Of a DNA stretch of 64,000 nucleotides, positions 1 through 64,000 are shown one piece after another. The number at the start of each line of letters is the position of its first letter. The stretch's first letter is position 1. The notes under the pieces were generated by a model. That model was not told the DNA's origin. It saw nothing but the letters and a program-made list of their open reading frames with translations, and did no database searches. The position numbers were made by a program, and so were the translations under genes. The stretch comes from an uncultured delta proteobacterium (GTDB lineage Bacteria > Myxococcota > Myxococcia > Myxococcales > Myxococcaceae), in assembly GCA_963776345.1 (NCBI GenBank), contig CAVZMH010000019.1, forward strand, positions 192,001 to 256,000, written 5' to 3'.

Positions 1-1
1 C

Positions 2-856
2 TCAGATCGGCTTCTTGAACCGATCATCGTCCAGGTCCGGGTTCACCACAACGCGGTCGATGACGATCTTCTCCGAGCCGGGCACGCCCTCGATCGTGGT
101 CTCCATCGAGTGCGGCACCATCAGCCCGTTCACCGGCTTGTAGTCGCGGAGGTAAGTCCACACCTGGCGCCGCTTGCCGTCGAAGCGTCGCGCACCGTCC
201 ACCTTGACGTCGAGGAAGGTCTCCTTGTCCACCCAGACCCGGCGGACGTCCTTGCCGGTGGTGAGCTTCAGCTTGTAGGCGTCGCGGCCGTCGACCTGCT
301 CGGTGCCCTCCAGCTCCACCCGGGTCCCCGCCGAGGAGGCCTCGATCAGCGGGCCGTCCAGCTCCGACTGCTGCGAGGCGATCCGCAGCTCCTCGGCGGT
401 GAACGGCTCGACCTCGTGCCGCCCGAGGAAGGGCCGCAGCTTCCAGCCCTTCTTTCCATCGTAGACCTGGACCGCCGTCTCGCCCTGGAACTGGACCTCC
501 ACCCGCATCTTCCCCGGGCGGGCCAGCTCCATCAGGAAGGGCAGCTGGATCTGCTTCTCGGGCTCGGAGCTGGCGCTCAGCGCGGCCTTTCGCATCTCGC
601 CCCGGGTCTGGGTCCGCTGCTTGAGGTAGTTCATCGCCAGCTTCACCGGGTCGCGGCGCTTGCCGGCGTCGAGGTTCCCGGAGAAGGACATGGCCTTCAC
701 TGCCTTCCAGGCCTTCAGCCCGCCGCGCGCAGCGACGTTCTTCTCCACGATGGGCGCGGCGGCCTTCTCCGCGGGGCTGTGGCAGCCCGCGGCGGCCAGG
801 GCCAGGAGCAGGGCCGCTCCCGGGAGGAGCGAGGGGGGGGACGACGCTCTCTTCAT
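2..856 (-). CDS. Outer-membrane lipoprotein-sorting (LolA-like) lipoprotein
   Basis: Lipobox LAAAGC. 'VAARGGLKAWKAVK' N-terminus and 'YLRDYKPVNGLMVPH...VVVNPDLDDDRF' C-terminus resemble LolA-like sorting proteins. ATG at 856 follows GAGGA (the ORF track starts at GTG 871). Confidence 0.65.
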   Translation of the reverse strand: MKRASSPPSLLPGAALLLALAAAGCHSPAEKAAAPIVEKNVAARGGLKAWKAVKAMSFSGNLDAGKRRDPVKLAMNYLKQRTQTRGEMRKAALSASSEPEKQIQLPFLMELARPGKMRVEVQFQGETAVQVYDGKKGWKLRPFLGRHEVEPFTAEELRIASQQSELDGPLIEASSAGTRVELEGTEQVDGRDAYKLKLTTGKDVRRVWVDKETFLDVKVDGARRFDGKRRQVWTYLRDYKPVNGLMVPHSMETTIEGVPGSEKIVIDRVVVNPDLDDDRFKKPI

Positions 857-893
857 CGGATGGTTCCTCACGGGACAGCGCTCGGGCGGGGCC

Positions 894-1433
894 CTAGTTC
901 ACCACCAGGCCCTCGACCCTCAGGTTGCCGGCGACCAGCGTCACCCGGCTGCCGCGCTTCACTAGCCGGCCGGGGTTGCCGAAGATCATGAAGTAGGTGC
1001 GGTTCTCCTCGAGCTGGGCGATCTGCCGGAGCTCGCCCACCTTCTCCATCGCCGGGATGGCCAGCGCGGTGCGGGTGGCCTCGTCGATCAGGTAGGGCCG
1101 GGTCCGCCGGTCGGTGAGGACCGCCGCCTTCTGCGGATCCACCACCCGGTAGTCGAAGCGGAGCATCAGGCCCGAGGACACCGGGTGGATGGCCACGATG
1201 TCGATGCCCCAGTTGCGCTTGATGGTCAGCCCGCGGCGGGCGTGGAAGTCCGCGCCCGACTCGTGCTCGGACGCGGTCGTCCGGGCGAGTCGCTTCCTCG
1301 CCGGCTTCGGGGCGGCGTGCGCCGGCGCCGCAGACGGGGCGTCCTCCGCGTGCGCCGGCAGCGCGAGGACGCCGCCCGCCAGGACCACGGCGAGCAGCGT
1401 CCCCGAGCGGCGCGGTGAGGTCGTGCCGCGCAT
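894..1433 (-). CDS. Exported hypothetical protein in the multicopper-oxidase operon
   Basis: 3' part of ORF 894..2327. ATG overlaps the stop of the giant gene (TGATG). Signal peptide ending ALPAHA, then a globular domain 'LMLRFDYRVVDPQKA...YFMIFGNPGRLVKRG'. Confidence 0.75.
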   Translation of the reverse strand: MRGTTSPRRSGTLLAVVLAGGVLALPAHAEDAPSAAPAHAAPKPARKRLARTTASEHESGADFHARRGLTIKRNWGIDIVAIHPVSSGLMLRFDYRVVDPQKAAVLTDRRTRPYLIDEATRTALAIPAMEKVGELRQIAQLEENRTYFMIFGNPGRLVKRGSRVTLVAGNLRVEGLVVN

Positions 1434-4400
1434 CACTGAGTGGTCGCCGCCAGGAACGGCTGCACCGGTCCGCTGATCCACTCGTCCGCGCCGATGTCGT
1501 ACCCGCCCCCGGACGGCCGCGTTTGGTTGTCGAAGTCGTGGTTCGGTGCGCCGGAGGCGGTCCCGGTGTTGATCGCCGAGGCGCCCGCGCCGAGGTGGTA
1601 GTTGCCGACCAGCGCTTTGGACGTGGGGTGCTCCACGAACAGCGGTCCGAACCGCATGTTCACGTAGTTGTTCCCCTCGTCCACGGTCGCGGCCACCTGC
1701 AGGTTGAGGACCGCGGGCGGGTTGACGACAGTTCCGAGCTCCACCACCGCCCGCGACCCGTTGCAGTACTGGGCCACCAGGCCGGGGCTGGTGGTCCGGA
1801 GTCCCGCGCCCGGGTAGCCGGTGCTGCTGGTGATGACCGAGAAGGTCGGGTTCAACCGACGCGCGCCGGGGTTGACGCTCGCGTCCGCGAGCACCCCGAG
1901 GTCCCAGTAGCGAGCGCCGCTGGGGCACTGGCCGGTCGCCGTCTGGTCCGGGAGCACGGTGCAGCCGGCGCCCGGGGCGGCCGCCGCCCGGCTGTTGCCG
2001 ACGCAGAGCTGCCCGTTGCCGGAGTAGAAGAACGACCGGTTCTGCCAGAGGATGTTGTTGCTCAGCGCCGTGGGCTGCGAGATGGCGTTGGCGTTCCGCT
2101 GGGCGTTGGTGGCGAGCTGGGCGAGGAGGGCAGCACTGGTGGGCTCGGAGACGATCCCCGCCGGGCTCGGGTAACCCCTCCCGGCCTGCCCCGGCGTGGT
2201 CCCGGGCAAGGTGACGCCACCGGCCACCACCACCCCGGCGATGCCGGCGCTGTCGTTGGAGGCGATGGTGTTGTTGATGATCGACGCGCGGAGCGTGTCG
2301 GCCATGGAGATGCCGCCGCCGGCCCATCCGGCCACGTTGTTGTCGATGATGTTGTTAGTCAGGGCGATGACGTGCCACCGGGCAGCGTTGTTCGGGAAGC
2401 CGGTCACGTCCTGCCCGTTCACCTGGCTGAGCCGGATGCCGCCGCCCTGGCCGCCCTCGGCGAAGTTGCCGCGGATGACGTTGGCGTCGACCGTCACGTC
2501 GCCGGTGCCCATGCTCACTGCGCCGGCGATGGGAGGCTCGCCCTCGATGGCGATGCCGCCGCCGTGGGTGGAGCTGGTCTGCTGGAAGCTCTGGTTGAAG
2601 AGGATCTGGTTGAAGGCGATCACCCCGCCCTGGCTGAAGCCGACGTGGCCGATGCCGCCGCCATCCGAGGAGCTGTAGTTCCCGCAGATGAAGTTGTGGT
2701 CGATGCTGTAGTGGTCGGTGCCGGCGCAGATCGAGAGGCCGCCACCGGCGCCGCCCGAGCCGGCGGGGGCCTCCACCGTGCCGTTCTTGGTGATGGAGTT
2801 GTGGTGGACGCGGACGTTCTCGTCGTAGGCGAGGCCGTTGATCCGCCCGCCGGTGAGCCCGCCGGGGAGGCCGTCGAGCTCGAGGAAGGGGACGCCCACC
2901 CGGATGCCGCCGTGGTACGCGCCGGCGTTGCCGTAGACGCGGTTGTTGGAGATCTCCAGCCCGTGGGCCCAGCCGTTGACGTAGATGCCACCGCCGGCGT
3001 CGCCGCCGGTGACGCTGATCCCGTCGATCCGTGACGAGGCGCAGCGGAAGTTGCTGGCTCTGATCCGGCTGCCGTAGGTGCTGTTGGGGCCGCCGTTGCC
3101 GTTGGCGTTGAGGCACTGGTTGGCCGGCAGGTCCTTGGCCAGCACCGCGATGCCCGGGCCCTCCTCGGTGCCGAGCACGCTCGGCTCGAGCAGCACCACG
3201 CCGCCGGTGATCTCCTGCGTGGGCAGCGGGTCGACCTGCGCCGTGCCGATCTGGTTCCCGGTGGTGGCGTCGATGCTGAACAGCGCGTTGATCTTTTGAC
3301 GCCAGCCAGCCAGCTTGCTGTTCGGGTACTTGGCCGCGTTGATGATGACCGACGAGGCCCCCACGCCTTGGAGCCGCACCGGCTTCCACATCACCACCAG
3401 CTCGTTGTAGGTGCCGGCGTCGATCAGGATGAGGTCACCCGGGCTGGCGGCCTCGATCGCCGCCTGGATGCTCTGTCCACTCGCCACGCGGGTCGGAGAG
3501 GTCAGGGTCGCGCGCTCGAGGGTCATCGTGACCGCGTCCACCGTGGAGCGTCCGGCCGCGGTGGTGACCACCAGCTCTCCGCTCGGCGTGCGAGGGGGCA
3601 CGGTCACGGTGATCGACTGATCGCTCCAGCTGGTGATGCCGCCGCTGATGTCGACGTCGCCGATCTTCACGGTGCCCTGGCCGCCGCCGAAGCCGTAGTG
3701 CCGGGTCAGTGTGCGCTGGCTGGCTGCGCCGGCCAGGGCGAACGGGCCGGAGTAGGCCGGGTTGATGACCTGCTGGTCTCCCTCGGCGGTGATGGTGAGC
3801 GTTCCGCCGGCCACCGGCAGGTAAGGGCCGAAGCCCGCGCTCGAGTCCACCCGCTTGATGACCGGGGCGTTGTCCGGCTGCGCGCAGTCCGGCGGGTTGT
3901 AGCCCGCGGCGAAGGCGGCGATGGGGAGCACCGGGGTGTCCAGGTACGTCGTCTGCCCCGGCATGAACGGGTTCGTGTAACAGAAGTTGCTGTACGAGGG
4001 GTTGTAGGCCGGGTCGGTGATCATCTTGACCTTCCCCGTCGCCGGGTCGATCGCTCCGGAAGGATCCGGGATCGGTCCCGGGTCGTTCATGCAGGTGATG
4101 AGCATGTTCGGCCCGTAGCCCGAGGGCGTCGGCGGGTTCACCAGCCAGCTCGAGGCCGTCAACATGTTGTACGCGCCCCACTGGTCGCTGTAGGTCCGAC
4201 TGATCTCCATCCCGCTGAAGTCCTTCACCGAGACCGGCACGAAGGGCACCGAGGCCTTCTCGCCGAAGTCCGGAGCGATGGCGTTGAACTCGCTCGAGGC
4301 GTCGTCGAGGATGATGCCGGTGTTGTTGGAGGCCACGGGCACCGGGGTGAAGACGAAGAAGTTGGCCGCGGTCTGCATCTGATCGTTCAGCACCACCCGC

Positions 4401-7400
4401 TTGCGGTCGCAGAGCGGCCGGTCCATCCCGGCGAACGGCGCGACTTGCTGCGCCTGCGGGAACACCGTCAGGAAGTCGGGCACCCGGTGCAGGTTGCCTG
4501 CACACTCCGGGAACTGGGTCGCCGTGGAGTTGGTGTAGATGCCGAGGTTGGTGGTCGGGTCGCTCTGGAACCCTTGATCACCCGTGTTCGGGTTGTAGGG
4601 GTTGGCGTTGTTGAGCGTGGCCTGGTCCGGGAGGATGAAGATGCTCCCCAGGGGGCCGAACTGCTGGGTGGCCGGGGCGTTGAACGCGTCGCCGATGAGG
4701 ATGTTCTTGTCCTCCTCCTTGACGATCTCGTAGCCCGGCGGCGTGACCGCCTCGACCACGTACGTCCCCGGAGGCAGACTCACCAGCGTCTTTCCGGCGG
4801 CCCTGTCCGTGGCGCTCAGCGGGTGGGCGTTGACGTACGCGGCGCTGGGGAAGGTGTAGCGGCCGTCGTAGGGGGCGGCCTGCACCTGGTTCCAGTTGTG
4901 GAAGCCGTCGTAGCAGCGCTGGCGGTCGTTCGGGCCCAGGGTGAAGTTGGTGAACGGATCGGTGGCCAGCTGTCCCGGGCACTGCATGTTGACCTGCCGG
5001 CCCGGCGGATAGGCGCCAGGGGACGCAAGCGCTCCGGTGGTCGGATTGCGCAGTTTGTTGTCCGGTCCGAGCAGGTACTGGTTGTTGTCCGCGCCGTAGA
5101 CCAGGTTGACCCAGTCGTCCCAGCTCGAGGTCTGGGTGCTGTCGACGAGGTGGAGGGTCTCGCTGCCGTCGGGGAGCGTCTTCTGCTCGTAGAGGTTCAC
5201 CGTGACCCGCGGAACGAGCGGCTCCCAGATGGTCTGCACGTTGAGCCGCTGGTCGTCGAAGGGGCGGGTGGACGAGTAGACCACCGTGCCGATGATGCCG
5301 CCGTTCTCGGTCGGCACGTACGGGGTGCGGCCCCAGTCCACCCGGTTCCGCTGGCTGATGAAGCTCTGCACGCCGTAGGAGAGCGCGCCCGGCGTCTCCA
5401 CCCGGACGCTCGACTCGCCGGTGGGGTAGGTCGATGTCCAGAGGAACTGCCCGATGCCGGAGGTGTCCGGCTTGCCGCCGCCGTCCACCCAGATGTGCAC
5501 GCCGGTCTGCTTGAACCGCGAGGTGTCGGCCTCGGCGACGTACCAGTTGAAGAGCGGGAAGAGCTCCACCAGGATGCCGTTTCCGGCGCTGTCGCTCAGC
5601 GTGGCGTTGGACGGCGCGCCGTTCCGGTAGCGCACGGTGAGCACCTCGTTGCTGATGCCCGGCTCGTCGGCGTCGTAGATGCCGTTCTTGTTCAGGTCCT
5701 GGTAGATGTTCTGGTCGTACTGGGTGAACCAGCTCAGGACCGGGATGTTCCCCATGTCCACTCTGTTCACCCCGGGGGGAACGGTGACCGCGACGTTCTG
5801 GATGATCTGGTCCAGCCACTGGTCGAACACCGCCAGGTCGTAGGTCCCCGCGGGGATGCCGGCGAGGGTGTAGTTGCCGTCCGGATCACACTGCGCGGCG
5901 GCGATCGCCGGCCCGGTCCCGCTCTGCGAGTTCAGGACCACCTGGCAGGTGGTGGAGAACAGGAGATCGTAGGAGCTGGAATCCCACAGCGTCACGTCCG
6001 AGGGATGGGACATGTGCTGGTTGGTGACCTTCCCCACGATGGTGGCGGGGCCGGTCAGCCGGTTGGCCGTGGCGTACGCCGCGACATGTCCGGGGTTCAC
6101 GAAGCCGATGGTGGTGTGGAAGCCCGGCGGGCCGAACTCCTGGAAGTACACCGGCTCGTTGATGCCCACGAAGGCGTCCTGGGCCGGGGTGCCCTCCAGC
6201 GTCTCGGTCTGCCACCAGACCTCCCCCGCCTCCTCGCGCGCCGCGGCCGGGTGGGCGATGACGTCGTAGCGGGCCGGGGTCAGGTTCTTGATCAGAGCGT
6301 GGCCGGCGAGCGCATACCGCGCGGGGTCGCCGTTGTAGCCCGGAGGGGCGTTGGGGCAGGTGTAGACCGCGCCGACCAGGTTCCCGTCCGCCGTGGTCTG
6401 GTTGCCGTTGGTCCTCCGGTTCAGCTCGTCCGGGCACCCCGGCGTCCCGAGCAGGGCGTTGGACAGCGGCATGTTGAACGCGTCGTAGGTCTGCTGGCCC
6501 GCCACGTCGCCGGTGCGGCCCGCCGGGTCCATGAGGATGATGTTGAAGCCCCCGAGGCCGTTCTCGTTGAGGTCGTTCTGGCCGTTGGTGGGGGCGTTGT
6601 CCTCGTAGATGTAGATGCTCAGCTGGGCGGGCTGGATGGGCGTCTTCTGGAGCTTGATGCTGACCGGGGCCCAGGTGCCGTTGGCCAGCGGTCTGATCTC
6701 CGCGCCGCCCATGATGTGGCCCGAGCCGTCGGCCGCGCAGACGGTCGAGGTGGTCGGATCGCAGCCGCCGGCCGGGTTGCCGGCGTCACCGGGCAGGATG
6801 GAGATGTAGTACCGCTTGCTCGCGTCCAGCGCGACGCGGTCCGGGCGGGTCTCGACGCTGGCAAGGTTGATGGTCACGGGCTGGCCGCGGACGGACTGAC
6901 CCGCGCCGCAGCTCACCGCGCCCACGCAGCCCGTGGCCACCACCGTCATGTGGCTCCGGTGGAAGCTGGTGCCGATGGTGCGGGTGCTGACGCTCGGGGT
7001 GACCGACTGCTCGCTCTTGAAGGTGAGGTCCTCCTGCAGCGTCCACCGGTAGTCGCCGATGGCCGTCCCGTCCGTGGCGTCGACCACCGAGACCGCGAGG
7101 TTGGAGGCCGCCGCGAAGTTGATGGTCACCAGGGCCGTGGAGGTGCTCTGCGTCCCCTGCGAGTTCACCGCGCGGTATCGGAAGTGGCACGAGGCGCCGC
7201 TCGCCGTCGCGCTGAACGAGCCATCCGGGTTGAGGGTGACTGCTGAACAGGTGCTCGCGCTGACCGCGCTCGCCGGGCAGGCGCCGGTGGAGTCCGCGAC
7301 GCAGGCGGTGAGCGTGTAGTTGCTGGGGTCGGTGTCGTTCGCCAGCACCCCCGGCCGCGCGGCGCTGAACTTTCCGGCGACGTTGCTGCTGAAGGTATCG

Positions 7401-9019
7401 GGGTTGGCGATGGGCGGCCCGCCCTTGGCGCCGACGATCAGGGTCACCGTCGCGGTCAGGGTGGACACTCCGTTGCCCACGTAGGTGAACTGGTCGGATC
7501 CGGTGTAGCCCTTGGTCGGGGTGTAGGTGAAGCGGCCGTCGGCGAGGAGGCTCAACGTGCCGTGGCTGACGTTGCCGGAGAGCGCGACCTTCGAGACCCC
7601 CACGTCGTTCGCCGTCACGTCACCGCTCTTGGAGCCGTTGTACGGGACGTTGAAGCTGTCGGAGTTGGCGGCGGCCGCGACCGCGGTGGGGAGGTTCCCG
7701 GGCGCGCCGGGCACCGGGACGGTGCTGGCCACCCCGCCGACGGTGACCTGCTGGGTCGGCGCCGCGGCGTGGTTCACCAGGATGAAGCCCTGCATGCCGC
7801 CGTTGGGATGATTGTCCGTGCTCAGGCTGAGCGACCGGTCGAAGACCGGATAGGTGCCGGACGCGTAGCTGCTGCCGCTGGCGCTGGCCGGCGGGCTCAT
7901 CAGCACATCCAGCGTCTTGCCCGCGGTGAGCAGGACCTCGCTCTGGGCCTTGGGGTTGCCGGGGGCGAGGTTCCCATCCTCCGCCACCAGCCTCATGCCC
8001 GGCGCGCCGACGATGGTCGGCACGTGGGTGCGCGAGCCCGTGTTCAGCAGGCGGACCAGCATGTTCCCCGAGCGGTACGCCGCAGTGTCGCCCAGCAGGT
8101 ACTGGGAGGCCTGCGGCGCGGTCCGGTCGAACGCCTGGCCGTTGATGAAGAAGTAGGTCGGCGTGTAGTTCACCGCCGCTGGGTACGCGGGGCGGCAGGA
8201 GCCGGGCGTACGGGCGCAGGTCGGGTCGTTGCGGAAGTTGAGGTCCGCCCCGGCGTTGGCTGCCGCATCCACCGCGGCGTTCTGCACCGGGTCCATCTCG
8301 CTCAGGAGCAGCGCGATCTCGTCGTCGTAGCTCACCCCCGGATACGCGGTGCCCGCCGCGGTGGCGGTGGGCGCGGTGGTGACCACCAGCACGCCGTAGA
8401 GGCCCATCGGGACCTCGAGCGAGGGCAGGGTGCCGGTCTCGTAGATGTACGTGCCCGGCTTGAGGTTGTTCCAGGTCAGCGTGGCAGTCGCCCCGGGTGC
8501 GACCTCCAGGCCGAACGAACGGACCCGCGGTCCCTGGGGCGGGGGCACGAAGGCAGGGCCGTCGGGCCGGACGTCGGCGTTCCCGGGGAAGGTGGTGAAG
8601 TTCTGCGCGTTGTGGACCGGCCCGGCCATCATGGTCGGCGTGCCGACGCCACCGCCGGCCTGGCCGAGGATGACCAGCGAGGTCGGCAGCTTGAGGTTGT
8701 TGGTCAGGTTGATGGAGAGGTCGTCTCCGGCGGCGGCCACGAGGGTCGGCCCCGGCGCCCAGCTGCCTCCGGAGACGCAGCCGGTGGACCCGGTCTGGCA
8801 GAAGCCCCACATCGGCGAGGCCGTCCCGTCGCGGAGCACGGTGGTCATCCGCTGGGCGGTCAGGTTCACCGTCTTGCTGAGGCCCTGGGTGATGCGTCCG
8901 GAGTTGGCGTTGGCCGCGCTCGATGGCGCGCGTCCGTTTCCGGTGCAGGCGGTGGCGGCGGCCAGCAGGACGCCGAGCGCGGCCGGCAGGCGAAGGCTCT
9001 GTGAGTGGCGGAGGTGCAC
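1433..9019 (-). CDS. Giant (~2,530 aa) lipoprotein: ligand-less cupredoxin pair, Ig/cadherin-like repeats, IPT-like domain, beta-helix, C-terminal choice-of-anchor-Q-like motif
   Basis: Long ORF with typical codon usage. GTG at 9019 follows GAGGAG (alternative ATG 9061). Lipobox LAAATAC. MCO-like 'PGPTLVAAAGDDLSINLTN' and 'GTYIYETG...MGLYG'. Ig-like 'DGRFTYTPTKGYTGSDQFTY'. Gly-rich beta-helix repeats. C-terminal 'NYHLGAGASAINTG...YDIGADE'. Confidence 0.85.
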   Translation of the reverse strand: MHLRHSQSLRLPAALGVLLAAATACTGNGRAPSSAANANSGRITQGLSKTVNLTAQRMTTVLRDGTASPMWGFCQTGSTGCVSGGSWAPGPTLVAAAGDDLSINLTNNLKLPTSLVILGQAGGGVGTPTMMAGPVHNAQNFTTFPGNADVRPDGPAFVPPPQGPRVRSFGLEVAPGATATLTWNNLKPGTYIYETGTLPSLEVPMGLYGVLVVTTAPTATAAGTAYPGVSYDDEIALLLSEMDPVQNAAVDAAANAGADLNFRNDPTCARTPGSCRPAYPAAVNYTPTYFFINGQAFDRTAPQASQYLLGDTAAYRSGNMLVRLLNTGSRTHVPTIVGAPGMRLVAEDGNLAPGNPKAQSEVLLTAGKTLDVLMSPPASASGSSYASGTYPVFDRSLSLSTDNHPNGGMQGFILVNHAAAPTQQVTVGGVASTVPVPGAPGNLPTAVAAAANSDSFNVPYNGSKSGDVTANDVGVSKVALSGNVSHGTLSLLADGRFTYTPTKGYTGSDQFTYVGNGVSTLTATVTLIVGAKGGPPIANPDTFSSNVAGKFSAARPGVLANDTDPSNYTLTACVADSTGACPASAVSASTCSAVTLNPDGSFSATASGASCHFRYRAVNSQGTQSTSTALVTINFAAASNLAVSVVDATDGTAIGDYRWTLQEDLTFKSEQSVTPSVSTRTIGTSFHRSHMTVVATGCVGAVSCGAGQSVRGQPVTINLASVETRPDRVALDASKRYYISILPGDAGNPAGGCDPTTSTVCAADGSGHIMGGAEIRPLANGTWAPVSIKLQKTPIQPAQLSIYIYEDNAPTNGQNDLNENGLGGFNIILMDPAGRTGDVAGQQTYDAFNMPLSNALLGTPGCPDELNRRTNGNQTTADGNLVGAVYTCPNAPPGYNGDPARYALAGHALIKNLTPARYDVIAHPAAAREEAGEVWWQTETLEGTPAQDAFVGINEPVYFQEFGPPGFHTTIGFVNPGHVAAYATANRLTGPATIVGKVTNQHMSHPSDVTLWDSSSYDLLFSTTCQVVLNSQSGTGPAIAAAQCDPDGNYTLAGIPAGTYDLAVFDQWLDQIIQNVAVTVPPGVNRVDMGNIPVLSWFTQYDQNIYQDLNKNGIYDADEPGISNEVLTVRYRNGAPSNATLSDSAGNGILVELFPLFNWYVAEADTSRFKQTGVHIWVDGGGKPDTSGIGQFLWTSTYPTGESSVRVETPGALSYGVQSFISQRNRVDWGRTPYVPTENGGIIGTVVYSSTRPFDDQRLNVQTIWEPLVPRVTVNLYEQKTLPDGSETLHLVDSTQTSSWDDWVNLVYGADNNQYLLGPDNKLRNPTTGALASPGAYPPGRQVNMQCPGQLATDPFTNFTLGPNDRQRCYDGFHNWNQVQAAPYDGRYTFPSAAYVNAHPLSATDRAAGKTLVSLPPGTYVVEAVTPPGYEIVKEEDKNILIGDAFNAPATQQFGPLGSIFILPDQATLNNANPYNPNTGDQGFQSDPTTNLGIYTNSTATQFPECAGNLHRVPDFLTVFPQAQQVAPFAGMDRPLCDRKRVVLNDQMQTAANFFVFTPVPVASNNTGIILDDASSEFNAIAPDFGEKASVPFVPVSVKDFSGMEISRTYSDQWGAYNMLTASSWLVNPPTPSGYGPNMLITCMNDPGPIPDPSGAIDPATGKVKMITDPAYNPSYSNFCYTNPFMPGQTTYLDTPVLPIAAFAAGYNPPDCAQPDNAPVIKRVDSSAGFGPYLPVAGGTLTITAEGDQQVINPAYSGPFALAGAASQRTLTRHYGFGGGQGTVKIGDVDISGGITSWSDQSITVTVPPRTPSGELVVTTAAGRSTVDAVTMTLERATLTSPTRVASGQSIQAAIEAASPGDLILIDAGTYNELVVMWKPVRLQGVGASSVIINAAKYPNSKLAGWRQKINALFSIDATTGNQIGTAQVDPLPTQEITGGVVLLEPSVLGTEEGPGIAVLAKDLPANQCLNANGNGGPNSTYGSRIRASNFRCASSRIDGISVTGGDAGGGIYVNGWAHGLEISNNRVYGNAGAYHGGIRVGVPFLELDGLPGGLTGGRINGLAYDENVRVHHNSITKNGTVEAPAGSGGAGGGLSICAGTDHYSIDHNFICGNYSSSDGGGIGHVGFSQGGVIAFNQILFNQSFQQTSSTHGGGIAIEGEPPIAGAVSMGTGDVTVDANVIRGNFAEGGQGGGIRLSQVNGQDVTGFPNNAARWHVIALTNNIIDNNVAGWAGGGISMADTLRASIINNTIASNDSAGIAGVVVAGGVTLPGTTPGQAGRGYPSPAGIVSEPTSAALLAQLATNAQRNANAISQPTALSNNILWQNRSFFYSGNGQLCVGNSRAAAAPGAGCTVLPDQTATGQCPSGARYWDLGVLADASVNPGARRLNPTFSVITSSTGYPGAGLRTTSPGLVAQYCNGSRAVVELGTVVNPPAVLNLQVAATVDEGNNYVNMRFGPLFVEHPTSKALVGNYHLGAGASAINTGTASGAPNHDFDNQTRPSGGGYDIGADEWISGPVQPFLAATTQ

Positions 9020-9047
9020 GGGATTCTCCTCGATCGTCCTGCGCGGC

Positions 9048-10529
9048 TCAGAGGGATTCATCGATGAACCAGGTCGGAGGATCGACGAGCAGCATCGTCA
9101 TGATCCCGCCGGGGAAGACGTCGTTGGTCGTGATCTCGCGCTCGTTGTGCGAGTGCCACATGTACGCGTAGCCAGCCTCGGGGTTCTGGTTGAGCGTCCC
9201 CGGCGGCTCGTTGGTGGTCGTGAAGCCCGAGCCCGCGGGCTGGAGCCCGAGGTAGGGCGTGCCGCCGTACCACTGGCCGATGGCCACGATGTTCGGGTCG
9301 GGCGGGGTGACCGGGATGGGCTTGTTGTGGTCCTGGCACCACTCACCGAAGTTGGGATCCGTCCGGACCGAGTGGTAGCCGTTCGCGTCCGGGGTGCAGG
9401 CGGTGCCGTCGCCCGGGTGGTGGTTGTAGACGTCCCAGTTCAGGCCCTTGCCGGTCCAGGTGAAGATCTGGTCCTGGGTCTGACCGGAGACGGTGGGGGT
9501 GGTGAAGAGCAGCGGGCCGGCGAGCGCGGTGGGGTCCGTGGCGCTGAGCAGGAGATTGCCGTCGCGGGCCAGCACTCGGGCGTGGTTGCCGTGGAAGTGG
9601 TACGGGTGCTGCCACCGCCCCTGCCCGGCGATGCGCATCAGCACCAGCTCGCCCGGGTGCATGTGGGGATTGCAGTTGTAGGGCTGGTGCAGGTACCCGG
9701 GGGCGTAGGCGGTGTCCATGTCGTCCGGGAGCGACCGCCCGTTCAGCAGGTAGTAGTTGGGCCGGTAGGGCTCGGTCTGCACCCGGATCTCCGGGCAGGG
9801 GCCGGTGGGGCAGGCCTTCACCTGCGCCAGCACCCGGTCGTGGATCCTCGAGTCGAGCTCGCTGATCTGGAAGAGGTACTCGCGGTCGTAGCAGGAGGAG
9901 GGATGGTCATACGCCGCGGTGGAGAGCGCGAAGGCGGAGGTCCTCACGCAGCTCGCCGGGGGTGACTTGGGAAGGACGATGATCACCCCGAAGAGCCCCA
10001 TCTCGATCTGCAGATCGGCCTGCGTCCCGCTGTAGTAGGCGTGCGTTCCGGGCGTGGTGGCGACGAAGGAGTAGGTCACGGTGCTTCCGGGCACCGCCTC
10101 CTGCGTGTACGCCCCGGAGACCCCGCCGGTGGTGGTCACCGTGAAGCCCGGGAAGACGATGGAGGTGTTCCCCGCCGCGGCCGGAAGGCTGTTCCTCAAC
10201 CGCACGGTGACCGTGTCCCCCTCGGTGACGATCATCGTGGGGCCGGGCATCTGCATCTGGGGGCAAACCGGCGCCGGCCCAGTGCTGCCCTGCACCTGCC
10301 CGGGGCGGAACCCCGCCGGTGCGCCGTCGCAGCCGTAGCCCCAGGAGTAGATGGAGTTGCCGTCGGGCTGGCTCACGTACTCGGCGCTGGCCACCAGGGA
10401 GAAGCTCGGCCCGCTGATGCCGTGCACCGCGGCCTGCGCGGGCCGGATCGACGCCCAGGCCGCGATGGCGGCCAGCGCGAAGAGCGCTGCGGATGAGGTG
10501 CTGCGGAGGATCCTCGTCAGTCGAGTCAT
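9048..10529 (-). CDS. Secreted two-domain multicopper-oxidase-family protein (subunit B; Cu ligands only in domain 2)
   Basis: Signal peptide. 'MPGPTMIVTEGDTVTVRLRN'. Domain 2 has HPYHFHG and YMWHSH. Domain-1 motifs are degenerate (TSIVFPG, YYSGT). Confidence 0.85.
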   Translation of the reverse strand: MTRLTRILRSTSSAALFALAAIAAWASIRPAQAAVHGISGPSFSLVASAEYVSQPDGNSIYSWGYGCDGAPAGFRPGQVQGSTGPAPVCPQMQMPGPTMIVTEGDTVTVRLRNSLPAAAGNTSIVFPGFTVTTTGGVSGAYTQEAVPGSTVTYSFVATTPGTHAYYSGTQADLQIEMGLFGVIIVLPKSPPASCVRTSAFALSTAAYDHPSSCYDREYLFQISELDSRIHDRVLAQVKACPTGPCPEIRVQTEPYRPNYYLLNGRSLPDDMDTAYAPGYLHQPYNCNPHMHPGELVLMRIAGQGRWQHPYHFHGNHARVLARDGNLLLSATDPTALAGPLLFTTPTVSGQTQDQIFTWTGKGLNWDVYNHHPGDGTACTPDANGYHSVRTDPNFGEWCQDHNKPIPVTPPDPNIVAIGQWYGGTPYLGLQPAGSGFTTTNEPPGTLNQNPEAGYAYMWHSHNEREITTNDVFPGGIMTMLLVDPPTWFIDESL

Positions 10530-10548
10530 CGGCTCGGTCTCCCCTCGT

Positions 10549-12009
10549 CTACTGGACGCGGATCTCGGTCATCATGCCGCCGAAGTTCTCGGCGTCATTC
10601 GACAGGTGGTCGAGGTTGGTCGCGTAAAGAAAATAGGTTCCGGACGCGACACCGTTCGCGTCGAGGATCACGTCGAGGGATTCGCCTCCGCCGAGCGTGA
10701 TCGAGTTGGTGTTGTAATAGAGATTGTTTCCAGCCATGTCCCGGAGCAGGCGCGCGTTCAGGGCGATCACCGTCATGGGAATGCCGATGGTCCCCAGGGT
10801 GGTGTGCTCGGTCACGCTCAGGTCCGAGATGCGGAGGAGCGCCCGGCCGTTGGTGGGGATGGTGATGATGCTCGGCAGCGGCTGGGCGGGGCGCGACACC
10901 CCGTCCGCGGAGAGCGTGTCGATCACGCCCGGATTGACCGTGTCCGGATACCCACGGCCATTCAGCAAGAAATACTTGTCCTTCATGTCGGCGAAGGCCT
11001 CCGGATTGAAGGTCATGCCGACGTAGTGAAAGTTGGGATCGAACCCCATCATCTGGATGGGGTACTCGACGTCGTAGCGGGTCGAGCCGTCGCCGTCGTT
11101 GTAGGCGTAGTTGGCGCCGCCGGTGACGGAGTTGGCCGCCGGCGCCGGGGTCTGGCCGGTGCAGAGGATGTCCGAGCACCGCAGCCCGTCCCAGGCGGCC
11201 TGGTCGGCCGCGCCGTTCGGGCGGGCCGCGCGCTTGTTGGCGGCGATCAGCGCGTCACGAACGAGGTCGCTGCGCCTCAGCCGGCTCTGGCGGGGCCGCA
11301 CGTAGAGCTGGCCCACCATGCCCATCTGGAGATGTTCGGGCGGGGTGATGTGGCAGTGCCAGAAGTAGGTCCCGGCCTCGGGCGCCGTGTAGTAGTAGGT
11401 GAAGCTCCCGCCGATGTTGATGGCGATCGACGCGTCCGGCACGCCGTCGAAGAACGATGAGGCGTTGGGGTACCCGTGGAAGTGGACGGTGTGCTGCTCG
11501 AAGAGGTCCGGGCGCATGATCATCCCGGGGTTGCTGAGGGTGAGGAAGAACTCGTCGTCCTCGTCGATGGCCATCATCGGCGCCGGCGCGTTCGCCGCCA
11601 GCACGCCCATGTCCATGATCCCCGCGGGCTCGGTGATCGCGCCGTCGTTCGGGTTGTCCCGGACGTTGGGCCCCTGCACCGTGGAGTAGTTGGGCCCGGT
11701 GTACGGGGTGTTGAAGACCCGCGCCGTCTGGGTCCCCGGGAGCCCGTCCTCGATGTCCCGGAGGCCCGAGAGCGGGCTGAAGCCGAAGAGGTAGATCTGC
11801 GTGCCGTCGCCCATGGTGGCGTAGCCGTCCCCGCCGCCGATGTGCTGGCACTTGATGACCCCGGGATGGTCGGGGTCGCGCGTGCTGCCGTTGGGGTGGA
11901 GGTCCGTCTGGGTCGGGCACTGGACCCGGAAGGACTGGGCGCTCGCCGGCACGGCCGCCAGCAGCACCCACATCGCAAGAAGCGACGACGTTCGATTCAC
12001 GTTTCGCAT
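10549..12009 (-). CDS. Secreted two-domain multicopper-oxidase-family protein (subunit A; T1 and half-TNC ligands in domain 1)
   Basis: Signal peptide ending ASA. Domain 1 has HTVHFHG and WHCHITPPEHLQMGM. Domain-2 motifs are degenerate. GAGGAG RBS upstream. Confidence 0.87.
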   Translation of the reverse strand: MRNVNRTSSLLAMWVLLAAVPASAQSFRVQCPTQTDLHPNGSTRDPDHPGVIKCQHIGGGDGYATMGDGTQIYLFGFSPLSGLRDIEDGLPGTQTARVFNTPYTGPNYSTVQGPNVRDNPNDGAITEPAGIMDMGVLAANAPAPMMAIDEDDEFFLTLSNPGMIMRPDLFEQHTVHFHGYPNASSFFDGVPDASIAINIGGSFTYYYTAPEAGTYFWHCHITPPEHLQMGMVGQLYVRPRQSRLRRSDLVRDALIAANKRAARPNGAADQAAWDGLRCSDILCTGQTPAPAANSVTGGANYAYNDGDGSTRYDVEYPIQMMGFDPNFHYVGMTFNPEAFADMKDKYFLLNGRGYPDTVNPGVIDTLSADGVSRPAQPLPSIITIPTNGRALLRISDLSVTEHTTLGTIGIPMTVIALNARLLRDMAGNNLYYNTNSITLGGGESLDVILDANGVASGTYFLYATNLDHLSNDAENFGGMMTEIRVQ

Positions 12010-12086
12010 GGCAGGGACGCTCCTCGCAGGTTCCGGGAGGGACCGGGGTGGGAAGGGGGGAGGGCGGAGGTCGCGGTTCGGCGAGG

Positions 12087-12163
12087 TGCGTCAAAATGAC
12101 GCATACGGACAGTACGTGTCTCTGTCCATTCGGAGACTGCCGCGCGAGCCTGAGAGTTCAGGC
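12087..12163. promoter_or_regulatory. Cluster of palindromes upstream of the MCO operon (candidate operators)
   Basis: TGCGTCA-AAA-TGACGCA (12087-12103), GGACAG-N9-CTGTCC (12107-12127), GCCTGA-GAGT-TCAGGC (12148-12163). Confidence 0.45.
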
Positions 12164-12581
12164 ACGCTGGATTCCCCAGCTCTCGCCGCAACACCTGTGA
12201 CCGCCCCCGTCTGGCCCGGCGCGTCTTACGTCTTCGTGCATCCGCGCACGTTCTGCGCCGAGGTGAGCCAAGACGTTCCCTCGGCTTGCAGGCGAGTGTC
12301 TAGAGGTTCGGTGGAATTTCGTCAGGGGGATTGACAAGAGCGGGCTTGTCGGCCTGCTGGGTCAGTTCCGCCCCGGTCGAATTCCCGAGCGGAATCCGTG
12401 GTCTTCACTCACAGTGCGAGCCTCCTGGACTGAAGTCCGGGTCTCGGGCGACCGCCCAGCACTGAACAATGCCCTCCCGCAAACGCTCGGCCAGGTGTCA
12501 GCGCTCGTGGGTCGTCCCGCAACGAATGCGCGCCCGGGTGTCAGCGGTCATGCATCGTCCACGGCCGTTTCTGCGCAGCCG

Positions 12582-14198
12582 TCAGGGCAGCGCGATGCGG
12601 CCCGGCGCGCCCGACGCGCCCTGCAGCGTGTGGCAGGTGTTGCAGTCGCCGCTGCTCACCGCGCCGGACATGATCCGCGTGCCGCCGTCGAAGGTGATCT
12701 GCGCGCGGATGGGGAACACCGGCCAGCTTCCGCTCGCCTGCCCGTAGAAGTTGCCCGCCTGGTTGACGGTGAACGACCGGGTCACGCCGTTGTTGTCGGT
12801 GATCGACACCCGGGCGTTCTGCGCGGCGCGGCCGTAGCAGTCGTTGTACTCGTGCCCGGTGGGGTAGGCGGTGCCGGCGATGGCAAAGGTGGGCGCCTCG
12901 CCTCCGGTCGTCTGGTGGCACGCGATGCAGGCCAGACCCGGGTGCATGTTCGAGCTGCCCTCGTCACCCCGCGTCCAGTAGGTGTTGCTGGTGCAGGTGG
13001 GCGGTCCGGAGAACACCGGATCCGGAGTTCCGGCGTCCACCGTGCAGGTCCCGGGCTGCATCCCGGCGCTCACCCAGGCGGAGAACGCGCTCTGCTTGGC
13101 GGCGGCCACCGGCGCCGCGGGCAGCGGCGGCATGGGGCTGGTGGTGCTGGCCATGCGCTGCACGCAGGCCTGGCCGTTGGTGACCGCGGGGTTGCTCGGC
13201 GACGAGGCGCGGAGCTGCGACAGCGAGGTCAGCGCCATCGGGGCGCTGCCGGTGGGTGGATTCCCGTGGCAGCTGGTGCAGGAGCTGGTGAGCACGTCGG
13301 CCACGTCGCACGGCAGGTCTCCGCTCACGCCCGCGTCCGATGGCCCGGCGTCCACGCCGCCATCGCCGAGCGGCGGCGGTCCGGCGTCCACCGGCGTGGT
13401 GCAGCTGCCCGCGGGCATGCCGCCCGACACCCAGGTCGAGAACTCGGTCGCCGCGGCCGCCGGAACCCCGGCGTAGGGGGAGGGAGGCATGGGGCTGGTG
13501 CTGCTGGTCATCCGCGTGACCGACCGCTGGCCCTCGGTCTGGGTCGGATAGGTGGGCGAGGTGGCCCGCAGCGCTGCCAGCGAGTTGAGCGACATCGGCG
13601 CGCTGTTGCTCGGAGGCGACCCGTGGCAGCCGGTGCAGTACGTCCCGAGCGTCTGGGCGACGCCGCAGGGCAGGTCGTTGCTCACGCCTGCGTCGGTCGG
13701 GCCGGCGTCGACGCCTCCGTCCCCGAGCGGCGGCGGTCCCGCATCGCCGGATGGCGCGATGCAGCTGCCCGCGGGCATGCCCGCGTTGATCCAGGTGGAG
13801 AAGGTGGAGATCTGCGTGGATGTCGCCCGGGCGTACGGCGCAGGGGGCATCGGCGAGGTGGAGCTCTGGATGCGCTCCAGCGCCAGCGCCCCGTTGCTCT
13901 TCGAGGGCTGCGAGTACGAGGGCGCCTTCAGCGCGGCGAGGCTGTCCAGCCGGTTGGGCGCCCCGTTCATCGGGACCGGCCCGTGGCAGAGGAGACAGTC
14001 GGCCCCGAGGAAGCCCGCGACGTCGCACGGGAGGTCGGTCGGGGTCTGCACCGGGCCTGCGTCGCCACCCGTGCCGACGGTCGGCGGACCGCCGGACGTC
14101 GGGCCCTGAGCGACCTCGCCGGAGTAAGTCCCGAAGCTGCACGCACCCATCGCCCCGATGGCGAGGACGACCGGGACCAACCAGCGCGCGCGACCCAT
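12582..14198 (-). CDS. Multihaem (5 CxxCH) c-type cytochrome lipoprotein with three repeated mono-haem domains
   Basis: Lipobox AMGAC. Motifs CLLCH, CTGCH, CTSCH, CIACH, CNTCH. ATG at 14198 lies within ORF 12582..14585. Confidence 0.85.
   Translation of the reverse strand: MGRARWLVPVVLAIGAMGACSFGTYSGEVAQGPTSGGPPTVGTGGDAGPVQTPTDLPCDVAGFLGADCLLCHGPVPMNGAPNRLDSLAALKAPSYSQPSKSNGALALERIQSSTSPMPPAPYARATSTQISTFSTWINAGMPAGSCIAPSGDAGPPPLGDGGVDAGPTDAGVSNDLPCGVAQTLGTYCTGCHGSPPSNSAPMSLNSLAALRATSPTYPTQTEGQRSVTRMTSSTSPMPPSPYAGVPAAAATEFSTWVSGGMPAGSCTTPVDAGPPPLGDGGVDAGPSDAGVSGDLPCDVADVLTSSCTSCHGNPPTGSAPMALTSLSQLRASSPSNPAVTNGQACVQRMASTTSPMPPLPAAPVAAAKQSAFSAWVSAGMQPGTCTVDAGTPDPVFSGPPTCTSNTYWTRGDEGSSNMHPGLACIACHQTTGGEAPTFAIAGTAYPTGHEYNDCYGRAAQNARVSITDNNGVTRSFTVNQAGNFYGQASGSWPVFPIRAQITFDGGTRIMSGAVSSGDCNTCHTLQGASGAPGRIALP
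13030..14040 (-). repeat. Three tandem ~360-bp intragenic repeats (cytochrome c domain plus DAG linker)
   Basis: 'DLPCxVA...CxxCHG...SPMPP...W..GM..G.C' recurs at ~14040, ~13680 and ~13320. DNA 'gcagctgcccgcgggcatgcc' occurs at 13401 and 13761. Confidence 0.8.
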
Positions 14199-14686
14199 AC
14201 AGCCCCCGAGGTACCGACGGACCCCCTTCCTTGTCCGATTGACCCTGAGTCCGTCACCACGAATTTCGCGGGTGGGTGAAGGGCGTCCGGTGTCGCACGT
14301 GTCTCCCCCGCATGCGCCGGCGGGCACACGGTCCGGGACCCGCCCGGGCGGCCGTCCGGTGCTCGGCCTCGAGCGCGAGCGCGGCCCGGCGACCTGGTCC
14401 AGCACATGTGCGGACCGATCGAATTTCGACGCTGCGGTGACGACGCTCTCGTGCACGGGATCTCGAAGATCAGCAGGCCCCGGACGGCGCGCGCTCGGCG
14501 CGCCTGCGCTCGAACCTCCTGTGTCCACCCATCCGCCCGGGCGATCGCGGAACGCCGCCGGCACGGCGCGCGGTCGGCCCCGCACCGTCTCCGGCCAGCG
14601 CCGCTCCGTCCCGCCGCCCGGACACCAGGGAGGTCGCCGCCCTCCGGAGCGACCTGGCCCGCGCCTCGCAATCGCGGCCGCGGGCG

Positions 14687-15802
14687 ATGCACGCGCTCCT
14701 CGCCCCGAGCACCCGGTGGCCGCTGGCCAGGCTCACCACCCGGAAGGTGGGGCGGGCGCGGGTCCTCCTCGGCAGCAGGCCCGCCCTGGTGGCCGAGCTC
14801 GACGCGCTCCGGAGCGCCGCCGTCCGCGCGATGTCCGCCGCGCTCGGCGCCGAGGTCCAGCTGGCCGCCCGGATGGCGGACACGCCCGTCGCGTCCTCCC
14901 GTGCGCTCGGGCACACCGCGCTCCTCTGTCTCCTCGCGCTGGGCGGCCCAGGGGCGGAGGCCGTGCTGGAGCTGGATCCGCGACTCGCCGCAGCCCTCGC
15001 CGCGCAGCGCGCCGGTGGGGCCGGGCCCGACGCTCCGGTGCTCGCGGTCACCCGCTTCGAGCGCGCGCTCCTGGCCGAGCTGCTGCTCACCGTGCTCGCG
15101 GCGCTCCGCGAGCTCGGAGCGGCCGAGTCGCGCTGGCGGCCGCGCCTGCTCGAGGTGGGGGCCGGTCGGGCGGAGGCCGAGCGGCGCCTCGGCCCGGGTC
15201 GCTGCCTGGTGGTGGAGCTCGGGCTGGAGACCGCCGCGGTGCACGGCCGGGCCGTCCTCCTCCTCCCCGAGCTCGCGCTGAGGGCCGTCGCGCTCGCCCT
15301 TCCACCTCGGCGCGCCCGGCCCGGCCCGGGGCCCGGGCACGCCCGGCTTTCCTTCTCGCCGCGCGTTCGCTGCGGCTCCGTCTGGCCGCAGGAGCTCGCC
15401 CGGCTCGTCCCGGGGGCGGCGGTGGTGCTCCCCGGCGCGCGGCTCGTGGACGGAGTGCTGCACGGACCCGTGGCGCTCGTGCGGCCCGGAGTGTCGCTCG
15501 CCGGAGCGCTCGCCGCCGACGGCCTTCGCCATTCCGGCGCGGAGCTGCACGCGCCTTCCCCGGAGGTCACGCACGTGGATCCTGCACTGTCCGAGCTGCC
15601 GGTCGAGCTGGAGGTGGAGCTCGCCCGCGTCCCCCTGTCGCTCTCCGAGGTCGGCGCCCTGCAGCCGGGCGCGGTGCTGCCCCTCCGGGTGAGCGCTGGC
15701 GACCCGGTCTTCCTCCGCGCCGGAGACCGCCGCATCGCCCGGGCCGAGCTGGTGGACGTGGAGGGCGAGGTCGCCGCCCGCATCCTGGAGCTCGTTCCAT
15801 GA
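14687..15802 (+). CDS. FliM/FliN (SctQ-like) C-ring/sorting-platform protein
   Basis: C-terminal SpoA domain 'LSELPVELEVELARVPLSLSEVGALQPGAVL...ARAELVDVEGEVAARI'. First gene of the export operon. Start uncertain. Confidence 0.75.
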   Translation: MHALLAPSTRWPLARLTTRKVGRARVLLGSRPALVAELDALRSAAVRAMSAALGAEVQLAARMADTPVASSRALGHTALLCLLALGGPGAEAVLELDPRLAAALAAQRAGGAGPDAPVLAVTRFERALLAELLLTVLAALRELGAAESRWRPRLLEVGAGRAEAERRLGPGRCLVVELGLETAAVHGRAVLLLPELALRAVALALPPRRARPGPGPGHARLSFSPRVRCGSVWPQELARLVPGAAVVLPGARLVDGVLHGPVALVRPGVSLAGALAADGLRHSGAELHAPSPEVTHVDPALSELPVELEVELARVPLSLSEVGALQPGAVLPLRVSAGDPVFLRAGDRRIARAELVDVEGEVAARILELVP

Positions 15803-16110
15803 GCCTTGCCCCGTTCGTCCGTCGTCCCGTCGAGCTGCTCGCCCCGCTGGGAGGCGCGATGCTGGTGCTGCTGGTCCTCGGCCCGGGCCTCCGCGGCGCC
15901 GCGGGCGCGGTGCTCGCCGCCGCCGCCGCGGTCGCGGTCAGGCTCCTGCCGCGCCCGGCTGCCGCCGCGGAGGCGCGCCCAATCCGGGTGATCGACCGGC
16001 TGCAGCTCGGGCCGCGCCTCTCGGTGGTCCTCGTGGAGACCGCCGGCCGCCGCTACCTGGTTACCAGCGGGGCGACCGTCACCCCGCTCCCGCCGGAGGA
16101 CCGGCCGTGA
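15799..16110 (+). CDS. fliO: FliO-like protein
   Basis: ATGA overlap with the upstream gene. Hydrophobic N-terminus, then 'IRVIDRLQLGPRLSVVLVETAGRRYLV'. Confidence 0.7.
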   Translation: MSLAPFVRRPVELLAPLGGAMLVLLVLGPGLRGAAGAVLAAAAAVAVRLLPRPAAAAEARPIRVIDRLQLGPRLSVVLVETAGRRYLVTSGATVTPLPPEDRP

Positions 16111-16794
16111 ACGGATCGCTCGGCTCTCCTCGCAGGGCCGGTCACGCTCCCCGAGGCGGGGGCGAACCCGGTGGGCCTGCTGCTCCTGCTCGCGGGGATG
16201 AGCCTGCTCCCGTTCCTCCTGGTGATGTTCACCAGCTTCACCAAGATCAGCGTCGTCCTCTCCCTCACCCGCTCGGCACTGGGCACCCAGCAGGCGCCGC
16301 CGACCATGGTGCTGACCGGGCTCGCCGCCGTGCTCTCGCTGGTGGTGATGGGCCCGGTGGGGGAGGCGATGCTGTCCCGGGTCGACGCGGGGAAGCTGCC
16401 CTCCGCGCCCGGGCCGGAGATGCTCCGCGCCGTCTCCCGTGCCGCCGAGCCGCTGCGGGCCTTCTTGCTCGAGCACGGTAGCCCGGAGCTCCGCGCCGAG
16501 TTCGCGGGGCTCGCGCGCGAGCTGCGCGGCGGCGCCGAGGTGTCCGAGACCGACCTCGGGGTGGTGGCGCCGGCCTTCGTGCTCTCCGAGCTGAAGCAGG
16601 CCTTCCAGATCGGCTTCCTGGTCTTCCTCCCCTTCCTGGTGGTGGACATGGTGGTGGCCAACGTGCTGCTCGCCCTGGGGATGCAGTCGCTGTCCCCGTC
16701 GCAGGTGAGCCTGCCGTTCAAGGTCCTCCTCTTCGTCGCCGTGGACGGCTGGGCGCTCCTGGCGCGCAGCCTCGTGCAGGGGTATCGGGCATGA
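16107..16794 (+). CDS. fliP: Type III export gate FliP/SctR (probable 1-nt frameshift near 16122; in-frame part from 16171)
   Basis: 'FTSFTKISVVLSLTRSALGTQQAPP', 'PAFVLSELKQAFQIGF', 'SLPFKVLLFVAVDGW'. The GTGA-coupled start at 16107 is one base out of frame. Confidence 0.88.
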
Positions 16795-17057
16795 GCACCG
16801 AGGCGCTCCTCACGGTGGGCCGCGAGGCGCTGGTGCTGATGGTCCTCGCCTCCATGCCTCCGGTGCTCGCCGGGCTGGTGGCGGGCGTCACCATGGGCCT
16901 GCTCCAGGCGGTGACCCAGGTGCAAGAGGCGACGCTCTCGGTCGTCCCGCGGCTATGTGCGGCGCTGCTCGCGCTGGCGGTGGCCTTTCCGTGGATCGGC
17001 GGGCAGCTCCTCCGCTTCACCGCGGCGCTCTTCCAGGCGGTGGGGTCGGTCCGGTGA
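16791..17057 (+). CDS. fliQ: Type III export gate FliQ/SctS
   Basis: 88 aa. 'GLLQAVTQVQEATLSVVPRL'. Confidence 0.9.
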   Translation: MSTEALLTVGREALVLMVLASMPPVLAGLVAGVTMGLLQAVTQVQEATLSVVPRLCAALLALAVAFPWIGGQLLRFTAALFQAVGSVR

Positions 17058-17830
17058 TCCGCGCGCTCGCCACGCTGGCCGACGCCGCGCGGCCCGAGAT
17101 CCTCGGCTGGGTGCTCGCCTCGATGCGCGTGCTGCCAGTCGCCCTCCTCTGCCCGCTGCTGGGTGGGCAGCTCGTCCCCGCCCCGGTGCGGCTCGCGGTG
17201 GCCGGCTCGCTCGCCCTCGCGCTCCGGCCGCTCGCCGGCGTCGCCGGGGACCCCTCGCTCGAGTTCTGGGTCCGGTGCGGGCGCGAGGCGGGCGTGGGCT
17301 TGCTGATGGGGCTCGGGGCGGCGCTCCCCTTCGACGCCGCGCGCATCGGCGGCCGCCTGGTCGACCTGGTCCGTGGCACCTCGGCGGAGGCGGCGCTCCC
17401 GGTCGCCGGGCACCGCGAGTCGGCGACGGGGGACGTCCTGTACCAGCTGCTGGTGTCGCTCGCCCTCGCCGGCGGCGCGCTGCCCCTGGCGGTCCGCGCG
17501 CTCGCCAGGAGCCACGGGGTGCTTCCGCTCGGCGGCGCGGTCGCGGGCGCAGGGGAGGCGCTCGCGCTGGCCCGGCTGGTGGGCGTGTCGCTCGCCACCG
17601 GCCTCGCCGTCGCGGCGCCGGTCGTCGCGCTGAGCTGGGCCACCGACGCCGCGGTCGGGCTCGCGCTCCGCGCGGCGCCGGGCCTTCCTCTGACCGAGCT
17701 GGCTACGCCGGTGCGCATCCTCGGCGGGGCCACCGTGGTCTGGCTCTCGCTCGGGCTCGCCGCGGACCGGATGCTGGGGCTGGTGCTCGCGCCGGACTCG
17801 GGCTGGATGCAGGTGGCGCTCGGGCCGTGA
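17054..17830 (+). CDS. fliR: Type III export gate FliR/SctT
   Basis: Polytopic membrane protein between fliQ and flhB. 'VPAPVRL', 'PFDAARIGGRLVD'. GTGA-coupled start. Confidence 0.82.
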   Translation: MIRALATLADAARPEILGWVLASMRVLPVALLCPLLGGQLVPAPVRLAVAGSLALALRPLAGVAGDPSLEFWVRCGREAGVGLLMGLGAALPFDAARIGGRLVDLVRGTSAEAALPVAGHRESATGDVLYQLLVSLALAGGALPLAVRALARSHGVLPLGGAVAGAGEALALARLVGVSLATGLAVAAPVVALSWATDAAVGLALRAAPGLPLTELATPVRILGGATVVWLSLGLAADRMLGLVLAPDSGWMQVALGP

Positions 17831-18861
17831 GCGGCGACCGGACCGAGGAGCCCACCCCGCGGCGGCTGCGGCAGGCGCGGGAGCGGGGGCAGGTGCCGCG
17901 GAGCCGGCTCTTCTCCGGCAGCCTGGTGCTCGCCGGCGGAAGCGCCGGGGCGGCGGCGGGGCTGGCCGTCGCGACCGACGGACTCCGCGCCTGGACCGCC
18001 ACGCTGCTCGTCCAGGAGACGACGGTTCCCGCCGCGCTCCACCAGGCGCTGACCCTGCTCGCCCGGGCCTGCGCTCCGGCGCTGGGGGGCGCGGCGCTCG
18101 GCGCGGCCGTCGCCGGGCTTGCCACCTCAGGCTGGTCCCCGTCGAGCGCGGTGCTGGTGCCGCGGCTGGAACGCCTCGACCCGGTCGCCGGGCTCCGGCG
18201 GCTCCTGAGCTGGCGGATCGCGGCCGAGCTCGCCCGGAGCCTCGCCGTGGCCGTGCTCCTCCTGGGCGTGCTGGTGGGCGGAGCCTGGGCGTTGCTGCCC
18301 TCGAGCCTGCGGCTCCCTGCGGCGCATGCGCCCGGAGCGGGCCTGCTCCTGCTCCGTTCGGAGGCGCTGCGCACCTGGGCGCGCGCGCTCCTGCTGGCCG
18401 CCGCGCTGGGGGTGCTGGACCTCGTGCTCGCCCGGCGGAGGCACCGCCGCTCGCTGCGGATGAGCCGCGACGAGGTCCGGCGCGAGCACCGTGAGCAGGA
18501 GGGGGATCCGCGTCACCGGGCCCACCGCCGCGCCGCCCATCGCCAGCTCCTCCTCTCCGGACGGGCCCGCGGGGTGAGGGCCGCCTCGGTGGTGGTGGTG
18601 AACCCGACGCACGTGGCGGTGGCCCTGCGCTGGGCGCCCGAGGAGTGCGACGCGCCATACCTGGTCGCCAGGGGCCGGGAGGACGAGGCCCGCGCCATCC
18701 GTGCCGAGGCGCTCGCGCTCGGCATCCCCGTGGTCCGCGACGTGGCGCTCGCGCGCGGGCTCGTCCACTACGACCTCGGCGAGGAGGTGCCGGAGGAGCT
18801 CTACCGCGCCGCCGCCGTCGTGCTCGAGCTGGCCCTCGACCGGACGGAGGCCTCCCCATGA
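17827..18861 (+). CDS. flhB: FlhB/SctU substrate-specificity switch
   Basis: 'DRTEEPTPRRLRQARERGQV', 'RMSRDEVRREHREQEGDP', autocleavage motif NPTH. Confidence 0.9.
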   Translation: MSGDRTEEPTPRRLRQARERGQVPRSRLFSGSLVLAGGSAGAAAGLAVATDGLRAWTATLLVQETTVPAALHQALTLLARACAPALGGAALGAAVAGLATSGWSPSSAVLVPRLERLDPVAGLRRLLSWRIAAELARSLAVAVLLLGVLVGGAWALLPSSLRLPAAHAPGAGLLLLRSEALRTWARALLLAAALGVLDLVLARRRHRRSLRMSRDEVRREHREQEGDPRHRAHRRAAHRQLLLSGRARGVRAASVVVVNPTHVAVALRWAPEECDAPYLVARGREDEARAIRAEALALGIPVVRDVALARGLVHYDLGEEVPEELYRAAAVVLELALDRTEASP

Positions 18862-20885
18862 AGGCGCGCTTGCGGCGAGCCCTCGGCGTCGTGCTCGCGA
18901 GCCGCGAGCTGGTGCTGCCCTGCTTGGTGGCGGCCATCCTCGGGGCGCTGGTGGTCCCGCTCCCCTGCTGGCTCCTCGACCTCGGCCTGGCGCTGAACCT
19001 GGTCGCCGCCGCCGCGCTGCTGATCGCCGCGCTCCGGGCGGCCGGTCCGCTCGAGCTGAGCGCCTTTCCCACGCTGCTCCTGGTCACCACGCTCTTCCGG
19101 CTGGCGCTCAACGTCTCCTCCACCCGGCTGGCGCTGGCCGACGGGCACGCCGGCGCCGTCATCCAGGCGTTCGGCGAGTTCGTGGTGCGCGGCGACTACG
19201 TGGTGGGGGGCGTGGTGTTCGCGGTGGTGACGCTGGTGCAGTTCCTGGTGGTGGCCAAGGGCGCCGAGCGGGTGAGCGAGGTCGCGGCCCGCTTCACCCT
19301 CGACGCCATGCCCGGCAAGCAGATGGCCATCGACGCCGACCTCCGGGCCGGGCTCATCGACCAGGGCGCCGCGCGCGAGCGCCGCCGGAGCCTGGAGCGC
19401 GAGTCGCAGATGTTCGGGGCGATGGACGGCGCGATGAAGTTCGTCAAGGGGGACGTCCTGGCCGGGCTGGTCATCGTCCTGGTGAACCTGGTGGGCGGGG
19501 TGCTGGTGGGCATGCTCCAGCGCGGCCTCGACGGTCAGGAGGCGCTGGCCCGCTACGCGCTCATCGCCATCGGGGACGGGCTGGTGAGCCAGGTTCCCTC
19601 GCTGTGCATCGCGGTCGCCGCCGGCCTGGTGGTGACCCGCGTGACGCCGGGCGAGGAGGGACAGGGGCTCGGCGAGGACATCGGGCTGCAGCTCTTCGGG
19701 AGCCGCGGGGCGCTCTGGCTCCTCGCCGGCGTCGCCGCTGCGCTGTCGCTCGTGCCGGGGATGCCGCGCCTCACCTTCCTCGCCGTGGGCGCGGCGCTGC
19801 TGGCCCTCGCACGCCGGTGGCGCCCGGGCGAGGCGTCGGCGCCCGAGGCTCCGGCGGCGCAGTCCGGTCCTCCCCCGCAGCCCGAGGCGGCCGAGTGGGG
19901 CCCCTGCGTCTCGCCGCTCGCGCTCGAGCTCGCGCCGGGATGGACGGAGGAGCCAGCCGGAGTGCGCGCCTTCCAGGACGCGCTCCGGCGGATGCGCCGA
20001 GCGCTCGAGGCCGAGCTCGGCTTCCGGATCCCCGGAGTCCACGTCCGGGCCGGCGCGGCGCTGCCCGAGGGGAGCTACCGCATCCTGGTGGACGAGGTGC
20101 CCGCCGCCGCGGGCCAGCTCCCCAGCTCGGGCCTGCTCGTGCGGACCCCGGCGGCCGAGCTGGCCTTCCTCGCGGTGGAGGCCGAGCCGGTGGAGGATCC
20201 GTCCACCGGACGCGCGCTGGCGCGGGTTCCCGAGCCGGCGCGGGACCGGCTCGCGCTCGCCGGGGTGGATGCGCTCGCCCCGGCGGAGGTCGTGGTCGAG
20301 CACCTCGCCAGCGTGGCCCGGCGGCACGCCCCGGTGTTGCTCGGGCTGCAGGACGTGCAGCTGCTCCTCGATGGGCTCGAGGCCCGTACCCCGGCCCTGG
20401 TCCGCCCGGCGCTGGAGAAGGTGTCGCTGCCCGTGCTCACCGACGTCCTGCGGCGCCTGCTGCACGAGGGGGTGAGCGTCAGGAATCTCCGCGGGGTGCT
20501 GGAGACGCTCGCCTCACCCGGGGTGGAGGGCGACGCCGCGGCGCTGGCCGAGCGCTGCCGGCGGTCCCTGGCGCGGTGGATCAGCCACCGCCATGCCCCG
20601 TCCGGCGCGCTCTTCGCCTGGCTGGTGGACCCGGCGCTGGAGGAGACCCTCCGCACGCGCACGGTGGACGGCGCGCCGGCGCTCGAGCCCGAGCGGGTGC
20701 AGGCGCTGCTCGAGGCGGTGGGCGAGCTGGTCCAGGATGGGCGCGCGGTGCTCCTCGCCTCCGGCGACGTCCGCCGGGCGCTCCGGGCGCTCTGCGAGGG
20801 GGCGTTCCCCGAGGTGGCAGTGCTGGCCTACGCCGAGCTGGATCCGGCGCTCCGGGTCCAGCCGCTCGGCAGGCTCTCCGCCTAA
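18858..20885 (+). CDS. flhA: FlhA/SctV export ring protein
   Basis: FHIPEP signature 'KGAERVSEVAARFTLDAMPGKQMAIDADL...FGAMDGAMKFVKGD'. Confidence 0.92.
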   Translation: MKARLRRALGVVLASRELVLPCLVAAILGALVVPLPCWLLDLGLALNLVAAAALLIAALRAAGPLELSAFPTLLLVTTLFRLALNVSSTRLALADGHAGAVIQAFGEFVVRGDYVVGGVVFAVVTLVQFLVVAKGAERVSEVAARFTLDAMPGKQMAIDADLRAGLIDQGAARERRRSLERESQMFGAMDGAMKFVKGDVLAGLVIVLVNLVGGVLVGMLQRGLDGQEALARYALIAIGDGLVSQVPSLCIAVAAGLVVTRVTPGEEGQGLGEDIGLQLFGSRGALWLLAGVAAALSLVPGMPRLTFLAVGAALLALARRWRPGEASAPEAPAAQSGPPPQPEAAEWGPCVSPLALELAPGWTEEPAGVRAFQDALRRMRRALEAELGFRIPGVHVRAGAALPEGSYRILVDEVPAAAGQLPSSGLLVRTPAAELAFLAVEAEPVEDPSTGRALARVPEPARDRLALAGVDALAPAEVVVEHLASVARRHAPVLLGLQDVQLLLDGLEARTPALVRPALEKVSLPVLTDVLRRLLHEGVSVRNLRGVLETLASPGVEGDAAALAERCRRSLARWISHRHAPSGALFAWLVDPALEETLRTRTVDGAPALEPERVQALLEAVGELVQDGRAVLLASGDVRRALRALCEGAFPEVAVLAYAELDPALRVQPLGRLSA

Positions 20886-20962
20886 GACTGCGGCCGCACT
20901 GACCTCGCCGACTGAGCCCCTGACGAGACCCTGACCCGGATCTCGTCAGCGGCCGCCTTGAC

Positions 20963-21292
20963 CTAGGCGGCGTCCTCGTCGCTCGAGGAGCCCGACGACT
21001 CCACGCGCGAGGAGGTCGCCCGGTTGACCCGGTCCCGCAGCTCCTTGCCCGTCCGGAACAGCAGGCCCCGCTTTGGCTTCACCGGGATGACCTGTCCCGT
21101 CTTGGGGTTGCGGCCCTGGTAGCCGTCGTAGTGCTTGACGTGAAAGGCGCCAAGCCCGCGGATCTCGATGTTTTCTCCGCGGCAGAGGGCGTCCTTCATC
21201 GATTCGAAGATCGTCTCGATGGTCGCCTCGGCCTGCTTCTGCGTGATTCCGCGCTTGGACACGAGGATGTTGATGAGGTCGCTCTTCAGCAT
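20963..21292 (-). CDS. HU/IHF family DNA-binding protein (IHF-beta-like)
   Basis: 'IEIRGLGAF...GRNPKTG...FRTGKELRDRVN'. Confidence 0.92.
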   Translation of the reverse strand: MLKSDLINILVSKRGITQKQAEATIETIFESMKDALCRGENIEIRGLGAFHVKHYDGYQGRNPKTGQVIPVKPKRGLLFRTGKELRDRVNRATSSRVESSGSSSDEDAA

Positions 21293-21400
21293 CGCCGGGA
21301 CGCTCCCTTGGCAGGTCGGCGAACCCGCCAGTGGTTCTGGACACTTGCAGAATCCCGCGCGCCATGCAAGCGGGGCTGTGCGACAAGCTGCGGCAATGCC

Positions 21401-22687
21401 TCAGGATTTTGGTGGGAGCGGCCGGCCCTCGAGCTCGGCCAGGGCCACCCAGCTCCAGGACTGGAGCTTCCCGGAGGCCTCGGCGTCGGCCGCGAGGAGC
21501 ACGGCGTCGATCTTCGCCAGGTCCGGGGCCGGGAGCGACGGGTCGAGCCCATCCGGGGGGCCGAGCCCATGTCCGCCGAGTGCCGCGGTGACGTGCCCCA
21601 GGGTGAGCTGGGCCGGGTCCCTGGCAGGGCTCCAGCCGGAGTGCCGCCCCTCGTGCACGAGGTCCGCGTCGCGCAGGGCCTCGAGGATGGGCTGCACCAC
21701 GTCCTCGGGGAGCTCGATCTCCCGGGACAGCGACGCCCGGTCCGGGGCGCGGCCCTGCTCGACCCACGAGCGGGTGAGGTGCTGGACGACGCGCACCGCC
21801 GCCAGCTCCCGCCCGCGAGGGTGCCCGACCAGCGCGGGCCAGACCGACTGGAAGCGCGCGTTCTGGAGCGCGTAGGCCAGCCGGGCCCCGGCGAGCACGA
21901 TGAGCCAGCTCAGGTAGAGCCAGAGGAGGAAGAGGGGGATGGCGCCGAGCGAGCCGTAGAGCACGCTGTAGCGGAAGGTCTCCGCGGCGAAGCCCGCGTA
22001 CCCGGCCCGGAGCGCCGTCCAGAGGAGCCCCGCCACCCCGGCGCCGATGAAGGCAAAGGCCCAGCGCACGCGGCAGTTGGGGGTGACGACGTACAGGATG
22101 GTGAGCGCGCCGATGGCGGTGAAGATCGCGACCACCGAGAGGATCTCCCCGCTGAAGGGGATGCCTGCGTCGTGGAGGAACCGCCGGAGCGCGGTGTTGG
22201 CCGACACCGCGGTGGCGAGCAACAGCGGGACCGCGAACATCGCCGCGAGCCAGACCAGGATCCGGACCGGCCAGGGCCGGTTCTCGCGGACGCTCCACAC
22301 CTCGTTCAGCGAGTGGTCGAGCATCCGGACCAGCGGGATGGCGGACAGCACGAGCAGGACGAAGCCCACCGACCCGGCCATCCGGACCGAGGCGTCGGTC
22401 AGGATGCCGCGCAGGGTCGCCAGCGTGCTCTCGGCGAGCCCGGGCGACAGCAGGCGCAGGACGAGGTGCTCCATCCGGCGCTCGAAGCTCTCCTCGCCCA
22501 CGGCCCGCATCAGGACCAGGCCCACCACCGCCAGGGGCACGAGGGAGAAGATGCTGATGTAGGTGAGCGCGGCGGCGCGGAGCCCGAGGTGCTCCCCGCG
22601 GTAGCCCGAGAAGACGGCCCGGATGCGCCGCGCCCCCTCGCCGGACCTTCTCGTGGTGAGGGAAGCCGCCGTCACCGGCTCCGCCAT
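21401..22687 (-). CDS. YihY/BrkB family membrane protein with C-terminal wHTH-like region
   Basis: 'AAALTYISIFSLVP', 'YSVLYGSLGAIPLFLLWLYLSWLIVLAGA'. Confidence 0.85.
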   Translation of the reverse strand: MAEPVTAASLTTRRSGEGARRIRAVFSGYRGEHLGLRAAALTYISIFSLVPLAVVGLVLMRAVGEESFERRMEHLVLRLLSPGLAESTLATLRGILTDASVRMAGSVGFVLLVLSAIPLVRMLDHSLNEVWSVRENRPWPVRILVWLAAMFAVPLLLATAVSANTALRRFLHDAGIPFSGEILSVVAIFTAIGALTILYVVTPNCRVRWAFAFIGAGVAGLLWTALRAGYAGFAAETFRYSVLYGSLGAIPLFLLWLYLSWLIVLAGARLAYALQNARFQSVWPALVGHPRGRELAAVRVVQHLTRSWVEQGRAPDRASLSREIELPEDVVQPILEALRDADLVHEGRHSGWSPARDPAQLTLGHVTAALGGHGLGPPDGLDPSLPAPDLAKIDAVLLAADAEASGKLQSWSWVALAELEGRPLPPKS

Positions 22688-25107
22688 CAGGCCCCGGGCA
22701 CCTTGTCCGCGTTCGGCGGCGTCGGCGCGGCCGGCTGCCCGCCCTCGCTGCCTCGACCCTCGCGCCGGTCGCGGTCGCGATCCCGGTCACGCCCGCCGCG
22801 GCGGTTGCGCCCGCCCCGCTGCCCGCGCTCGCGGTCCCGATCGCGGGCCACGGGCTCGCCGCGCTCGGCGGGAAGCCCCACGCCCTCCGGCGCCCGAAGG
22901 GTCGACGAGGACGAGGCCACCTTGTGGTCCTCGCCGTGCGCGCTCCGGCCGTAGATGTCGTACTGCTCGCGGTGGTAGCTCGTCTGGGGCCGGACCTGGA
23001 TGGTCTTGTTGTAGCGGTCCATCAGGTGGCGCAGCTCCTGCCGCTCCTCGGCCTGGAGCAGGCGGGCCACCTCGACGTTGCAGTTCACCACCAGCGTCGG
23101 GTCCTTGAAGTTGGGCGCCTCGCGGCGCACCTCGCGGAAGATCTCGTAGGACACGGTGGTGGCGGTCTTCACGAAGCCCTGCCCGCCGCAATAGCCACAA
23201 TCCTCGTGGAGCATCCGGCCGATGGACTCGCGCACCCGCTTGCGGGTCATCTCCACCAGGCCCAGCTCGCTGATCCGCAGGACGTTGGTCTTGGCCTTGT
23301 CGCGGCCCAGGGCTTCTTGAAGTCCCTTGAAGACCTTGTCGCGGTTCTGCGGCTTCTCCATGTCGATGAAGTCGCAGATGATGATGCCGCCGATGTTGCG
23401 CAGCCGGAGCTGGTAGACGATCTCCTTGGCCGCCTCCATGTTGATCTTGGTGATCGTCTCCTCGAGGCTCTTCTTTCCCACGTAGCGCCCGGAGTTGACG
23501 TCGATGGCGGTCAGGGCCTCGGCCTGATCGATGATCAGGTAGCCGCCGCTCTTCAGCCACACCTTGCGCTGGGTGGCGCGGCGGATCTCCTGCTCGATGC
23601 CGTAGCTGTCGAAGATGGGCTCGTCCGAGTCGTGGAGCACCACCCGCTGCGCCAGCGCCGCGTCCTGCGCGGCGACGAAGCCGAGGATGCGCTCGTACTC
23701 GTCGCGGTCGTCGACCACCAGCTTCTCCACGTCGGCGGCGAAGAGGTCGCGGGTGGCGCGGAGGATGAGGTCCAGGTCGGGGTGCATCAGGCCCGGGCCG
23801 CCGCGCTTCTCGTTCTTCCTGACCACCTGGTTCCAGATCTCGATCAGGAACCGGATGTCGCTCTCCAGCTTGGCCTGGGGGACGTTCTCCGCGACCGTCC
23901 GGACGATGAAGCCGGTGCCGGGCGGCCGGAGCCGGTCGACGATCTCCCGGAGTCGCCGCCGCTCCTTCTCGTTGGAGATGCGGCGGCTGATGCCCACGTG
24001 GTCCACCGTGGGCATGAAGACCAGGTGCCGGCCGGGGATGCTGATGTGCGAGGTGAGCCGGGCGCCCTTGCTGCCGATGGGGTCCTTGGAGATCTGCACC
24101 ACGACCTCCTGGCCCACCTTCAGGAGATCTTCGATGCGGACCTCCTTGCGCGGGCGCGGCCGGTCCTCGCGGCGGTCGCCCTTGCCCTTGCCCTTGCCTT
24201 TGCCCTGAGCGTTCCGGCCCCGGTCGCGGCCCTGCTGCTGGCGTTCGCGGAGCTCGCGCGGCGCGCGGCGCTCTCCCTGATCACCCCGGCCCCCGCTGCG
24301 GTCCGGCGCGCGCGAGGGAGCCGCACCGGACGGGAGCGCACCGCCCGACGTTGCCGCGGCGGTCTCTCCCATGCCATGGGCCGGGGGCCCTCCGGCGCCC
24401 TCGCCCGGCGCCTGACCGTCGACGGGGGCGTCGGGCGGAAGCGCCGCGCGCTCGGGCGCGGGCAGCGGGATGGGGGCGTCCACCGGCGGGGCCTCGAGCG
24501 GTCGCGTCGGGGTCTCCTCGCCCTCGGCGCTCGCCGGTTCATCCCCGTCGTCGGCCGCTCCTGCCGGGCTGCCCGCCTCGAAGGGGTCCGCCTCGTCGGG
24601 GTCGGCCTCGCCGCCGTCGGACACCTCGTCCGGCGAGCCGTCCTCGGGCTCGTCGAGCTCGGAGTCGCCGCCCTCGGAGAAGGCCTCGGCCTCGGCGGCC
24701 TCGTGGAGCGCGTCGGCGTGGGCGTCGACGTGCTCGACCTCGGCATGGAGCGAGGGGGCCTCGAGGTCCCCGGGGGCCTCGGCTGGCGCGGCTCCCGTCT
24801 CCTCGAGCTCGTCCGGGACCTCGGGAGCGTCCTCGTGCTCGCCCTCGGTCAGCTCGAACTGGGCGCGGGCGAAGTCCGGGTCGTAGACGACGTCGCTGAC
24901 GTAGAGGAAGGCCGCCTTGTCCAGCCCGATGTCCACGAAGGCCGCCTGCATGCCCGGGAGCACCCGGACCACGCGGCCCTTGTAGATGTTGCCGACGACG
25001 CCCTTGTCCTTCTTACGCTCGAGATAGAACTCCGCGATGTGACCGTTCTCGACGAGCGCCACGCGCGTCTCGCGGCCGGCCGCGTTGATCAAGAGGATGC
25101 TGCCCAT
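22687..25107 (-). CDS. Ribonuclease E/G family with long insertion in the S1 domain
   Basis: 'GNIYKGRVVRVLPGMQAAFVDIG', 'EALTAIDVNSG', 'LRLRNIGGIIICDFIDM', Zn-link CGYC. Confidence 0.93.
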   Translation of the reverse strand: MGSILLINAAGRETRVALVENGHIAEFYLERKKDKGVVGNIYKGRVVRVLPGMQAAFVDIGLDKAAFLYVSDVVYDPDFARAQFELTEGEHEDAPEVPDELEETGAAPAEAPGDLEAPSLHAEVEHVDAHADALHEAAEAEAFSEGGDSELDEPEDGSPDEVSDGGEADPDEADPFEAGSPAGAADDGDEPASAEGEETPTRPLEAPPVDAPIPLPAPERAALPPDAPVDGQAPGEGAGGPPAHGMGETAAATSGGALPSGAAPSRAPDRSGGRGDQGERRAPRELRERQQQGRDRGRNAQGKGKGKGKGDRREDRPRPRKEVRIEDLLKVGQEVVVQISKDPIGSKGARLTSHISIPGRHLVFMPTVDHVGISRRISNEKERRRLREIVDRLRPPGTGFIVRTVAENVPQAKLESDIRFLIEIWNQVVRKNEKRGGPGLMHPDLDLILRATRDLFAADVEKLVVDDRDEYERILGFVAAQDAALAQRVVLHDSDEPIFDSYGIEQEIRRATQRKVWLKSGGYLIIDQAEALTAIDVNSGRYVGKKSLEETITKINMEAAKEIVYQLRLRNIGGIIICDFIDMEKPQNRDKVFKGLQEALGRDKAKTNVLRISELGLVEMTRKRVRESIGRMLHEDCGYCGGQGFVKTATTVSYEIFREVRREAPNFKDPTLVVNCNVEVARLLQAEERQELRHLMDRYNKTIQVRPQTSYHREQYDIYGRSAHGEDHKVASSSSTLRAPEGVGLPAERGEPVARDRDRERGQRGGRNRRGGRDRDRDRDRREGRGSEGGQPAAPTPPNADKVPGA

Positions 25108-25566
25108 GGGGGAACCCCGTGCGCGCGCGTCCGGACTCGCCGTCCGCCGGACGGGTGGCGGCGGAATCGAGCGGTTCAGGAGCGCGCGTGATGGAGGGCG
25201 TCCCGGGTGGACCGTCCGGCGCAGACCGACCGCCGCGGAGGCGGAGCTCGGTCATCGGGCGCAGGGGGTTCAGGAGAGCCAGGACTCCCTCGAAGTGCTC
25301 TTGGTGCTGCCTTCCTGCGGCCCATTGGCCCCGGGTGGGGGTCGCCGGGGCCCATCGGGCGACTCCTGTCTGAGTCGCCGGTGGCCTCGAACGCCCGGGG
25401 TGGGGTGTCGCACGACAGCGACGTCCCAGGGACACAGGTCCCGTCAAAAATCCCTTTCAGGCCATACACTTGCAGAGAAGAGGTCCCCGGCGCAAGCGTC
25501 CCCGCAAAGCCTGCGGAACTCGGGGACGTCCCGGGCGGAGGCCGCCTCGATGGGTTCGAGGCCCGC

Positions 25567-25986
25567 TCAGGCGTCGGCGATCGAGGCCTGGCGGCTGCCG
25601 GGTCTCGACGGCCGGGCCCGGGACTCCCGCTTGAGCCGCAGCGCCACCCAGCCGTCCCCGACGCTGGCCCGCTTGTCGTCGACCAGGCCGAGGTCGAGCC
25701 CCGCCTGCCGGACCATGTCCTCGTCCAGCGCGCTCATGCCCGCCTCCCATGCCACCCAGATGCGGCCGGGCAGGGCGATGGATCGGGTCAGGGCCGGCAG
25801 GCGGGTGAGCAGCTCGCCCGCGGTCCGGGCGAAGAACAGCACCACGTCCAGCCCCGTCTGGGCGGTCACCAGGAACTCCACGCCGTCCGGGAGCGGGTTG
25901 AGCCGCACCACGAATCCGGGCGGGGGATTCACCACCGAGACCCTCGAGCCGGCCCGGATGCCGAGCACGCCGCAGAGGTGGCTCAC
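25567..25986 (-). CDS. DUF3052-like protein
   Basis: 'LGIRAGSRV...LDVVLFF...IWVAW...[14 protein letters not shown]...WVALRL'. GTG overlaps the acyP stop. Confidence 0.65.
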
Positions 25987-26267
25987 CCGGTGGTCCCCAC
26001 CTGGAAGCCGCCGTCCAGCCCGGTCACGGGCACCGGCGTGACCTGCACTTCCTCGACCTGCGCCGCCGGCGGCCCGCGCTGGCACCAGGCGACGAATGCC
26101 TCGACCGCCTCCGGCGCGCCCTCCGCCCGTGCCTCCACCGTGCCGTCCATCCGGTTTCGCACCCAGCCCGAGAGCCCGAGCCGGGTGGCCTCGGCGACCG
26201 CCCGCGCGCGGAAGGCCACGCCCTGAACGCGTCCCGCGACCACCAGGTGAACGGCCGAGCGCTGCAT
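25983..26267 (-). CDS. acyP: Acylphosphatase
   Basis: 'GRVQGVAFR...[12 protein letters not shown]...[11 protein letters not shown]'. Confidence 0.92.
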
Positions 26268-26280
26268 GAGAGACGCTCCT

Positions 26281-28378
<2,098 letters not shown>

Positions 28379-28550
28379 CCTTCTCACCCGCGGGTGACGT
28401 GGAAGTCCACCGCTCGCGGGCCCTCAACTCCGCCCCGGCCACCGCATCACGAAGTGAGCGCCTCTCGCTGTCTGCCGAGGCGCCGAGCGGCTGCCGGGTC
28501 GGTCTGTCGTCCCCCGCCCTCTCTCCCTGGCGCGGGGTGCAAGTTTCCCC

Positions 28551-30143
28551 ATGCGCAAAGCCCGTTCAAGCAAAGAGAAGTCCGCCGACCTCGAGGTCCC
28601 CCCCGTGGAGTCCGCGGAGTCCGTGGAGTCCGCCCCCCGCCGCAAGGGTGGCCGCCGCCGCCGCGACCCCGAGGCCGAGGCCGACGGCGCCGAGGCCGCC
28701 GCGGAGGCGGAGACCCCGCTCCGCCCGGTGCTCACCGCCATCTCCCGCCCGGTCCGTGACGACGACCTGAACGCCGTCCCCGAGGACCCCTCCGCTCCGC
28801 CGGTGATGGCCGAGCGACCCTCGGCGCCCGAGCCCCTGTCCGAGCCTCCCACCGTGGTCACCGGCCCGGACGGGACGCCGATGCAGGTGCTCCGGCTCAA
28901 CGACCTGAAGCGGATGAAGATCACCGAGCTGTCCCACATGGCCCAGGACTTCGGGGTCGAGGGGACGCAGGGGCTCAAGAAGCAAGATCTCATCTTCGCC
29001 CTCCTCTCGGGCATCGCGGACAAGAAGTTCGAGGTGCACGCCGAGGGGGTGATGGAGCTGCAGTCCGACGGCTTCGGCTTCCTCCGGAGCGCGGACAGCG
29101 ACTACCAGCCCAGCCCGGACGACATCTACGTGAGCCCGAGCCAGGTGCGGCGCTTCAACCTCCGCCCCGGCGACACCGTCTACGGCCCCATCCGCCAGCC
29201 GCGCGAGGGCGAGCGCTTCTTCGCCCTGCAGAAGGTGGACAAGGTCAACTTCGTCGACCCGACCAGCAGCGAGGCGAAGGACCGGATCCTCTTCGACAAC
29301 CTCACCCCGCTCTACCCGACGCGGAAGCTGAACCTCGAGTTCGACGGGTCGGAGATGACGACCCGCATCATCGACCTCTTCACCCCCATCGGCCTCGGCC
29401 AGCGCTGCCTCATCGTGGCCCCGCCCAAGGCGGGCAAGACGGTGCTCCTGCAGAACATCGCCCACGCCATCGCCCAGAACCACCCGGACATCTTCCTCAT
29501 CGTGCTCCTGGTGGACGAGCGCCCCGAGGAGGTGACGGACATGGAGCGCAGCGTCCGGGGCGAGGTGGTGAGCAGCACCTTCGACGAGCCGGCCACCCGG
29601 CACGTGCAGGTGGCGGAGATGGTGATCGACAAGGCCAAGCGCCTGGTCGAGCAGAAGCACGACGTCTGCATCCTCCTCGACTCGATCACCCGTCTGGCCC
29701 GCGCCTACAACACCGTGGTTCCCCCGTCGGGGAAGATCCTGTCGGGTGGTGTCGATTCCAACGCCCTCCACAAGCCGAAGCGGTTCTTCGGTGCGGCCCG
29801 GAACATCGAGGAGGGCGGGAGCCTGACCATCATCGGCACCGCGCTCATCGACACCGGCAGCCGCATGGACGAGGTCATCTTCGAGGAGTTCAAGGGCACC
29901 GGAAACTCGGAGATCGTCCTCGACCGGAAGCTGATGGAGAAGCGCATCTTCCCCTGTCTGGACATCAACAAGTCCGGCACCCGGAAGGAGGAGCTCTTGC
30001 TCAAGGCCGAGGACCTGATCCGGGTCACCGCGCTGCGACAGGTCTTGCACCCCTTCACGCCCATCGACGCGATGGAGTTCGTCCTGAAGCACATGCGGCC
30101 CACCAAGTCGAACGCCGACTTCCTGGGCTCGATGAATCGGTGA
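28551..30143 (+). CDS. rho: Transcription termination factor Rho with N-terminal extension
   Basis: 'DGFGFLR', '[16 protein letters not shown]', P-loop 'APPKAGKT', '[11 protein letters not shown]'. Confidence 0.97.
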
Positions 30144-30193
30144 AGATCCGGGGAGCGCCGCCCGTCGATGGGGAAGAGGAGGGTGTGCCTTCC

Positions 30194-30502
30194 ATGACCA
30201 AGAATCTCGGGGGAGTCCTCGGCGCAGCGCTGCTCCTGCTCGCCGCCTGCGGACCGATGGATGACGGTGGTGGCGGCGTGGTGGGCGCGCCCTGTACCAG
30301 CGATGCTCAGTGCGCGTCGGACGGCTGCTGCGGGAACGGCGTCAACGCGGTCGCGGCCAGCCAGCGCCCGAGCTGCCCGAGCTCCTGTACCAATGGACAG
30401 GACCCCTACAGCTTCTACGTCCGCAACGGGTGCGGACTCGTGACCTGCGGCAGCTTCAGCTTCCACTGCGAGGTGGCGGTCACCACCGGGCCGGGTTGCT
30501 GA
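30194..30502 (+). CDS. Small cysteine-rich lipoprotein
   Basis: Lipobox LLAAC and 10 further Cys in the ~83-aa mature chain. GAGGAGG upstream. Confidence 0.7.
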   Translation: MTKNLGGVLGAALLLLAACGPMDDGGGGVVGAPCTSDAQCASDGCCGNGVNAVAASQRPSCPSSCTNGQDPYSFYVRNGCGLVTCGSFSFHCEVAVTTGPGC

Positions 30503-30520
30503 TCGCCGCGAGTCGCCGAT

Positions 30521-31702
30521 TCAGCCCTGGGTGACGTCGAGCGGCACCGGCTGCGCCTTCCTCCGCACGAACTCGAAGCAGGCCACCAGCACGGCCGCCA
30601 CCGGGACCCCGAACAGCGCGCCGAGCAGCCCGTAGGTGCGCTCGCCGGCGATCAGCGCGAACACCACCACCACCGGGTGAATGCGCGCCGCCGTGCCCAT
30701 GATCTTGGGATTCAGGAAGTACGCCTCCAGGGCGTGAATGCCGATGATCCAGAACAGCATCCCCAGGCCGGCTCTCCAGTTCTGGGCCAGGCCCATGATG
30801 ACGATGGGCACCGAGCTGATGATGGTGCCGAAGATGGGGATGAGGGCGAAGAAGGTCGCCACCGTCGCCAGCAGGAAGGCGAACTTCACCCCGAAGAGCA
30901 GGAGCCCGGCAAAGGTCAGGACGCCGTTCACCATGCAGATGGTCACCTGGCCCCGGACCACGCCGGCCAGCGAGCGGTCGATCCGGCGGATCAGCACCGC
31001 GGCGTCGGCGGCCCACTCCGGAGGGACCAGCGAGCGGAAGTAGGCGCGGATGCGATCGGCGTCGATGGAGATGAACGCCGCCACCATCAGCATCAGGAAG
31101 AGGGTGAAGACGCCCTTGAAGACGCCGGTGATCAGCGCCCGGGTCATCTCCACCAGCCGGGCCACGTTGGCCCTGGCGACGCCGGAGAAGCGGCCCGCGG
31201 CGTCCTGGATGAGCTGCTCCAGGTCCATCGACAGGCTCCAGCTCGGCCGGCCGGTGTAGGCCTCTGCCGCGTCGGTGCCCTCCAGCGAGCGTGAGGAGAG
31301 CGCGACGGGGACGCCGTGCGAGCTGAGCCAGTCCTCCATCTGCCGGGCGATCTCCTGCACCCGCTCGGGGGTGAGCGACCGGGCGAAGGCGAAGGCATTG
31401 GACGAGATGCGCACCACCTCCCGGTACAGCTGCGGGACGATGGCGATGATGAACAGGTACGAGGCCAGGAAGAAGACCGCGTAGATGAAGAGGATCGCCA
31501 CCCAGCGCGGGATGGGGCGGCCGCCCACCTTCCGCCCGGTGAGCCAGTGGAGGATCGGCGCCACCAGGTAGGCGATCAGCGCCGAGCCGGCGAACGGGAG
31601 GATAGCCGCCGGGAAGACGATCGGCACCACCACCAGCGCGATCCACAGGATGACGAGCAGGGTCGCGCGGCGGCGGAAGGAGAGTGGCTGGGCGTCCGGC
31701 AT
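30521..31702 (-). CDS. AI-2E family transporter
   Basis: 'LAGVVRGQVTIC', 'ALIPIFG', 'LEAYFLNPKIMG...IHPVVVVFALIAG...GLLGALFGVP'. Confidence 0.88.
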   Translation of the reverse strand: MPDAQPLSFRRRATLLVILWIALVVVPIVFPAAILPFAGSALIAYLVAPILHWLTGRKVGGRPIPRWVAILFIYAVFFLASYLFIIAIVPQLYREVVRISSNAFAFARSLTPERVQEIARQMEDWLSSHGVPVALSSRSLEGTDAAEAYTGRPSWSLSMDLEQLIQDAAGRFSGVARANVARLVEMTRALITGVFKGVFTLFLMLMVAAFISIDADRIRAYFRSLVPPEWAADAAVLIRRIDRSLAGVVRGQVTICMVNGVLTFAGLLLFGVKFAFLLATVATFFALIPIFGTIISSVPIVIMGLAQNWRAGLGMLFWIIGIHALEAYFLNPKIMGTAARIHPVVVVFALIAGERTYGLLGALFGVPVAAVLVACFEFVRRKAQPVPLDVTQG

Positions 31703-31765
31703 CCGGCTCGGAGCACGCTTGCCACAGCGTTGCCGGCCGTTCAATCCCGGAGTACCTCTGTTTCC

Positions 31766-33184
31766 ATGGCGGACGGACGGCTGTGGATCGACGGCGCCTG
31801 GGTGAACGGTGAGCACCAGGCCGAGGTGCGCGCGCCGTGGGATGGGCGGCTCCTCCGGCGGGTCGCGCAGGCCTCAGCGGCCCAGGCCGAGCAGGCCCTC
31901 GCGGTGGCCTTCGCCGCGCGCGAGCGGCTCCAGCGCCAGAGCACCGGGAAGCGACGCGAGGTGCTGGAGGGCATCGTGGCCGGGCTGCGCGCCCGCGGCG
32001 AGGAGCTGGCCCAGTCCATCTGCCACGAGGCGGGGAAGCCCATCACCCTGGCCCGGGCCGAGGTGCGGCGCGCGGTCGAGGTGTTCCGGCTGGCGGCCGC
32101 CGAGCTCAGCCGCTTCGGCGGCTCCATCGTCCCGGTGGACCTGGACCCCGGCGCCGAGGGCGTGGAGTGCGAGATCCGCCGCTTCCCCGCCGGGGTGGTG
32201 GTGGGGATCGTCCCCTTCAACTTCCCGCTGAACCTCGGGGCCCACAAGGTCGCCCCGGCGCTGGCGGTGGGCGCGCCGATCGTGGTCAAGCCGCCGCCGC
32301 AGGCCCCGACCGCGCAGCTGCTCCTGGCCGAGCTCGCGCAGCAGGCGGGCGCCGACCCCGCGGCGCTGCAAGTGCTCACCTGCGACAACGCGGTCGCCGA
32401 GCGGCTGGCGACCGACCCCCGGGTGCGGATCCTCTCCTTCACTGGGAGCGCGGCGGTGGGCTGGGCGCTGAAGCAGAAGGCCCCGGGGCGGGTTCTCCTC
32501 GAGCTCGGCGGCAATGCCGCAGCCCTGGTGGGCGCCGACGCCGATCTGGACTGGGCGGCCGAGCGCTGCGTGGCCGCGGGGTTCGGCTACGCAGGCCAGG
32601 TCTGCATCAAGGTGCAGCGGGTGTTCGTCGAGGCCGAGGCCCACGCCGCATTTCTCGAGGGGCTGCTCGCCCGCGCGAAGGCCGTGCCCACCGGGGACCC
32701 CGCCGACGAGCGCACGGTGTGCGGCCCGGTCATCGACGACCGCTCCGCCGAGCGCATCGACGCCTGGGTGGACGAGGCCGTGGCCGGCGGGGCGCGGGTG
32801 CTCAGCGGACGGCGCCGGGAAGGGCGGGTGCTGCAGCCCACGGTGCTCGCCGACGTGCCGGAGGAGTCCCGCGCGGCGCGGGAGGAGATCTTCGGCCCCG
32901 TGGTCGCGGTGTGGCCGGTGGCGGACTGGGAGGCAGGGCTCCGGGCGGTGAACACGGGGGCCTACGGGCTCCAGGCCGGCGTCTTCACCCGCGAGCTGCG
33001 GCGGGTACGCCAGGCGTTCCACAGGCTCGAGGTGGGCGGGGTCATCGTCAACGACGCGCCGAACCTCCGCAGCGACAACATGCCCTACGGCGGCGTGAAG
33101 CGGAGCGGGCTCGGCCGGGAGGGGGTGCGCTACGCCATGGACGAATTCACCGATGCGCGGGTCCTGGTCACCCGGGCGCGCTGA
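31766..33184 (+). CDS. Aldehyde dehydrogenase family protein
   Basis: 'PFNFP', 'FTGS', 'LELGGN', catalytic 'GQVC', 'EEIFGP'. Confidence 0.92.
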   Translation: MADGRLWIDGAWVNGEHQAEVRAPWDGRLLRRVAQASAAQAEQALAVAFAARERLQRQSTGKRREVLEGIVAGLRARGEELAQSICHEAGKPITLARAEVRRAVEVFRLAAAELSRFGGSIVPVDLDPGAEGVECEIRRFPAGVVVGIVPFNFPLNLGAHKVAPALAVGAPIVVKPPPQAPTAQLLLAELAQQAGADPAALQVLTCDNAVAERLATDPRVRILSFTGSAAVGWALKQKAPGRVLLELGGNAAALVGADADLDWAAERCVAAGFGYAGQVCIKVQRVFVEAEAHAAFLEGLLARAKAVPTGDPADERTVCGPVIDDRSAERIDAWVDEAVAGGARVLSGRRREGRVLQPTVLADVPEESRAAREEIFGPVVAVWPVADWEAGLRAVNTGAYGLQAGVFTRELRRVRQAFHRLEVGGVIVNDAPNLRSDNMPYGGVKRSGLGREGVRYAMDEFTDARVLVTRAR

Positions 33185-33193
33185 GGCGACCTG

Positions 33194-33616
33194 ATGGCCA
33201 CCTACCGCTGTCCGTCGTGCGGCGCGTTCAACCGGGTGGGCGCCGGGAGTGGTACCCCGGTGTGCGGCCGGTGCAAGCAGCCGCTGCCCACCAGCGGCGC
33301 GCCCCAGGACGTCGACGGCGCCGCGCTCGCCCGGGCCATCGAGGCCTCTCCGGTGCCGCTGCTGGTCGACTTCTGGGCGCCGTGGTGCGGCCCCTGCCGG
33401 GTGGCGGCGCCGCTGTTCGACCAGGTGGCGCGGCGGCTCGCGGGCGAGGCGGTGGTCCTCAAGGTCGACACCGAGGCGAACCCCGACGCCGGGGCACAGC
33501 ATCAGATCCGCGCCATCCCCACCGCGGTGCTCTTCAGCGGGGGGCGCGAGCAGGAGCGCCGGATGGGCGTGCAGCCGGCGCCCTCGCTCGAGGCGTGGCT
33601 GCGCAACGCGGGCTAG
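33194..33616 (+). CDS. trxC: Thioredoxin with N-terminal Zn ribbon (TrxC-like)
   Basis: CPSC...CGRC, then VDFWAPWCGPC. Confidence 0.88.
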   Translation: MATYRCPSCGAFNRVGAGSGTPVCGRCKQPLPTSGAPQDVDGAALARAIEASPVPLLVDFWAPWCGPCRVAAPLFDQVARRLAGEAVVLKVDTEANPDAGAQHQIRAIPTAVLFSGGREQERRMGVQPAPSLEAWLRNAG

Positions 33617-33641
33617 GGCCTGGCCCGCCCGGGGGCCCTGC

Positions 33642-33872
33642 TCAGGTCTTCGGCGCGGACGGCCCGGACGAGCCCTTCATCGGCGCGCCGAGCAGCGGCC
33701 CGATGAGGCAGATGTTGAGGAGTCCGGTGGCGATCGGCAGCAAGCCCACCACCGCGAGGATCGTCCCGGCCACCCCCTGCACCACGGACAGCCCGACGTA
33801 GATCAGTACTCCACCGGCGACGACGCGCAGGCCGCGTCCTATCGGGGTGGCCATCCATTCGGCGAAGTGCAT
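33642..33872 (-). CDS. DUF2892/YgaP-like small membrane protein
   Basis: Two TM helices. 'GRGLRVVAG...ATGLLNICLIGPLLG'. GGAGGAG RBS. Confidence 0.75.
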   Translation of the reverse strand: MHFAEWMATPIGRGLRVVAGGVLIYVGLSVVQGVAGTILAVVGLLPIATGLLNICLIGPLLGAPMKGSSGPSAPKT

Positions 33873-33903
33873 GGGACTCCTCCGCGAAGACCCGCTTCCA
33901 GGC

Positions 33904-33932
33904 TGAGAGCCAGGGTGTCACGTCCTGGGTTC
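33904..33932 (-). promoter_or_regulatory. ECF-type promoter GAACCC-N16-GCTCTCA (DUF2892 gene)
   Basis: Same motif and spacing recur at 34797 and 42218. Confidence 0.6.
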
Positions 33933-33980
33933 GGGAGGAGGCGAAACTTGCGGCACGGCGTGGTTACACTCCCGGGCGTC

Positions 33981-34784
33981 ATGGCGCGGACGGACGAGGA
34001 GCTGCTGCAGGCGGCGCGGGCAGGCGATGACCAGGCCCTGGAGGCGCTGCTCGCCCGGCACGAGCAGAAGGTCTTCCGCTTCGGCCTGCGGATGTGCGGC
34101 AACGAGGAGGACGCCCGCGACGTGCTTCAAGAAACGCTGCTCGCCGCCTTCAAGGGCGTTCGCCAGTTCCGTGGCGACGCCCAGCTCTCGACCTGGCTGT
34201 ACCAGGTGGCCCGGAGCTTCTGCACCAAGGCGCGCCGCCGCGGAGCGGGCGAGCCCGCCCGGCACGAGTCGCTGGAGGGCGCCGCCGCGCGGGAGGTGAG
34301 CGTTCCGGCCTCCGGCCCCGACGAGCGCGCGCATGCCCGCGAGATGGCCCGGGTGCTCCAGGAGGCGCTGCTGGCGCTCCCGGAGTCCCAGCGGGAGGTG
34401 GTGCTCCTCCGGGACGTGGAGGGCCTCAGCGCGGAGGAGGCCGCACGGGTGGTGGGCATCGAGGTGCCGGCGCTCAAGAGTCGGCTGCACCGGGCGCGGC
34501 TGGCGATGCAGGACCGCATCGCAGGGCTGCTCGGCGCCGACTCCGGCCACCCCGCGGCCTGCCCCGAGCTGGCGCGCGAGCTGCTCACCCGGGACGAGGA
34601 CGAGCTGGACCAGGCGGCGTGTGCGCGTCTGGAGCACCACCTCGAGCGCTGTGCCCACTGCGGTCCGGCCTGCGAGGAGCTGAAGCGGTCGGTGTCCCTC
34701 TGCAAGGCGCTCCCCGGCGGCGGGGTGCCGACCGAGGTGCAGTCGAGGGTGCGGAACGCCCTCCGTGCCGCCGTCCAAGGCTGA
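33981..34784 (+). CDS. ECF sigma factor with fused C-terminal zf-HC2 (ZAS-like) domain
   Basis: Region 2 'DARDVLQETLL...FRGDAQLSTWLYQVAR', region 4 'ALKSRLHRAR', then 'C...LEHHLERCAHC'. Confidence 0.88.
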   Translation: MARTDEELLQAARAGDDQALEALLARHEQKVFRFGLRMCGNEEDARDVLQETLLAAFKGVRQFRGDAQLSTWLYQVARSFCTKARRRGAGEPARHESLEGAAAREVSVPASGPDERAHAREMARVLQEALLALPESQREVVLLRDVEGLSAEEAARVVGIEVPALKSRLHRARLAMQDRIAGLLGADSGHPAACPELARELLTRDEDELDQAACARLEHHLERCAHCGPACEELKRSVSLCKALPGGGVPTEVQSRVRNALRAAVQG

Positions 34785-34796
34785 GCCGCCCTTCGC

Positions 34797-34825
34797 GAAC
34801 CCAACGCCTCGCTCCCGGGCTCTCA
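34797..34825 (+). promoter_or_regulatory. ECF-type promoter GAACCC-N16-GCTCTCA (second thioredoxin)
   Basis: Motif lies directly before the GGAGG RBS (34832) and GTG 34845. Confidence 0.6.
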
Positions 34826-34844
34826 TGCTCCGGAGGTGATCGCG

Positions 34845-35300
34845 GTGGACGTGTACCGTTGTCCCGGGTGCGGCCACTTCGCGCCCGTCGACGCCGAGGC
34901 TCCCAGCGTGCACGGATGCCCGGGGTGCGGTGGGGCGGTCTCCGCCGAGGGAGACCCGCAGGCCGTCTCGCTCACCGCGCTGGGTGAGGCCATCCACGCC
35001 GCCCCCATCCCGCTCCTGGTGGAGTTCTGGGCGCCGGACTGCGAGCCGTGTCTCGCCTCTTCCCTGGTGCTCGACGCGGTCGGCCACCGGCTCGCGGGCG
35101 ACGCCGTGGTGCTCCGGATCGACGTCGAGGAGAACCCCGAAGCCTGCGAGGCGTACGGCGTCCTGGCCGTGCCCACGGTGGTGCTGTTCAGCGCCGGGAA
35201 GGAGCGAGGTCGCCGCGTCGGCCCGCTCCAGGCGCGGGCGCTCGAGGAGTGGGTCCACACCGCCGGGCGGGCCCCGCTCGCTCCCGGTGCTCGCGCCTGA
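34845..35300 (+). CDS. Zn-ribbon thioredoxin-like protein with atypical CEPC active site
   Basis: CPGC...CPGC, 'VEFWAPDCEPC', cis-Pro 'VPT'. Confidence 0.8.
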   Translation: MDVYRCPGCGHFAPVDAEAPSVHGCPGCGGAVSAEGDPQAVSLTALGEAIHAAPIPLLVEFWAPDCEPCLASSLVLDAVGHRLAGDAVVLRIDVEENPEACEAYGVLAVPTVVLFSAGKERGRRVGPLQARALEEWVHTAGRAPLAPGARA

Positions 35301-35330
35301 CCGGGGGCAGCCCCGGGGCCCACCTTGCCG

Positions 35331-35731
35331 CTACTTCCCGGGAGCGCCGGCCTTCTGAACCGCTTCGGGGACGGTGTCCCATTTCCCGCGCACGTCGATG
35401 GCCTGGATGCACTCCGCCTCGCACCGCACCGAGTGGGGCTTCCCGCCCTTGATCCAGTAGAACGAGCCAGGCGGCAGCCTGGTCTCCTTCCCGTCGACGG
35501 TAAGAAGGACGGTGCCCGAGAGGACGTACCCGCCGTGATCCGACGTGTGGTGGTGCGGGCCGCCGTCGAAGTTCTTCGCGTACTTGAGGAAGAAGTGACT
35601 GGGCCAGGTGACCCGTCTTCGGGTCACCTTCGACCACCGCCTGCCAGGCCCCAGGCCTGCTCGGGTTCTCGTTCCATTTCGAGATCGCCCGGAACGACGA
35701 GCGTCGCTCCGGTCAGTCCACGACGAACCAT
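35331..35731 (-). pseudogene. Cupin (DUF4437-like) copy 1: intact C-terminus, frameshifted 5' half
   Basis: 'PHHHTSDHGGYVLSG...GGKPHSVRC'. Multiple indels relative to copy 2. Confidence 0.6.
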
Positions 35732-36393
35732 GCGCAACCCCCTTCGGAGGCGCGCAGGTTGCCAATCCGCGATGCTCGTCCAGAGCGAGATCGCTGCGTG
35801 CAGGGCGACAGAGCCACGCGCTGGGGCGCTGGGCACAACCCGGGAGGCGTCGGCAGAGCCGCTCGCGGTCAGGTGTCCCATTTCCCGCGCACGTCGATGG
35901 CCTGGATGCACTCCGCCTCGCACCGCACCGAGTGGGGCTTCCCGCCCTTGATCCAGTAGAACGAGCCAGGCGGCAGCCTGGTCTCCTTCCCGTCGACGGT
36001 GAGGAGGACGGTGCCCGAGAGGACGTACCCGCCGTGATCCGACGTGTGGTGGTGCGGGCCGCCGTCGAAGTTCTTCGCGTACTTGAGGAAGAAGTGACTG
36101 GGCCCCGTCTTCGGGTCACCTTCGACCACCGCCTGCCAGGCCCCGGGCCTGCTCGGGTTCTCGTTCCATTTCAGATCGCCCGGAACGACGAGCGTCGCGC
36201 CGGTGGTGCTCTCCTCGGCGCTGGCGACCAGTTCACGACGAACCATGCGCAACCCCCTTCGGAGGCCCGCAGGTTGCCAATCCCGCGATTGCTCGTCCAG
36301 AGCGAGATCGTTGCGTGCAGGGCGACAGAGGCACGCGCTGGGGCGGCGGGCACAACCCCGGGGGGGGGCGTCGGCAGAGCCGCTCCGCGGTCA
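35373..36393. repeat. Imperfect direct tandem duplication (~500-520 bp unit)
   Basis: 35373-35872 and 35873-36393 are nearly identical apart from small indels. Confidence 0.9.
35869..36252 (-). CDS. Cupin (DUF4437-like) copy 2, C-terminus cut at the duplication junction
   Basis: Open frame with cupin His motifs. Ends KWDT* where copy 1 continues KWDTVPEAVQK. Confidence 0.65.
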   Translation of the reverse strand: MRMVRRELVASAEESTTGATLVVPGDLKWNENPSRPGAWQAVVEGDPKTGPSHFFLKYAKNFDGGPHHHTSDHGGYVLSGTVLLTVDGKETRLPPGSFYWIKGGKPHSVRCEAECIQAIDVRGKWDT

Positions 36394-36626
36394 GCGCTCT
36401 CGCCGGCCATGTCCGCCGGCCCACCGGACGACCGTGCCGATTGCGATTCCGGAGGTGGCGTCGACGCGTCCAGGGCAGATCCTCGCCATGACGCGCTCCT
36501 TTCGGCCCCGTCCGGACGCGCTGCCGGGCGCCACTCGGTGGCACCATGCCAGAACGCCCGCCGCGGCCGTCATCCCCCGGCTTGCCCACGCGAGAGCTTC
36601 CGCGCCGGTCGTCGAGCTCCCCGGCG

Positions 36627-39600
36627 TTACAGGGGCTTGGGGCTCAGCGCTCCGTGCGCTGGCGGAGCGGCGGAGGGTTCCATCACCACCACCGGCGCGC
36701 CCGGCCCGAGCGCGAACCGGCGCGCGAGCACGGTGTAGAGGACCGGCACTGCGATGCGTGAGAGGAGCGTCGCCGCCACCTCTCCGGCCATCATGCTGAT
36801 CGCCAGCCCCTGGAAGATGGGATCGGCCAGCATCACTGCGCTCCCCACGACCACCGCCGCCGCGGTGAGCAGCATCGGCCGGAAGCGGACGACACCCGCC
36901 TCCTCCACCGCCGCCTCCAGCGGCATCCCCTCCGAAATCTTGAGGCGGATGAAGTCCACCAGGATGATGCTGTTCCGGACGATGATGCCTGCCCCGGCGA
37001 TGAAGCCGATCATGCTGGTGGCGGTGAAGAACGCCCCGAGCAGGCCGTGCGCCGGCAGGATGCCGATCAGGCTGAGGGGGATCGGCAGCAGCACCACCCA
37101 GGGCACCACGAAGCTGTCGAACCAGCCGACGACCAGGACGTAGATCAGCACCAGCACCGCGGCGAAGGCCAGACCGAGGTCCCGGAACACCTCCAGCGTG
37201 ATGTGCCACTCGCCGTCCCACTTCATCGACAGCTTCTCGGTGTCGGCGGGCATGGAGAGGCCGTACCGGGGCACCGTCTCGCCGTGCGGGTGAAGGGCGT
37301 CGAGCTTCCGGTTCAGGTCCATCAGCGCGTAGACCGGGCTCTCCTCCTTCCCCGAGAGCTCGCCGAAGACGTAGCTCACCGGCTCCAGGTTCTTGTGGAA
37401 GCGACGGCTCGCCCCCCGCCTCGGCCGGGCGGACCAGCGTCTCCAGCGGGACTGCCCCGCGCTCGCCCTGCACGGGGATCTGCAGCAGATCGCCCAGGCG
37501 GGCCCGCTGGGCAGGCGCGAGCCCGAGCACGATGGGAACCCGGGTGGTCCCCCGGTCGGTCCGCACCGTCCCCAGCTCCGTCGTGGGCTGGGTCAGCGCC
37601 AGCGCCTCCACCACCGCGGCCGGGTTCACGCCCTGCAGCGCCGCCCGCTCGCGGTCCACCCGGAGCAGGGTGCGCGGGGTGACCGGCTCGAGCGACGAGT
37701 CCACGTCCACCACGCCCGGGGTGCTGCGGAAGGCGTCTCGCACCTGGGCGGCGTAGGCGTCGCGCTCGGCGCCGCTCGGTCCGTAGATCTCGGCCACCAG
37801 GGTGGCCAGGACCGGCGGCCCCGGGGGGATCTCCACCAGCCGGAGCCGGGCCCCGAGCGGTGCGGTGACGGCGGTGAGCTTGGGGCGGAGCGCGCTCGCG
37901 ATCTGATGACTGGAGCGCTTCCGCTCGTGCTTGCTCGCCAGCTGCACCGCGAGGTCCACCTGCTCGGGCGATCCGCGGAGGAAGCTGTGGCGCACCAGGC
38001 CCACGAAGGTGAAGGGGGCCGGGGTGAGCGAGTGCACCTGCACCGAGTGCACGTCAGGGTCCTCCATCAGCGTCCGCCCCAGGCGCTCGCCCACTGCCAG
38101 CGCCTGCTCCCGGGTGCCCCCGGCCGGCAGATCCACGAAGACCTGGAACTCGGATTTGTTGTCGAAGGGCAGCATCTTCACCCGGACGAAGCCGATTCCG
38201 ACCAGAGTCACCGCCCCGGCGAAGAGGGCGAGGATCAGCGCCAGGAAGCCGAGCCGGGCCTTTCCCGAGTGGAGCAGGGTGCGGATGATCCGGCGGTAGA
38301 GCCGCGTGGACCAGGTCTCGCGGGGGACGTCGGACGCGACCTTGTGGTCGTGGCCCAGCAGGCGCAGCGCCGCCCAGGGGGCGACCACGAAGGCCACCGC
38401 CAGCGAGAAGAGCATCGCCAGGCTGGCCCCCGTGGGGATGGGGCGCATGTAGGGCCCCATCAGCCCGCGGACGAAGGCCATGGGGAGGATGGCGGCGATG
38501 ACCGCGAAGGTCGCGAGGATGGTGGGGTTGCCCACCTCGTCGACCGCGTTGAGCACCGTGCGGGCGAGCCCGGTCTTCCGGCCCGGCTCGAAGAGGTGGC
38601 GGTGCACGTTCTCCACCACCACGATCGCGTCGTCCACCAGGATCCCGATGGAGAAGATCAGCGCGAAGAGGGTGATCCGGTTCAGGGTGTGGCCGAGCAG
38701 CTGGTTGATGACCAGGGTCAGCGCCAGGGTCACCGGGACGGCGATCCCCACCACCACCGCCGAGCGCCAGCCCATCGCCAGCCACACCAGGGCCACCACC
38801 GAGAAGGTGGCCACCAGGAGATGGCGGATCAGCTCGTTCGAGCGCTCGCGGGCGGTCTCGCCCGAGTTCCGGGTCAGCTCGGCGTGGACGCTGGCGGGGA
38901 TGAGACCGCCGCGCAGCGCCTGCAGCTTGGTGTTCACCTGGTCAGCGAGGATGGTGGCGTTGGCCCCCCTCCGCTTGGCCACGTCCACCGAGACCGCCTG
39001 CTCGAAGCCCGGGTGCTCCCTGCTCGCGGTGAGGACGATGGCCGGATCGCGCTCCGGCCCGTCGGTCACCTGCGCCACGTCGCCGAGGAGGACCGGCCGT
39101 CCGCCGCGGCGGGCGACCACCAGGCGCTGAAGCGCCTCGGGGCCGCTGACCGCGCTGCTGGCCGAGAGCTCCACCCGCTTGCCCTGGTCCACCAGGCTTC
39201 CGGCGGGGGCCTCGGCGTCGGTGGCCTGGAGCGCCTGGCGGATCTCCCCGAGCGAGAGGTCCAGCTCGCGGAGCCGCCTCGGATCGGGCTCCACCCGGAC
39301 CACCCGGCGTGCCCCGCCCAGCACCTGGACCTGGGCCGCCTCGGGGATGCTCCCCAGCTCCCGGGCCACCTCCTGGCCGAGCTGGCGAAGGACCCCCGGC
39401 GCCAGGTCGCCGCCGTGGAGGGTGACCGTCACCACCGGCACGTCGTCGATCGAGAGCAGGGTGACGGTGGGCCGTCCGGCCCGCGGCGGGAACAGCTCGG
39501 GATGGGCCTCGAGCTCCTGGCGCACCTTCACCAGGCTCGGCTCCAGCGGCTCGTTGACCTTGAAGCGGGCGGTGAGCAGCGCGCCGTCGCTGGCGCTGGT

Positions 39601-39870
39601 CGAGTAGACGTACTCCACGCCGGGGATGCCCCACAGCCGGTGCTCCAGCGCGGTCGTCACCTCGGACTCCACCTCGGCCGGGGAGGCGCCGGGGAGGGGG
39701 ACGAAGACGTCCACCATCGGGACGATGATCTGCGGCTCCTCCTCGCGGGGCGTGGTGAGCACCGACGCCACGCCCACCACCAGCGCCGCGCCCACCCCGA
39801 GCACGGTCAGCCGGGAGTTGATGGTCTTCGCCGCCAGTCGGCCGGCGAGACCCGCGCGCGGCTCAGTCAC
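36627..39870 (-). CDS. RND efflux permease (AcrB/CusA superfamily), frameshifted near 37400
   Basis: '[17 protein letters not shown]' in ORF 36391..39897. C-terminal '[13 protein letters not shown]...RFRPMLLT' is in another frame (36627..37379). Confidence 0.88.
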
Positions 39871-40855
39871 CCGCCACCTCCACCCGCTGCCCGTCACGGA
39901 GCCCCGCCGGGCCGTCGATGATCCGCTCGCCGGGCGCGAGGCCGGCCAGCACCGGAAGCTGATCTCCCTCGGGCTCGCCGAAGCGCAGCCAGCGGAGCGT
40001 GGCCCGGCCGTCGGAGACGACGAAGACCCCGCTCAGGTCTCCGCGCTGGACCAGCGCCGTCCGCGGGACGACCCGCCGGGGCCCGCCGGCGCCGCGGATG
40101 CCGATCCGTCCGAAGTCGCCGCTCCGCAGCGCTGGCGCGTCCTTCGTCGGCCGGGCCCGGAAGGCGCTCCGGTGCGAGAGCGGATCGCCTCCCGACGAGA
40201 GCGCCACCAGCGCCGCCGTCCCCTGGAGGGTCCCGACGCGGAACGGCACCTCGGCGCCCACGGCCAGACCCGCGCTCTCCGTCTCGGAGAGCGTCCCGGT
40301 GAGCTCCAGCGCGGTGCCGTCCAGCTCCACCAGCGGCGCGCCGGGACCGACCAGCGCGCCCCGGCTCACCCACTTGCGCTGCACCACCGCATCGAACGGC
40401 GCGCGGATCGCGGTGTCCGCCAGGGTGGCCCGCGCGGCCTCCACCCGGGCCACCGCCTCCGCCCGTGCGGTCATCGCCGCGTCGATCTCGGTGGCGGTCG
40501 CGGCGCTGGCCGACCTGAGCGACTGGATGCGCCGGACCTGGGACTCGGCCACCTCGAGCTGGCTCTCCGCGGCCCGGAGCGTCGCCTGGACGTCCTCGCC
40601 GGAGAGGCGCACCAGGACGTCTCCGCGGCGGACGCGTGCGCCCTCGTTGACCGAGAGCTCGGTCACCCGGGCGGAGACGCGGGTGGCGAGCACCGCGTGG
40701 TCCACCGCACTGACGGTGGCCGGGACCCAGGTGCGCTCGCCGAGATCCTCGGAGGGCACCAGCCGGACCTTCGCCGCCGGAGTCTCCGGAGCGGGCGGCG
40801 GATGGCTGGCGCTGCAGCCGGCCACGAGCAGGACGAGAACGGCGAGTGGCTTCAC
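39863..40855 (-). CDS. RND periplasmic adaptor (MFP) lipoprotein
   Basis: Lipobox VAGC, 'VNEGARVRRGDVLVRL', 'IRAPFDAVV'. Confidence 0.88.
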   Translation of the reverse strand: MKPLAVLVLLVAGCSASHPPPAPETPAAKVRLVPSEDLGERTWVPATVSAVDHAVLATRVSARVTELSVNEGARVRRGDVLVRLSGEDVQATLRAAESQLEVAESQVRRIQSLRSASAATATEIDAAMTARAEAVARVEAARATLADTAIRAPFDAVVQRKWVSRGALVGPGAPLVELDGTALELTGTLSETESAGLAVGAEVPFRVGTLQGTAALVALSSGGDPLSHRSAFRARPTKDAPALRSGDFGRIGIRGAGGPRRVVPRTALVQRGDLSGVFVVSDGRATLRWLRFGEPEGDQLPVLAGLAPGERIIDGPAGLRDGQRVEVAGD

Positions 40856-42165
40856 GGGCGGACTCCTTCGACGGGTTGACCCGAGGCGTGCTCCAGCTCC
40901 GCCCGGGCGAGGCGGGCCTGCAGCGCGCTGCGCAGCAGTAGCGCCCGCGCCGAGGTCAGGCCAGTCTCGGCATCCAGCAGCTCGGTGAGTGGAATCAAGC
41001 CCTGGCGATGGCGCGCCTGGCGGAGCGTGCGGGTCTCCTCCGACGCCGTCACCGCGGTGCGGGCGGCCTCGAGCGCCGTGCCCGCGGCGGTGACCGAGGC
41101 CCTCGCCTGCTCCAGCTCGGCGTTCAGCATCCGGTCCTGCGCGACCCGCCGGGCCTCCGCGGCCGCGCGGGCGGCGTCGGCGGCGTCCGCCGCCTTGAAG
41201 CTCGCGACGGAACCTCGCCACTGGAGGACCAGGAAGCCCATTCCCCAGACGTTTCCCTCGTTGACGCCGGCGCGCTCGGTGGCCACCCCGCCCTGCAGCG
41301 CCAGGGTGGGCCAGAGCAGTCCGTGGGCCTCGTCCGCGGCGGCGACCTGGACGGCCACGTTGGCGCGCGCCGCCTTCGCCTCGGGACGCTCCTCGACCGA
41401 GGCCTCGGCCTGGGCCTCCGGCGGGACCAGCGGAGTCACCAGCGTCCCGGGCGCGGCGTCCTGCCCGACGAGGAGCATGAACCCGGTCCGGGCCTGGGCG
41501 AGCTGGCGCATCGCCGCCGCGCGCTCGGCCTCGGCCTGCGCCCGGTAGGCGGTGCTCCGCGAGCCCTCGGAGGCCAGCAGGAGGTCCTGCGCGACGCGGG
41601 CGTGGACGAAGGTCTCGGTCTCGCGCGCCGCCCGCACGGCGTCGTCGGCGTAGGCCAGCGCCTCCTCGGCCGCGCGGACGGAGAAGTAGGCCCGGAGCGT
41701 CTCCAGCGCGACCTGGGCCTGCATCACCTCCCGCGAGGCCTGCTCGGCGTCGGCGCCGGCGTGGGCCCGTCGGCTCGCCGCCCAGAGCGCGGGCGCGATG
41801 AGCGGCTGCTCCACCACGGCCGAGAGGCCGAAGCTGCCGAGCGCGGTGGGGGTGTTGAGCCGGGCGGGATCGAAGTCGGACGCCGTCACCTGGCCCTGGT
41901 CCAGGAGGAGCGCGAACCGGTGCGAGGGCTGGGAGGTGACGGTCCCCGTCGCCCCGAGGACGACGGTGGGTCCGAGGGACCAGTCCGCCGCCTCGGCGCC
42001 GCGGGTGGCGGAGGTGGCCTGGGCGGAGGAGGCCTGGAGCCGGGCCTCGTGGTTCCAGGCGGAGCGGATGGCATCGGTGACGGTCAGCTCCGGCGCGGCG
42101 AGCGCGGCCGGGGACGCGAGGAGCCCGGCGAGCAGGAGCCCGGAGGTGGTGGCGCGAGGTGTCAT
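40852..42165 (-). CDS. TolC family outer-membrane efflux protein
   Basis: Signal peptide, helical repeats, 'RHRQGLIPLTELLDAE'. First gene of the TolC-MFP-RND operon. Confidence 0.85.
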   Translation of the reverse strand: MTPRATTSGLLLAGLLASPAALAAPELTVTDAIRSAWNHEARLQASSAQATSATRGAEAADWSLGPTVVLGATGTVTSQPSHRFALLLDQGQVTASDFDPARLNTPTALGSFGLSAVVEQPLIAPALWAASRRAHAGADAEQASREVMQAQVALETLRAYFSVRAAEEALAYADDAVRAARETETFVHARVAQDLLLASEGSRSTAYRAQAEAERAAAMRQLAQARTGFMLLVGQDAAPGTLVTPLVPPEAQAEASVEERPEAKAARANVAVQVAAADEAHGLLWPTLALQGGVATERAGVNEGNVWGMGFLVLQWRGSVASFKAADAADAARAAAEARRVAQDRMLNAELEQARASVTAAGTALEAARTAVTASEETRTLRQARHRQGLIPLTELLDAETGLTSARALLLRSALQARLARAELEHASGQPVEGVRP

Positions 42166-42175
42166 GGGCGCCGGC

Positions 42176-42246
42176 TGAGAGCCGGGACCGCCCCCGGAGA
42201 TTCGCGCCCGGCTGCGGGAACCCTCCAGGCCCCGGCCCGGCTCTCA
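42176..42246. promoter_or_regulatory. Back-to-back ECF-type promoters
   Basis: Minus strand GAATCT-N15-GCTCTCA (42203-42176) points to tolC. Plus strand GAACCC-N16-GCTCTCA (42218-42246). Confidence 0.55.
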
Positions 42247-42323
42247 GGTCCGGGAGCTCGGCGAGCCGGGACGGTCCGGCGGTCCGGACCCGTGCGTCGT
42301 TTCCCCCTCGACGCAGGTCCGTC

Positions 42324-42479
42324 TCAGAGGACCGCGCCGTTCCGGCCCCGGGCGCCCTCCATGACCGGACGTAGCGCCGCCAGCCCGAGCATCGCCACCG
42401 CGAGCGGGCGGGCCCGGGGCCGGGAGGCGCGCCAGCGGGCGGCGACCACGCCCACCGCGACGTGTCCGAGCGTGGCCAT
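42324..42479 (-). pseudogene. Truncated N-terminus of a YdjM-like metal-dependent hydrolase
   Basis: 'MATLGHVAVGVVAAR...AMLGLAAL' resembles the start of that family but stops after 51 aa. Start is coupled to the upstream stop. Confidence 0.4.
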
Positions 42480-42922
42480 CAGCGGCGCACGAGGCCGCGC
42501 TCGAGCCGCTCCACGACGCCGAGGAGCGCGGGCCGGTCCACGCGCCCCCCGGTCGCCTCGGAGAGCGCGAGCAGCTGCTCGAGCACCCAGCGCGACACGA
42601 GGAGGAGCAAGGGGCGCTCCCGCTCGGGGATGCCGGCCTCCTGGTACCGCCGGTTGCGCATGTAGTCGTCGTAGGCCTCGTGCTCCCGTCCCAGCTCCCA
42701 GCGGACGAGCCGGAGCGCCGCGGAGAAGACCGCCGGCGAGGGACGGGGCGCCTCTGGCCCGAGGAGCGCGGCCACGCCGGCTCCGGTCCGCTGGTCGATC
42801 TCCTCGACGGGGAGCGGCCAGCGTCCGAGCTCGTCGAGGAGCAGCCGCGCCGCCTCGGCTAGCAGATGTTGCTGCAGAGGCACCGGCTTCTGGTCGAGGA
42901 TGCGCTCCCAGCGATTGCTCAC
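42479..42922 (-). CDS. Hypothetical protein
   Basis: GTG after GGAGG, typical codon usage, 'MSNRWERILDQKP...'. Confidence 0.7.
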   Translation of the reverse strand: MSNRWERILDQKPVPLQQHLLAEAARLLLDELGRWPLPVEEIDQRTGAGVAALLGPEAPRPSPAVFSAALRLVRWELGREHEAYDDYMRNRRYQEAGIPERERPLLLLVSRWVLEQLLALSEATGGRVDRPALLGVVERLERGLVRR

Positions 42923-43071
42923 TGCCCCACCTCCGGACGACGCACGCTGGCCACGGGAGCCCCCAGCGTGTCCATGGCTGCGGTCCGCCGTCCAGTCCCC
43001 GGGCGAGTGTTTCCCGCGCGTCACGTGGGCGACCGCTTGCGCCGCTCCCCCGCGCGAGGGACAGATCCCCC

Positions 43072-44559
43072 ATGCCCGACGCACGCAGCCTGACGCCCCG
43101 GCTCCCCGAGCCCAAGCTCCTGATCGACGGTGAATCGGTGTCTCCGGCTGACGGCGGGACTCTCCCCATCACCAACCCCGCGACCGGGGAGACCTTCTTC
43201 CACGCCCCCGCGGCGGGCATCGCCGACGTGGACAAGGCCGTCCACGCCGCGCGCCGGGCGTTCGAGTCCGGCCCCTGGTCCCGGATGAGCCCCGGCGCCC
43301 GGGGCAAGCTGGTGCGCAAGCTGGCCGAGGCGCTGTGGGAGCGGCGGGAGGAGTTCGCGCTGGTCGGCTCGCTGGAGAACGGGAAGACGTTCGGCGAGGC
43401 CATCCGCGGCGACGTCGCGCCGGGGAGCGCCACCCTGGCCTACGCCTCCGAGTGGTCGAACAAGATGGCTGGCGAGGTGCTCCCCGTCGACGGGAGCTTC
43501 CTCACCTACGTGCTGCGCGAGCCGCTGGGCGTGGTGGCCGCCATCGTCCCCTGGAACTACCCGACCTGCCTCGCCTGCTGGAAGCTCGGGCCCGCGCTGT
43601 CCACCGGCTGCACCGTCATCCTCAAGCCCAGCGAGCTGACGCCGCTCACCGCGCTGAAGCTCGGCGAGCTGGCGCGCGAGGTGGGGTTCCCGCCCGGGGT
43701 GCTCAACGTGCTCCCCGGCTACGGCGCCCCCACCGGCGAGGCGCTGGCCCGTCACCCGGACGTGGACAAGATCGCCTTCACCGGCTCGGTGCGCACCGCG
43801 CGGCGGCTGCTGCACGCCTCGGCGGACACCAATCTGAAGAAGCTCACCCTCGAGCTGGGCGGGAAGAGCCCCCAGGTCATCTTCGCCGACGCCGACCTGG
43901 GCCGCGCGGTCGAGGCCTGCTTCTGGGGCATCTTCGGGAACAAGGGCGAGGTCTGCAACGCCGGCAGCCGGGTGCTGGTGCACGCCCGGGCGCACGACGC
44001 GTTCGTGGAGAAGCTGGTGACCCGGGCCCGGCAGATGGTGGTCGGCGACCCGCTCGACGCGCGCACCGAGATGGGGGCCCAGGTGAGCGCGCACCAGCTG
44101 GAGACCATCCTCGGCTACGTCGAGTCCGGGAAGAGCGAGGGCGCCACCCTGGCCTGCGGCGGCGAGCGCGACCGCGAGGGCCTCAAGGCCAGGGGCAACT
44201 TCCTCAAGCCCACCGTCTTCGTGGACGTGCAGCCCCACATGCGCATCGCCCAGGAGGAGATCTTCGGCCCGGTGCTCTCGGTGATGCGCTTCGAGGACGA
44301 GGCACAGGCGCTGCGGGTGGCCAACGGGACCTCGTACGGGCTCGCGGCGAGCATCTGGACGCGCGACGTGGCCCGGGCCCATGCCCTGGCGAGGAAGGTG
44401 CAGGCCGGCGTGGTGTGGATCAACTGCTTCAACGAGTTCGACGACGCGGCGCCCTTCGGCGGCTACAAGGAGTCCGGCTGGGGCCGCGACCTCTCCGCGC
44501 ACGCGCTGGAGAACTACACCCAGCTGAAGACGATCTGGACGCACCTCCCGGAGGTCTGA
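43072..44559 (+). CDS. Aldehyde dehydrogenase (PuuC/betaine-aldehyde-DH-like)
   Basis: 'PWNYP', 'FTGS', 'LELGGKSP', 'GEVCNAGSR', 'PFGGYKESG'. Confidence 0.92.
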   Translation: MPDARSLTPRLPEPKLLIDGESVSPADGGTLPITNPATGETFFHAPAAGIADVDKAVHAARRAFESGPWSRMSPGARGKLVRKLAEALWERREEFALVGSLENGKTFGEAIRGDVAPGSATLAYASEWSNKMAGEVLPVDGSFLTYVLREPLGVVAAIVPWNYPTCLACWKLGPALSTGCTVILKPSELTPLTALKLGELAREVGFPPGVLNVLPGYGAPTGEALARHPDVDKIAFTGSVRTARRLLHASADTNLKKLTLELGGKSPQVIFADADLGRAVEACFWGIFGNKGEVCNAGSRVLVHARAHDAFVEKLVTRARQMVVGDPLDARTEMGAQVSAHQLETILGYVESGKSEGATLACGGERDREGLKARGNFLKPTVFVDVQPHMRIAQEEIFGPVLSVMRFEDEAQALRVANGTSYGLAASIWTRDVARAHALARKVQAGVVWINCFNEFDDAAPFGGYKESGWGRDLSAHALENYTQLKTIWTHLPEV

Positions 44560-44562
44560 GCC

Positions 44563-45984
44563 ATGCCCCGCGCCGCCGGCCGTGCGACCCGAGCCACCGC
44601 CCGTGCTCCCAGGCAGGTCCGGACACCAGTGGATCCGGTGGAGCCGGTGCTGCGCTGGCTGGCCGACCACCGCGCGACCCAGGTGAAGATCGCCGGGGTC
44701 GACCTCGACGGGGTGCTGCGGGGCAAGTACGTCAGCCTGGACAAGTTCGCCTCGGTGGCCCGCGCGGGCCTGGGGTTCTGCGACGTGGTCTTCGGCTGGG
44801 ACCTCGCCGACGAGCTCTACGACAACGCCCGGGTCACCGGCTGGCACACCGGCTATCCGGACCTCCAGGCGCGGGTCGACCTCTCCACGGCGCGGATGAT
44901 TCCCTGGGAGCCGGCCACCGCCGCCTTCCTGCTCGACTTCGTGATGCCCGACGGCTCGGACTACGCCCCGAGCCCCCGGGCGCTGCTCCGGCGGGTGGGG
45001 CAGAAGGCGAGGGCGCTGGGCTTCCTCCCCAAGTTCGGGAGCGAGTACGAGTTCTTCATCTTCCGCGAGACGCCCGCCTCGCTGCGGGCCAAGGGCTTCC
45101 AGCAGCTCGAGCCGCTCACCCCGGGGATGTTCGGCTACTCCTGGCTCCGCACCTCGCAGAACTCGGACCTGGTCCACGCGCTGCTCGACGGGTGCAATGC
45201 CTTCGGGCTCGAGGTCGAGGGGTTCCACACCGAGACCGGCCCCGGGGTGTACGAGGCCGCCCTTCGCTACGACGTGCTGGAGCCGGCGGCAGACATGGCG
45301 GTGCTCTTCAAGTCGGCGGTGAAGGAGATCTGCGCCCGGGCCGGGCTCACCGCCTGCTTCATGTCCAAGCCCAGCGCCCGGCTCCCCGGGTGCTCGGGAC
45401 ACGTGCACCAGTCGCTGTGGAGCCTGGACGGGAGCCGCAACGCCTTCCACGAACCGCGGGCGACCCGCGGGATGTCGCGGACCCTGCGGCACTACCTCGG
45501 CGGGCAGCTGAAGCTGATGCCCGAGCTGACCGCGCTCTACTGGCCCACCATCAACAGCTACAAGCGCAGCGTGGAGAACACCTGGGCCCCGACCGCGGCG
45601 AGCTGGGGACGCGAGAACCGCACCTGCGCGCTGCGGGTCATCGGCACCGACCCGAAGAGCACGCGGGTGGAGTTCCGGCTGCTCGGCGCGGACATGAACC
45701 CCTACGTGGGCATGGCCGCCTCGCTGGCCTCCGGCCTCTGGGGCATCGAGCACCAGGTCGAGCCGGGAGAGCCGGTGACGGGAAACGCCTACCGGAGCGA
45801 TGCCGCCCCGCTGCCGCGCAACCTGCGCGACGCCATCACCCTCCTCGACCGGAGCACCGTCGCCCGGGAGCTGCTGGGCGAGGAGTTCGTCGATCACTAC
45901 CTCCGCACTCGCACCTGGGAGGTCCGGCAGTACGAGCGCGCCGTGACCACCTGGGAGCTGGAGCGATACTTCGAGCTCGCCTGA
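44563..45984 (+). CDS. Glutamine synthetase-like gamma-glutamyl-amine ligase (PuuA-like)
   Basis: 'DLDGVLRGK', 'HTETGPGVYE', 'GCSGHVHQSL', 'WGRENRT', 'RVEFR...ADMNPY'. Confidence 0.88.
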   Translation: MPRAAGRATRATARAPRQVRTPVDPVEPVLRWLADHRATQVKIAGVDLDGVLRGKYVSLDKFASVARAGLGFCDVVFGWDLADELYDNARVTGWHTGYPDLQARVDLSTARMIPWEPATAAFLLDFVMPDGSDYAPSPRALLRRVGQKARALGFLPKFGSEYEFFIFRETPASLRAKGFQQLEPLTPGMFGYSWLRTSQNSDLVHALLDGCNAFGLEVEGFHTETGPGVYEAALRYDVLEPAADMAVLFKSAVKEICARAGLTACFMSKPSARLPGCSGHVHQSLWSLDGSRNAFHEPRATRGMSRTLRHYLGGQLKLMPELTALYWPTINSYKRSVENTWAPTAASWGRENRTCALRVIGTDPKSTRVEFRLLGADMNPYVGMAASLASGLWGIEHQVEPGEPVTGNAYRSDAAPLPRNLRDAITLLDRSTVARELLGEEFVDHYLRTRTWEVRQYERAVTTWELERYFELA

Positions 45985-45986
45985 CC

Positions 45987-47177
45987 ATGGAAACGCCCTT
46001 CTTCGACCTGCCGGCCACGCCGCGCGTCACCGTGATGTCCTGGCCCACCCGCATCGTGCTCGGGCCGGGCGCCCTGAAGCGGCTGCCGGACGAGGTGCGG
46101 CGGCTCGGGCTGCGCCGCCCCCTGCTGGTGACCGACGCCGGGGTGGTGAAGGCCGGGCTGGTCGACCGGGTGCTGGCGGTGCTCGGCGAGGCGGGCATCG
46201 TCCACGTGCTCTTCGACCACGTCACCCCGGATCCGACGGAGCCGGACGTCTTCGCCGGGCTGGAGGCCTACCGGAGCGGCGGCTGCGACGGCATCGTCGC
46301 CCTCGGCGGCGGCAGCCCGCTGGACGCCGCGAAGCTGGTGCAGCTCCTCACCACCCATCCGCCCCCGCTCAGCCGCTACGACGACGCGACCGGCGGAGAC
46401 CGGTTCGTCACCCATCCGCTTCCCCCGCTGATCGCCATCCCCACCACCGCCGGGACCGGGAGCGAGGTGAGCCGGAGCGGCGTCGCCTTCCTCCAGGACA
46501 CCGGGCGAAAGACGGTCATCTTCGCGCCGGCGCTGCTGCCGCGCGCCGCGATCTGCGATCCGGAGCTGACCTACGGGCTGCCCCCGCGGGCCACGGCGGC
46601 GACGGGGCTCGACGCCTTCACCCACTGCCTCGAGGCCTACCTGAGCAACGGGTTCCACCCGCTCGCCGACGCGGTGGCCATCGACGGCATCGCCCGGGTG
46701 GCGCGCGCGCTCCCGGTGGTGATGCAGGAGCCGACCCATCTCCAGGCCCGGATGGACATGATGATCGCCGCGATGGAGGGGGCGATGGCGTTCCAGAAGG
46801 GGCTGGGGAACGCGCACGCGCTGGCGCATGCGCTCACCCCGGTCGCCGGGCTCCACCACGGGCTGGCCAACGCGGTGGTGCTACCGTCGGTGATGGCGTT
46901 CAACCGCGGCTCGGCGCGGGCGCGGCTGGCGTGCGTGGCGGTGGCGATGGGGGAACCGTCGGGCGCCTCGGACGAGGTGCTCGCCGGACTGGCCATCGAG
47001 CGGGTGCGCACGCTGGTCTCGGACGCGGGGCTGCCCACGCGGCTGTCCGACGCGGGGGTGAAGGAGGCGGACCTCGAGCGCATCGCCGCGCTCGCCTTCC
47101 GCGACGCCTCGCACCAGGGAAATCCCAGGCCGACCACCGAGGCCGACCTGCTCGACATCGCCCGCGCGGCGCTCTGA
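45987..47177 (+). CDS. Iron-containing alcohol dehydrogenase
   Basis: 'GGGSPLD', 'PTTAGTGSE', 'DAFTHCLE', 'HALAH...HHGLAN'. Confidence 0.92.
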   Translation: METPFFDLPATPRVTVMSWPTRIVLGPGALKRLPDEVRRLGLRRPLLVTDAGVVKAGLVDRVLAVLGEAGIVHVLFDHVTPDPTEPDVFAGLEAYRSGGCDGIVALGGGSPLDAAKLVQLLTTHPPPLSRYDDATGGDRFVTHPLPPLIAIPTTAGTGSEVSRSGVAFLQDTGRKTVIFAPALLPRAAICDPELTYGLPPRATAATGLDAFTHCLEAYLSNGFHPLADAVAIDGIARVARALPVVMQEPTHLQARMDMMIAAMEGAMAFQKGLGNAHALAHALTPVAGLHHGLANAVVLPSVMAFNRGSARARLACVAVAMGEPSGASDEVLAGLAIERVRTLVSDAGLPTRLSDAGVKEADLERIAALAFRDASHQGNPRPTTEADLLDIARAAL

Positions 47178-47258
47178 GCGCCGCCCAGGTCGAGCTCAGT
47201 CCCCCGCACCAGGGGGACGCCTGGGAGGACCGGCGCAGGGGCGCCGGGTCGATGAGGC

Positions 47259-47765
47259 TCAGCCCCCCGGCCGGTTCGTCGCCGCCGGCGAAGACGGGCC
47301 CGGGACCAGCGCTCCCGGCCTCGGCTCGTTCGTCTCGCTGGGGATGAAGTCGATCGTCTCCACCACCACCTTGCCCGGCAACCGGAAGTCGATCGGCTTG
47401 AAGCTCGGGCTGGCCATCTCGTTGAGCTGGTTGGCCACGCTGGCGGCCTCCAGCCGCTGGTCGGAGAAGAAGATGTGGATCTTCACCGGACCCTCCTCGG
47501 CCGGGATGCGGTACGCCTGCCCGAGCACCGGATCTCCGGCGGGACATCTCACCGAGACGTTGCTCTTGCTCATGGTGAGCTGACGGACGACGCCCTTCCC
47601 CGAGTGGGTGAACACCAGGCAGTACTCCATCTGGCCCTCGCCGGGGACGAACTGGACGGTGTCCCCGGAGATACGCCGGAGCTCCATGCGCTGCGTCGGC
47701 ACACCCGAGCGGGCGCATGCGACCAGCGCCAGAGCGACTCCGGCCACGACATGACGGCTGTTCAC
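47259..47765 (-). CDS. Hypothetical lipoprotein
   Basis: Lipobox LVAC, GTG after GGGGAG, typical codon usage. Confidence 0.65.
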   Translation of the reverse strand: MNSRHVVAGVALALVACARSGVPTQRMELRRISGDTVQFVPGEGQMEYCLVFTHSGKGVVRQLTMSKSNVSVRCPAGDPVLGQAYRIPAEEGPVKIHIFFSDQRLEAASVANQLNEMASPSFKPIDFRLPGKVVVETIDFIPSETNEPRPGALVPGPSSPAATNRPGG

Positions 47766-47787
47766 GACTCTCCCCTTTCCCGCAGCC

Positions 47788-49620
47788 TCAGCGCGGCTGT
47801 CGCGCCGCGCGTCGGTAGACGACCACCTGCGGCGTCTCGTCGAGGTACAGGCCCGTCGAGGGAACCCACGTCCCGAAGGCCTGCCAGACCAGGACCTCCT
47901 GCTCGCGGAACTCCTGGTGGTACTGGACGGCGGCGAGGTCCGCGTCCTCGGGGCCGCCTGCAGGCACAACGTCCGAACGCAGCATCGCATTGCGCTGGTA
48001 ATCGCGGAAGGAGAGCCCGTTCACCTCGTGAAGCCACACCCGCGCACCTGCCGGCGCGCTCGCGTCGATCCAGGGGAGCACGCCGGTGACATTGTTGCTC
48101 CAGTACTGACGCTGGAGCCCGAGGCTCGCCGCGCCGGGAGCTCCGCCTGCCAGCTCGCCATAGGCCGACGTGCCGTACGGGTGCACATGGACGGTCAGCG
48201 TGAGCGCCGGAAGCAGGACCACTGATGCGAAGGTGATGCTGGCGATCATGCCATGTCGCACCGGGAGCCTCGTCGCCGCCGCCAGCCCGCCGGCCGCGCG
48301 GTCGAACTCCCGGCCGGCGAGGAGCGCGAGGAACGGCATCGAGGGAAGCCAGTGCTTCACCCCGCCGAAGTGCGGCACGTCGGGGAGGCTGATGAGGAGG
48401 ATGGAGAAGAGCGCGTTGACGCCGAGCAGCCACTCGGTCCCGCCGCCGCGCCCCACGCGGCGCCCGAGCGCCGGCACGAGGTCGCCGAGCGTCCGCGCCC
48501 CCGTGCGGAGCAGCCCCACGCCCATCGGCAGGAGCAGCGAGACGGGGAGGGTGAGCGCGGTGACCACGAAGACGTAGGGCAGCGGGAACGGCGGCGCGCG
48601 CAGCACCTCGCCGAGGTAGGTCCAGGCGTAGTGGACGTGCGTGGCGTGGAAGTCGAAGTACCAGGCCAGCCGGTCCACCGGATGGAGCCAGAGCCAGGGC
48701 CAGTGCAGGTAGAAGACCGCCGGGCCGACGAGCCCCATCGCCACCAGCGGGGCCACCCGGAGGAAGGCCGCCGTGTCGCGCGCGCGCAGCTGCCCGGCGA
48801 GCGTCGCCAGGCCGGCGACGAGCGCCACCACGCCGAAGGTCTGCGGCGACAGCAGGCCCCACGACTGCACCAGCCCGCGCCGCCCGTTCACCATCAGGAG
48901 CAGGAGCAGGAAGCCGAGAAAGGCGACCGCGCTCTCGCCCATCCGGACCAGGAGGCGACGTCCCTCCGCTCCGGCGACCCGCCACGCGGCGAGAACGCCG
49001 AACGGGGTGAGCACCAGCGGGAGGAAGAAGGCGTTGTGCTTGGTGGCGAGCGCCAGGCCGAAGGCGAGCCCGGTCCAGGGCGCGAAGCGCAGGTCCTCCT
49101 CGGCGCGCCAGAAGAGGTACACCACCAGGAGCCACATCGCCGCCACCGGCATGTCGAAGCAGGCGAGATGGGCGTGAAAGAAGTGGCGGGGAACGAGGAA
49201 GAACGAGACGGCGGCGAAGACTCCGGCCCGCCGGCCCCACAGCGCCGAGCCCCAGGCGTGGAGCAGCGCCGGGATGAGCGCGGCGACGGCGAACGCCGGC
49301 AGCCGGAAGCCGGCCGCGGGCCGGACCCACCCGAGCATCGAGTGGAAGAGCGCGTGCGACCATCCGAAGAGCGACTTCATGAGCATCGGGTGCTCGTGGT
49401 TGAAGTCGAAGGCCTGCGAGATGGCCGCGTCGCTCAGCGCCGCCGCCGGGCGATGGAAGAGGAGCGTCCACCAGCGGGAGAACTGCTCCGCCGCCGCGAA
49501 GTAGACGCTCTCGTCGCGGACGAAGCCCACCGGGCGCTCGGTGGCCCAGAGCACCGCGAAGGTGACCAGTCCGAGCCCGAGCGCGATGCGCCGGTCCGTC
49601 GGTGTGGGCGCCCGGCTCAC
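47788..49620 (-). CDS. GT-C fold glycosyltransferase (GT39/ArnT/PMT-like)
   Basis: 'VRDESVY', 'NHEHPMLMK', 'ACFDMP', 'LALATKHNA', many TM helices. GTG at 49620 overlaps the upstream stop. Confidence 0.82.
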   Translation of the reverse strand: MSRAPTPTDRRIALGLGLVTFAVLWATERPVGFVRDESVYFAAAEQFSRWWTLLFHRPAAALSDAAISQAFDFNHEHPMLMKSLFGWSHALFHSMLGWVRPAAGFRLPAFAVAALIPALLHAWGSALWGRRAGVFAAVSFFLVPRHFFHAHLACFDMPVAAMWLLVVYLFWRAEEDLRFAPWTGLAFGLALATKHNAFFLPLVLTPFGVLAAWRVAGAEGRRLLVRMGESAVAFLGFLLLLLMVNGRRGLVQSWGLLSPQTFGVVALVAGLATLAGQLRARDTAAFLRVAPLVAMGLVGPAVFYLHWPWLWLHPVDRLAWYFDFHATHVHYAWTYLGEVLRAPPFPLPYVFVVTALTLPVSLLLPMGVGLLRTGARTLGDLVPALGRRVGRGGGTEWLLGVNALFSILLISLPDVPHFGGVKHWLPSMPFLALLAGREFDRAAGGLAAATRLPVRHGMIASITFASVVLLPALTLTVHVHPYGTSAYGELAGGAPGAASLGLQRQYWSNNVTGVLPWIDASAPAGARVWLHEVNGLSFRDYQRNAMLRSDVVPAGGPEDADLAAVQYHQEFREQEVLVWQAFGTWVPSTGLYLDETPQVVVYRRAARQPR

Positions 49621-50526
49621 GGCGGCGCCCCCAGTCCGCGGAGGCGGACGCAGACCTGGCGGTCCTGCGGGTTGCCGGTCTGCACCCGGAGGGTCCACGG
49701 GCCGGGCGCCGAGGAGGGCGACTCGCCGCGGACGAAGCCCTCGTGTGCGCCGGGGACTCTCAGGATCAGCGCGCCGGCAGGGCTGTCGAGCCGGAGCTGC
49801 ACGTCGGCGCGCCCGGCGAGCCAGGCGTGCTCCCAGGTGACGCCCGCCTCGAGGAGCAGCGCATCTGCCGGCGGCGCCTCGGGTAGCCGGACGGCGAGCG
49901 TGCGTCCACCGCTCGGTGGTACCAGGAAGAGACAGCGCACCGGCTGGTACAGCACCTCGTGCCAGGCCACCTCCACCGTGGCGTCGAAGGGACAGAGCAC
50001 GCGCGCCCCGGCGCGCTGGCAGGGCAGGGGCGCCGCGCCGGGCCCCTCGACCGTCACCTCGAGGCGGTCGAAGGCGTCCACCGCGGAGAGGAGCGACCGT
50101 GCGCGCCCGGCCGTTCCGGTACGGGGTCAAGGTGAGCGGCCCGAACTGGCGCAGCGCTCCGAGGGGCGTGCGGTCGGGAAGGAAGTGCCGGCGGAAGTCC
50201 GCGTCCGGCGTCCGGGGAAGCCGCTCGTTGGCCAGCACCCAGATGCGGGGGTGGGCGACCAGGTCGTCGGCGGTGTCTCCGAGGTACCCCACCACCGGGA
50301 GGTCCGGCGGGAGGAAGAGCCGGGCGCGCTCCGTCCACCAGGGGTGCAGGAGCACCACGTCGCCCGGCGCGCGCGCGCTCGCCAGCGCCTCCGCCACCGC
50401 GCGGTAGTCCGCGTCGGAGGGAAAGGCGCGAGGCAGTTGCAGCTGGAACCCGAGGCCGAGCAGCGCCACGAGCACCAGCGCCAGCGCGGGCGCGGCGGTG
50501 CGAAATCTGTGGGCCGTCTCGTTCAC
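49617..50526 (-). CDS. Membrane-anchored hypothetical protein, frameshifted near 50095
   Basis: The N-terminal half (frame of ORF 47788..50526) continues sensibly as ORF 49617..50081 after a frame change. Confidence 0.55.
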
Positions 50527-50558
50527 GCCGGCGGCAGACGCTTTAGCATCCCGGTGCC

Positions 50559-51542
50559 ATGCTGGCCCTCATCCTGACTGGAGTCCTGCTCGCCGAGCCG
50601 GTGGCCGTTCCCATCCCGGGCGGGGAAGGCGGAATCGGCTTCGACGATCTGGTCTTCTCGCCGCCGCTCCACCGCTTCATCGTGCCCGGCGGACGGACGG
50701 GGAGCGTCTTCCTCCTCGATCCGGCGACGCGCCACCTCGAGTCCGTGGGCGCCCTGAGCAAGCTGCCCTCCTGGACCGGCGGGCACGGGCAGGGGGTGAC
50801 CTCGGCCGACGCCCGTCCAGGAACGCTCTTCGCCGCCGATCGCACCACCAGGCGGCTGTTCGCCCTTCCCCTCGGCGGGCCCGGCCCAGTCGCCGAGGCG
50901 CCGCTCGAGGGCGGCCCGGACTACGTCCGCTGGGTCGAGCCCACCCACGAGGTCTGGGTCACCGAGCCGGGCAAGAAGTCCATCGAGATCTTCCGGTTCG
51001 ACGCCGGACCGGCTCCGGCGCTGGTCCGCGCCGGCCGCCTCGAGGTGCCCGACGGCCCCGAGTCGCTGGTGCTCGATGTCGCGCACGGCCGGGCCTTCAC
51101 CAGCACCTGGCACGACCAGACGCTGGCGATCTCGCTCCGCGAACGCAGGGTGGTGGCGCGCTGGAGCAACGGGTGCAAGGGCGCGCGGGGGCTGGCGGCG
51201 GATCCGGACCGGGGTCTGGTCCTCGTCGGCTGCGAGGAGGGTGCGGTGACGGTCGTCGACACGGCCCACGGCGGCCGGCTCGCCGGCCGTGCGCGGACGG
51301 GTGAAGGCGTGGACGTCATCGCCTACGACCCCGTCGCCCACCGGCTCTACGTCCCTGCCGCCGACGCAGCCCGGCTCGAGGTCTTCGAGGTCGGCCAGGA
51401 TGGCTCGCTTCGTGCGCTCTGGCAGGCACGGACGGCTGCCGAGGCCCACTGCGCGGCCGCGGACGGAGCGGGGCACGTGGTGGTCTGTGACCCGAAGGCA
51501 GGCCGCCTCCTGCTCTTCGAGGAGGGCAAGAGCGCTCCGTGA
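50559..51542 (+). CDS. Secreted YncE-like beta-propeller protein
   Basis: Signal peptide, 'GIGFDDL', repeated blades such as 'GLAADPDRGLVLVGC' and 'DVIAYDPVAHRLYV'. Confidence 0.75.
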   Translation: MLALILTGVLLAEPVAVPIPGGEGGIGFDDLVFSPPLHRFIVPGGRTGSVFLLDPATRHLESVGALSKLPSWTGGHGQGVTSADARPGTLFAADRTTRRLFALPLGGPGPVAEAPLEGGPDYVRWVEPTHEVWVTEPGKKSIEIFRFDAGPAPALVRAGRLEVPDGPESLVLDVAHGRAFTSTWHDQTLAISLRERRVVARWSNGCKGARGLAADPDRGLVLVGCEEGAVTVVDTAHGGRLAGRARTGEGVDVIAYDPVAHRLYVPAADAARLEVFEVGQDGSLRALWQARTAAEAHCAAADGAGHVVVCDPKAGRLLLFEEGKSAP

Positions 51543-52297
51543 CCCCTCGCGCCCGGCCCCATGTGCCGCGCGTCGTGGGCCGCTCGGCGCTCCTGCTCAC
51601 GGTCCTCGCCGCCGGGAGCGCCCGGGCCTACCGCCCCTTCGACCAGACCGATGCGGACGTGGCCGAGCTGCACGTCATCGAGCTGGAGATCGGTCCCACT
51701 CAGCTCCAGACGGCCGCGGGGCGCACCTCGCTCGTCCCCACGTTCATCTTCAACCTGGGGGTGCTGCCGAGCTGGGAGCTGGTCGTCGAGGGTCTGGGCA
51801 GCGGCATCGTCCTCGGTTCGCGCGAGCCGGCCGACGTTGCCCAGCTCGAGGTGGGCGTGTCGATGAAGGGAGTGCTGCGCCAGGGCAGCCTGCAAGGTTC
51901 GGAGGGCCCGAGCGTGGCGATCGAGCCCGAGCTCCTGCTCCCCGCCACCGCCGGGCCCTCGGGGTTCGGGGTCGCCGCGGGGGTCATCGTCTCGCAGCGC
52001 TGGACGGCGCTCACCGTCCACCTGAACCTCGTCCCGGCCTGGTCCAGGGCCCACCGGTTCGCCGCCCTGGCCGGCGTCATCGTCGAGGGTCCCTCGGCCT
52101 GGGTGGTCCGGCCGGTGGCCGAGACCTACGTCGAGGCCGAGCGCGGCGAGCCCTCGGTCACCGTCTCCGGGCTCGCCGGGCTCATCTGGCGGGTGTCGTC
52201 GCGGGTGGCGGCCGATGCCGCGCTGCGGGTGGCGACTGTGTCCGGAACAGGCGTGCTCGAGGTCCGCCTGGGCTTGACCTGGGACCTTCCCCTCTGA
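51539..52297 (+). CDS. Putative outer-membrane beta-barrel protein
   Basis: Signal peptide, '[11 protein letters not shown]', amphipathic strands, C-terminal 'LGLTWDLPL'. Confidence 0.6.
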
Positions 52298-52322
52298 CAG
52301 TGGAGGAGCGCCGACCGTCCGC

Positions 52323-53975
52323 ATGCCCCGAGCCGCGGCCAGAGACTCTGCCGAGCTGAAGCGCGCACGCGACGCGTACGCGCGCCGGGCGTGGGAGGAC
52401 GCGTACCAGCTCTTCTCTGTGCTGGATCGGGCCTCGCCGCTCGGTGCCGAGGAGTTGGGCCTGCTGGCCTGGGCGGCCGGGATGAGCGGGCGTACCGACG
52501 AGCAGCTCTCCGTCCTCGAGCGGTTGCACCACCAGTTCCTGGAGGACGGGGACCCGCTCCGGGCGGCGCGGGCGGGGTTCTGGCTCGGCTACCGGCTGAG
52601 CGCGCTCGGGAAATTCGGCGAGGCCAGCGGCTGGTTCGGCCGGGTGGACCGGCTGCTCGCCCGGGAGAGTCGTCCCTGCGTCGAGGCCGGGTACTTGAAG
52701 CTCCCGGCCGCCCACCGCCACCTCGCTCGCAACGAGTGCGACGAGGCGTTCGTGGCGGGCGCCGAGGCGGCGAGCATCGGCGAGCGCTTCGCCGAGCCGG
52801 ATCTGGTCGCGCTCTCGCGGAGCATCCAGGGACGCGCGCGCCTGCGGCAGGGGCGAATCCGCGAGGGCCTGGCGCTGCTCGACGAGGCGATGGTCACGGT
52901 CGGCACCGAGGGCCTCGCGCCGGTGGTCCCGGCGCTCGTCTACTGCACGCTGATCGACGGATGCCGGCAGGTCTACGCGCTCGACCGCTGCCGCGAGTGG
53001 ACCTCGGCGCTGGCCCGCTGGTGCGACGCGCAGCCGCAGCTGGTGGCCTTCAGCGGCATCTGCCAGGTCCACCGGGCCGAGGTGCTGGAGCTCAACGGCG
53101 AGTGGGACGCCGCGGCGGAGGAGGCGCGCCGGGCGTGCGAGCGCCTCGGGGTTGCGCCCGACCGGGTGACCGCGCCTGCGGCGTACTACCAGTGCGGTGA
53201 GATGCACCGCCTTCGCGGCGAGATGGAGCAGGCGGAGCAGGCGTACCGGGCGGCCCACGAGTTCGGGCGCGCACCGCAGCCGGGCCTGTCGCTGCTCCGG
53301 CTGGCGCAGGGAAAGCCCGATCCGGCGCTGGCGTCGATCCGGAGCACGCTCGCCGCCACCGCCGAGCCGCTCCAGCGGGCGAGGCTGCTGCCGGCGGCGG
53401 TGGAGATCGCCCTCGGCGCGGGTGACATCGAGGGCGCCGCGGAGGCGACGTCGGAGCTGGAGCAGATCGCCTCGAGCTTCGAGTCCGAGGTCCTGGTGGC
53501 CATGGCCGCGCACGCCCGCGGGGCCGTGCTCCTGGCGAGGGGGGACGCCCGCCGGGCGGTCGATTCCCTGCGCTCGGCGCTTGCGGTCTGGCAGCGGGTG
53601 GGGGCCCCGTACCTCGCCGCGCGGGTGCGGGTCGCCATCGGCGTCGCCTCCCGGGCGCTCGGCGACGAGGACGGGGCGGGCCTGGAGCTCGACGCCGCGC
53701 GGAAGGTGTTCGTCGAGCTGGGTGCCCAGCCCGACCTGGCGCGGCTGGGGGCGCTCGGGACCGACACACGGGCGGAGCGCCCGGACGGGCTGACCGCGCG
53801 CGAGCTCCAGGTCCTCGGACTGGTGGCGACGGGAAAGACGAACAAGGTCATCGCCCGCGAGCTGTTCCTCAGCGAGAAGACGGTCGACCGCCACCTGAGC
53901 AACATCTTCCTCAAGCTCGGCGTGTCCTCGAGGGCGGCAGCGACGGCGTACGCCTTCACCCACAAGCTGGTCTGA
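52323..53975 (+). CDS. LuxR-family regulator with TPR-like N-terminus
   Basis: C-terminal '[41 protein letters not shown]'. Confidence 0.9.
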
Positions 53976-53981
53976 CCGGGC

Positions 53982-53999
53982 ATGGGGGAAATCCCCCAT
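53982..53999. promoter_or_regulatory. Perfect 8-2-8 palindrome, candidate LuxR operator
   Basis: ATGGGGGA-AA-TCCCCCAT between luxR and the flavoprotein gene. No U-tract follows. Confidence 0.5.
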
Positions 54000-54085
54000 C
54001 GGCCTCGACCCCGAAGAATGCAGGGTTCTCCCGACGCGGCCACCCTTGCCGGGCGCGTACATCGCTCCGTGGGTTCAACCGGAGG

Positions 54086-55306
54086 ATGGTCATGCGGAAC
54101 GAGGAATCGATTGAGCAGGTCTCCCCGCTGGTGGTGGAGGAGGGCCAGGCGCTGGAGGCGCTGGAGCCGCGCGCGAGGCGGCGGGCCGGAGCGGAGGCGG
54201 AGGAGCTGGACGTCGTGGTCATCGGCGCGGGCCAGGCCGGGCTCTCCGTCGGCTACCATCTCGCCTGCCGCGGGGTGCGGAAGTTCCTCATCCTCGACGC
54301 GAACGGCCGGGTGGGCGACGCGTGGCGCCAGCGCTGGGACTCGCTGCGGCTCTTCTCCCCGGCCCGCTACAACGGCCTCGACGGGTTGCCGTTCCCCGCC
54401 CCCCCGCGCTCCTTCCCGACCAAGGACGAGATGGCGGACTACCTCGAGGCGTACGCGCGGCACTTCCGGCTCCCGGTCCGGAACGGGGTCCGGGTGGACG
54501 GGCTCTCTCGCTCGGGAGACCGTTATCTGGTGACCGCGGGCAAGCGGCGCTTCCTGGCGCGCGAGGTGGTGGTGGCGATGGCGGGCTACCAGAGGCCGAA
54601 GGCGCCTTCCTTCGCCGGCGAGCTCGACCCGGGCATCATCCAGATCCACTCCGCCGAGTACAGGCAGCCCGCGCAGCTGCGGCCGGGCAGGGTGCTCATC
54701 GTCGGCGCCGGCAACTCCGGCGCGGAGATCGCGATCGAGCTCCGGCGGGCGGGGCACGAGGTGGTGGTGGCGGGGCGCGACGTGGGAAGTGTCCCGTCCT
54801 GGTTCCAGAACCCCCTGTCACAGGTGCTGTTCCTGCCGCTGCTCTTCCGGGGCATCTTCCACCGGCTGCTCACCGAGTCCACGCCGGCGGGACGGAAGGC
54901 CAAGGCCCAGCAGCACGGGAAGGGAAATCTGCTGATCCGCACGCTCCCCAAGCACCTCGCCGCGGCCGGGGTGGAGCGCACGGGCCGGGTGCGCGGGACG
55001 CAGGACGGGAAGCCGGTGCTCGAGGACGGCACGGTGCTCGACGTCCAGAACGTCATCTGGTGCACCGGGTTCCACCCGGGCTTCTCCTGGGTCGACCTCC
55101 CCGTGCTCGACGATCACGGCGAGCCGCGCCAGCGCCGGGGCGTCGTCGCCGAGGCCCCGGGCCTCTACTTCGTCGGCCTGCACTTCCTGTACGCGATGTC
55201 GTCCTCGATGATCCACGGCGTGGGCCGGGACGCGCGCTACGTGGCCGAGCGGATCGCCGAGCGGCTCGCGGCTGAGCCGCCGGCCCGGATGGCGACCGCG
55301 GCATGA
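54086..55306 (+). CDS. Flavin-containing monooxygenase-like FAD/NAD(P)-binding oxidoreductase
   Basis: 'VIGAGQAGL', 'QIHSAEYR', 'VGAGNSGAEI', 'IWCTGF'. Confidence 0.88.
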   Translation: MVMRNEESIEQVSPLVVEEGQALEALEPRARRRAGAEAEELDVVVIGAGQAGLSVGYHLACRGVRKFLILDANGRVGDAWRQRWDSLRLFSPARYNGLDGLPFPAPPRSFPTKDEMADYLEAYARHFRLPVRNGVRVDGLSRSGDRYLVTAGKRRFLAREVVVAMAGYQRPKAPSFAGELDPGIIQIHSAEYRQPAQLRPGRVLIVGAGNSGAEIAIELRRAGHEVVVAGRDVGSVPSWFQNPLSQVLFLPLLFRGIFHRLLTESTPAGRKAKAQQHGKGNLLIRTLPKHLAAAGVERTGRVRGTQDGKPVLEDGTVLDVQNVIWCTGFHPGFSWVDLPVLDDHGEPRQRRGVVAEAPGLYFVGLHFLYAMSSSMIHGVGRDARYVAERIAERLAAEPPARMATAA

Positions 55307-55406
55307 GATCCCCCTGGGCTCACCTGCGACGGGTCCAGCGTCGGGTGCGAGCCGGAGAGCTCCGCGCGGACCTCGTCCTCACGGTGTACCGCGGAGAGAA
55401 GTAACT

Positions 55407-55919
55407 TCAGGACTTCGCGAGCCGGATCTTCTGCTCGCTCTTGTCGCGGCAGAAGGTTTCGAAGAACGTGTCACCCGACTCGTAACTCATCGTCCAGGGC
55501 GGGTACATCGCGCACCGCGGGTCCAGGCAGTGGTGCAGCTCCCAGGTGTGGCCGAGCTGGTGCATCGCGTGGCGGGCGATGAGCTTGAGGCCCGCCTCGG
55601 GGTCCTTCACCGCGGCGCTGGACACCAGCGCGCGCGGTCCGTTCTGGTCGGCGAAGCCCGAGCAGGGGACGTCGCCGGAGAGCAGCGCGCGCGGCTTCAG
55701 CCTCCGCGAGGTCAGGTAGAGGATCTTGTCGTCGGCGTAGGCCCGCGGCGAGGGCAGGGCCCGGAGCAGCTCCCGGGCGTCGAAGGGCTCGCTCTGCCCG
55801 GAGGGCAGCGGCATCTCGTCGGCGTGCTCGCAGCCGACGCCGAACGCCGCGTAGAGCACCTTGCACAGCCGGTCGATCACCTTGGGGTCGTAGGCGTCGA
55901 GGGTCACCAGTCGGATCAC
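55407..55919 (-). CDS. carG: CarG, non-proteolytic archaemetzincin-like Zn protein
   Basis: HQLGHTWELHHCLDPRC (Q replaces the catalytic E). Directly downstream of carD. Confidence 0.85.
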   Translation of the reverse strand: MIRLVTLDAYDPKVIDRLCKVLYAAFGVGCEHADEMPLPSGQSEPFDARELLRALPSPRAYADDKILYLTSRRLKPRALLSGDVPCSGFADQNGPRALVSSAAVKDPEAGLKLIARHAMHQLGHTWELHHCLDPRCAMYPPWTMSYESGDTFFETFCRDKSEQKIRLAKS

Positions 55920-55941
55920 GGGTGTGGTCTCTCCCGGGGGG

Positions 55942-56826
55942 CTACTTCTTCTTCGCCGCCTTCGCGTGCTTCTTGGCTGCCGGCTTCGCAGCGGGCTTCT
56001 TCGCCGCCTTCACCGGCTTCTTCTCGTGCTGCGGCGCGGGCTTCTTCGCCGCCTTCACGTGCTTCTTGGCCGCCGGCTTCGCGGCGGCGGGCTTCTTCCG
56101 GGCCGGAGCCTTCTTCTCGGCCTTGCCGGCGGCCTTGGCTTTCGGCGCCGGCTCGGCGGCCACCTCCGGCTCCACCTCGGCCCCCTCCGGCTCAGCCTCC
56201 GCCTCGGCGCCGAGGTCGATGTCGCCACCGAGGCCGAGCAGGTCGTCCCCGAGCTCCATTCCCTCCTCCTCGCCGGCGGCGGTGCGGAACTCCTCCGCCG
56301 TCCGCTTCGGCCGCTCACGGCCCGGCGGGAAGAGCACCACGTCGACTGAGTCCTCGGCGTCCACCTCGGCCAGGTCCAGGCTCGCCGCCAGCTCGGCGAC
56401 CAGGAGGTGACGGGCGTTGTCGTACAGCTCCCGCTCCTTGGTCGGCAGCGGGCGCAGCTCGGAGAGCACTTGCAGGCCCTTCACCACCTCGGCCAGGCCC
56501 ATCAGCCCGCCCTGGCTCATGCGCTCCACGTTGGTGCGGGCACGCTGCTTCCAGTCGAGGTTCGCCTTGTCGCTGTCCGAGCGCAGGAAGGAGAACATCC
56601 GGTCCACCTCGGGCCGGTCGGCCACCTTGCGGAGACCGATCGAGCGGACCTTCGCCTCCGGGACCATCACCACCGCGCCGTCCTCCTCGCGCTTCATGGT
56701 GACGAAGGTGAGCGTCTGCCCGGCGACCTCCTTCGACTCCACGCTGGTCACGCGGCACACGCCCTGGTTGGGGTAGACGACGCGGTCCCCGACGGCGAGC
56801 GTCAGAGGCGAAGCTGTCTCGGGCAT
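55942..56826 (-). CDS. carD: CarD regulator with acidic region and histone-H1-like basic tail
   Basis: 'GDRVVYPNQGVCRV', 'WKQRAR', acidic linker, then K/A/P-rich repeats. Confidence 0.9.
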   Translation of the reverse strand: MPETASPLTLAVGDRVVYPNQGVCRVTSVESKEVAGQTLTFVTMKREEDGAVVMVPEAKVRSIGLRKVADRPEVDRMFSFLRSDSDKANLDWKQRARTNVERMSQGGLMGLAEVVKGLQVLSELRPLPTKERELYDNARHLLVAELAASLDLAEVDAEDSVDVVLFPPGRERPKRTAEEFRTAAGEEEGMELGDDLLGLGGDIDLGAEAEAEPEGAEVEPEVAAEPAPKAKAAGKAEKKAPARKKPAAAKPAAKKHVKAAKKPAPQHEKKPVKAAKKPAAKPAAKKHAKAAKKK

Positions 56827-56841
56827 GTCGAGGGCGAGGGC

Positions 56842-57243
56842 CTACACCATCCCGATGCTGGGCGCGAGCGCGTCGGCGTTGGCGATGCGCTCGGCGACGA
56901 GCTCCAGCAGGGCCCGCGGGTCGAAAGGCTTCCCCAGGCTCCAGCGGGCGTGCTCCTGGAGGAAGCGCTCCGCCTCGCCGTCGAAGACACCCCCGGTGAG
57001 GAAGACCATCCGGGCCGCGACCTCCGGCCGGCTCACGCTCAGACGAGCGTGGAGCTCGATCCCGGTCATCTGCGGCATCATGAGATCGCAGAGCACGGCG
57101 TCGAACCGGCCGGCCTGGAGCATCGCCAGCGCGCTCCGGCCGTCGTGCGCCACGTGGACCTCGTGTGCGCGGGCGAGCAGCCGCCGGGCGGCGCTCGCCA
57201 CCAGAGGCTCGTCGTCGACCACCAGCACCCGTGTCGGCCGCAT
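56842..57243 (-). CDS. Single-domain response regulator
   Basis: 'VLVVDDE', 'LCDLMMP', 'FLTG', 'KPF'. Confidence 0.88.
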   Translation of the reverse strand: MRPTRVLVVDDEPLVASAARRLLARAHEVHVAHDGRSALAMLQAGRFDAVLCDLMMPQMTGIELHARLSVSRPEVAARMVFLTGGVFDGEAERFLQEHARWSLGKPFDPRALLELVAERIANADALAPSIGMV

Positions 57244-57319
57244 CGCTCCTGGCCGTTGCGAACCCGGGGCCAGCGAAGAAGTGGCGCGGATGCCACGGCT
57301 TCCCGCTACGGGCCCCCGG

Positions 57320-58729
57320 TCAGCGCCGGGCGGGTGAGTCGCCGCCGACCTGCGGTGAGGCGGGCAGCTCGGCGCGCAGCTGCACCGTCGTCCCCGAGCG
57401 CCCGTTGATCTCCCCGGTCCAGTCGAGGCGACCGGCCATCTTGAGCCGGACCTGGTGCGGCCGATCGGCGTCGAGGTGGGTGATGCGGAGCGGCGTGGTC
57501 CCGGGCACCGGACTCCCGTCCAGCTCCACGGCGGCGCCGGTCGGCTCGGAGCGCAGCTCGAGCTCGAACGTCGGGACCTGCCCCAGCACCGCCGCCACCA
57601 CCGTCCCGAGCACGAGGGCCACCCCGAGGAGGGCCACCAGCTTCCAGGGCCGGGTGCGCCCCGGCGGGGGCGGCTGCACCGCGGCGGTGGTCAATGACGG
57701 CACGGCCTCGGGCGGCTCGTCCGGCCGGGTCCCCTTGCGCCACTCCGGCACCGATTCGAGCAAGGCGCGCGGCAGCTTCACCTCGTGGCCCTCGGCGAGG
57801 AGCTCGGGCTCGAAGAGGAAGGCCATGAAGTCGCTCACCGCCGGCGGCCGCGGGCCGAGCGCGTGCAGCGCGTCCGCCAGCGCGTGCTCCAGGTCCTGGG
57901 CGGAGGCGAAGCGATCCTCCGGGGCGTAGGCCATCGCCCGGAGCAGCGTCGCCTCCAGCGCGGGCGAGATCCGGGGGTTGACGCTCCTCGGCGCGGGGAA
58001 CTCGCCCCGGACGATGCTCCGCATCGCCGGCACCATCTTCCCGAGGTGCGGAAGGCGGCCGCAGAGCATCTGATAGAGCACCACCCCGGTCGCGTAGAGG
58101 TCGGTCCGGAAGTCCACCGGCTCGCCGCGGGCCTGCTCCGGCGAGAAGTAGGGGAACTTCCCCTTCACCCCGGTGGCCTGCATCACCGCGTCGGTGGCGT
58201 TGCGCACCCGGGCGATGCCGAAGTCGACGATCTTCACCTCGCCGGCGTAGCCGAGCAGCACGTTCTGTGGCGAGACGTCGCGGTGGACGATCTGCAGCGA
58301 GCGTCCGCGCTCGTCGACCCTGGAGTGCGCGTAGTGCAGCCCGCGGCACATCCCGATGCCGATCAGCAGGGCGATGGGCTCGGGGAGGAAGGGGAACTGG
58401 AGCGCGTGCGCCCGCCGGAGCACGCGGCTCAGCGGTTGGCCGTGCACGTACTCCATGGCCAGGAAGTACTCGCCGTCGATCTCCCCGAAGTCGAAGACCT
58501 GGGCGATGTTCCCGTGGCTGAGGGACACCGCGATGCGCGCCTCGTTCACGAACATCGCGACGAAGGCCTGGCTGTCGGCGAAGGCGGGGAGGATCTTCTT
58601 GATCACCACCGGCTTGCTCACCCCGGCCATCGCCTGGAAGCGCGCGCGGTAGAGCTCGGCCATCCCGCCCACGGCGAGTCGCTCGAGGAGCTGGTACTTG
58701 CCGAAGTCGACCGAGACCGGAGAGGGCAC
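57320..58729 (-). CDS. Membrane Ser/Thr protein kinase with PEGA domain
   Basis: 'HRDVSPQN', 'DFG', 'YFSPEQ', a TM helix, then 'SEPTGAAVELDG...GTTP'. Confidence 0.92.
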   Translation of the reverse strand: MPSPVSVDFGKYQLLERLAVGGMAELYRARFQAMAGVSKPVVIKKILPAFADSQAFVAMFVNEARIAVSLSHGNIAQVFDFGEIDGEYFLAMEYVHGQPLSRVLRRAHALQFPFLPEPIALLIGIGMCRGLHYAHSRVDERGRSLQIVHRDVSPQNVLLGYAGEVKIVDFGIARVRNATDAVMQATGVKGKFPYFSPEQARGEPVDFRTDLYATGVVLYQMLCGRLPHLGKMVPAMRSIVRGEFPAPRSVNPRISPALEATLLRAMAYAPEDRFASAQDLEHALADALHALGPRPPAVSDFMAFLFEPELLAEGHEVKLPRALLESVPEWRKGTRPDEPPEAVPSLTTAAVQPPPPGRTRPWKLVALLGVALVLGTVVAAVLGQVPTFELELRSEPTGAAVELDGSPVPGTTPLRITHLDADRPHQVRLKMAGRLDWTGEINGRSGTTVQLRAELPASPQVGGDSPARR

Positions 58730-58794
58730 GCCTGGAGACGAAGGCTAGCATCCGCCCCGCGTTCTCCGGTGAGCGGCGCGCGCGCCGATCGGGC

Positions 58795-59592
58795 ATGCTG
58801 CGCAGCCGTTCCGTGCGACGCGCGATCTCTCTCGTCTTTTCATGGGTGTGCGTCGTCGGCTCCGGGTGCGAGGAGCGCAGTGCGCCCCCGCTGTCCTCGC
58901 TGGCGCCCGCCCCGCTCCAGCCGCTCGGTGCAGCCGCAACGGATGCGGGGACGGATCCCCACCGTCTGGCCCCCGCTGCGGTGTGGGGGGCTCCCCTCCC
59001 CGGCGGTGCGGTGCGGGTGACCTTCCGCAGCGGCCAGGCGCAGGTGGGGGCGACCGTGGCATCGCTCGTTGCCGACGCGGGCGTGGCGCCGCTGCTCGCG
59101 GCGATCGCCAGGGGCCCAGCGCTCCTGGTGCCGGACGACGAGGTCTACATGGCCGAGGCGGCGCCGCTGCTCGCCGCGCTCGACGACGCGCACGTCCCGA
59201 CCTGGCTCCTTCACCCCGGCGGCGCGGTCGCCTTCCGGGTCGAGCTCCGCGACGAGCGCGCCTTCGACGCCTGGCTGGACGCGCCGACGGCCGGCAAGCT
59301 GCGGGTCATCCAGCGGCAGGACGGGCTGGAGCTGGTGAGCGGCATCGGGAAGCTGCCCGGGCCGGACCCCAACGGGCCCACGGTGCCGGTGCGCGGTGGC
59401 CGGCTCGACGTCGCCACCGCGCGCGAGGGGCTGCAGCGGCTCCAGCTCCGGTTCCACGCACCCGACGCCTGCCTGGTCCCGTCCTTCGGGACCGAGCTCC
59501 GCGCCGTGGCCACCGTGCTCTCCGCGTTCTGGGCCGGCCCCAAGCAGCCGCTCTTCGAGCGGGTGTGCCTGGTGTACCCGCGCCCGCGGTGA
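58795..59592 (+). CDS. Hypothetical exported/lipoprotein
   Basis: Hydrophobic N-terminus ending GSGC, typical codon usage. Start uncertain. Confidence 0.55.
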   Translation: MLRSRSVRRAISLVFSWVCVVGSGCEERSAPPLSSLAPAPLQPLGAAATDAGTDPHRLAPAAVWGAPLPGGAVRVTFRSGQAQVGATVASLVADAGVAPLLAAIARGPALLVPDDEVYMAEAAPLLAALDDAHVPTWLLHPGGAVAFRVELRDERAFDAWLDAPTAGKLRVIQRQDGLELVSGIGKLPGPDPNGPTVPVRGGRLDVATAREGLQRLQLRFHAPDACLVPSFGTELRAVATVLSAFWAGPKQPLFERVCLVYPRPR

Positions 59593-59672
59593 GGATGGAC
59601 GCCTCGGCGCTGGAAAGACCCGGTCGGTTCGGCTATCCGTTGACTCCAGAATCAGTCTCTCCGAGGTGCTCC

Positions 59673-61475
59673 ATGGCCGCCGTGCTCCAGCCCACCCATC
59701 CCGCCGCCGTTCCCCAGGGAGGCGGCTTCCTCTTCCAGGAGGCCGGCAGGACGCGCATCACCTCGCCCGAGACCTTCACCGAGGAGCAGCGGATGCTCTT
59801 CCGGACGGCGCTGCAGTTCTGTCGCGAGCAAGTGCTGCCGCAGGCCGATGCCATCGAGGCCAAGACGCCGGGCCTCCTGCGCTCCCTGCTGACCAGGGCG
59901 GGCGAGCTGGGCCTCCTGATGGTCGACATCCCCGAGCGGTTCGGCGGGCTGGGCGGCGACAAGACCACCTCGCTCCTGCTGGCCGAGGCCAACTCGCTGA
60001 TGGGGAGCTGGAGCGTCACCTTCGCCGCGCACACCGGCATCGGCACGCTGCCCATCGCCTGGTTCGGCACCGAGGCCCAGAAGGCGCGCTGGCTGCCGAA
60101 GCTGGCCACCGGCGAGCTGGTCGCGGCCTACGCCCTGACCGAGCAGGGGAGCGGGAGCGACGCGCTGGGGGCGAAGACCAGGGCGGTGAAGAGCCCCGAC
60201 GGCAAGTCGTGGATCCTGAACGGGAGCAAGCTCTACATCACCAACGCCGCGTTCGCCGACGTGTTCGTGGTCTTCGCCAAGGTGGACGGCGAGCACTTCA
60301 CCGGCTTCGTGGTGGAGAAGGGGACGCCCGGGCTGACCGTGGGGCCCGAGGAGCACAAGATGGGCATCCGTGGCTCGTCCACCTGTCCGCTGTACTTCGA
60401 GGACGCGCGCATCCCGGCGGAGAACCTGCTCGGGGAGATCGGCAAGGGACACAAGATCGCCTTCAACATCCTCAACCTCGGGCGGCTGAAGCTCGGGGCG
60501 GGCGTGCTCGGCGGGATGAAGATCCAGCTCGGAGGCGCGCTGCGTTTCGCCGAGGAGCGGAAGCAGTTCAAGACCCCGGTGGCCCGGTTCCCGCTGATCC
60601 GCGAGAAGCTGGCCCGGATGGCGGGGTGGATCTACGCCATCGAGTCGATGACCTACCGGACGACGGGGCTCATCGACGCGCTGCTGGCCAGCCAGAAGGC
60701 GGGCGCCGAGGACGACGCGAAGACCATCGCCGCGATCGAGGAGTTCGCGATCGAGTCGTCGATCATGAAGGTGATGGGGAGCGAGGCGCTGGGCAACCTC
60801 GTCGACGACGCGGTGCAGATCCACGGCGGCGCCGGCTTCATCCAGGAGTACCCGGTGGAGCGGGCGTACCGGGACGCGCGCATCAACCGCATCTTCGAGG
60901 GGACCAACGAGATCAACCGGATGCTGGTCACCGGGATGCTGCTCAAGCGAGCGGTGAAGGGGAGCCTCCCGCTGTTCGCCCAGGCCGAGGCGGTGGAGAA
61001 AGCGCTCGCCGAGAAGCAGCTGCCCGCGCCCTCGGGGGGTGACGCGCTGGCCGGCACGGCCCGGGACGCGGAGGCGCTGAAGATGGCGGCCCTCTACGCG
61101 ATGAAGGTCGCCACCGAGCGGTTCGGGACGGAGATCGAGAAGCACCAGGAGGTGATGGCGGCCATCGCCGACGTGGTGATGGACGCCTACGCGGTGGACT
61201 CGATGGTCGCCCGGACGCGCCAGGCGGCGTCGGCGGCGGGGCTCGATCCGGTCCGGGTGGCGATGACCCAGGCCTACGCCGCGGACGCGATCGCCCGGAG
61301 CGGCGAGCGGGCCCGCCGCGCCCTCTGCGCCTCGAGCGAGGGGAGCGCGCTGGAGACGCACCTCGAGCGCATCGCTCCGCTGTTCGCCTTCCGGCCGTTC
61401 GATCCGGCGGCGCTGCGCGAGACGGTGGTCCGCGCCGCGGAGGAGGCCGGCGGCTACCCGCTCGCGCTCGCCTGA
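59673..61475 (+). CDS. Acyl-CoA dehydrogenase (long form)
   Basis: 'AYALTEQGSGSD', 'LNGSKLYITN', 'KMGIRGSST', 'QIHGGAGF...YRDARINRIFEGTNE'. Confidence 0.94.
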   Translation: MAAVLQPTHPAAVPQGGGFLFQEAGRTRITSPETFTEEQRMLFRTALQFCREQVLPQADAIEAKTPGLLRSLLTRAGELGLLMVDIPERFGGLGGDKTTSLLLAEANSLMGSWSVTFAAHTGIGTLPIAWFGTEAQKARWLPKLATGELVAAYALTEQGSGSDALGAKTRAVKSPDGKSWILNGSKLYITNAAFADVFVVFAKVDGEHFTGFVVEKGTPGLTVGPEEHKMGIRGSSTCPLYFEDARIPAENLLGEIGKGHKIAFNILNLGRLKLGAGVLGGMKIQLGGALRFAEERKQFKTPVARFPLIREKLARMAGWIYAIESMTYRTTGLIDALLASQKAGAEDDAKTIAAIEEFAIESSIMKVMGSEALGNLVDDAVQIHGGAGFIQEYPVERAYRDARINRIFEGTNEINRMLVTGMLLKRAVKGSLPLFAQAEAVEKALAEKQLPAPSGGDALAGTARDAEALKMAALYAMKVATERFGTEIEKHQEVMAAIADVVMDAYAVDSMVARTRQAASAAGLDPVRVAMTQAYAADAIARSGERARRALCASSEGSALETHLERIAPLFAFRPFDPAALRETVVRAAEEAGGYPLALA

Positions 61476-61490
61476 GCAGGTCGCGTCCGC

Positions 61491-62024
61491 TCAGGTCTCG
61501 ACCTGCATCGGCGGCTTGCCGAATCGCGCCGCGGGTTGCCCCGGGATCGGCCCGGCGCGCCGGGGGAGCAGCATCGCCCCGAGTCCGCTGGCGAGGGTGA
61601 GCGGGAACACCGCGAACCACCCCAGTAGCGGCACCACGAAGAGCAGAGCGAGCACCCCCCCGCCCCGGAGCACGCGCCTCCAGGGCAGGGTGTCATCCAC
61701 CGGAGCGGCGAGGCCGGTGCCGATCAGGTCCGCGAGGCCGGCCGAGCCGAGCAGCGCCACCACCAGCGGGACCATCAGCGCCGCCCCGGTCAGGAGCTTC
61801 ACCCCCGGATGCGGCGCGTGCGCGAAGGCGGCGAACACCAGACCGACCGGCACCAGCGCAAGCAGGCCGACCAGCGTCGCCGCCACCGGCCGCGTGGCGT
61901 AGGTCCGGTGCGCGCGCTCCACCGCGGGCCGGAACAGCGCCACCGCGGCCAGCCAGTAGGCGTTCAGGGCCAGGGAGGCCCCGACGACGATGAGGAACCA
62001 GAAGAGGATGTCGGCGAAGTTCAT
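61491..62024 (-). CDS. Membrane protein
   Basis: ATGA-coupled start 'MNFADILFWFL', 4-5 TM helices. Confidence 0.7.
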   Translation of the reverse strand: MNFADILFWFLIVVGASLALNAYWLAAVALFRPAVERAHRTYATRPVAATLVGLLALVPVGLVFAAFAHAPHPGVKLLTGAALMVPLVVALLGSAGLADLIGTGLAAPVDDTLPWRRVLRGGGVLALLFVVPLLGWFAVFPLTLASGLGAMLLPRRAGPIPGQPAARFGKPPMQVET

Positions 62025-62447
62025 GGCGTCTCGGTCCGGCGGGAGGTGAAGGGGAAGTCGAGCGTCAGCTCGGGCCAGCGAGCGACCGCGGCGAGCGCGG
62101 ACTGCGCGGGGGGAAGGGCAGGGCGCGGAGCCACCGGGGCCGGCGGGAGGCGCGGCGGATGCGGAAGCTCGCGGCGGAGGGACACGACGCGGGCGGCGAC
62201 CCCGTCCACCCTGGAAGGAGATCGGCCCCGGGAAGAGCAGCACCGCCGCTGCTCCGGCCGCGGCGAGCGTGGCGAGACCCGCCCAGGCGAGGCGCTCCGG
62301 CGTGCGGGGTCGTGCGGCTGCCCGGGCGAGGAGACCCCGGCGCCCCACGCGCTCCACCCAGGCCGCGGCCATCGGAGCGCTCGCCGTCCCGGGCCTGCGC
62401 CTCGCCGCGTCCACCAGCCGTTCCCACCGACGGTCGAGGTCACTCAC
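62021..62447 (-). CDS. Putative single-TM anti-sigma factor, frameshifted near 62210
   Basis: Overlaps the sigma stop. The TM segment is followed by a frame change into the Pro-rich C-terminus of ORF 62021..62443. Confidence 0.5.
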
Positions 62448-63057
62448 CGGAGCCCTCCCCCGGGACGGAGAGGAGCCGCCGGGCCGCCTTCTGCAGGCGC
62501 CGTCGCGCCCGGAACGCGCGCACCTTGAGCGCCGTGCGGCTCCGGCCGGTGAGCGCCGAGACCTCCTCCAGCGAGCGCTCCTCGAGCGAGAGCAGGGTGA
62601 GGAGCAGCCGGTCCTCCGCCGGGAGCTCGGCCAGGAGCGCCTCCACCGCGGCGCGCGCGCCGAGCACCTCGTCCGCCCGCGGCCCCGGATCCACGAGCAG
62701 CGAGCCGATCCACTGCAGCGCCTCGGCGGAGAGCGGGAGCGCCGGAGCCCGGCGCCGCTCCGAGCGGAGCGCGTCGCGGCAGAGGTTGATGGTCAGCCGC
62801 GACAGCCAGTGCTCGAAGGGAATCCCGTCCTGCTCCCGGTAGCGGTCGAGGCGGATGAAGAGGGCGAGGAAGACCTCCTGCACCAGGTCGTCCTCCGGCA
62901 CCGTGCGCGGCCGGTGGGCGCGCACCAGCCGGCGCACCAGCGGCTCGCAGTGCCGGACCAGCCGCTCCGCCGCGAGCCTCTCGCCCCGGCGCACGCCGTC
63001 GAGACACGGCCCGAGCTGCAGGGGCAGGTCCGCAACCGCTGGACACGAGGCAGCCAT
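62440..63057 (-). CDS. ECF sigma factor
   Basis: 'DDLVQEVFL...FEHWLSRLTINLCRD', 'ALKVRAFRARRRL'. Confidence 0.88.
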   Translation of the reverse strand: MAASCPAVADLPLQLGPCLDGVRRGERLAAERLVRHCEPLVRRLVRAHRPRTVPEDDLVQEVFLALFIRLDRYREQDGIPFEHWLSRLTINLCRDALRSERRRAPALPLSAEALQWIGSLLVDPGPRADEVLGARAAVEALLAELPAEDRLLLTLLSLEERSLEEVSALTGRSRTALKVRAFRARRRLQKAARRLLSVPGEGSGE

Positions 63058-63070
63058 CCACGACTCGGAG

Positions 63071-63095
63071 AACGACGGGTTCGTCGAGCGGTTAC
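63071..63095 (-). promoter_or_regulatory. Candidate ECF autoregulatory promoter GTAACC-N15-CGTT
   Basis: AAC/CGT ECF-type boxes immediately upstream of the sigma gene. Confidence 0.45.
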
Positions 63096-63329
63096 GTCCG
63101 CCGAGCCTTCTCCTTGCCCGGGCCGGAGAGGCCGTGGAGCGACCTGGCGGTAAGGCCGCGAACCGACTCGGGCCGATCCGCGGACTGGCGCCACGCGCTC
63201 CTCCTAGCCCAGGGCGTCGACGTCACCCGGCGCGGCGTGGCCAAGTGCCGCGAGGTGCTCGGAATCCCTCCGGTGCACGAGCGCAGGCGCCCCTGAGCGG
63301 AACGCCCGGTCGCGCACCCGAGGGGAGTG

Positions 63330-64000
63330 CTATGGAGCGTAGCCGCTCGCCGGGCTCCGGAGCCGCCCGCGCACGCTCTCCAGCGCATTCCGGTACAGCC
63401 GGTCGTCCTTCCTCGAGAGCGCCTCGACGTAGAGCGCCTCCGCCCGCTCCCAGTCCCCGAGCGCCTCGAGCACCAGCCCGAGGTCGTACGCGGCCGCCGC
63501 CAGCTCCGGATGCCGGGCGTGCACCGACTCGAACGAGGCGCGGGCCTCCTCGAGCTCTCCGCGCGAGGCCGCGGTCGCCCCGGGCTGGAGCAGCGGGCTG
63601 TCGACGTCGAGCTCCACCTCCTCCACCCGGGGCCGCGGGGCGAGCGCGCGCAGCAGGTCGTCGACCGCCCGGAGGCTCGACTCCACCAGGAGCTGTGACT
63701 GGCCGGCGTGCGCGACGTCGGACGCGCTCTCGCTCCCCTCCACCAGGCCGCCGGTCTCGTACGGCTCGCTCCACGGTCCGTCGGGCGTGCGGGCCACCCG
63801 GGTGAGCAGCCGCACCCGGGCCTGCGGCTCGGCCCCGCCGCCGTCGGTGCGCGGCGAGGCGAAGCTCCACTCGGCCACCTCGAGCACGACGTACGCGCGG
63901 CGGCCGCTCGCATCCACGGGCTCGCCCGGCCTCCAGGCCTCCACCTGGAAGAAGCCCTGCCGCGCGGCGCGGCCCTTCAGCGTGTGCACCACGACGGAGG
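63330..64000 (-). CDS. TPR-containing protein (5' end outside window)
   Basis: 'AAAAYDLGLVLEALGDWERAEALYVEAL'. The frame is open to the window edge. Confidence 0.7.
   Translation of the reverse strand, partial: SVVVHTLKGRAARQGFFQVEAWRPGEPVDASGRRAYVVLEVAEWSFASPRTDGGGAEPQARVRLLTRVARTPDGPWSEPYETGGLVEGSESASDVAHAGQSQLLVESSLRAVDDLLRALAPRPRVEEVELDVDSPLLQPGATAASRGELEEARASFESVHARHPELAAAAYDLGLVLEALGDWERAEALYVEALSRKDDRLYRNALESVRGRLRSPASGYAP

Follow-up and report, generated by a model that had tools for sequence, protein, structure and literature searches.

Described enzymes closest to the locus

In two-domain multicopper oxidases, two protomers contribute the ligands of the trinuclear cluster, according to the accessible parts of two reports (PMC13151041; PMC11761707). 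Type-C enzymes of this kind (3g5w, 2zwn, and Nmar_1354/9cck) share with the locus studied here two cupredoxin domains, a type 1 (T1) copper site in the N-terminal domain, and cluster ligands divided four and four over domains 1 and 2 (d1 and d2). They differ in that every chain has a full set of ligands, with three sites per trimer, whereas here no chain is complete and a single site is predicted from three genes. The alpha-alpha-alpha' 'heterotrimer' of Nmar_1354 is, as far as described in the accessible text, one gene product with and without a pendant domain (PMC11761707).

MnxG-like six-domain proteins have one T1 site and one cluster, the latter located between ring domains 2 and 3 (PMC3600357; PMC13689576; accessible parts). 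The sum of the three subunits examined here, A, B, and C, agrees with this design in having six cupredoxin domains, a single T1 site, a single cluster, and otherwise ligand-free domains. The MnxG-type enzymes are also extracellular, as predicted here, and SCO genes and accessory proteins occur nearby in both cases. However, they consist of one polypeptide with T1 in the even domain 2, while the present system comprises three polypeptides with T1 in an odd domain, A-d1; MnxE/F are absent and a giant adhesin-like body is present instead. The odd position of T1 and the three polypeptides therefore suggest type-C descent, independent of the MnxG-type. Ceruloplasmin and hephaestin also have six domains, arranged as a ring of pseudo-threefold symmetry with a single trinuclear cluster, and such a ring is predicted here. 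Yet they are single chains with T1 in domains 2, 4, and 6 and the cluster between domains 1 and 6 (PMC3600357), which is not so in this locus. The MnxG-type, with its one T1 and one cluster, is thus a closer analogue than the ceruloplasmin-like ring invoked in the preliminary description of this DNA.

Three genes with divided copper ligands

The window, a 64,000-nucleotide stretch of a Myxococcaceae contig, contains three consecutive genes, all on the minus strand. The preliminary description had assigned a pair of cupredoxin domains to each of them. The three ORFs and the twelve motifs listed there were all confirmed at their stated positions, and Pfam Cu-oxidase domains were detected in all three products. 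The GC3 values of A, B, and C (0.93-0.95) are of the coding type, and signal-like peptides can be read by eye at the three N-termini.

Subunit A (10549-12009, minus strand; 486 aa) consists of two cupredoxin domains. The motif HTVHFHG in its domain 1 (11473..11493) provides H173 for T1, H176 for T2, and H178 for T3, and the HCH...H...M motif (11317..11358) provides H218, C219, H220, H226, and the axial M231. The T1 site is accordingly made of H173, C219, H226, and M231 (133/133 rows), and the cluster histidines H176, H178, H218, and H220 all belong to domain 1. Domain 2 has no cluster ligands, the respective positions being occupied by G406, I408, Y462, and T464. It had correctly been described as degenerate, but the histidine of its HTTLGTIG stretch (H402) precedes the motif by one position and lacks conservation (9/83). 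At least 7,999 protein clusters are A-like.

NirK has a mononuclear T2 site and a catalytic Asp and lacks a T3 His pair. A NirK identity was rejected for A, which keeps the full HxHxH and HCH; matches to TIGR02376 reached 31 and 50 bits against a cut-off of 296.

Subunit B (9048-10529, minus strand; 493 aa; identified by ORF and Pfam) has no ligands in domain 1 and four cluster histidines in domain 2. These are H311 and H313 of the motif HPYHFHG (9588..9608) and H459 and H461 of the motif WHSH (9147..9158), each present in 110/110 rows. The T1 Cys is absent from B-d2: B itself has S460, and Ser or Asn occupies this position across the triplets. At the vestigial T1 position H308, His is kept in only 66/110 rows, and a T1 motif was found in none of the 120 long B matches. 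The module of subunit C (approximately residues 56-432; 7766..8896, minus strand) is also composed of two cupredoxin domains and has zero copper ligands.

Compared with type-C enzymes, the chains have two cupredoxin domains each, at both sequence and profile level, but an N-terminal T1 occurs in A only and eight cluster histidines occur in no chain (A, 4; B, 4; C, 0). One T1 site and eight histidines with the His-Cys-His link are reached only by summing A-d1 and B-d2, just as had been proposed. By sequence, a homotrimer of A, B, or C alone could not complete the cluster. Profile comparison with hhalign gave E-values of 1e-49 (A-B), 8e-64 (B-C), and 8e-37 (A-C). No solved structure comes as close to the A or B profile as the three subunits come to each other, the best PDB matches being 3g5w and 2zwn. 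By sequence, the two-domain blue copper oxidase 3g5w is the closest solved structure to both A and B.

Conservation of the ligand split

The reciprocal loss of ligands is kept in homologous clusters of several lineages. Among 139 homologous triplets, all four cluster histidines were present in A-d1 of 137 and in B-d2 of 136, and the T1 Cys was present in 139/139. A-d2, B-d1, C-d1, and C-d2 never possessed more than one His at the cluster positions and never the Cys. The five exception rows (L105, L110, L178, L204, and L219) are frameshifted, stop-containing, or truncated ORFs. The ligands are invariant in sequences down to ~35% identity. The split was recognized in named records of Myxococcales, Burkholderiales, Gallionellaceae, and Acidobacteria as well as in a distant metagenomic subfamily and in the class of genome G409. 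An intact A-B-C-body cluster is present in the laboratory strain Cupriavidus metallidurans CH34. Judged by their names, most of the identified carriers do not belong to the iron oxidisers, which speaks against a metal substrate.

To judge from these fixed His and Cys counts, the ligand split is neither chance nor decay. The frameshifts in some loci might suggest that the genes encode pseudo-enzymes or are paralogues in decay, without any function in common. This reading is already refuted by the conservation counts in the 139 triplets and has a negligible probability: the ligands are invariant at low identity, the proteins of Sideroxydans lithotrophicus ES-1 are detected and co-induced (see below), and at least 7,999 A-like protein clusters exist. 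The data support the view that each of the three genes encodes one third of a secreted copper oxidase, the O2-reducing centre of which would be buildable only between two different subunits.

Proposed ring

The whole explanation that we favour, and consider quite probable, is a C-B-A ring with one active site, ~4 Cu, O2 reduction, and a tether made by the giant body. In this model, three paralogous subunits of two cupredoxin domains each, namely A, B, and the N-terminal module of C, would form one pseudo-threefold ring. The order A-B-C given in the preliminary description is that of the genes; the predicted order in the ring is the reverse, C-B-A, because the ligands require it. One of the three interfaces, B-d2/A-d1, would provide the eight histidines of the T2/T3 trinuclear cluster, while A-d2/C-d1 and C-d2/B-d1 would be copper-free and structural. 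The single T1 copper in A-d1 would draw electrons from the substrate, the H218-C219-H220 bridge would carry them to the cluster, and O2 would be reduced there to water. Approximately 4 Cu per ring are expected, not 12. The ring would be exported, its copper loading probably being aided by the SCO protein of the operon, and the giant adhesin-like body may hold it and display it outside, either on the cell surface or on some solid or matrix.

The multicopper oxidases that we know or found described consist either of a single chain or of a homotrimer. If three genes do encode one obligate ring with a single site, the enzyme would be built in a new way and would be a present-day counterpart of the transition that led from homotrimers to oxidases with six domains. 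Annotation would change as well, because the label 'multicopper oxidase' would stand on thousands of proteins that should be inactive alone and would be missed by single-gene expression or screening.

Gene linkage and fusions

Frequent separate occurrence of A and B homologues had been named as a finding that would speak against a joint enzyme. The two were found together almost throughout: B directly follows A in 149/149 A-first loci with room for it, and both B and C follow in 112/112 loci with room. In B-first loci, A is located upstream in 19/19 and C downstream in 20/20. The survey of 401 genomes of the same phylum revealed A in 24, B in 24, and both in 22. In three of the four single-subunit genomes the partner is present but frameshifted; genome G041, in which the contig begins inside B, also has C but no match to A, which counts against the proposed ring. 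One genome possesses five A genes, each adjoining a B.

Three types of fusion were observed, namely body-A (28/150 listed representatives), C-body (in the clade of the window), and B-linker-C (9/120 long B matches, with linkers of ~165-455 aa). Such long linkers, like the lack of a T1 motif in the 120 long B matches, are expected if the genes run opposite to the ring, which is a weak argument for the proposed ring order. A six-domain or A-B fusion was seen neither among the 120 long B matches nor among listed representatives of at least 400 aa, which is weak evidence. The C module is thus found free, fused to B, or fused to the body, and would therefore be a real third partner.

The ligands need just A and B, so that these two alone could also make up the oxidase, as a ring (A2B or AB2) or an open dimer; the domain pair of C would then lie outside the ring and serve docking or adhesion. 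C is indeed the most variable of the three subunits, and its tails differ between clades. We regard this reading as unlikely: C follows A-B without exception in the 112 loci with room and in the 20 B-first loci, it is fused to B in nine clusters, and it is kept as a free gene of ~340-390 aa in L024 and L181, where the body sits elsewhere. Also, an A2B ring would leave one His4 half-site unsatisfied.

The giant protein carrying subunit C

The C module opens a giant secreted protein of 2542 aa (1433-9061, minus strand), the translation of which probably starts at the GTG at 9019, preceded by GAGGAG. A lipobox-like Cys can be read by eye at residue 39. The module is followed on the same strand by Big_9/cadherin-like Ig spacer domains (7211..7675; Pfam), the body (3782..7123), an IPT/TIG domain, and a right-handed beta-helix region with a C-terminal choice-of-anchor-Q segment (1472..3481; domain searches). 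The body is modelled as a compact cluster of CnaB/prealbumin-type beta-sandwiches (pLDDT 88, pTM 0.89). Its best fold matches are the B domains of SdrD and pilins, with whole-model TM values of at most 0.12. Asp/Glu and Cys residues are conserved in the body and D2013, C2126, R2210, and D2255 in the beta-helix/choice-of-anchor-Q region; neither part has a conserved His, and the latter region has no PDB sequence match. In other clades, the C module is a free gene or is joined to different tails.

E208, H346, and D408 of the C module are mostly conserved. E208 and D408 (86/100 each) occupy T3-His positions, which would fit a different ring order with A-d2/B-d1, B-d2/C-d1, and C-d2/A-d1 interfaces. 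The His4 half-sites and these carboxylates would then form two non-canonical metal sites, serving, for example, nitrogen-oxide chemistry. Covariation was highest for B2/C1 (0.060, against 0.045 and 0.042 for the interfaces of the C-B-A order), a ranking within noise given ~93 effective sequences and an invariant His interface that cannot be scored. The complementarity of four and four histidines, however, reproduces the known cluster exactly, and B-C fusions have long linkers whereas adjacent B-d2 and C-d1 would expect a short link. This order is highly improbable as compared with C-B-A.

The related cluster of Sideroxydans lithotrophicus ES-1

A three-cupredoxin cluster, Slit_1812-1818, has been published for the iron-oxidising S. 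lithotrophicus ES-1 (Keffer 2025, AEM, PMC12016527). As described in the accessible part of that report, it shares with the present locus two cupredoxin proteins of ~515-520 aa, a small protein, a LolA-like protein, SCO, a cytochrome, and a motif-less cupredoxin protein, of 2873 aa in ES-1, with adhesin and lyase-like domains. Slit_1818, Slit_1817, and Slit_1816 are orthologues of A, B, and the giant protein C. By eye, a 16-residue peptide of Slit_1818 is identical to A 469-484, a 19-residue peptide of Slit_1817 matches B at 16 positions, and peptides of Slit_1816 and Slit_1815 match C and the small protein D. Similar clusters are reported from Paraburkholderia, Ralstonia, Anaeromyxobacter, and Steroidobacteraceae (PMC12016527). 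The accessible text ascribes 'canonical multicopper oxidase motifs' to Slit_1817 and Slit_1818 and mentions neither a half-split nor a complex (PMC12016527); no report of the split design was found in the accessible literature, that paper included. The preliminary description knew of no characterised example, which holds for the enzyme but not for the cluster, as the latter is in print with expression data (Keffer 2025, PMC12016527).

Induction in ES-1 on late fresh magnetite versus Fe-citrate was, in log2 units, +7.7 for C, +5.5 for B, and +3.5 for A, and was confined to the late phase (day 14 versus day 7; PMC12016527). The late fresh-magnetite percentiles in Table 1 of that report are 79.3, 74.8, and 29.5, respectively (PMC12016527). 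Since the induction is late only, surface attachment or starvation could account for it. We predict that the cupredoxins which ES-1 induces while oxidising magnetite form one enzyme requiring all three subunits. B, C, and D are approximately equimolar in the proteome of ES-1, while A amounts to ~0.08 of B by summed iBAQ, provided that the columns are correctly identified. A is thus ~12-fold scarcer than B and C, in agreement with the percentiles of Table 1; this counts against the proposed ring but is a soft figure, with an A/B coverage of only 15%.

The scarcity of A would agree with a system that is no classical O2-reducing oxidase. A would then be a sub-stoichiometric T1 electron-transfer subunit and B and C an abundant surface scaffold, the His4 patch of which binds or traffics copper or another metal, with electrons taken by the operon cytochrome c. 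A cytochrome c-binding-protein gene is present in this operon and in 17 fetched loci, and an electron-uptake role was discussed by the authors of the ES-1 study (Keffer 2025, PMC12016527, accessible part). Nevertheless, this reading appears improbable. A keeps exactly four cluster histidines, including the two next to the T1 Cys. B keeps exactly the other four that a cluster needs, while its vestigial T1 His is freely lost. Unless A and B share a trinuclear cluster, such a pattern of selection is difficult to account for. Moreover, the cytochrome cluster occurs in only 17 loci.

If the C-B-A ring exists, Fe(II) or Mn(II), as an ion or at the surface of a mineral, is its leading candidate substrate, at just under an even chance. 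The induction on magnetite in ES-1 and the SCO and secretin genes of some loci (see below) are hints in this direction. Phenolic or matrix organics are a less likely but still substantial possibility, and Cu(I) or nitrogen compounds take up the rest. An O2-reducing oxidase would not conserve energy, which counts against a metal substrate. Only tentatively can the locus be taken to represent an undescribed but widespread class of multicopper oxidases that are obligate heterotrimers. In these, a type-C gene would have been triplicated and the ligands divided, so that the one-site design with six domains known from MnxG and ceruloplasmin was attained without fusion, perhaps because the genes run opposite to the ring. 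Such enzymes might act as surface Fe(II)/Mn(II) oxidases on minerals in soil, peat, and wetland bacteria, carried on an adhesin-like body of ~2,000 residues, and this would explain the most strongly magnetite-induced protein reported for ES-1.

Neighbouring genes

Downstream of the giant protein, the window encodes the small secreted protein D (894..1430, minus strand), an orthologue of Slit_1815 without a Pfam family, and a LolA-like periplasmic protein similar to Slit_1814 (2..871, minus strand; Pfam). Relatives of D were found in 45 of the fetched loci. An upstream c-type cytochrome gene (12582..14141, minus strand) with five CxxCH motifs lies inside an inserted block. It was not found beside A in any other fetched locus and is therefore probably not part of the system. 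The operon continues just beyond the window with genes for a cytochrome c-binding protein (L201:13739-15375) and SCO1/SenC (L201:15364-15993). An SCO gene is present in 17 fetched loci and a secretin gene in 10, which recalls the Mn oxidases of Pseudomonas with their SCO genes and dedicated T2SS.

Copper ligands of the three subunits

The three neighbouring minus-strand genes of the preliminary description, A (10549–12009), B (9048–10529), and C (1433–9061), are real open reading frames with the motifs attributed to them. Protein A (486 aa) has a complete type-1 (T1) copper site in its first cupredoxin domain (d1; H173, C219, H226, and M231), along with four histidines of the trinuclear cluster (H176, H178, H218, and H220). 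The cluster positions of its second domain (d2) are occupied by G406, I408, Y462, and T464. In protein B (493 aa), those of d1 are V125, P127, Y166, and G168, while d2 possesses H311, H313, H459, and H461 and has Ser in place of the T1 Cys. The third cupredoxin pair, namely the first ~430 residues of a 2542-aa protein (C), has none of the copper ligands of A or B. Ligand registers were obtained from alignment to the two-domain oxidase 3g5w, the top PDB sequence match for both A and B, and from profile alignments among the A, B, and C families. The proposed complementarity of A-d1 and B-d2, with no chain complete, is borne out by the ligand count: four histidines in A-d1, four in B-d2, and none in C. 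No second multicopper oxidase able to complement A or B was found in the genome by tblastn and motif scan.

Conservation and gene linkage

Relatives of A are numerous, with at least 7,999 among 8,000 scored candidates. The loci sampled comprised the best 80 of 577 genome loci, 39 further genome regions, and the best 80 of 519 metagenome loci, the latter found with a profile of distant relatives. All three subunits could be scored in 139 of these loci; the triplets are not independent since they are related and partly redundant. All four cluster histidines were present in A-d1 in 137/139 triplets and in B-d2 in 136/139, so that the reciprocal ligand loss is kept in homologous clusters. The T1 Cys of A-d1 was invariant (139/139). 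The remaining domains (A-d2, B-d1, C-d1, and C-d2) had at most one His at cluster positions and never the Cys. The five exceptional entries are reading frames with a frameshift, stop, or truncation. The vestigial T1 histidine of B drifts (His in 66/110), while its four cluster histidines are invariant (110/110), a pattern expected under selection for a shared trinuclear cluster.

Gene A was present in 177 of the 179 loci L022–L200. Where at least 700 nt were available downstream, B followed directly in all 149 loci; with at least 3,200 nt, B and then C followed in all 112. When B was the query, 22 of 401 genomes from a different class gave a match. Twenty of the 21 strong B places were fetched; A was located upstream in all 19 with room for it and C downstream in all 20. 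Among 401 genomes of the window's own phylum, A matched in 24, B in 24, and both in 22. In three of the four genomes with a single match the partner was present but frameshifted; in the fourth (G041), B is cut by the contig start and A was unmatched. Homologues of A and B are thus not commonly found apart. An oligomer of A and B only, in which the ligand-free C would take no part, is unlikely. Locus L181 is a compact natural triplet of about 1,000 residues in mature form. Five separate A–B pairs occur in the acidobacterial genome of locus L088, and several other Acidobacteria records contributed two or three loci each. As a multicopper oxidase variant, the system is real and strongly conserved, and it appears to be undescribed.

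Predicted ring and order of subunits

Judged from the sequences, A, B, and C would probably assemble as a secreted ring in the order C–B–A. This ring would hold a single T1 site and a single trinuclear cluster, about four Cu, would reduce O2 at the cluster, and would be mounted on an adhesin-like body, the giant beta-sandwich region fused behind C in the window. The predicted single-site working mode resembles that of MnxG; three chains and a T1 site in an odd domain set the ring apart from the MnxG family. The subunits differ from type-C two-domain oxidases in that no chain has all ligands.

In two-domain oxidases, d2 of one chain lies opposite d1 of the next. Together with the ligand locations, this arrangement means that the ring would have to run C–B–A, opposite to the gene order. 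The cluster is assembled between protomers in two-domain oxidases (PMC13151041) and between domains 2 and 3 in six-domain MnxG-like proteins (PMC3600357). Covariation was calculated by ring interface as MI with APC for 140 triplets (the window's own and 139 homologous ones; ~93 effective sequences). The fractions of loop pairs with Z > 2.5 were 0.042 (A2/C1), 0.045 (C2/B1), and 0.021 (B2/A1) for the predicted ring and 0.060 (B2/C1), 0.023 (A2/B1), and 0.018 (C2/A1) for the opposite order; with a background of ~0.02 and ~93 effective sequences, the test did not discriminate between the two. The opposite order, which would have non-canonical sites, is very improbable, even with the highest fraction (B2/C1) of this non-discriminating ranking on its side.

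In the window's clade the giant body is fused to C. In other clades it is a free gene ahead of A, with C free or provided with a different tail, and in 28 of the 150 representatives listed it is joined to the N-terminus of A. Nine of 120 long B-containing proteins are B–C fusions with a linker of 165–455 residues, and none of the 120 contains the T1 motif. Two further candidates, P0278 and P0279, were discounted because they probably result from reading through a frameshift. By way of the accepted fusions, the body and all three subunits are connected, a result expected if they belong to one complex. No six-domain fusion was seen and B–C fusions occurred only with long linkers, which may be because the C–B–A order reverses the gene order, a reading drawn from a weak negative.

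Where the predicted ring has copper-free interfaces, the former T3-His positions are occupied by conserved Tyr or carboxylate residues (A Y462, C E208, C D408, and B Y/E166). An E-x-D-x-x-x-H-like segment is conserved where d2 begins (A H328; B E224/D226/H230; C E255/D257), with A H328 in 131/133, B H230 in 104/110, and C D257 in 100/100 sequences. This segment could be a putative substrate-metal or calcium site.

Expression of the Sideroxydans cluster

The preliminary description knew of no characterised example. A search of the open-access literature found no description of a split or heterotrimeric multicopper oxidase, which leaves its absence from print unproven; the cluster itself, with expression data, is in print. 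In the accessible part of Keffer et al. (2025; PMC12016527), Slit_1812–1818 of Sideroxydans lithotrophicus ES-1 are reported to encode three cupredoxin proteins together with SCO, a cytochrome, and small proteins, at higher abundance in late cultures on magnetite than in late cultures on Fe-citrate. Slit_1816, the C orthologue, showed the strongest differential expression. Slit_1817 (B) and Slit_1818 (A) are both called canonical there, and that part of the paper proposes no complex. Compared by eye, the peptides in its Table S3 closely match A, B, C, and the small operon protein D. They cover the ligand-free d2 motifs of A and the first d2 His motif of B, so that the authors' own data already show part of the split.

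Log2 induction in these data was +7.7 for C, +5.5 for B, and +3.5 for A. The data support one system, because A, B, and C are all made and co-induced. Summed iBAQ, in the columns that appear to hold these values, gave C:B:D near 1.0:1:1.1 and A at 0.08, and the percentiles in the paper's Table 1 agree with low A. This shortage of A favours an electron-transfer or metal-handling scaffold that is not an oxidase, a role that we consider improbable. Induction was confined to the late phase (day 14 vs day 7; PMC12016527) and is therefore no proof of a role in iron oxidation.

Given the C–B–A ring, a metal or mineral is the leading candidate substrate, at slightly less than even odds, in view of the induction in Sideroxydans and the SCO and secretin context which the A–B–C loci have in common with Pseudomonas Mn oxidases; organic substrates are somewhat less likely. 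A manganese link for Acidobacteria AB60 was looked for in the open-access literature and not found. A cytochrome–multicopper oxidase operon of Thioclava was rejected as a counterpart; it has one such oxidase gene and another layout.

Genomic neighbourhood

Beyond C, the operon encodes protein D, a LolA-like protein, a SCO1/SenC protein, and a cytochrome c-binding-protein fusion. Relatives of D were found in 45 loci and those of the SCO1/SenC protein and of the fusion in 17 loci each; a secretin was located near the operon in 10. No sigma-70 promoter or terminator was matched upstream of A, and the window had no listed RNA holder. A Pro/Gly-rich, repeat-built c-type cytochrome with five CxxCH motifs is encoded at 12582–14141 (minus strand). 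It has paralogues on contigs C16 and C18 of the source genome, and its gene did not adjoin A in the other fetched loci.

The operon and this cytochrome gene form an insertion of ~16.9 kb (window about -2350 to 14584; contig C19 of the source genome, G000, about 189650–206584) that separates sctJ-like from sctQ/R-like genes in a type-III-like export locus. The export genes FliN-C, FliP, export-family-1, and FHIPEP occupy 14687–20885 (plus strand), and their YscJ/FliF partner lies on the far side of the insertion (12462–13100 of L201, a fetched region reaching past the window edge). The same locus is uninterrupted in four same-genus genomes, with an empty-site gap of 0.24–1.3 kb. A was unmatched in the 12 same-genus genomes examined, and among its named homologues, proteins from Anaeromyxobacter and Myxococcales come closest (about 70–76%). 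Together, these features fit a recent horizontal gain.

The model of the body built with an alignment (pLDDT 88, pTM 0.89; pLDDT 31 from the single sequence) is a predicted compact set of beta-sandwiches. Its best fold matches are SdrD B domains and pilins; no whole-structure match was found. Acidic residues and cysteines are conserved in the body and the beta-helix, but no His reaches ≥85% conservation in either, so that both look like a scaffold or adhesin, not a second copper site.

Genes for a secretin, pseudopilin-like proteins, and a lytic transglycosylase occur upstream of A in ~10 loci (L046, L096, and related betaproteobacterial loci), which suggests a dedicated secretion system. Twenty-six loci, which include L105–L110, L113, L116, and distant-group loci and come mostly from a distant subfamily, encode a subtilase (S8) with Big_9 domains close to the operon. 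Many A proteins of the distant subfamily have twin-arginine-like leaders, as seen by eye. A large actinobacterial B subfamily (P0299–P0409; Micromonospora, Dactylosporangium, Actinoplanes, and Kribbella by source names) carries a C-terminal tail of ~250 residues.
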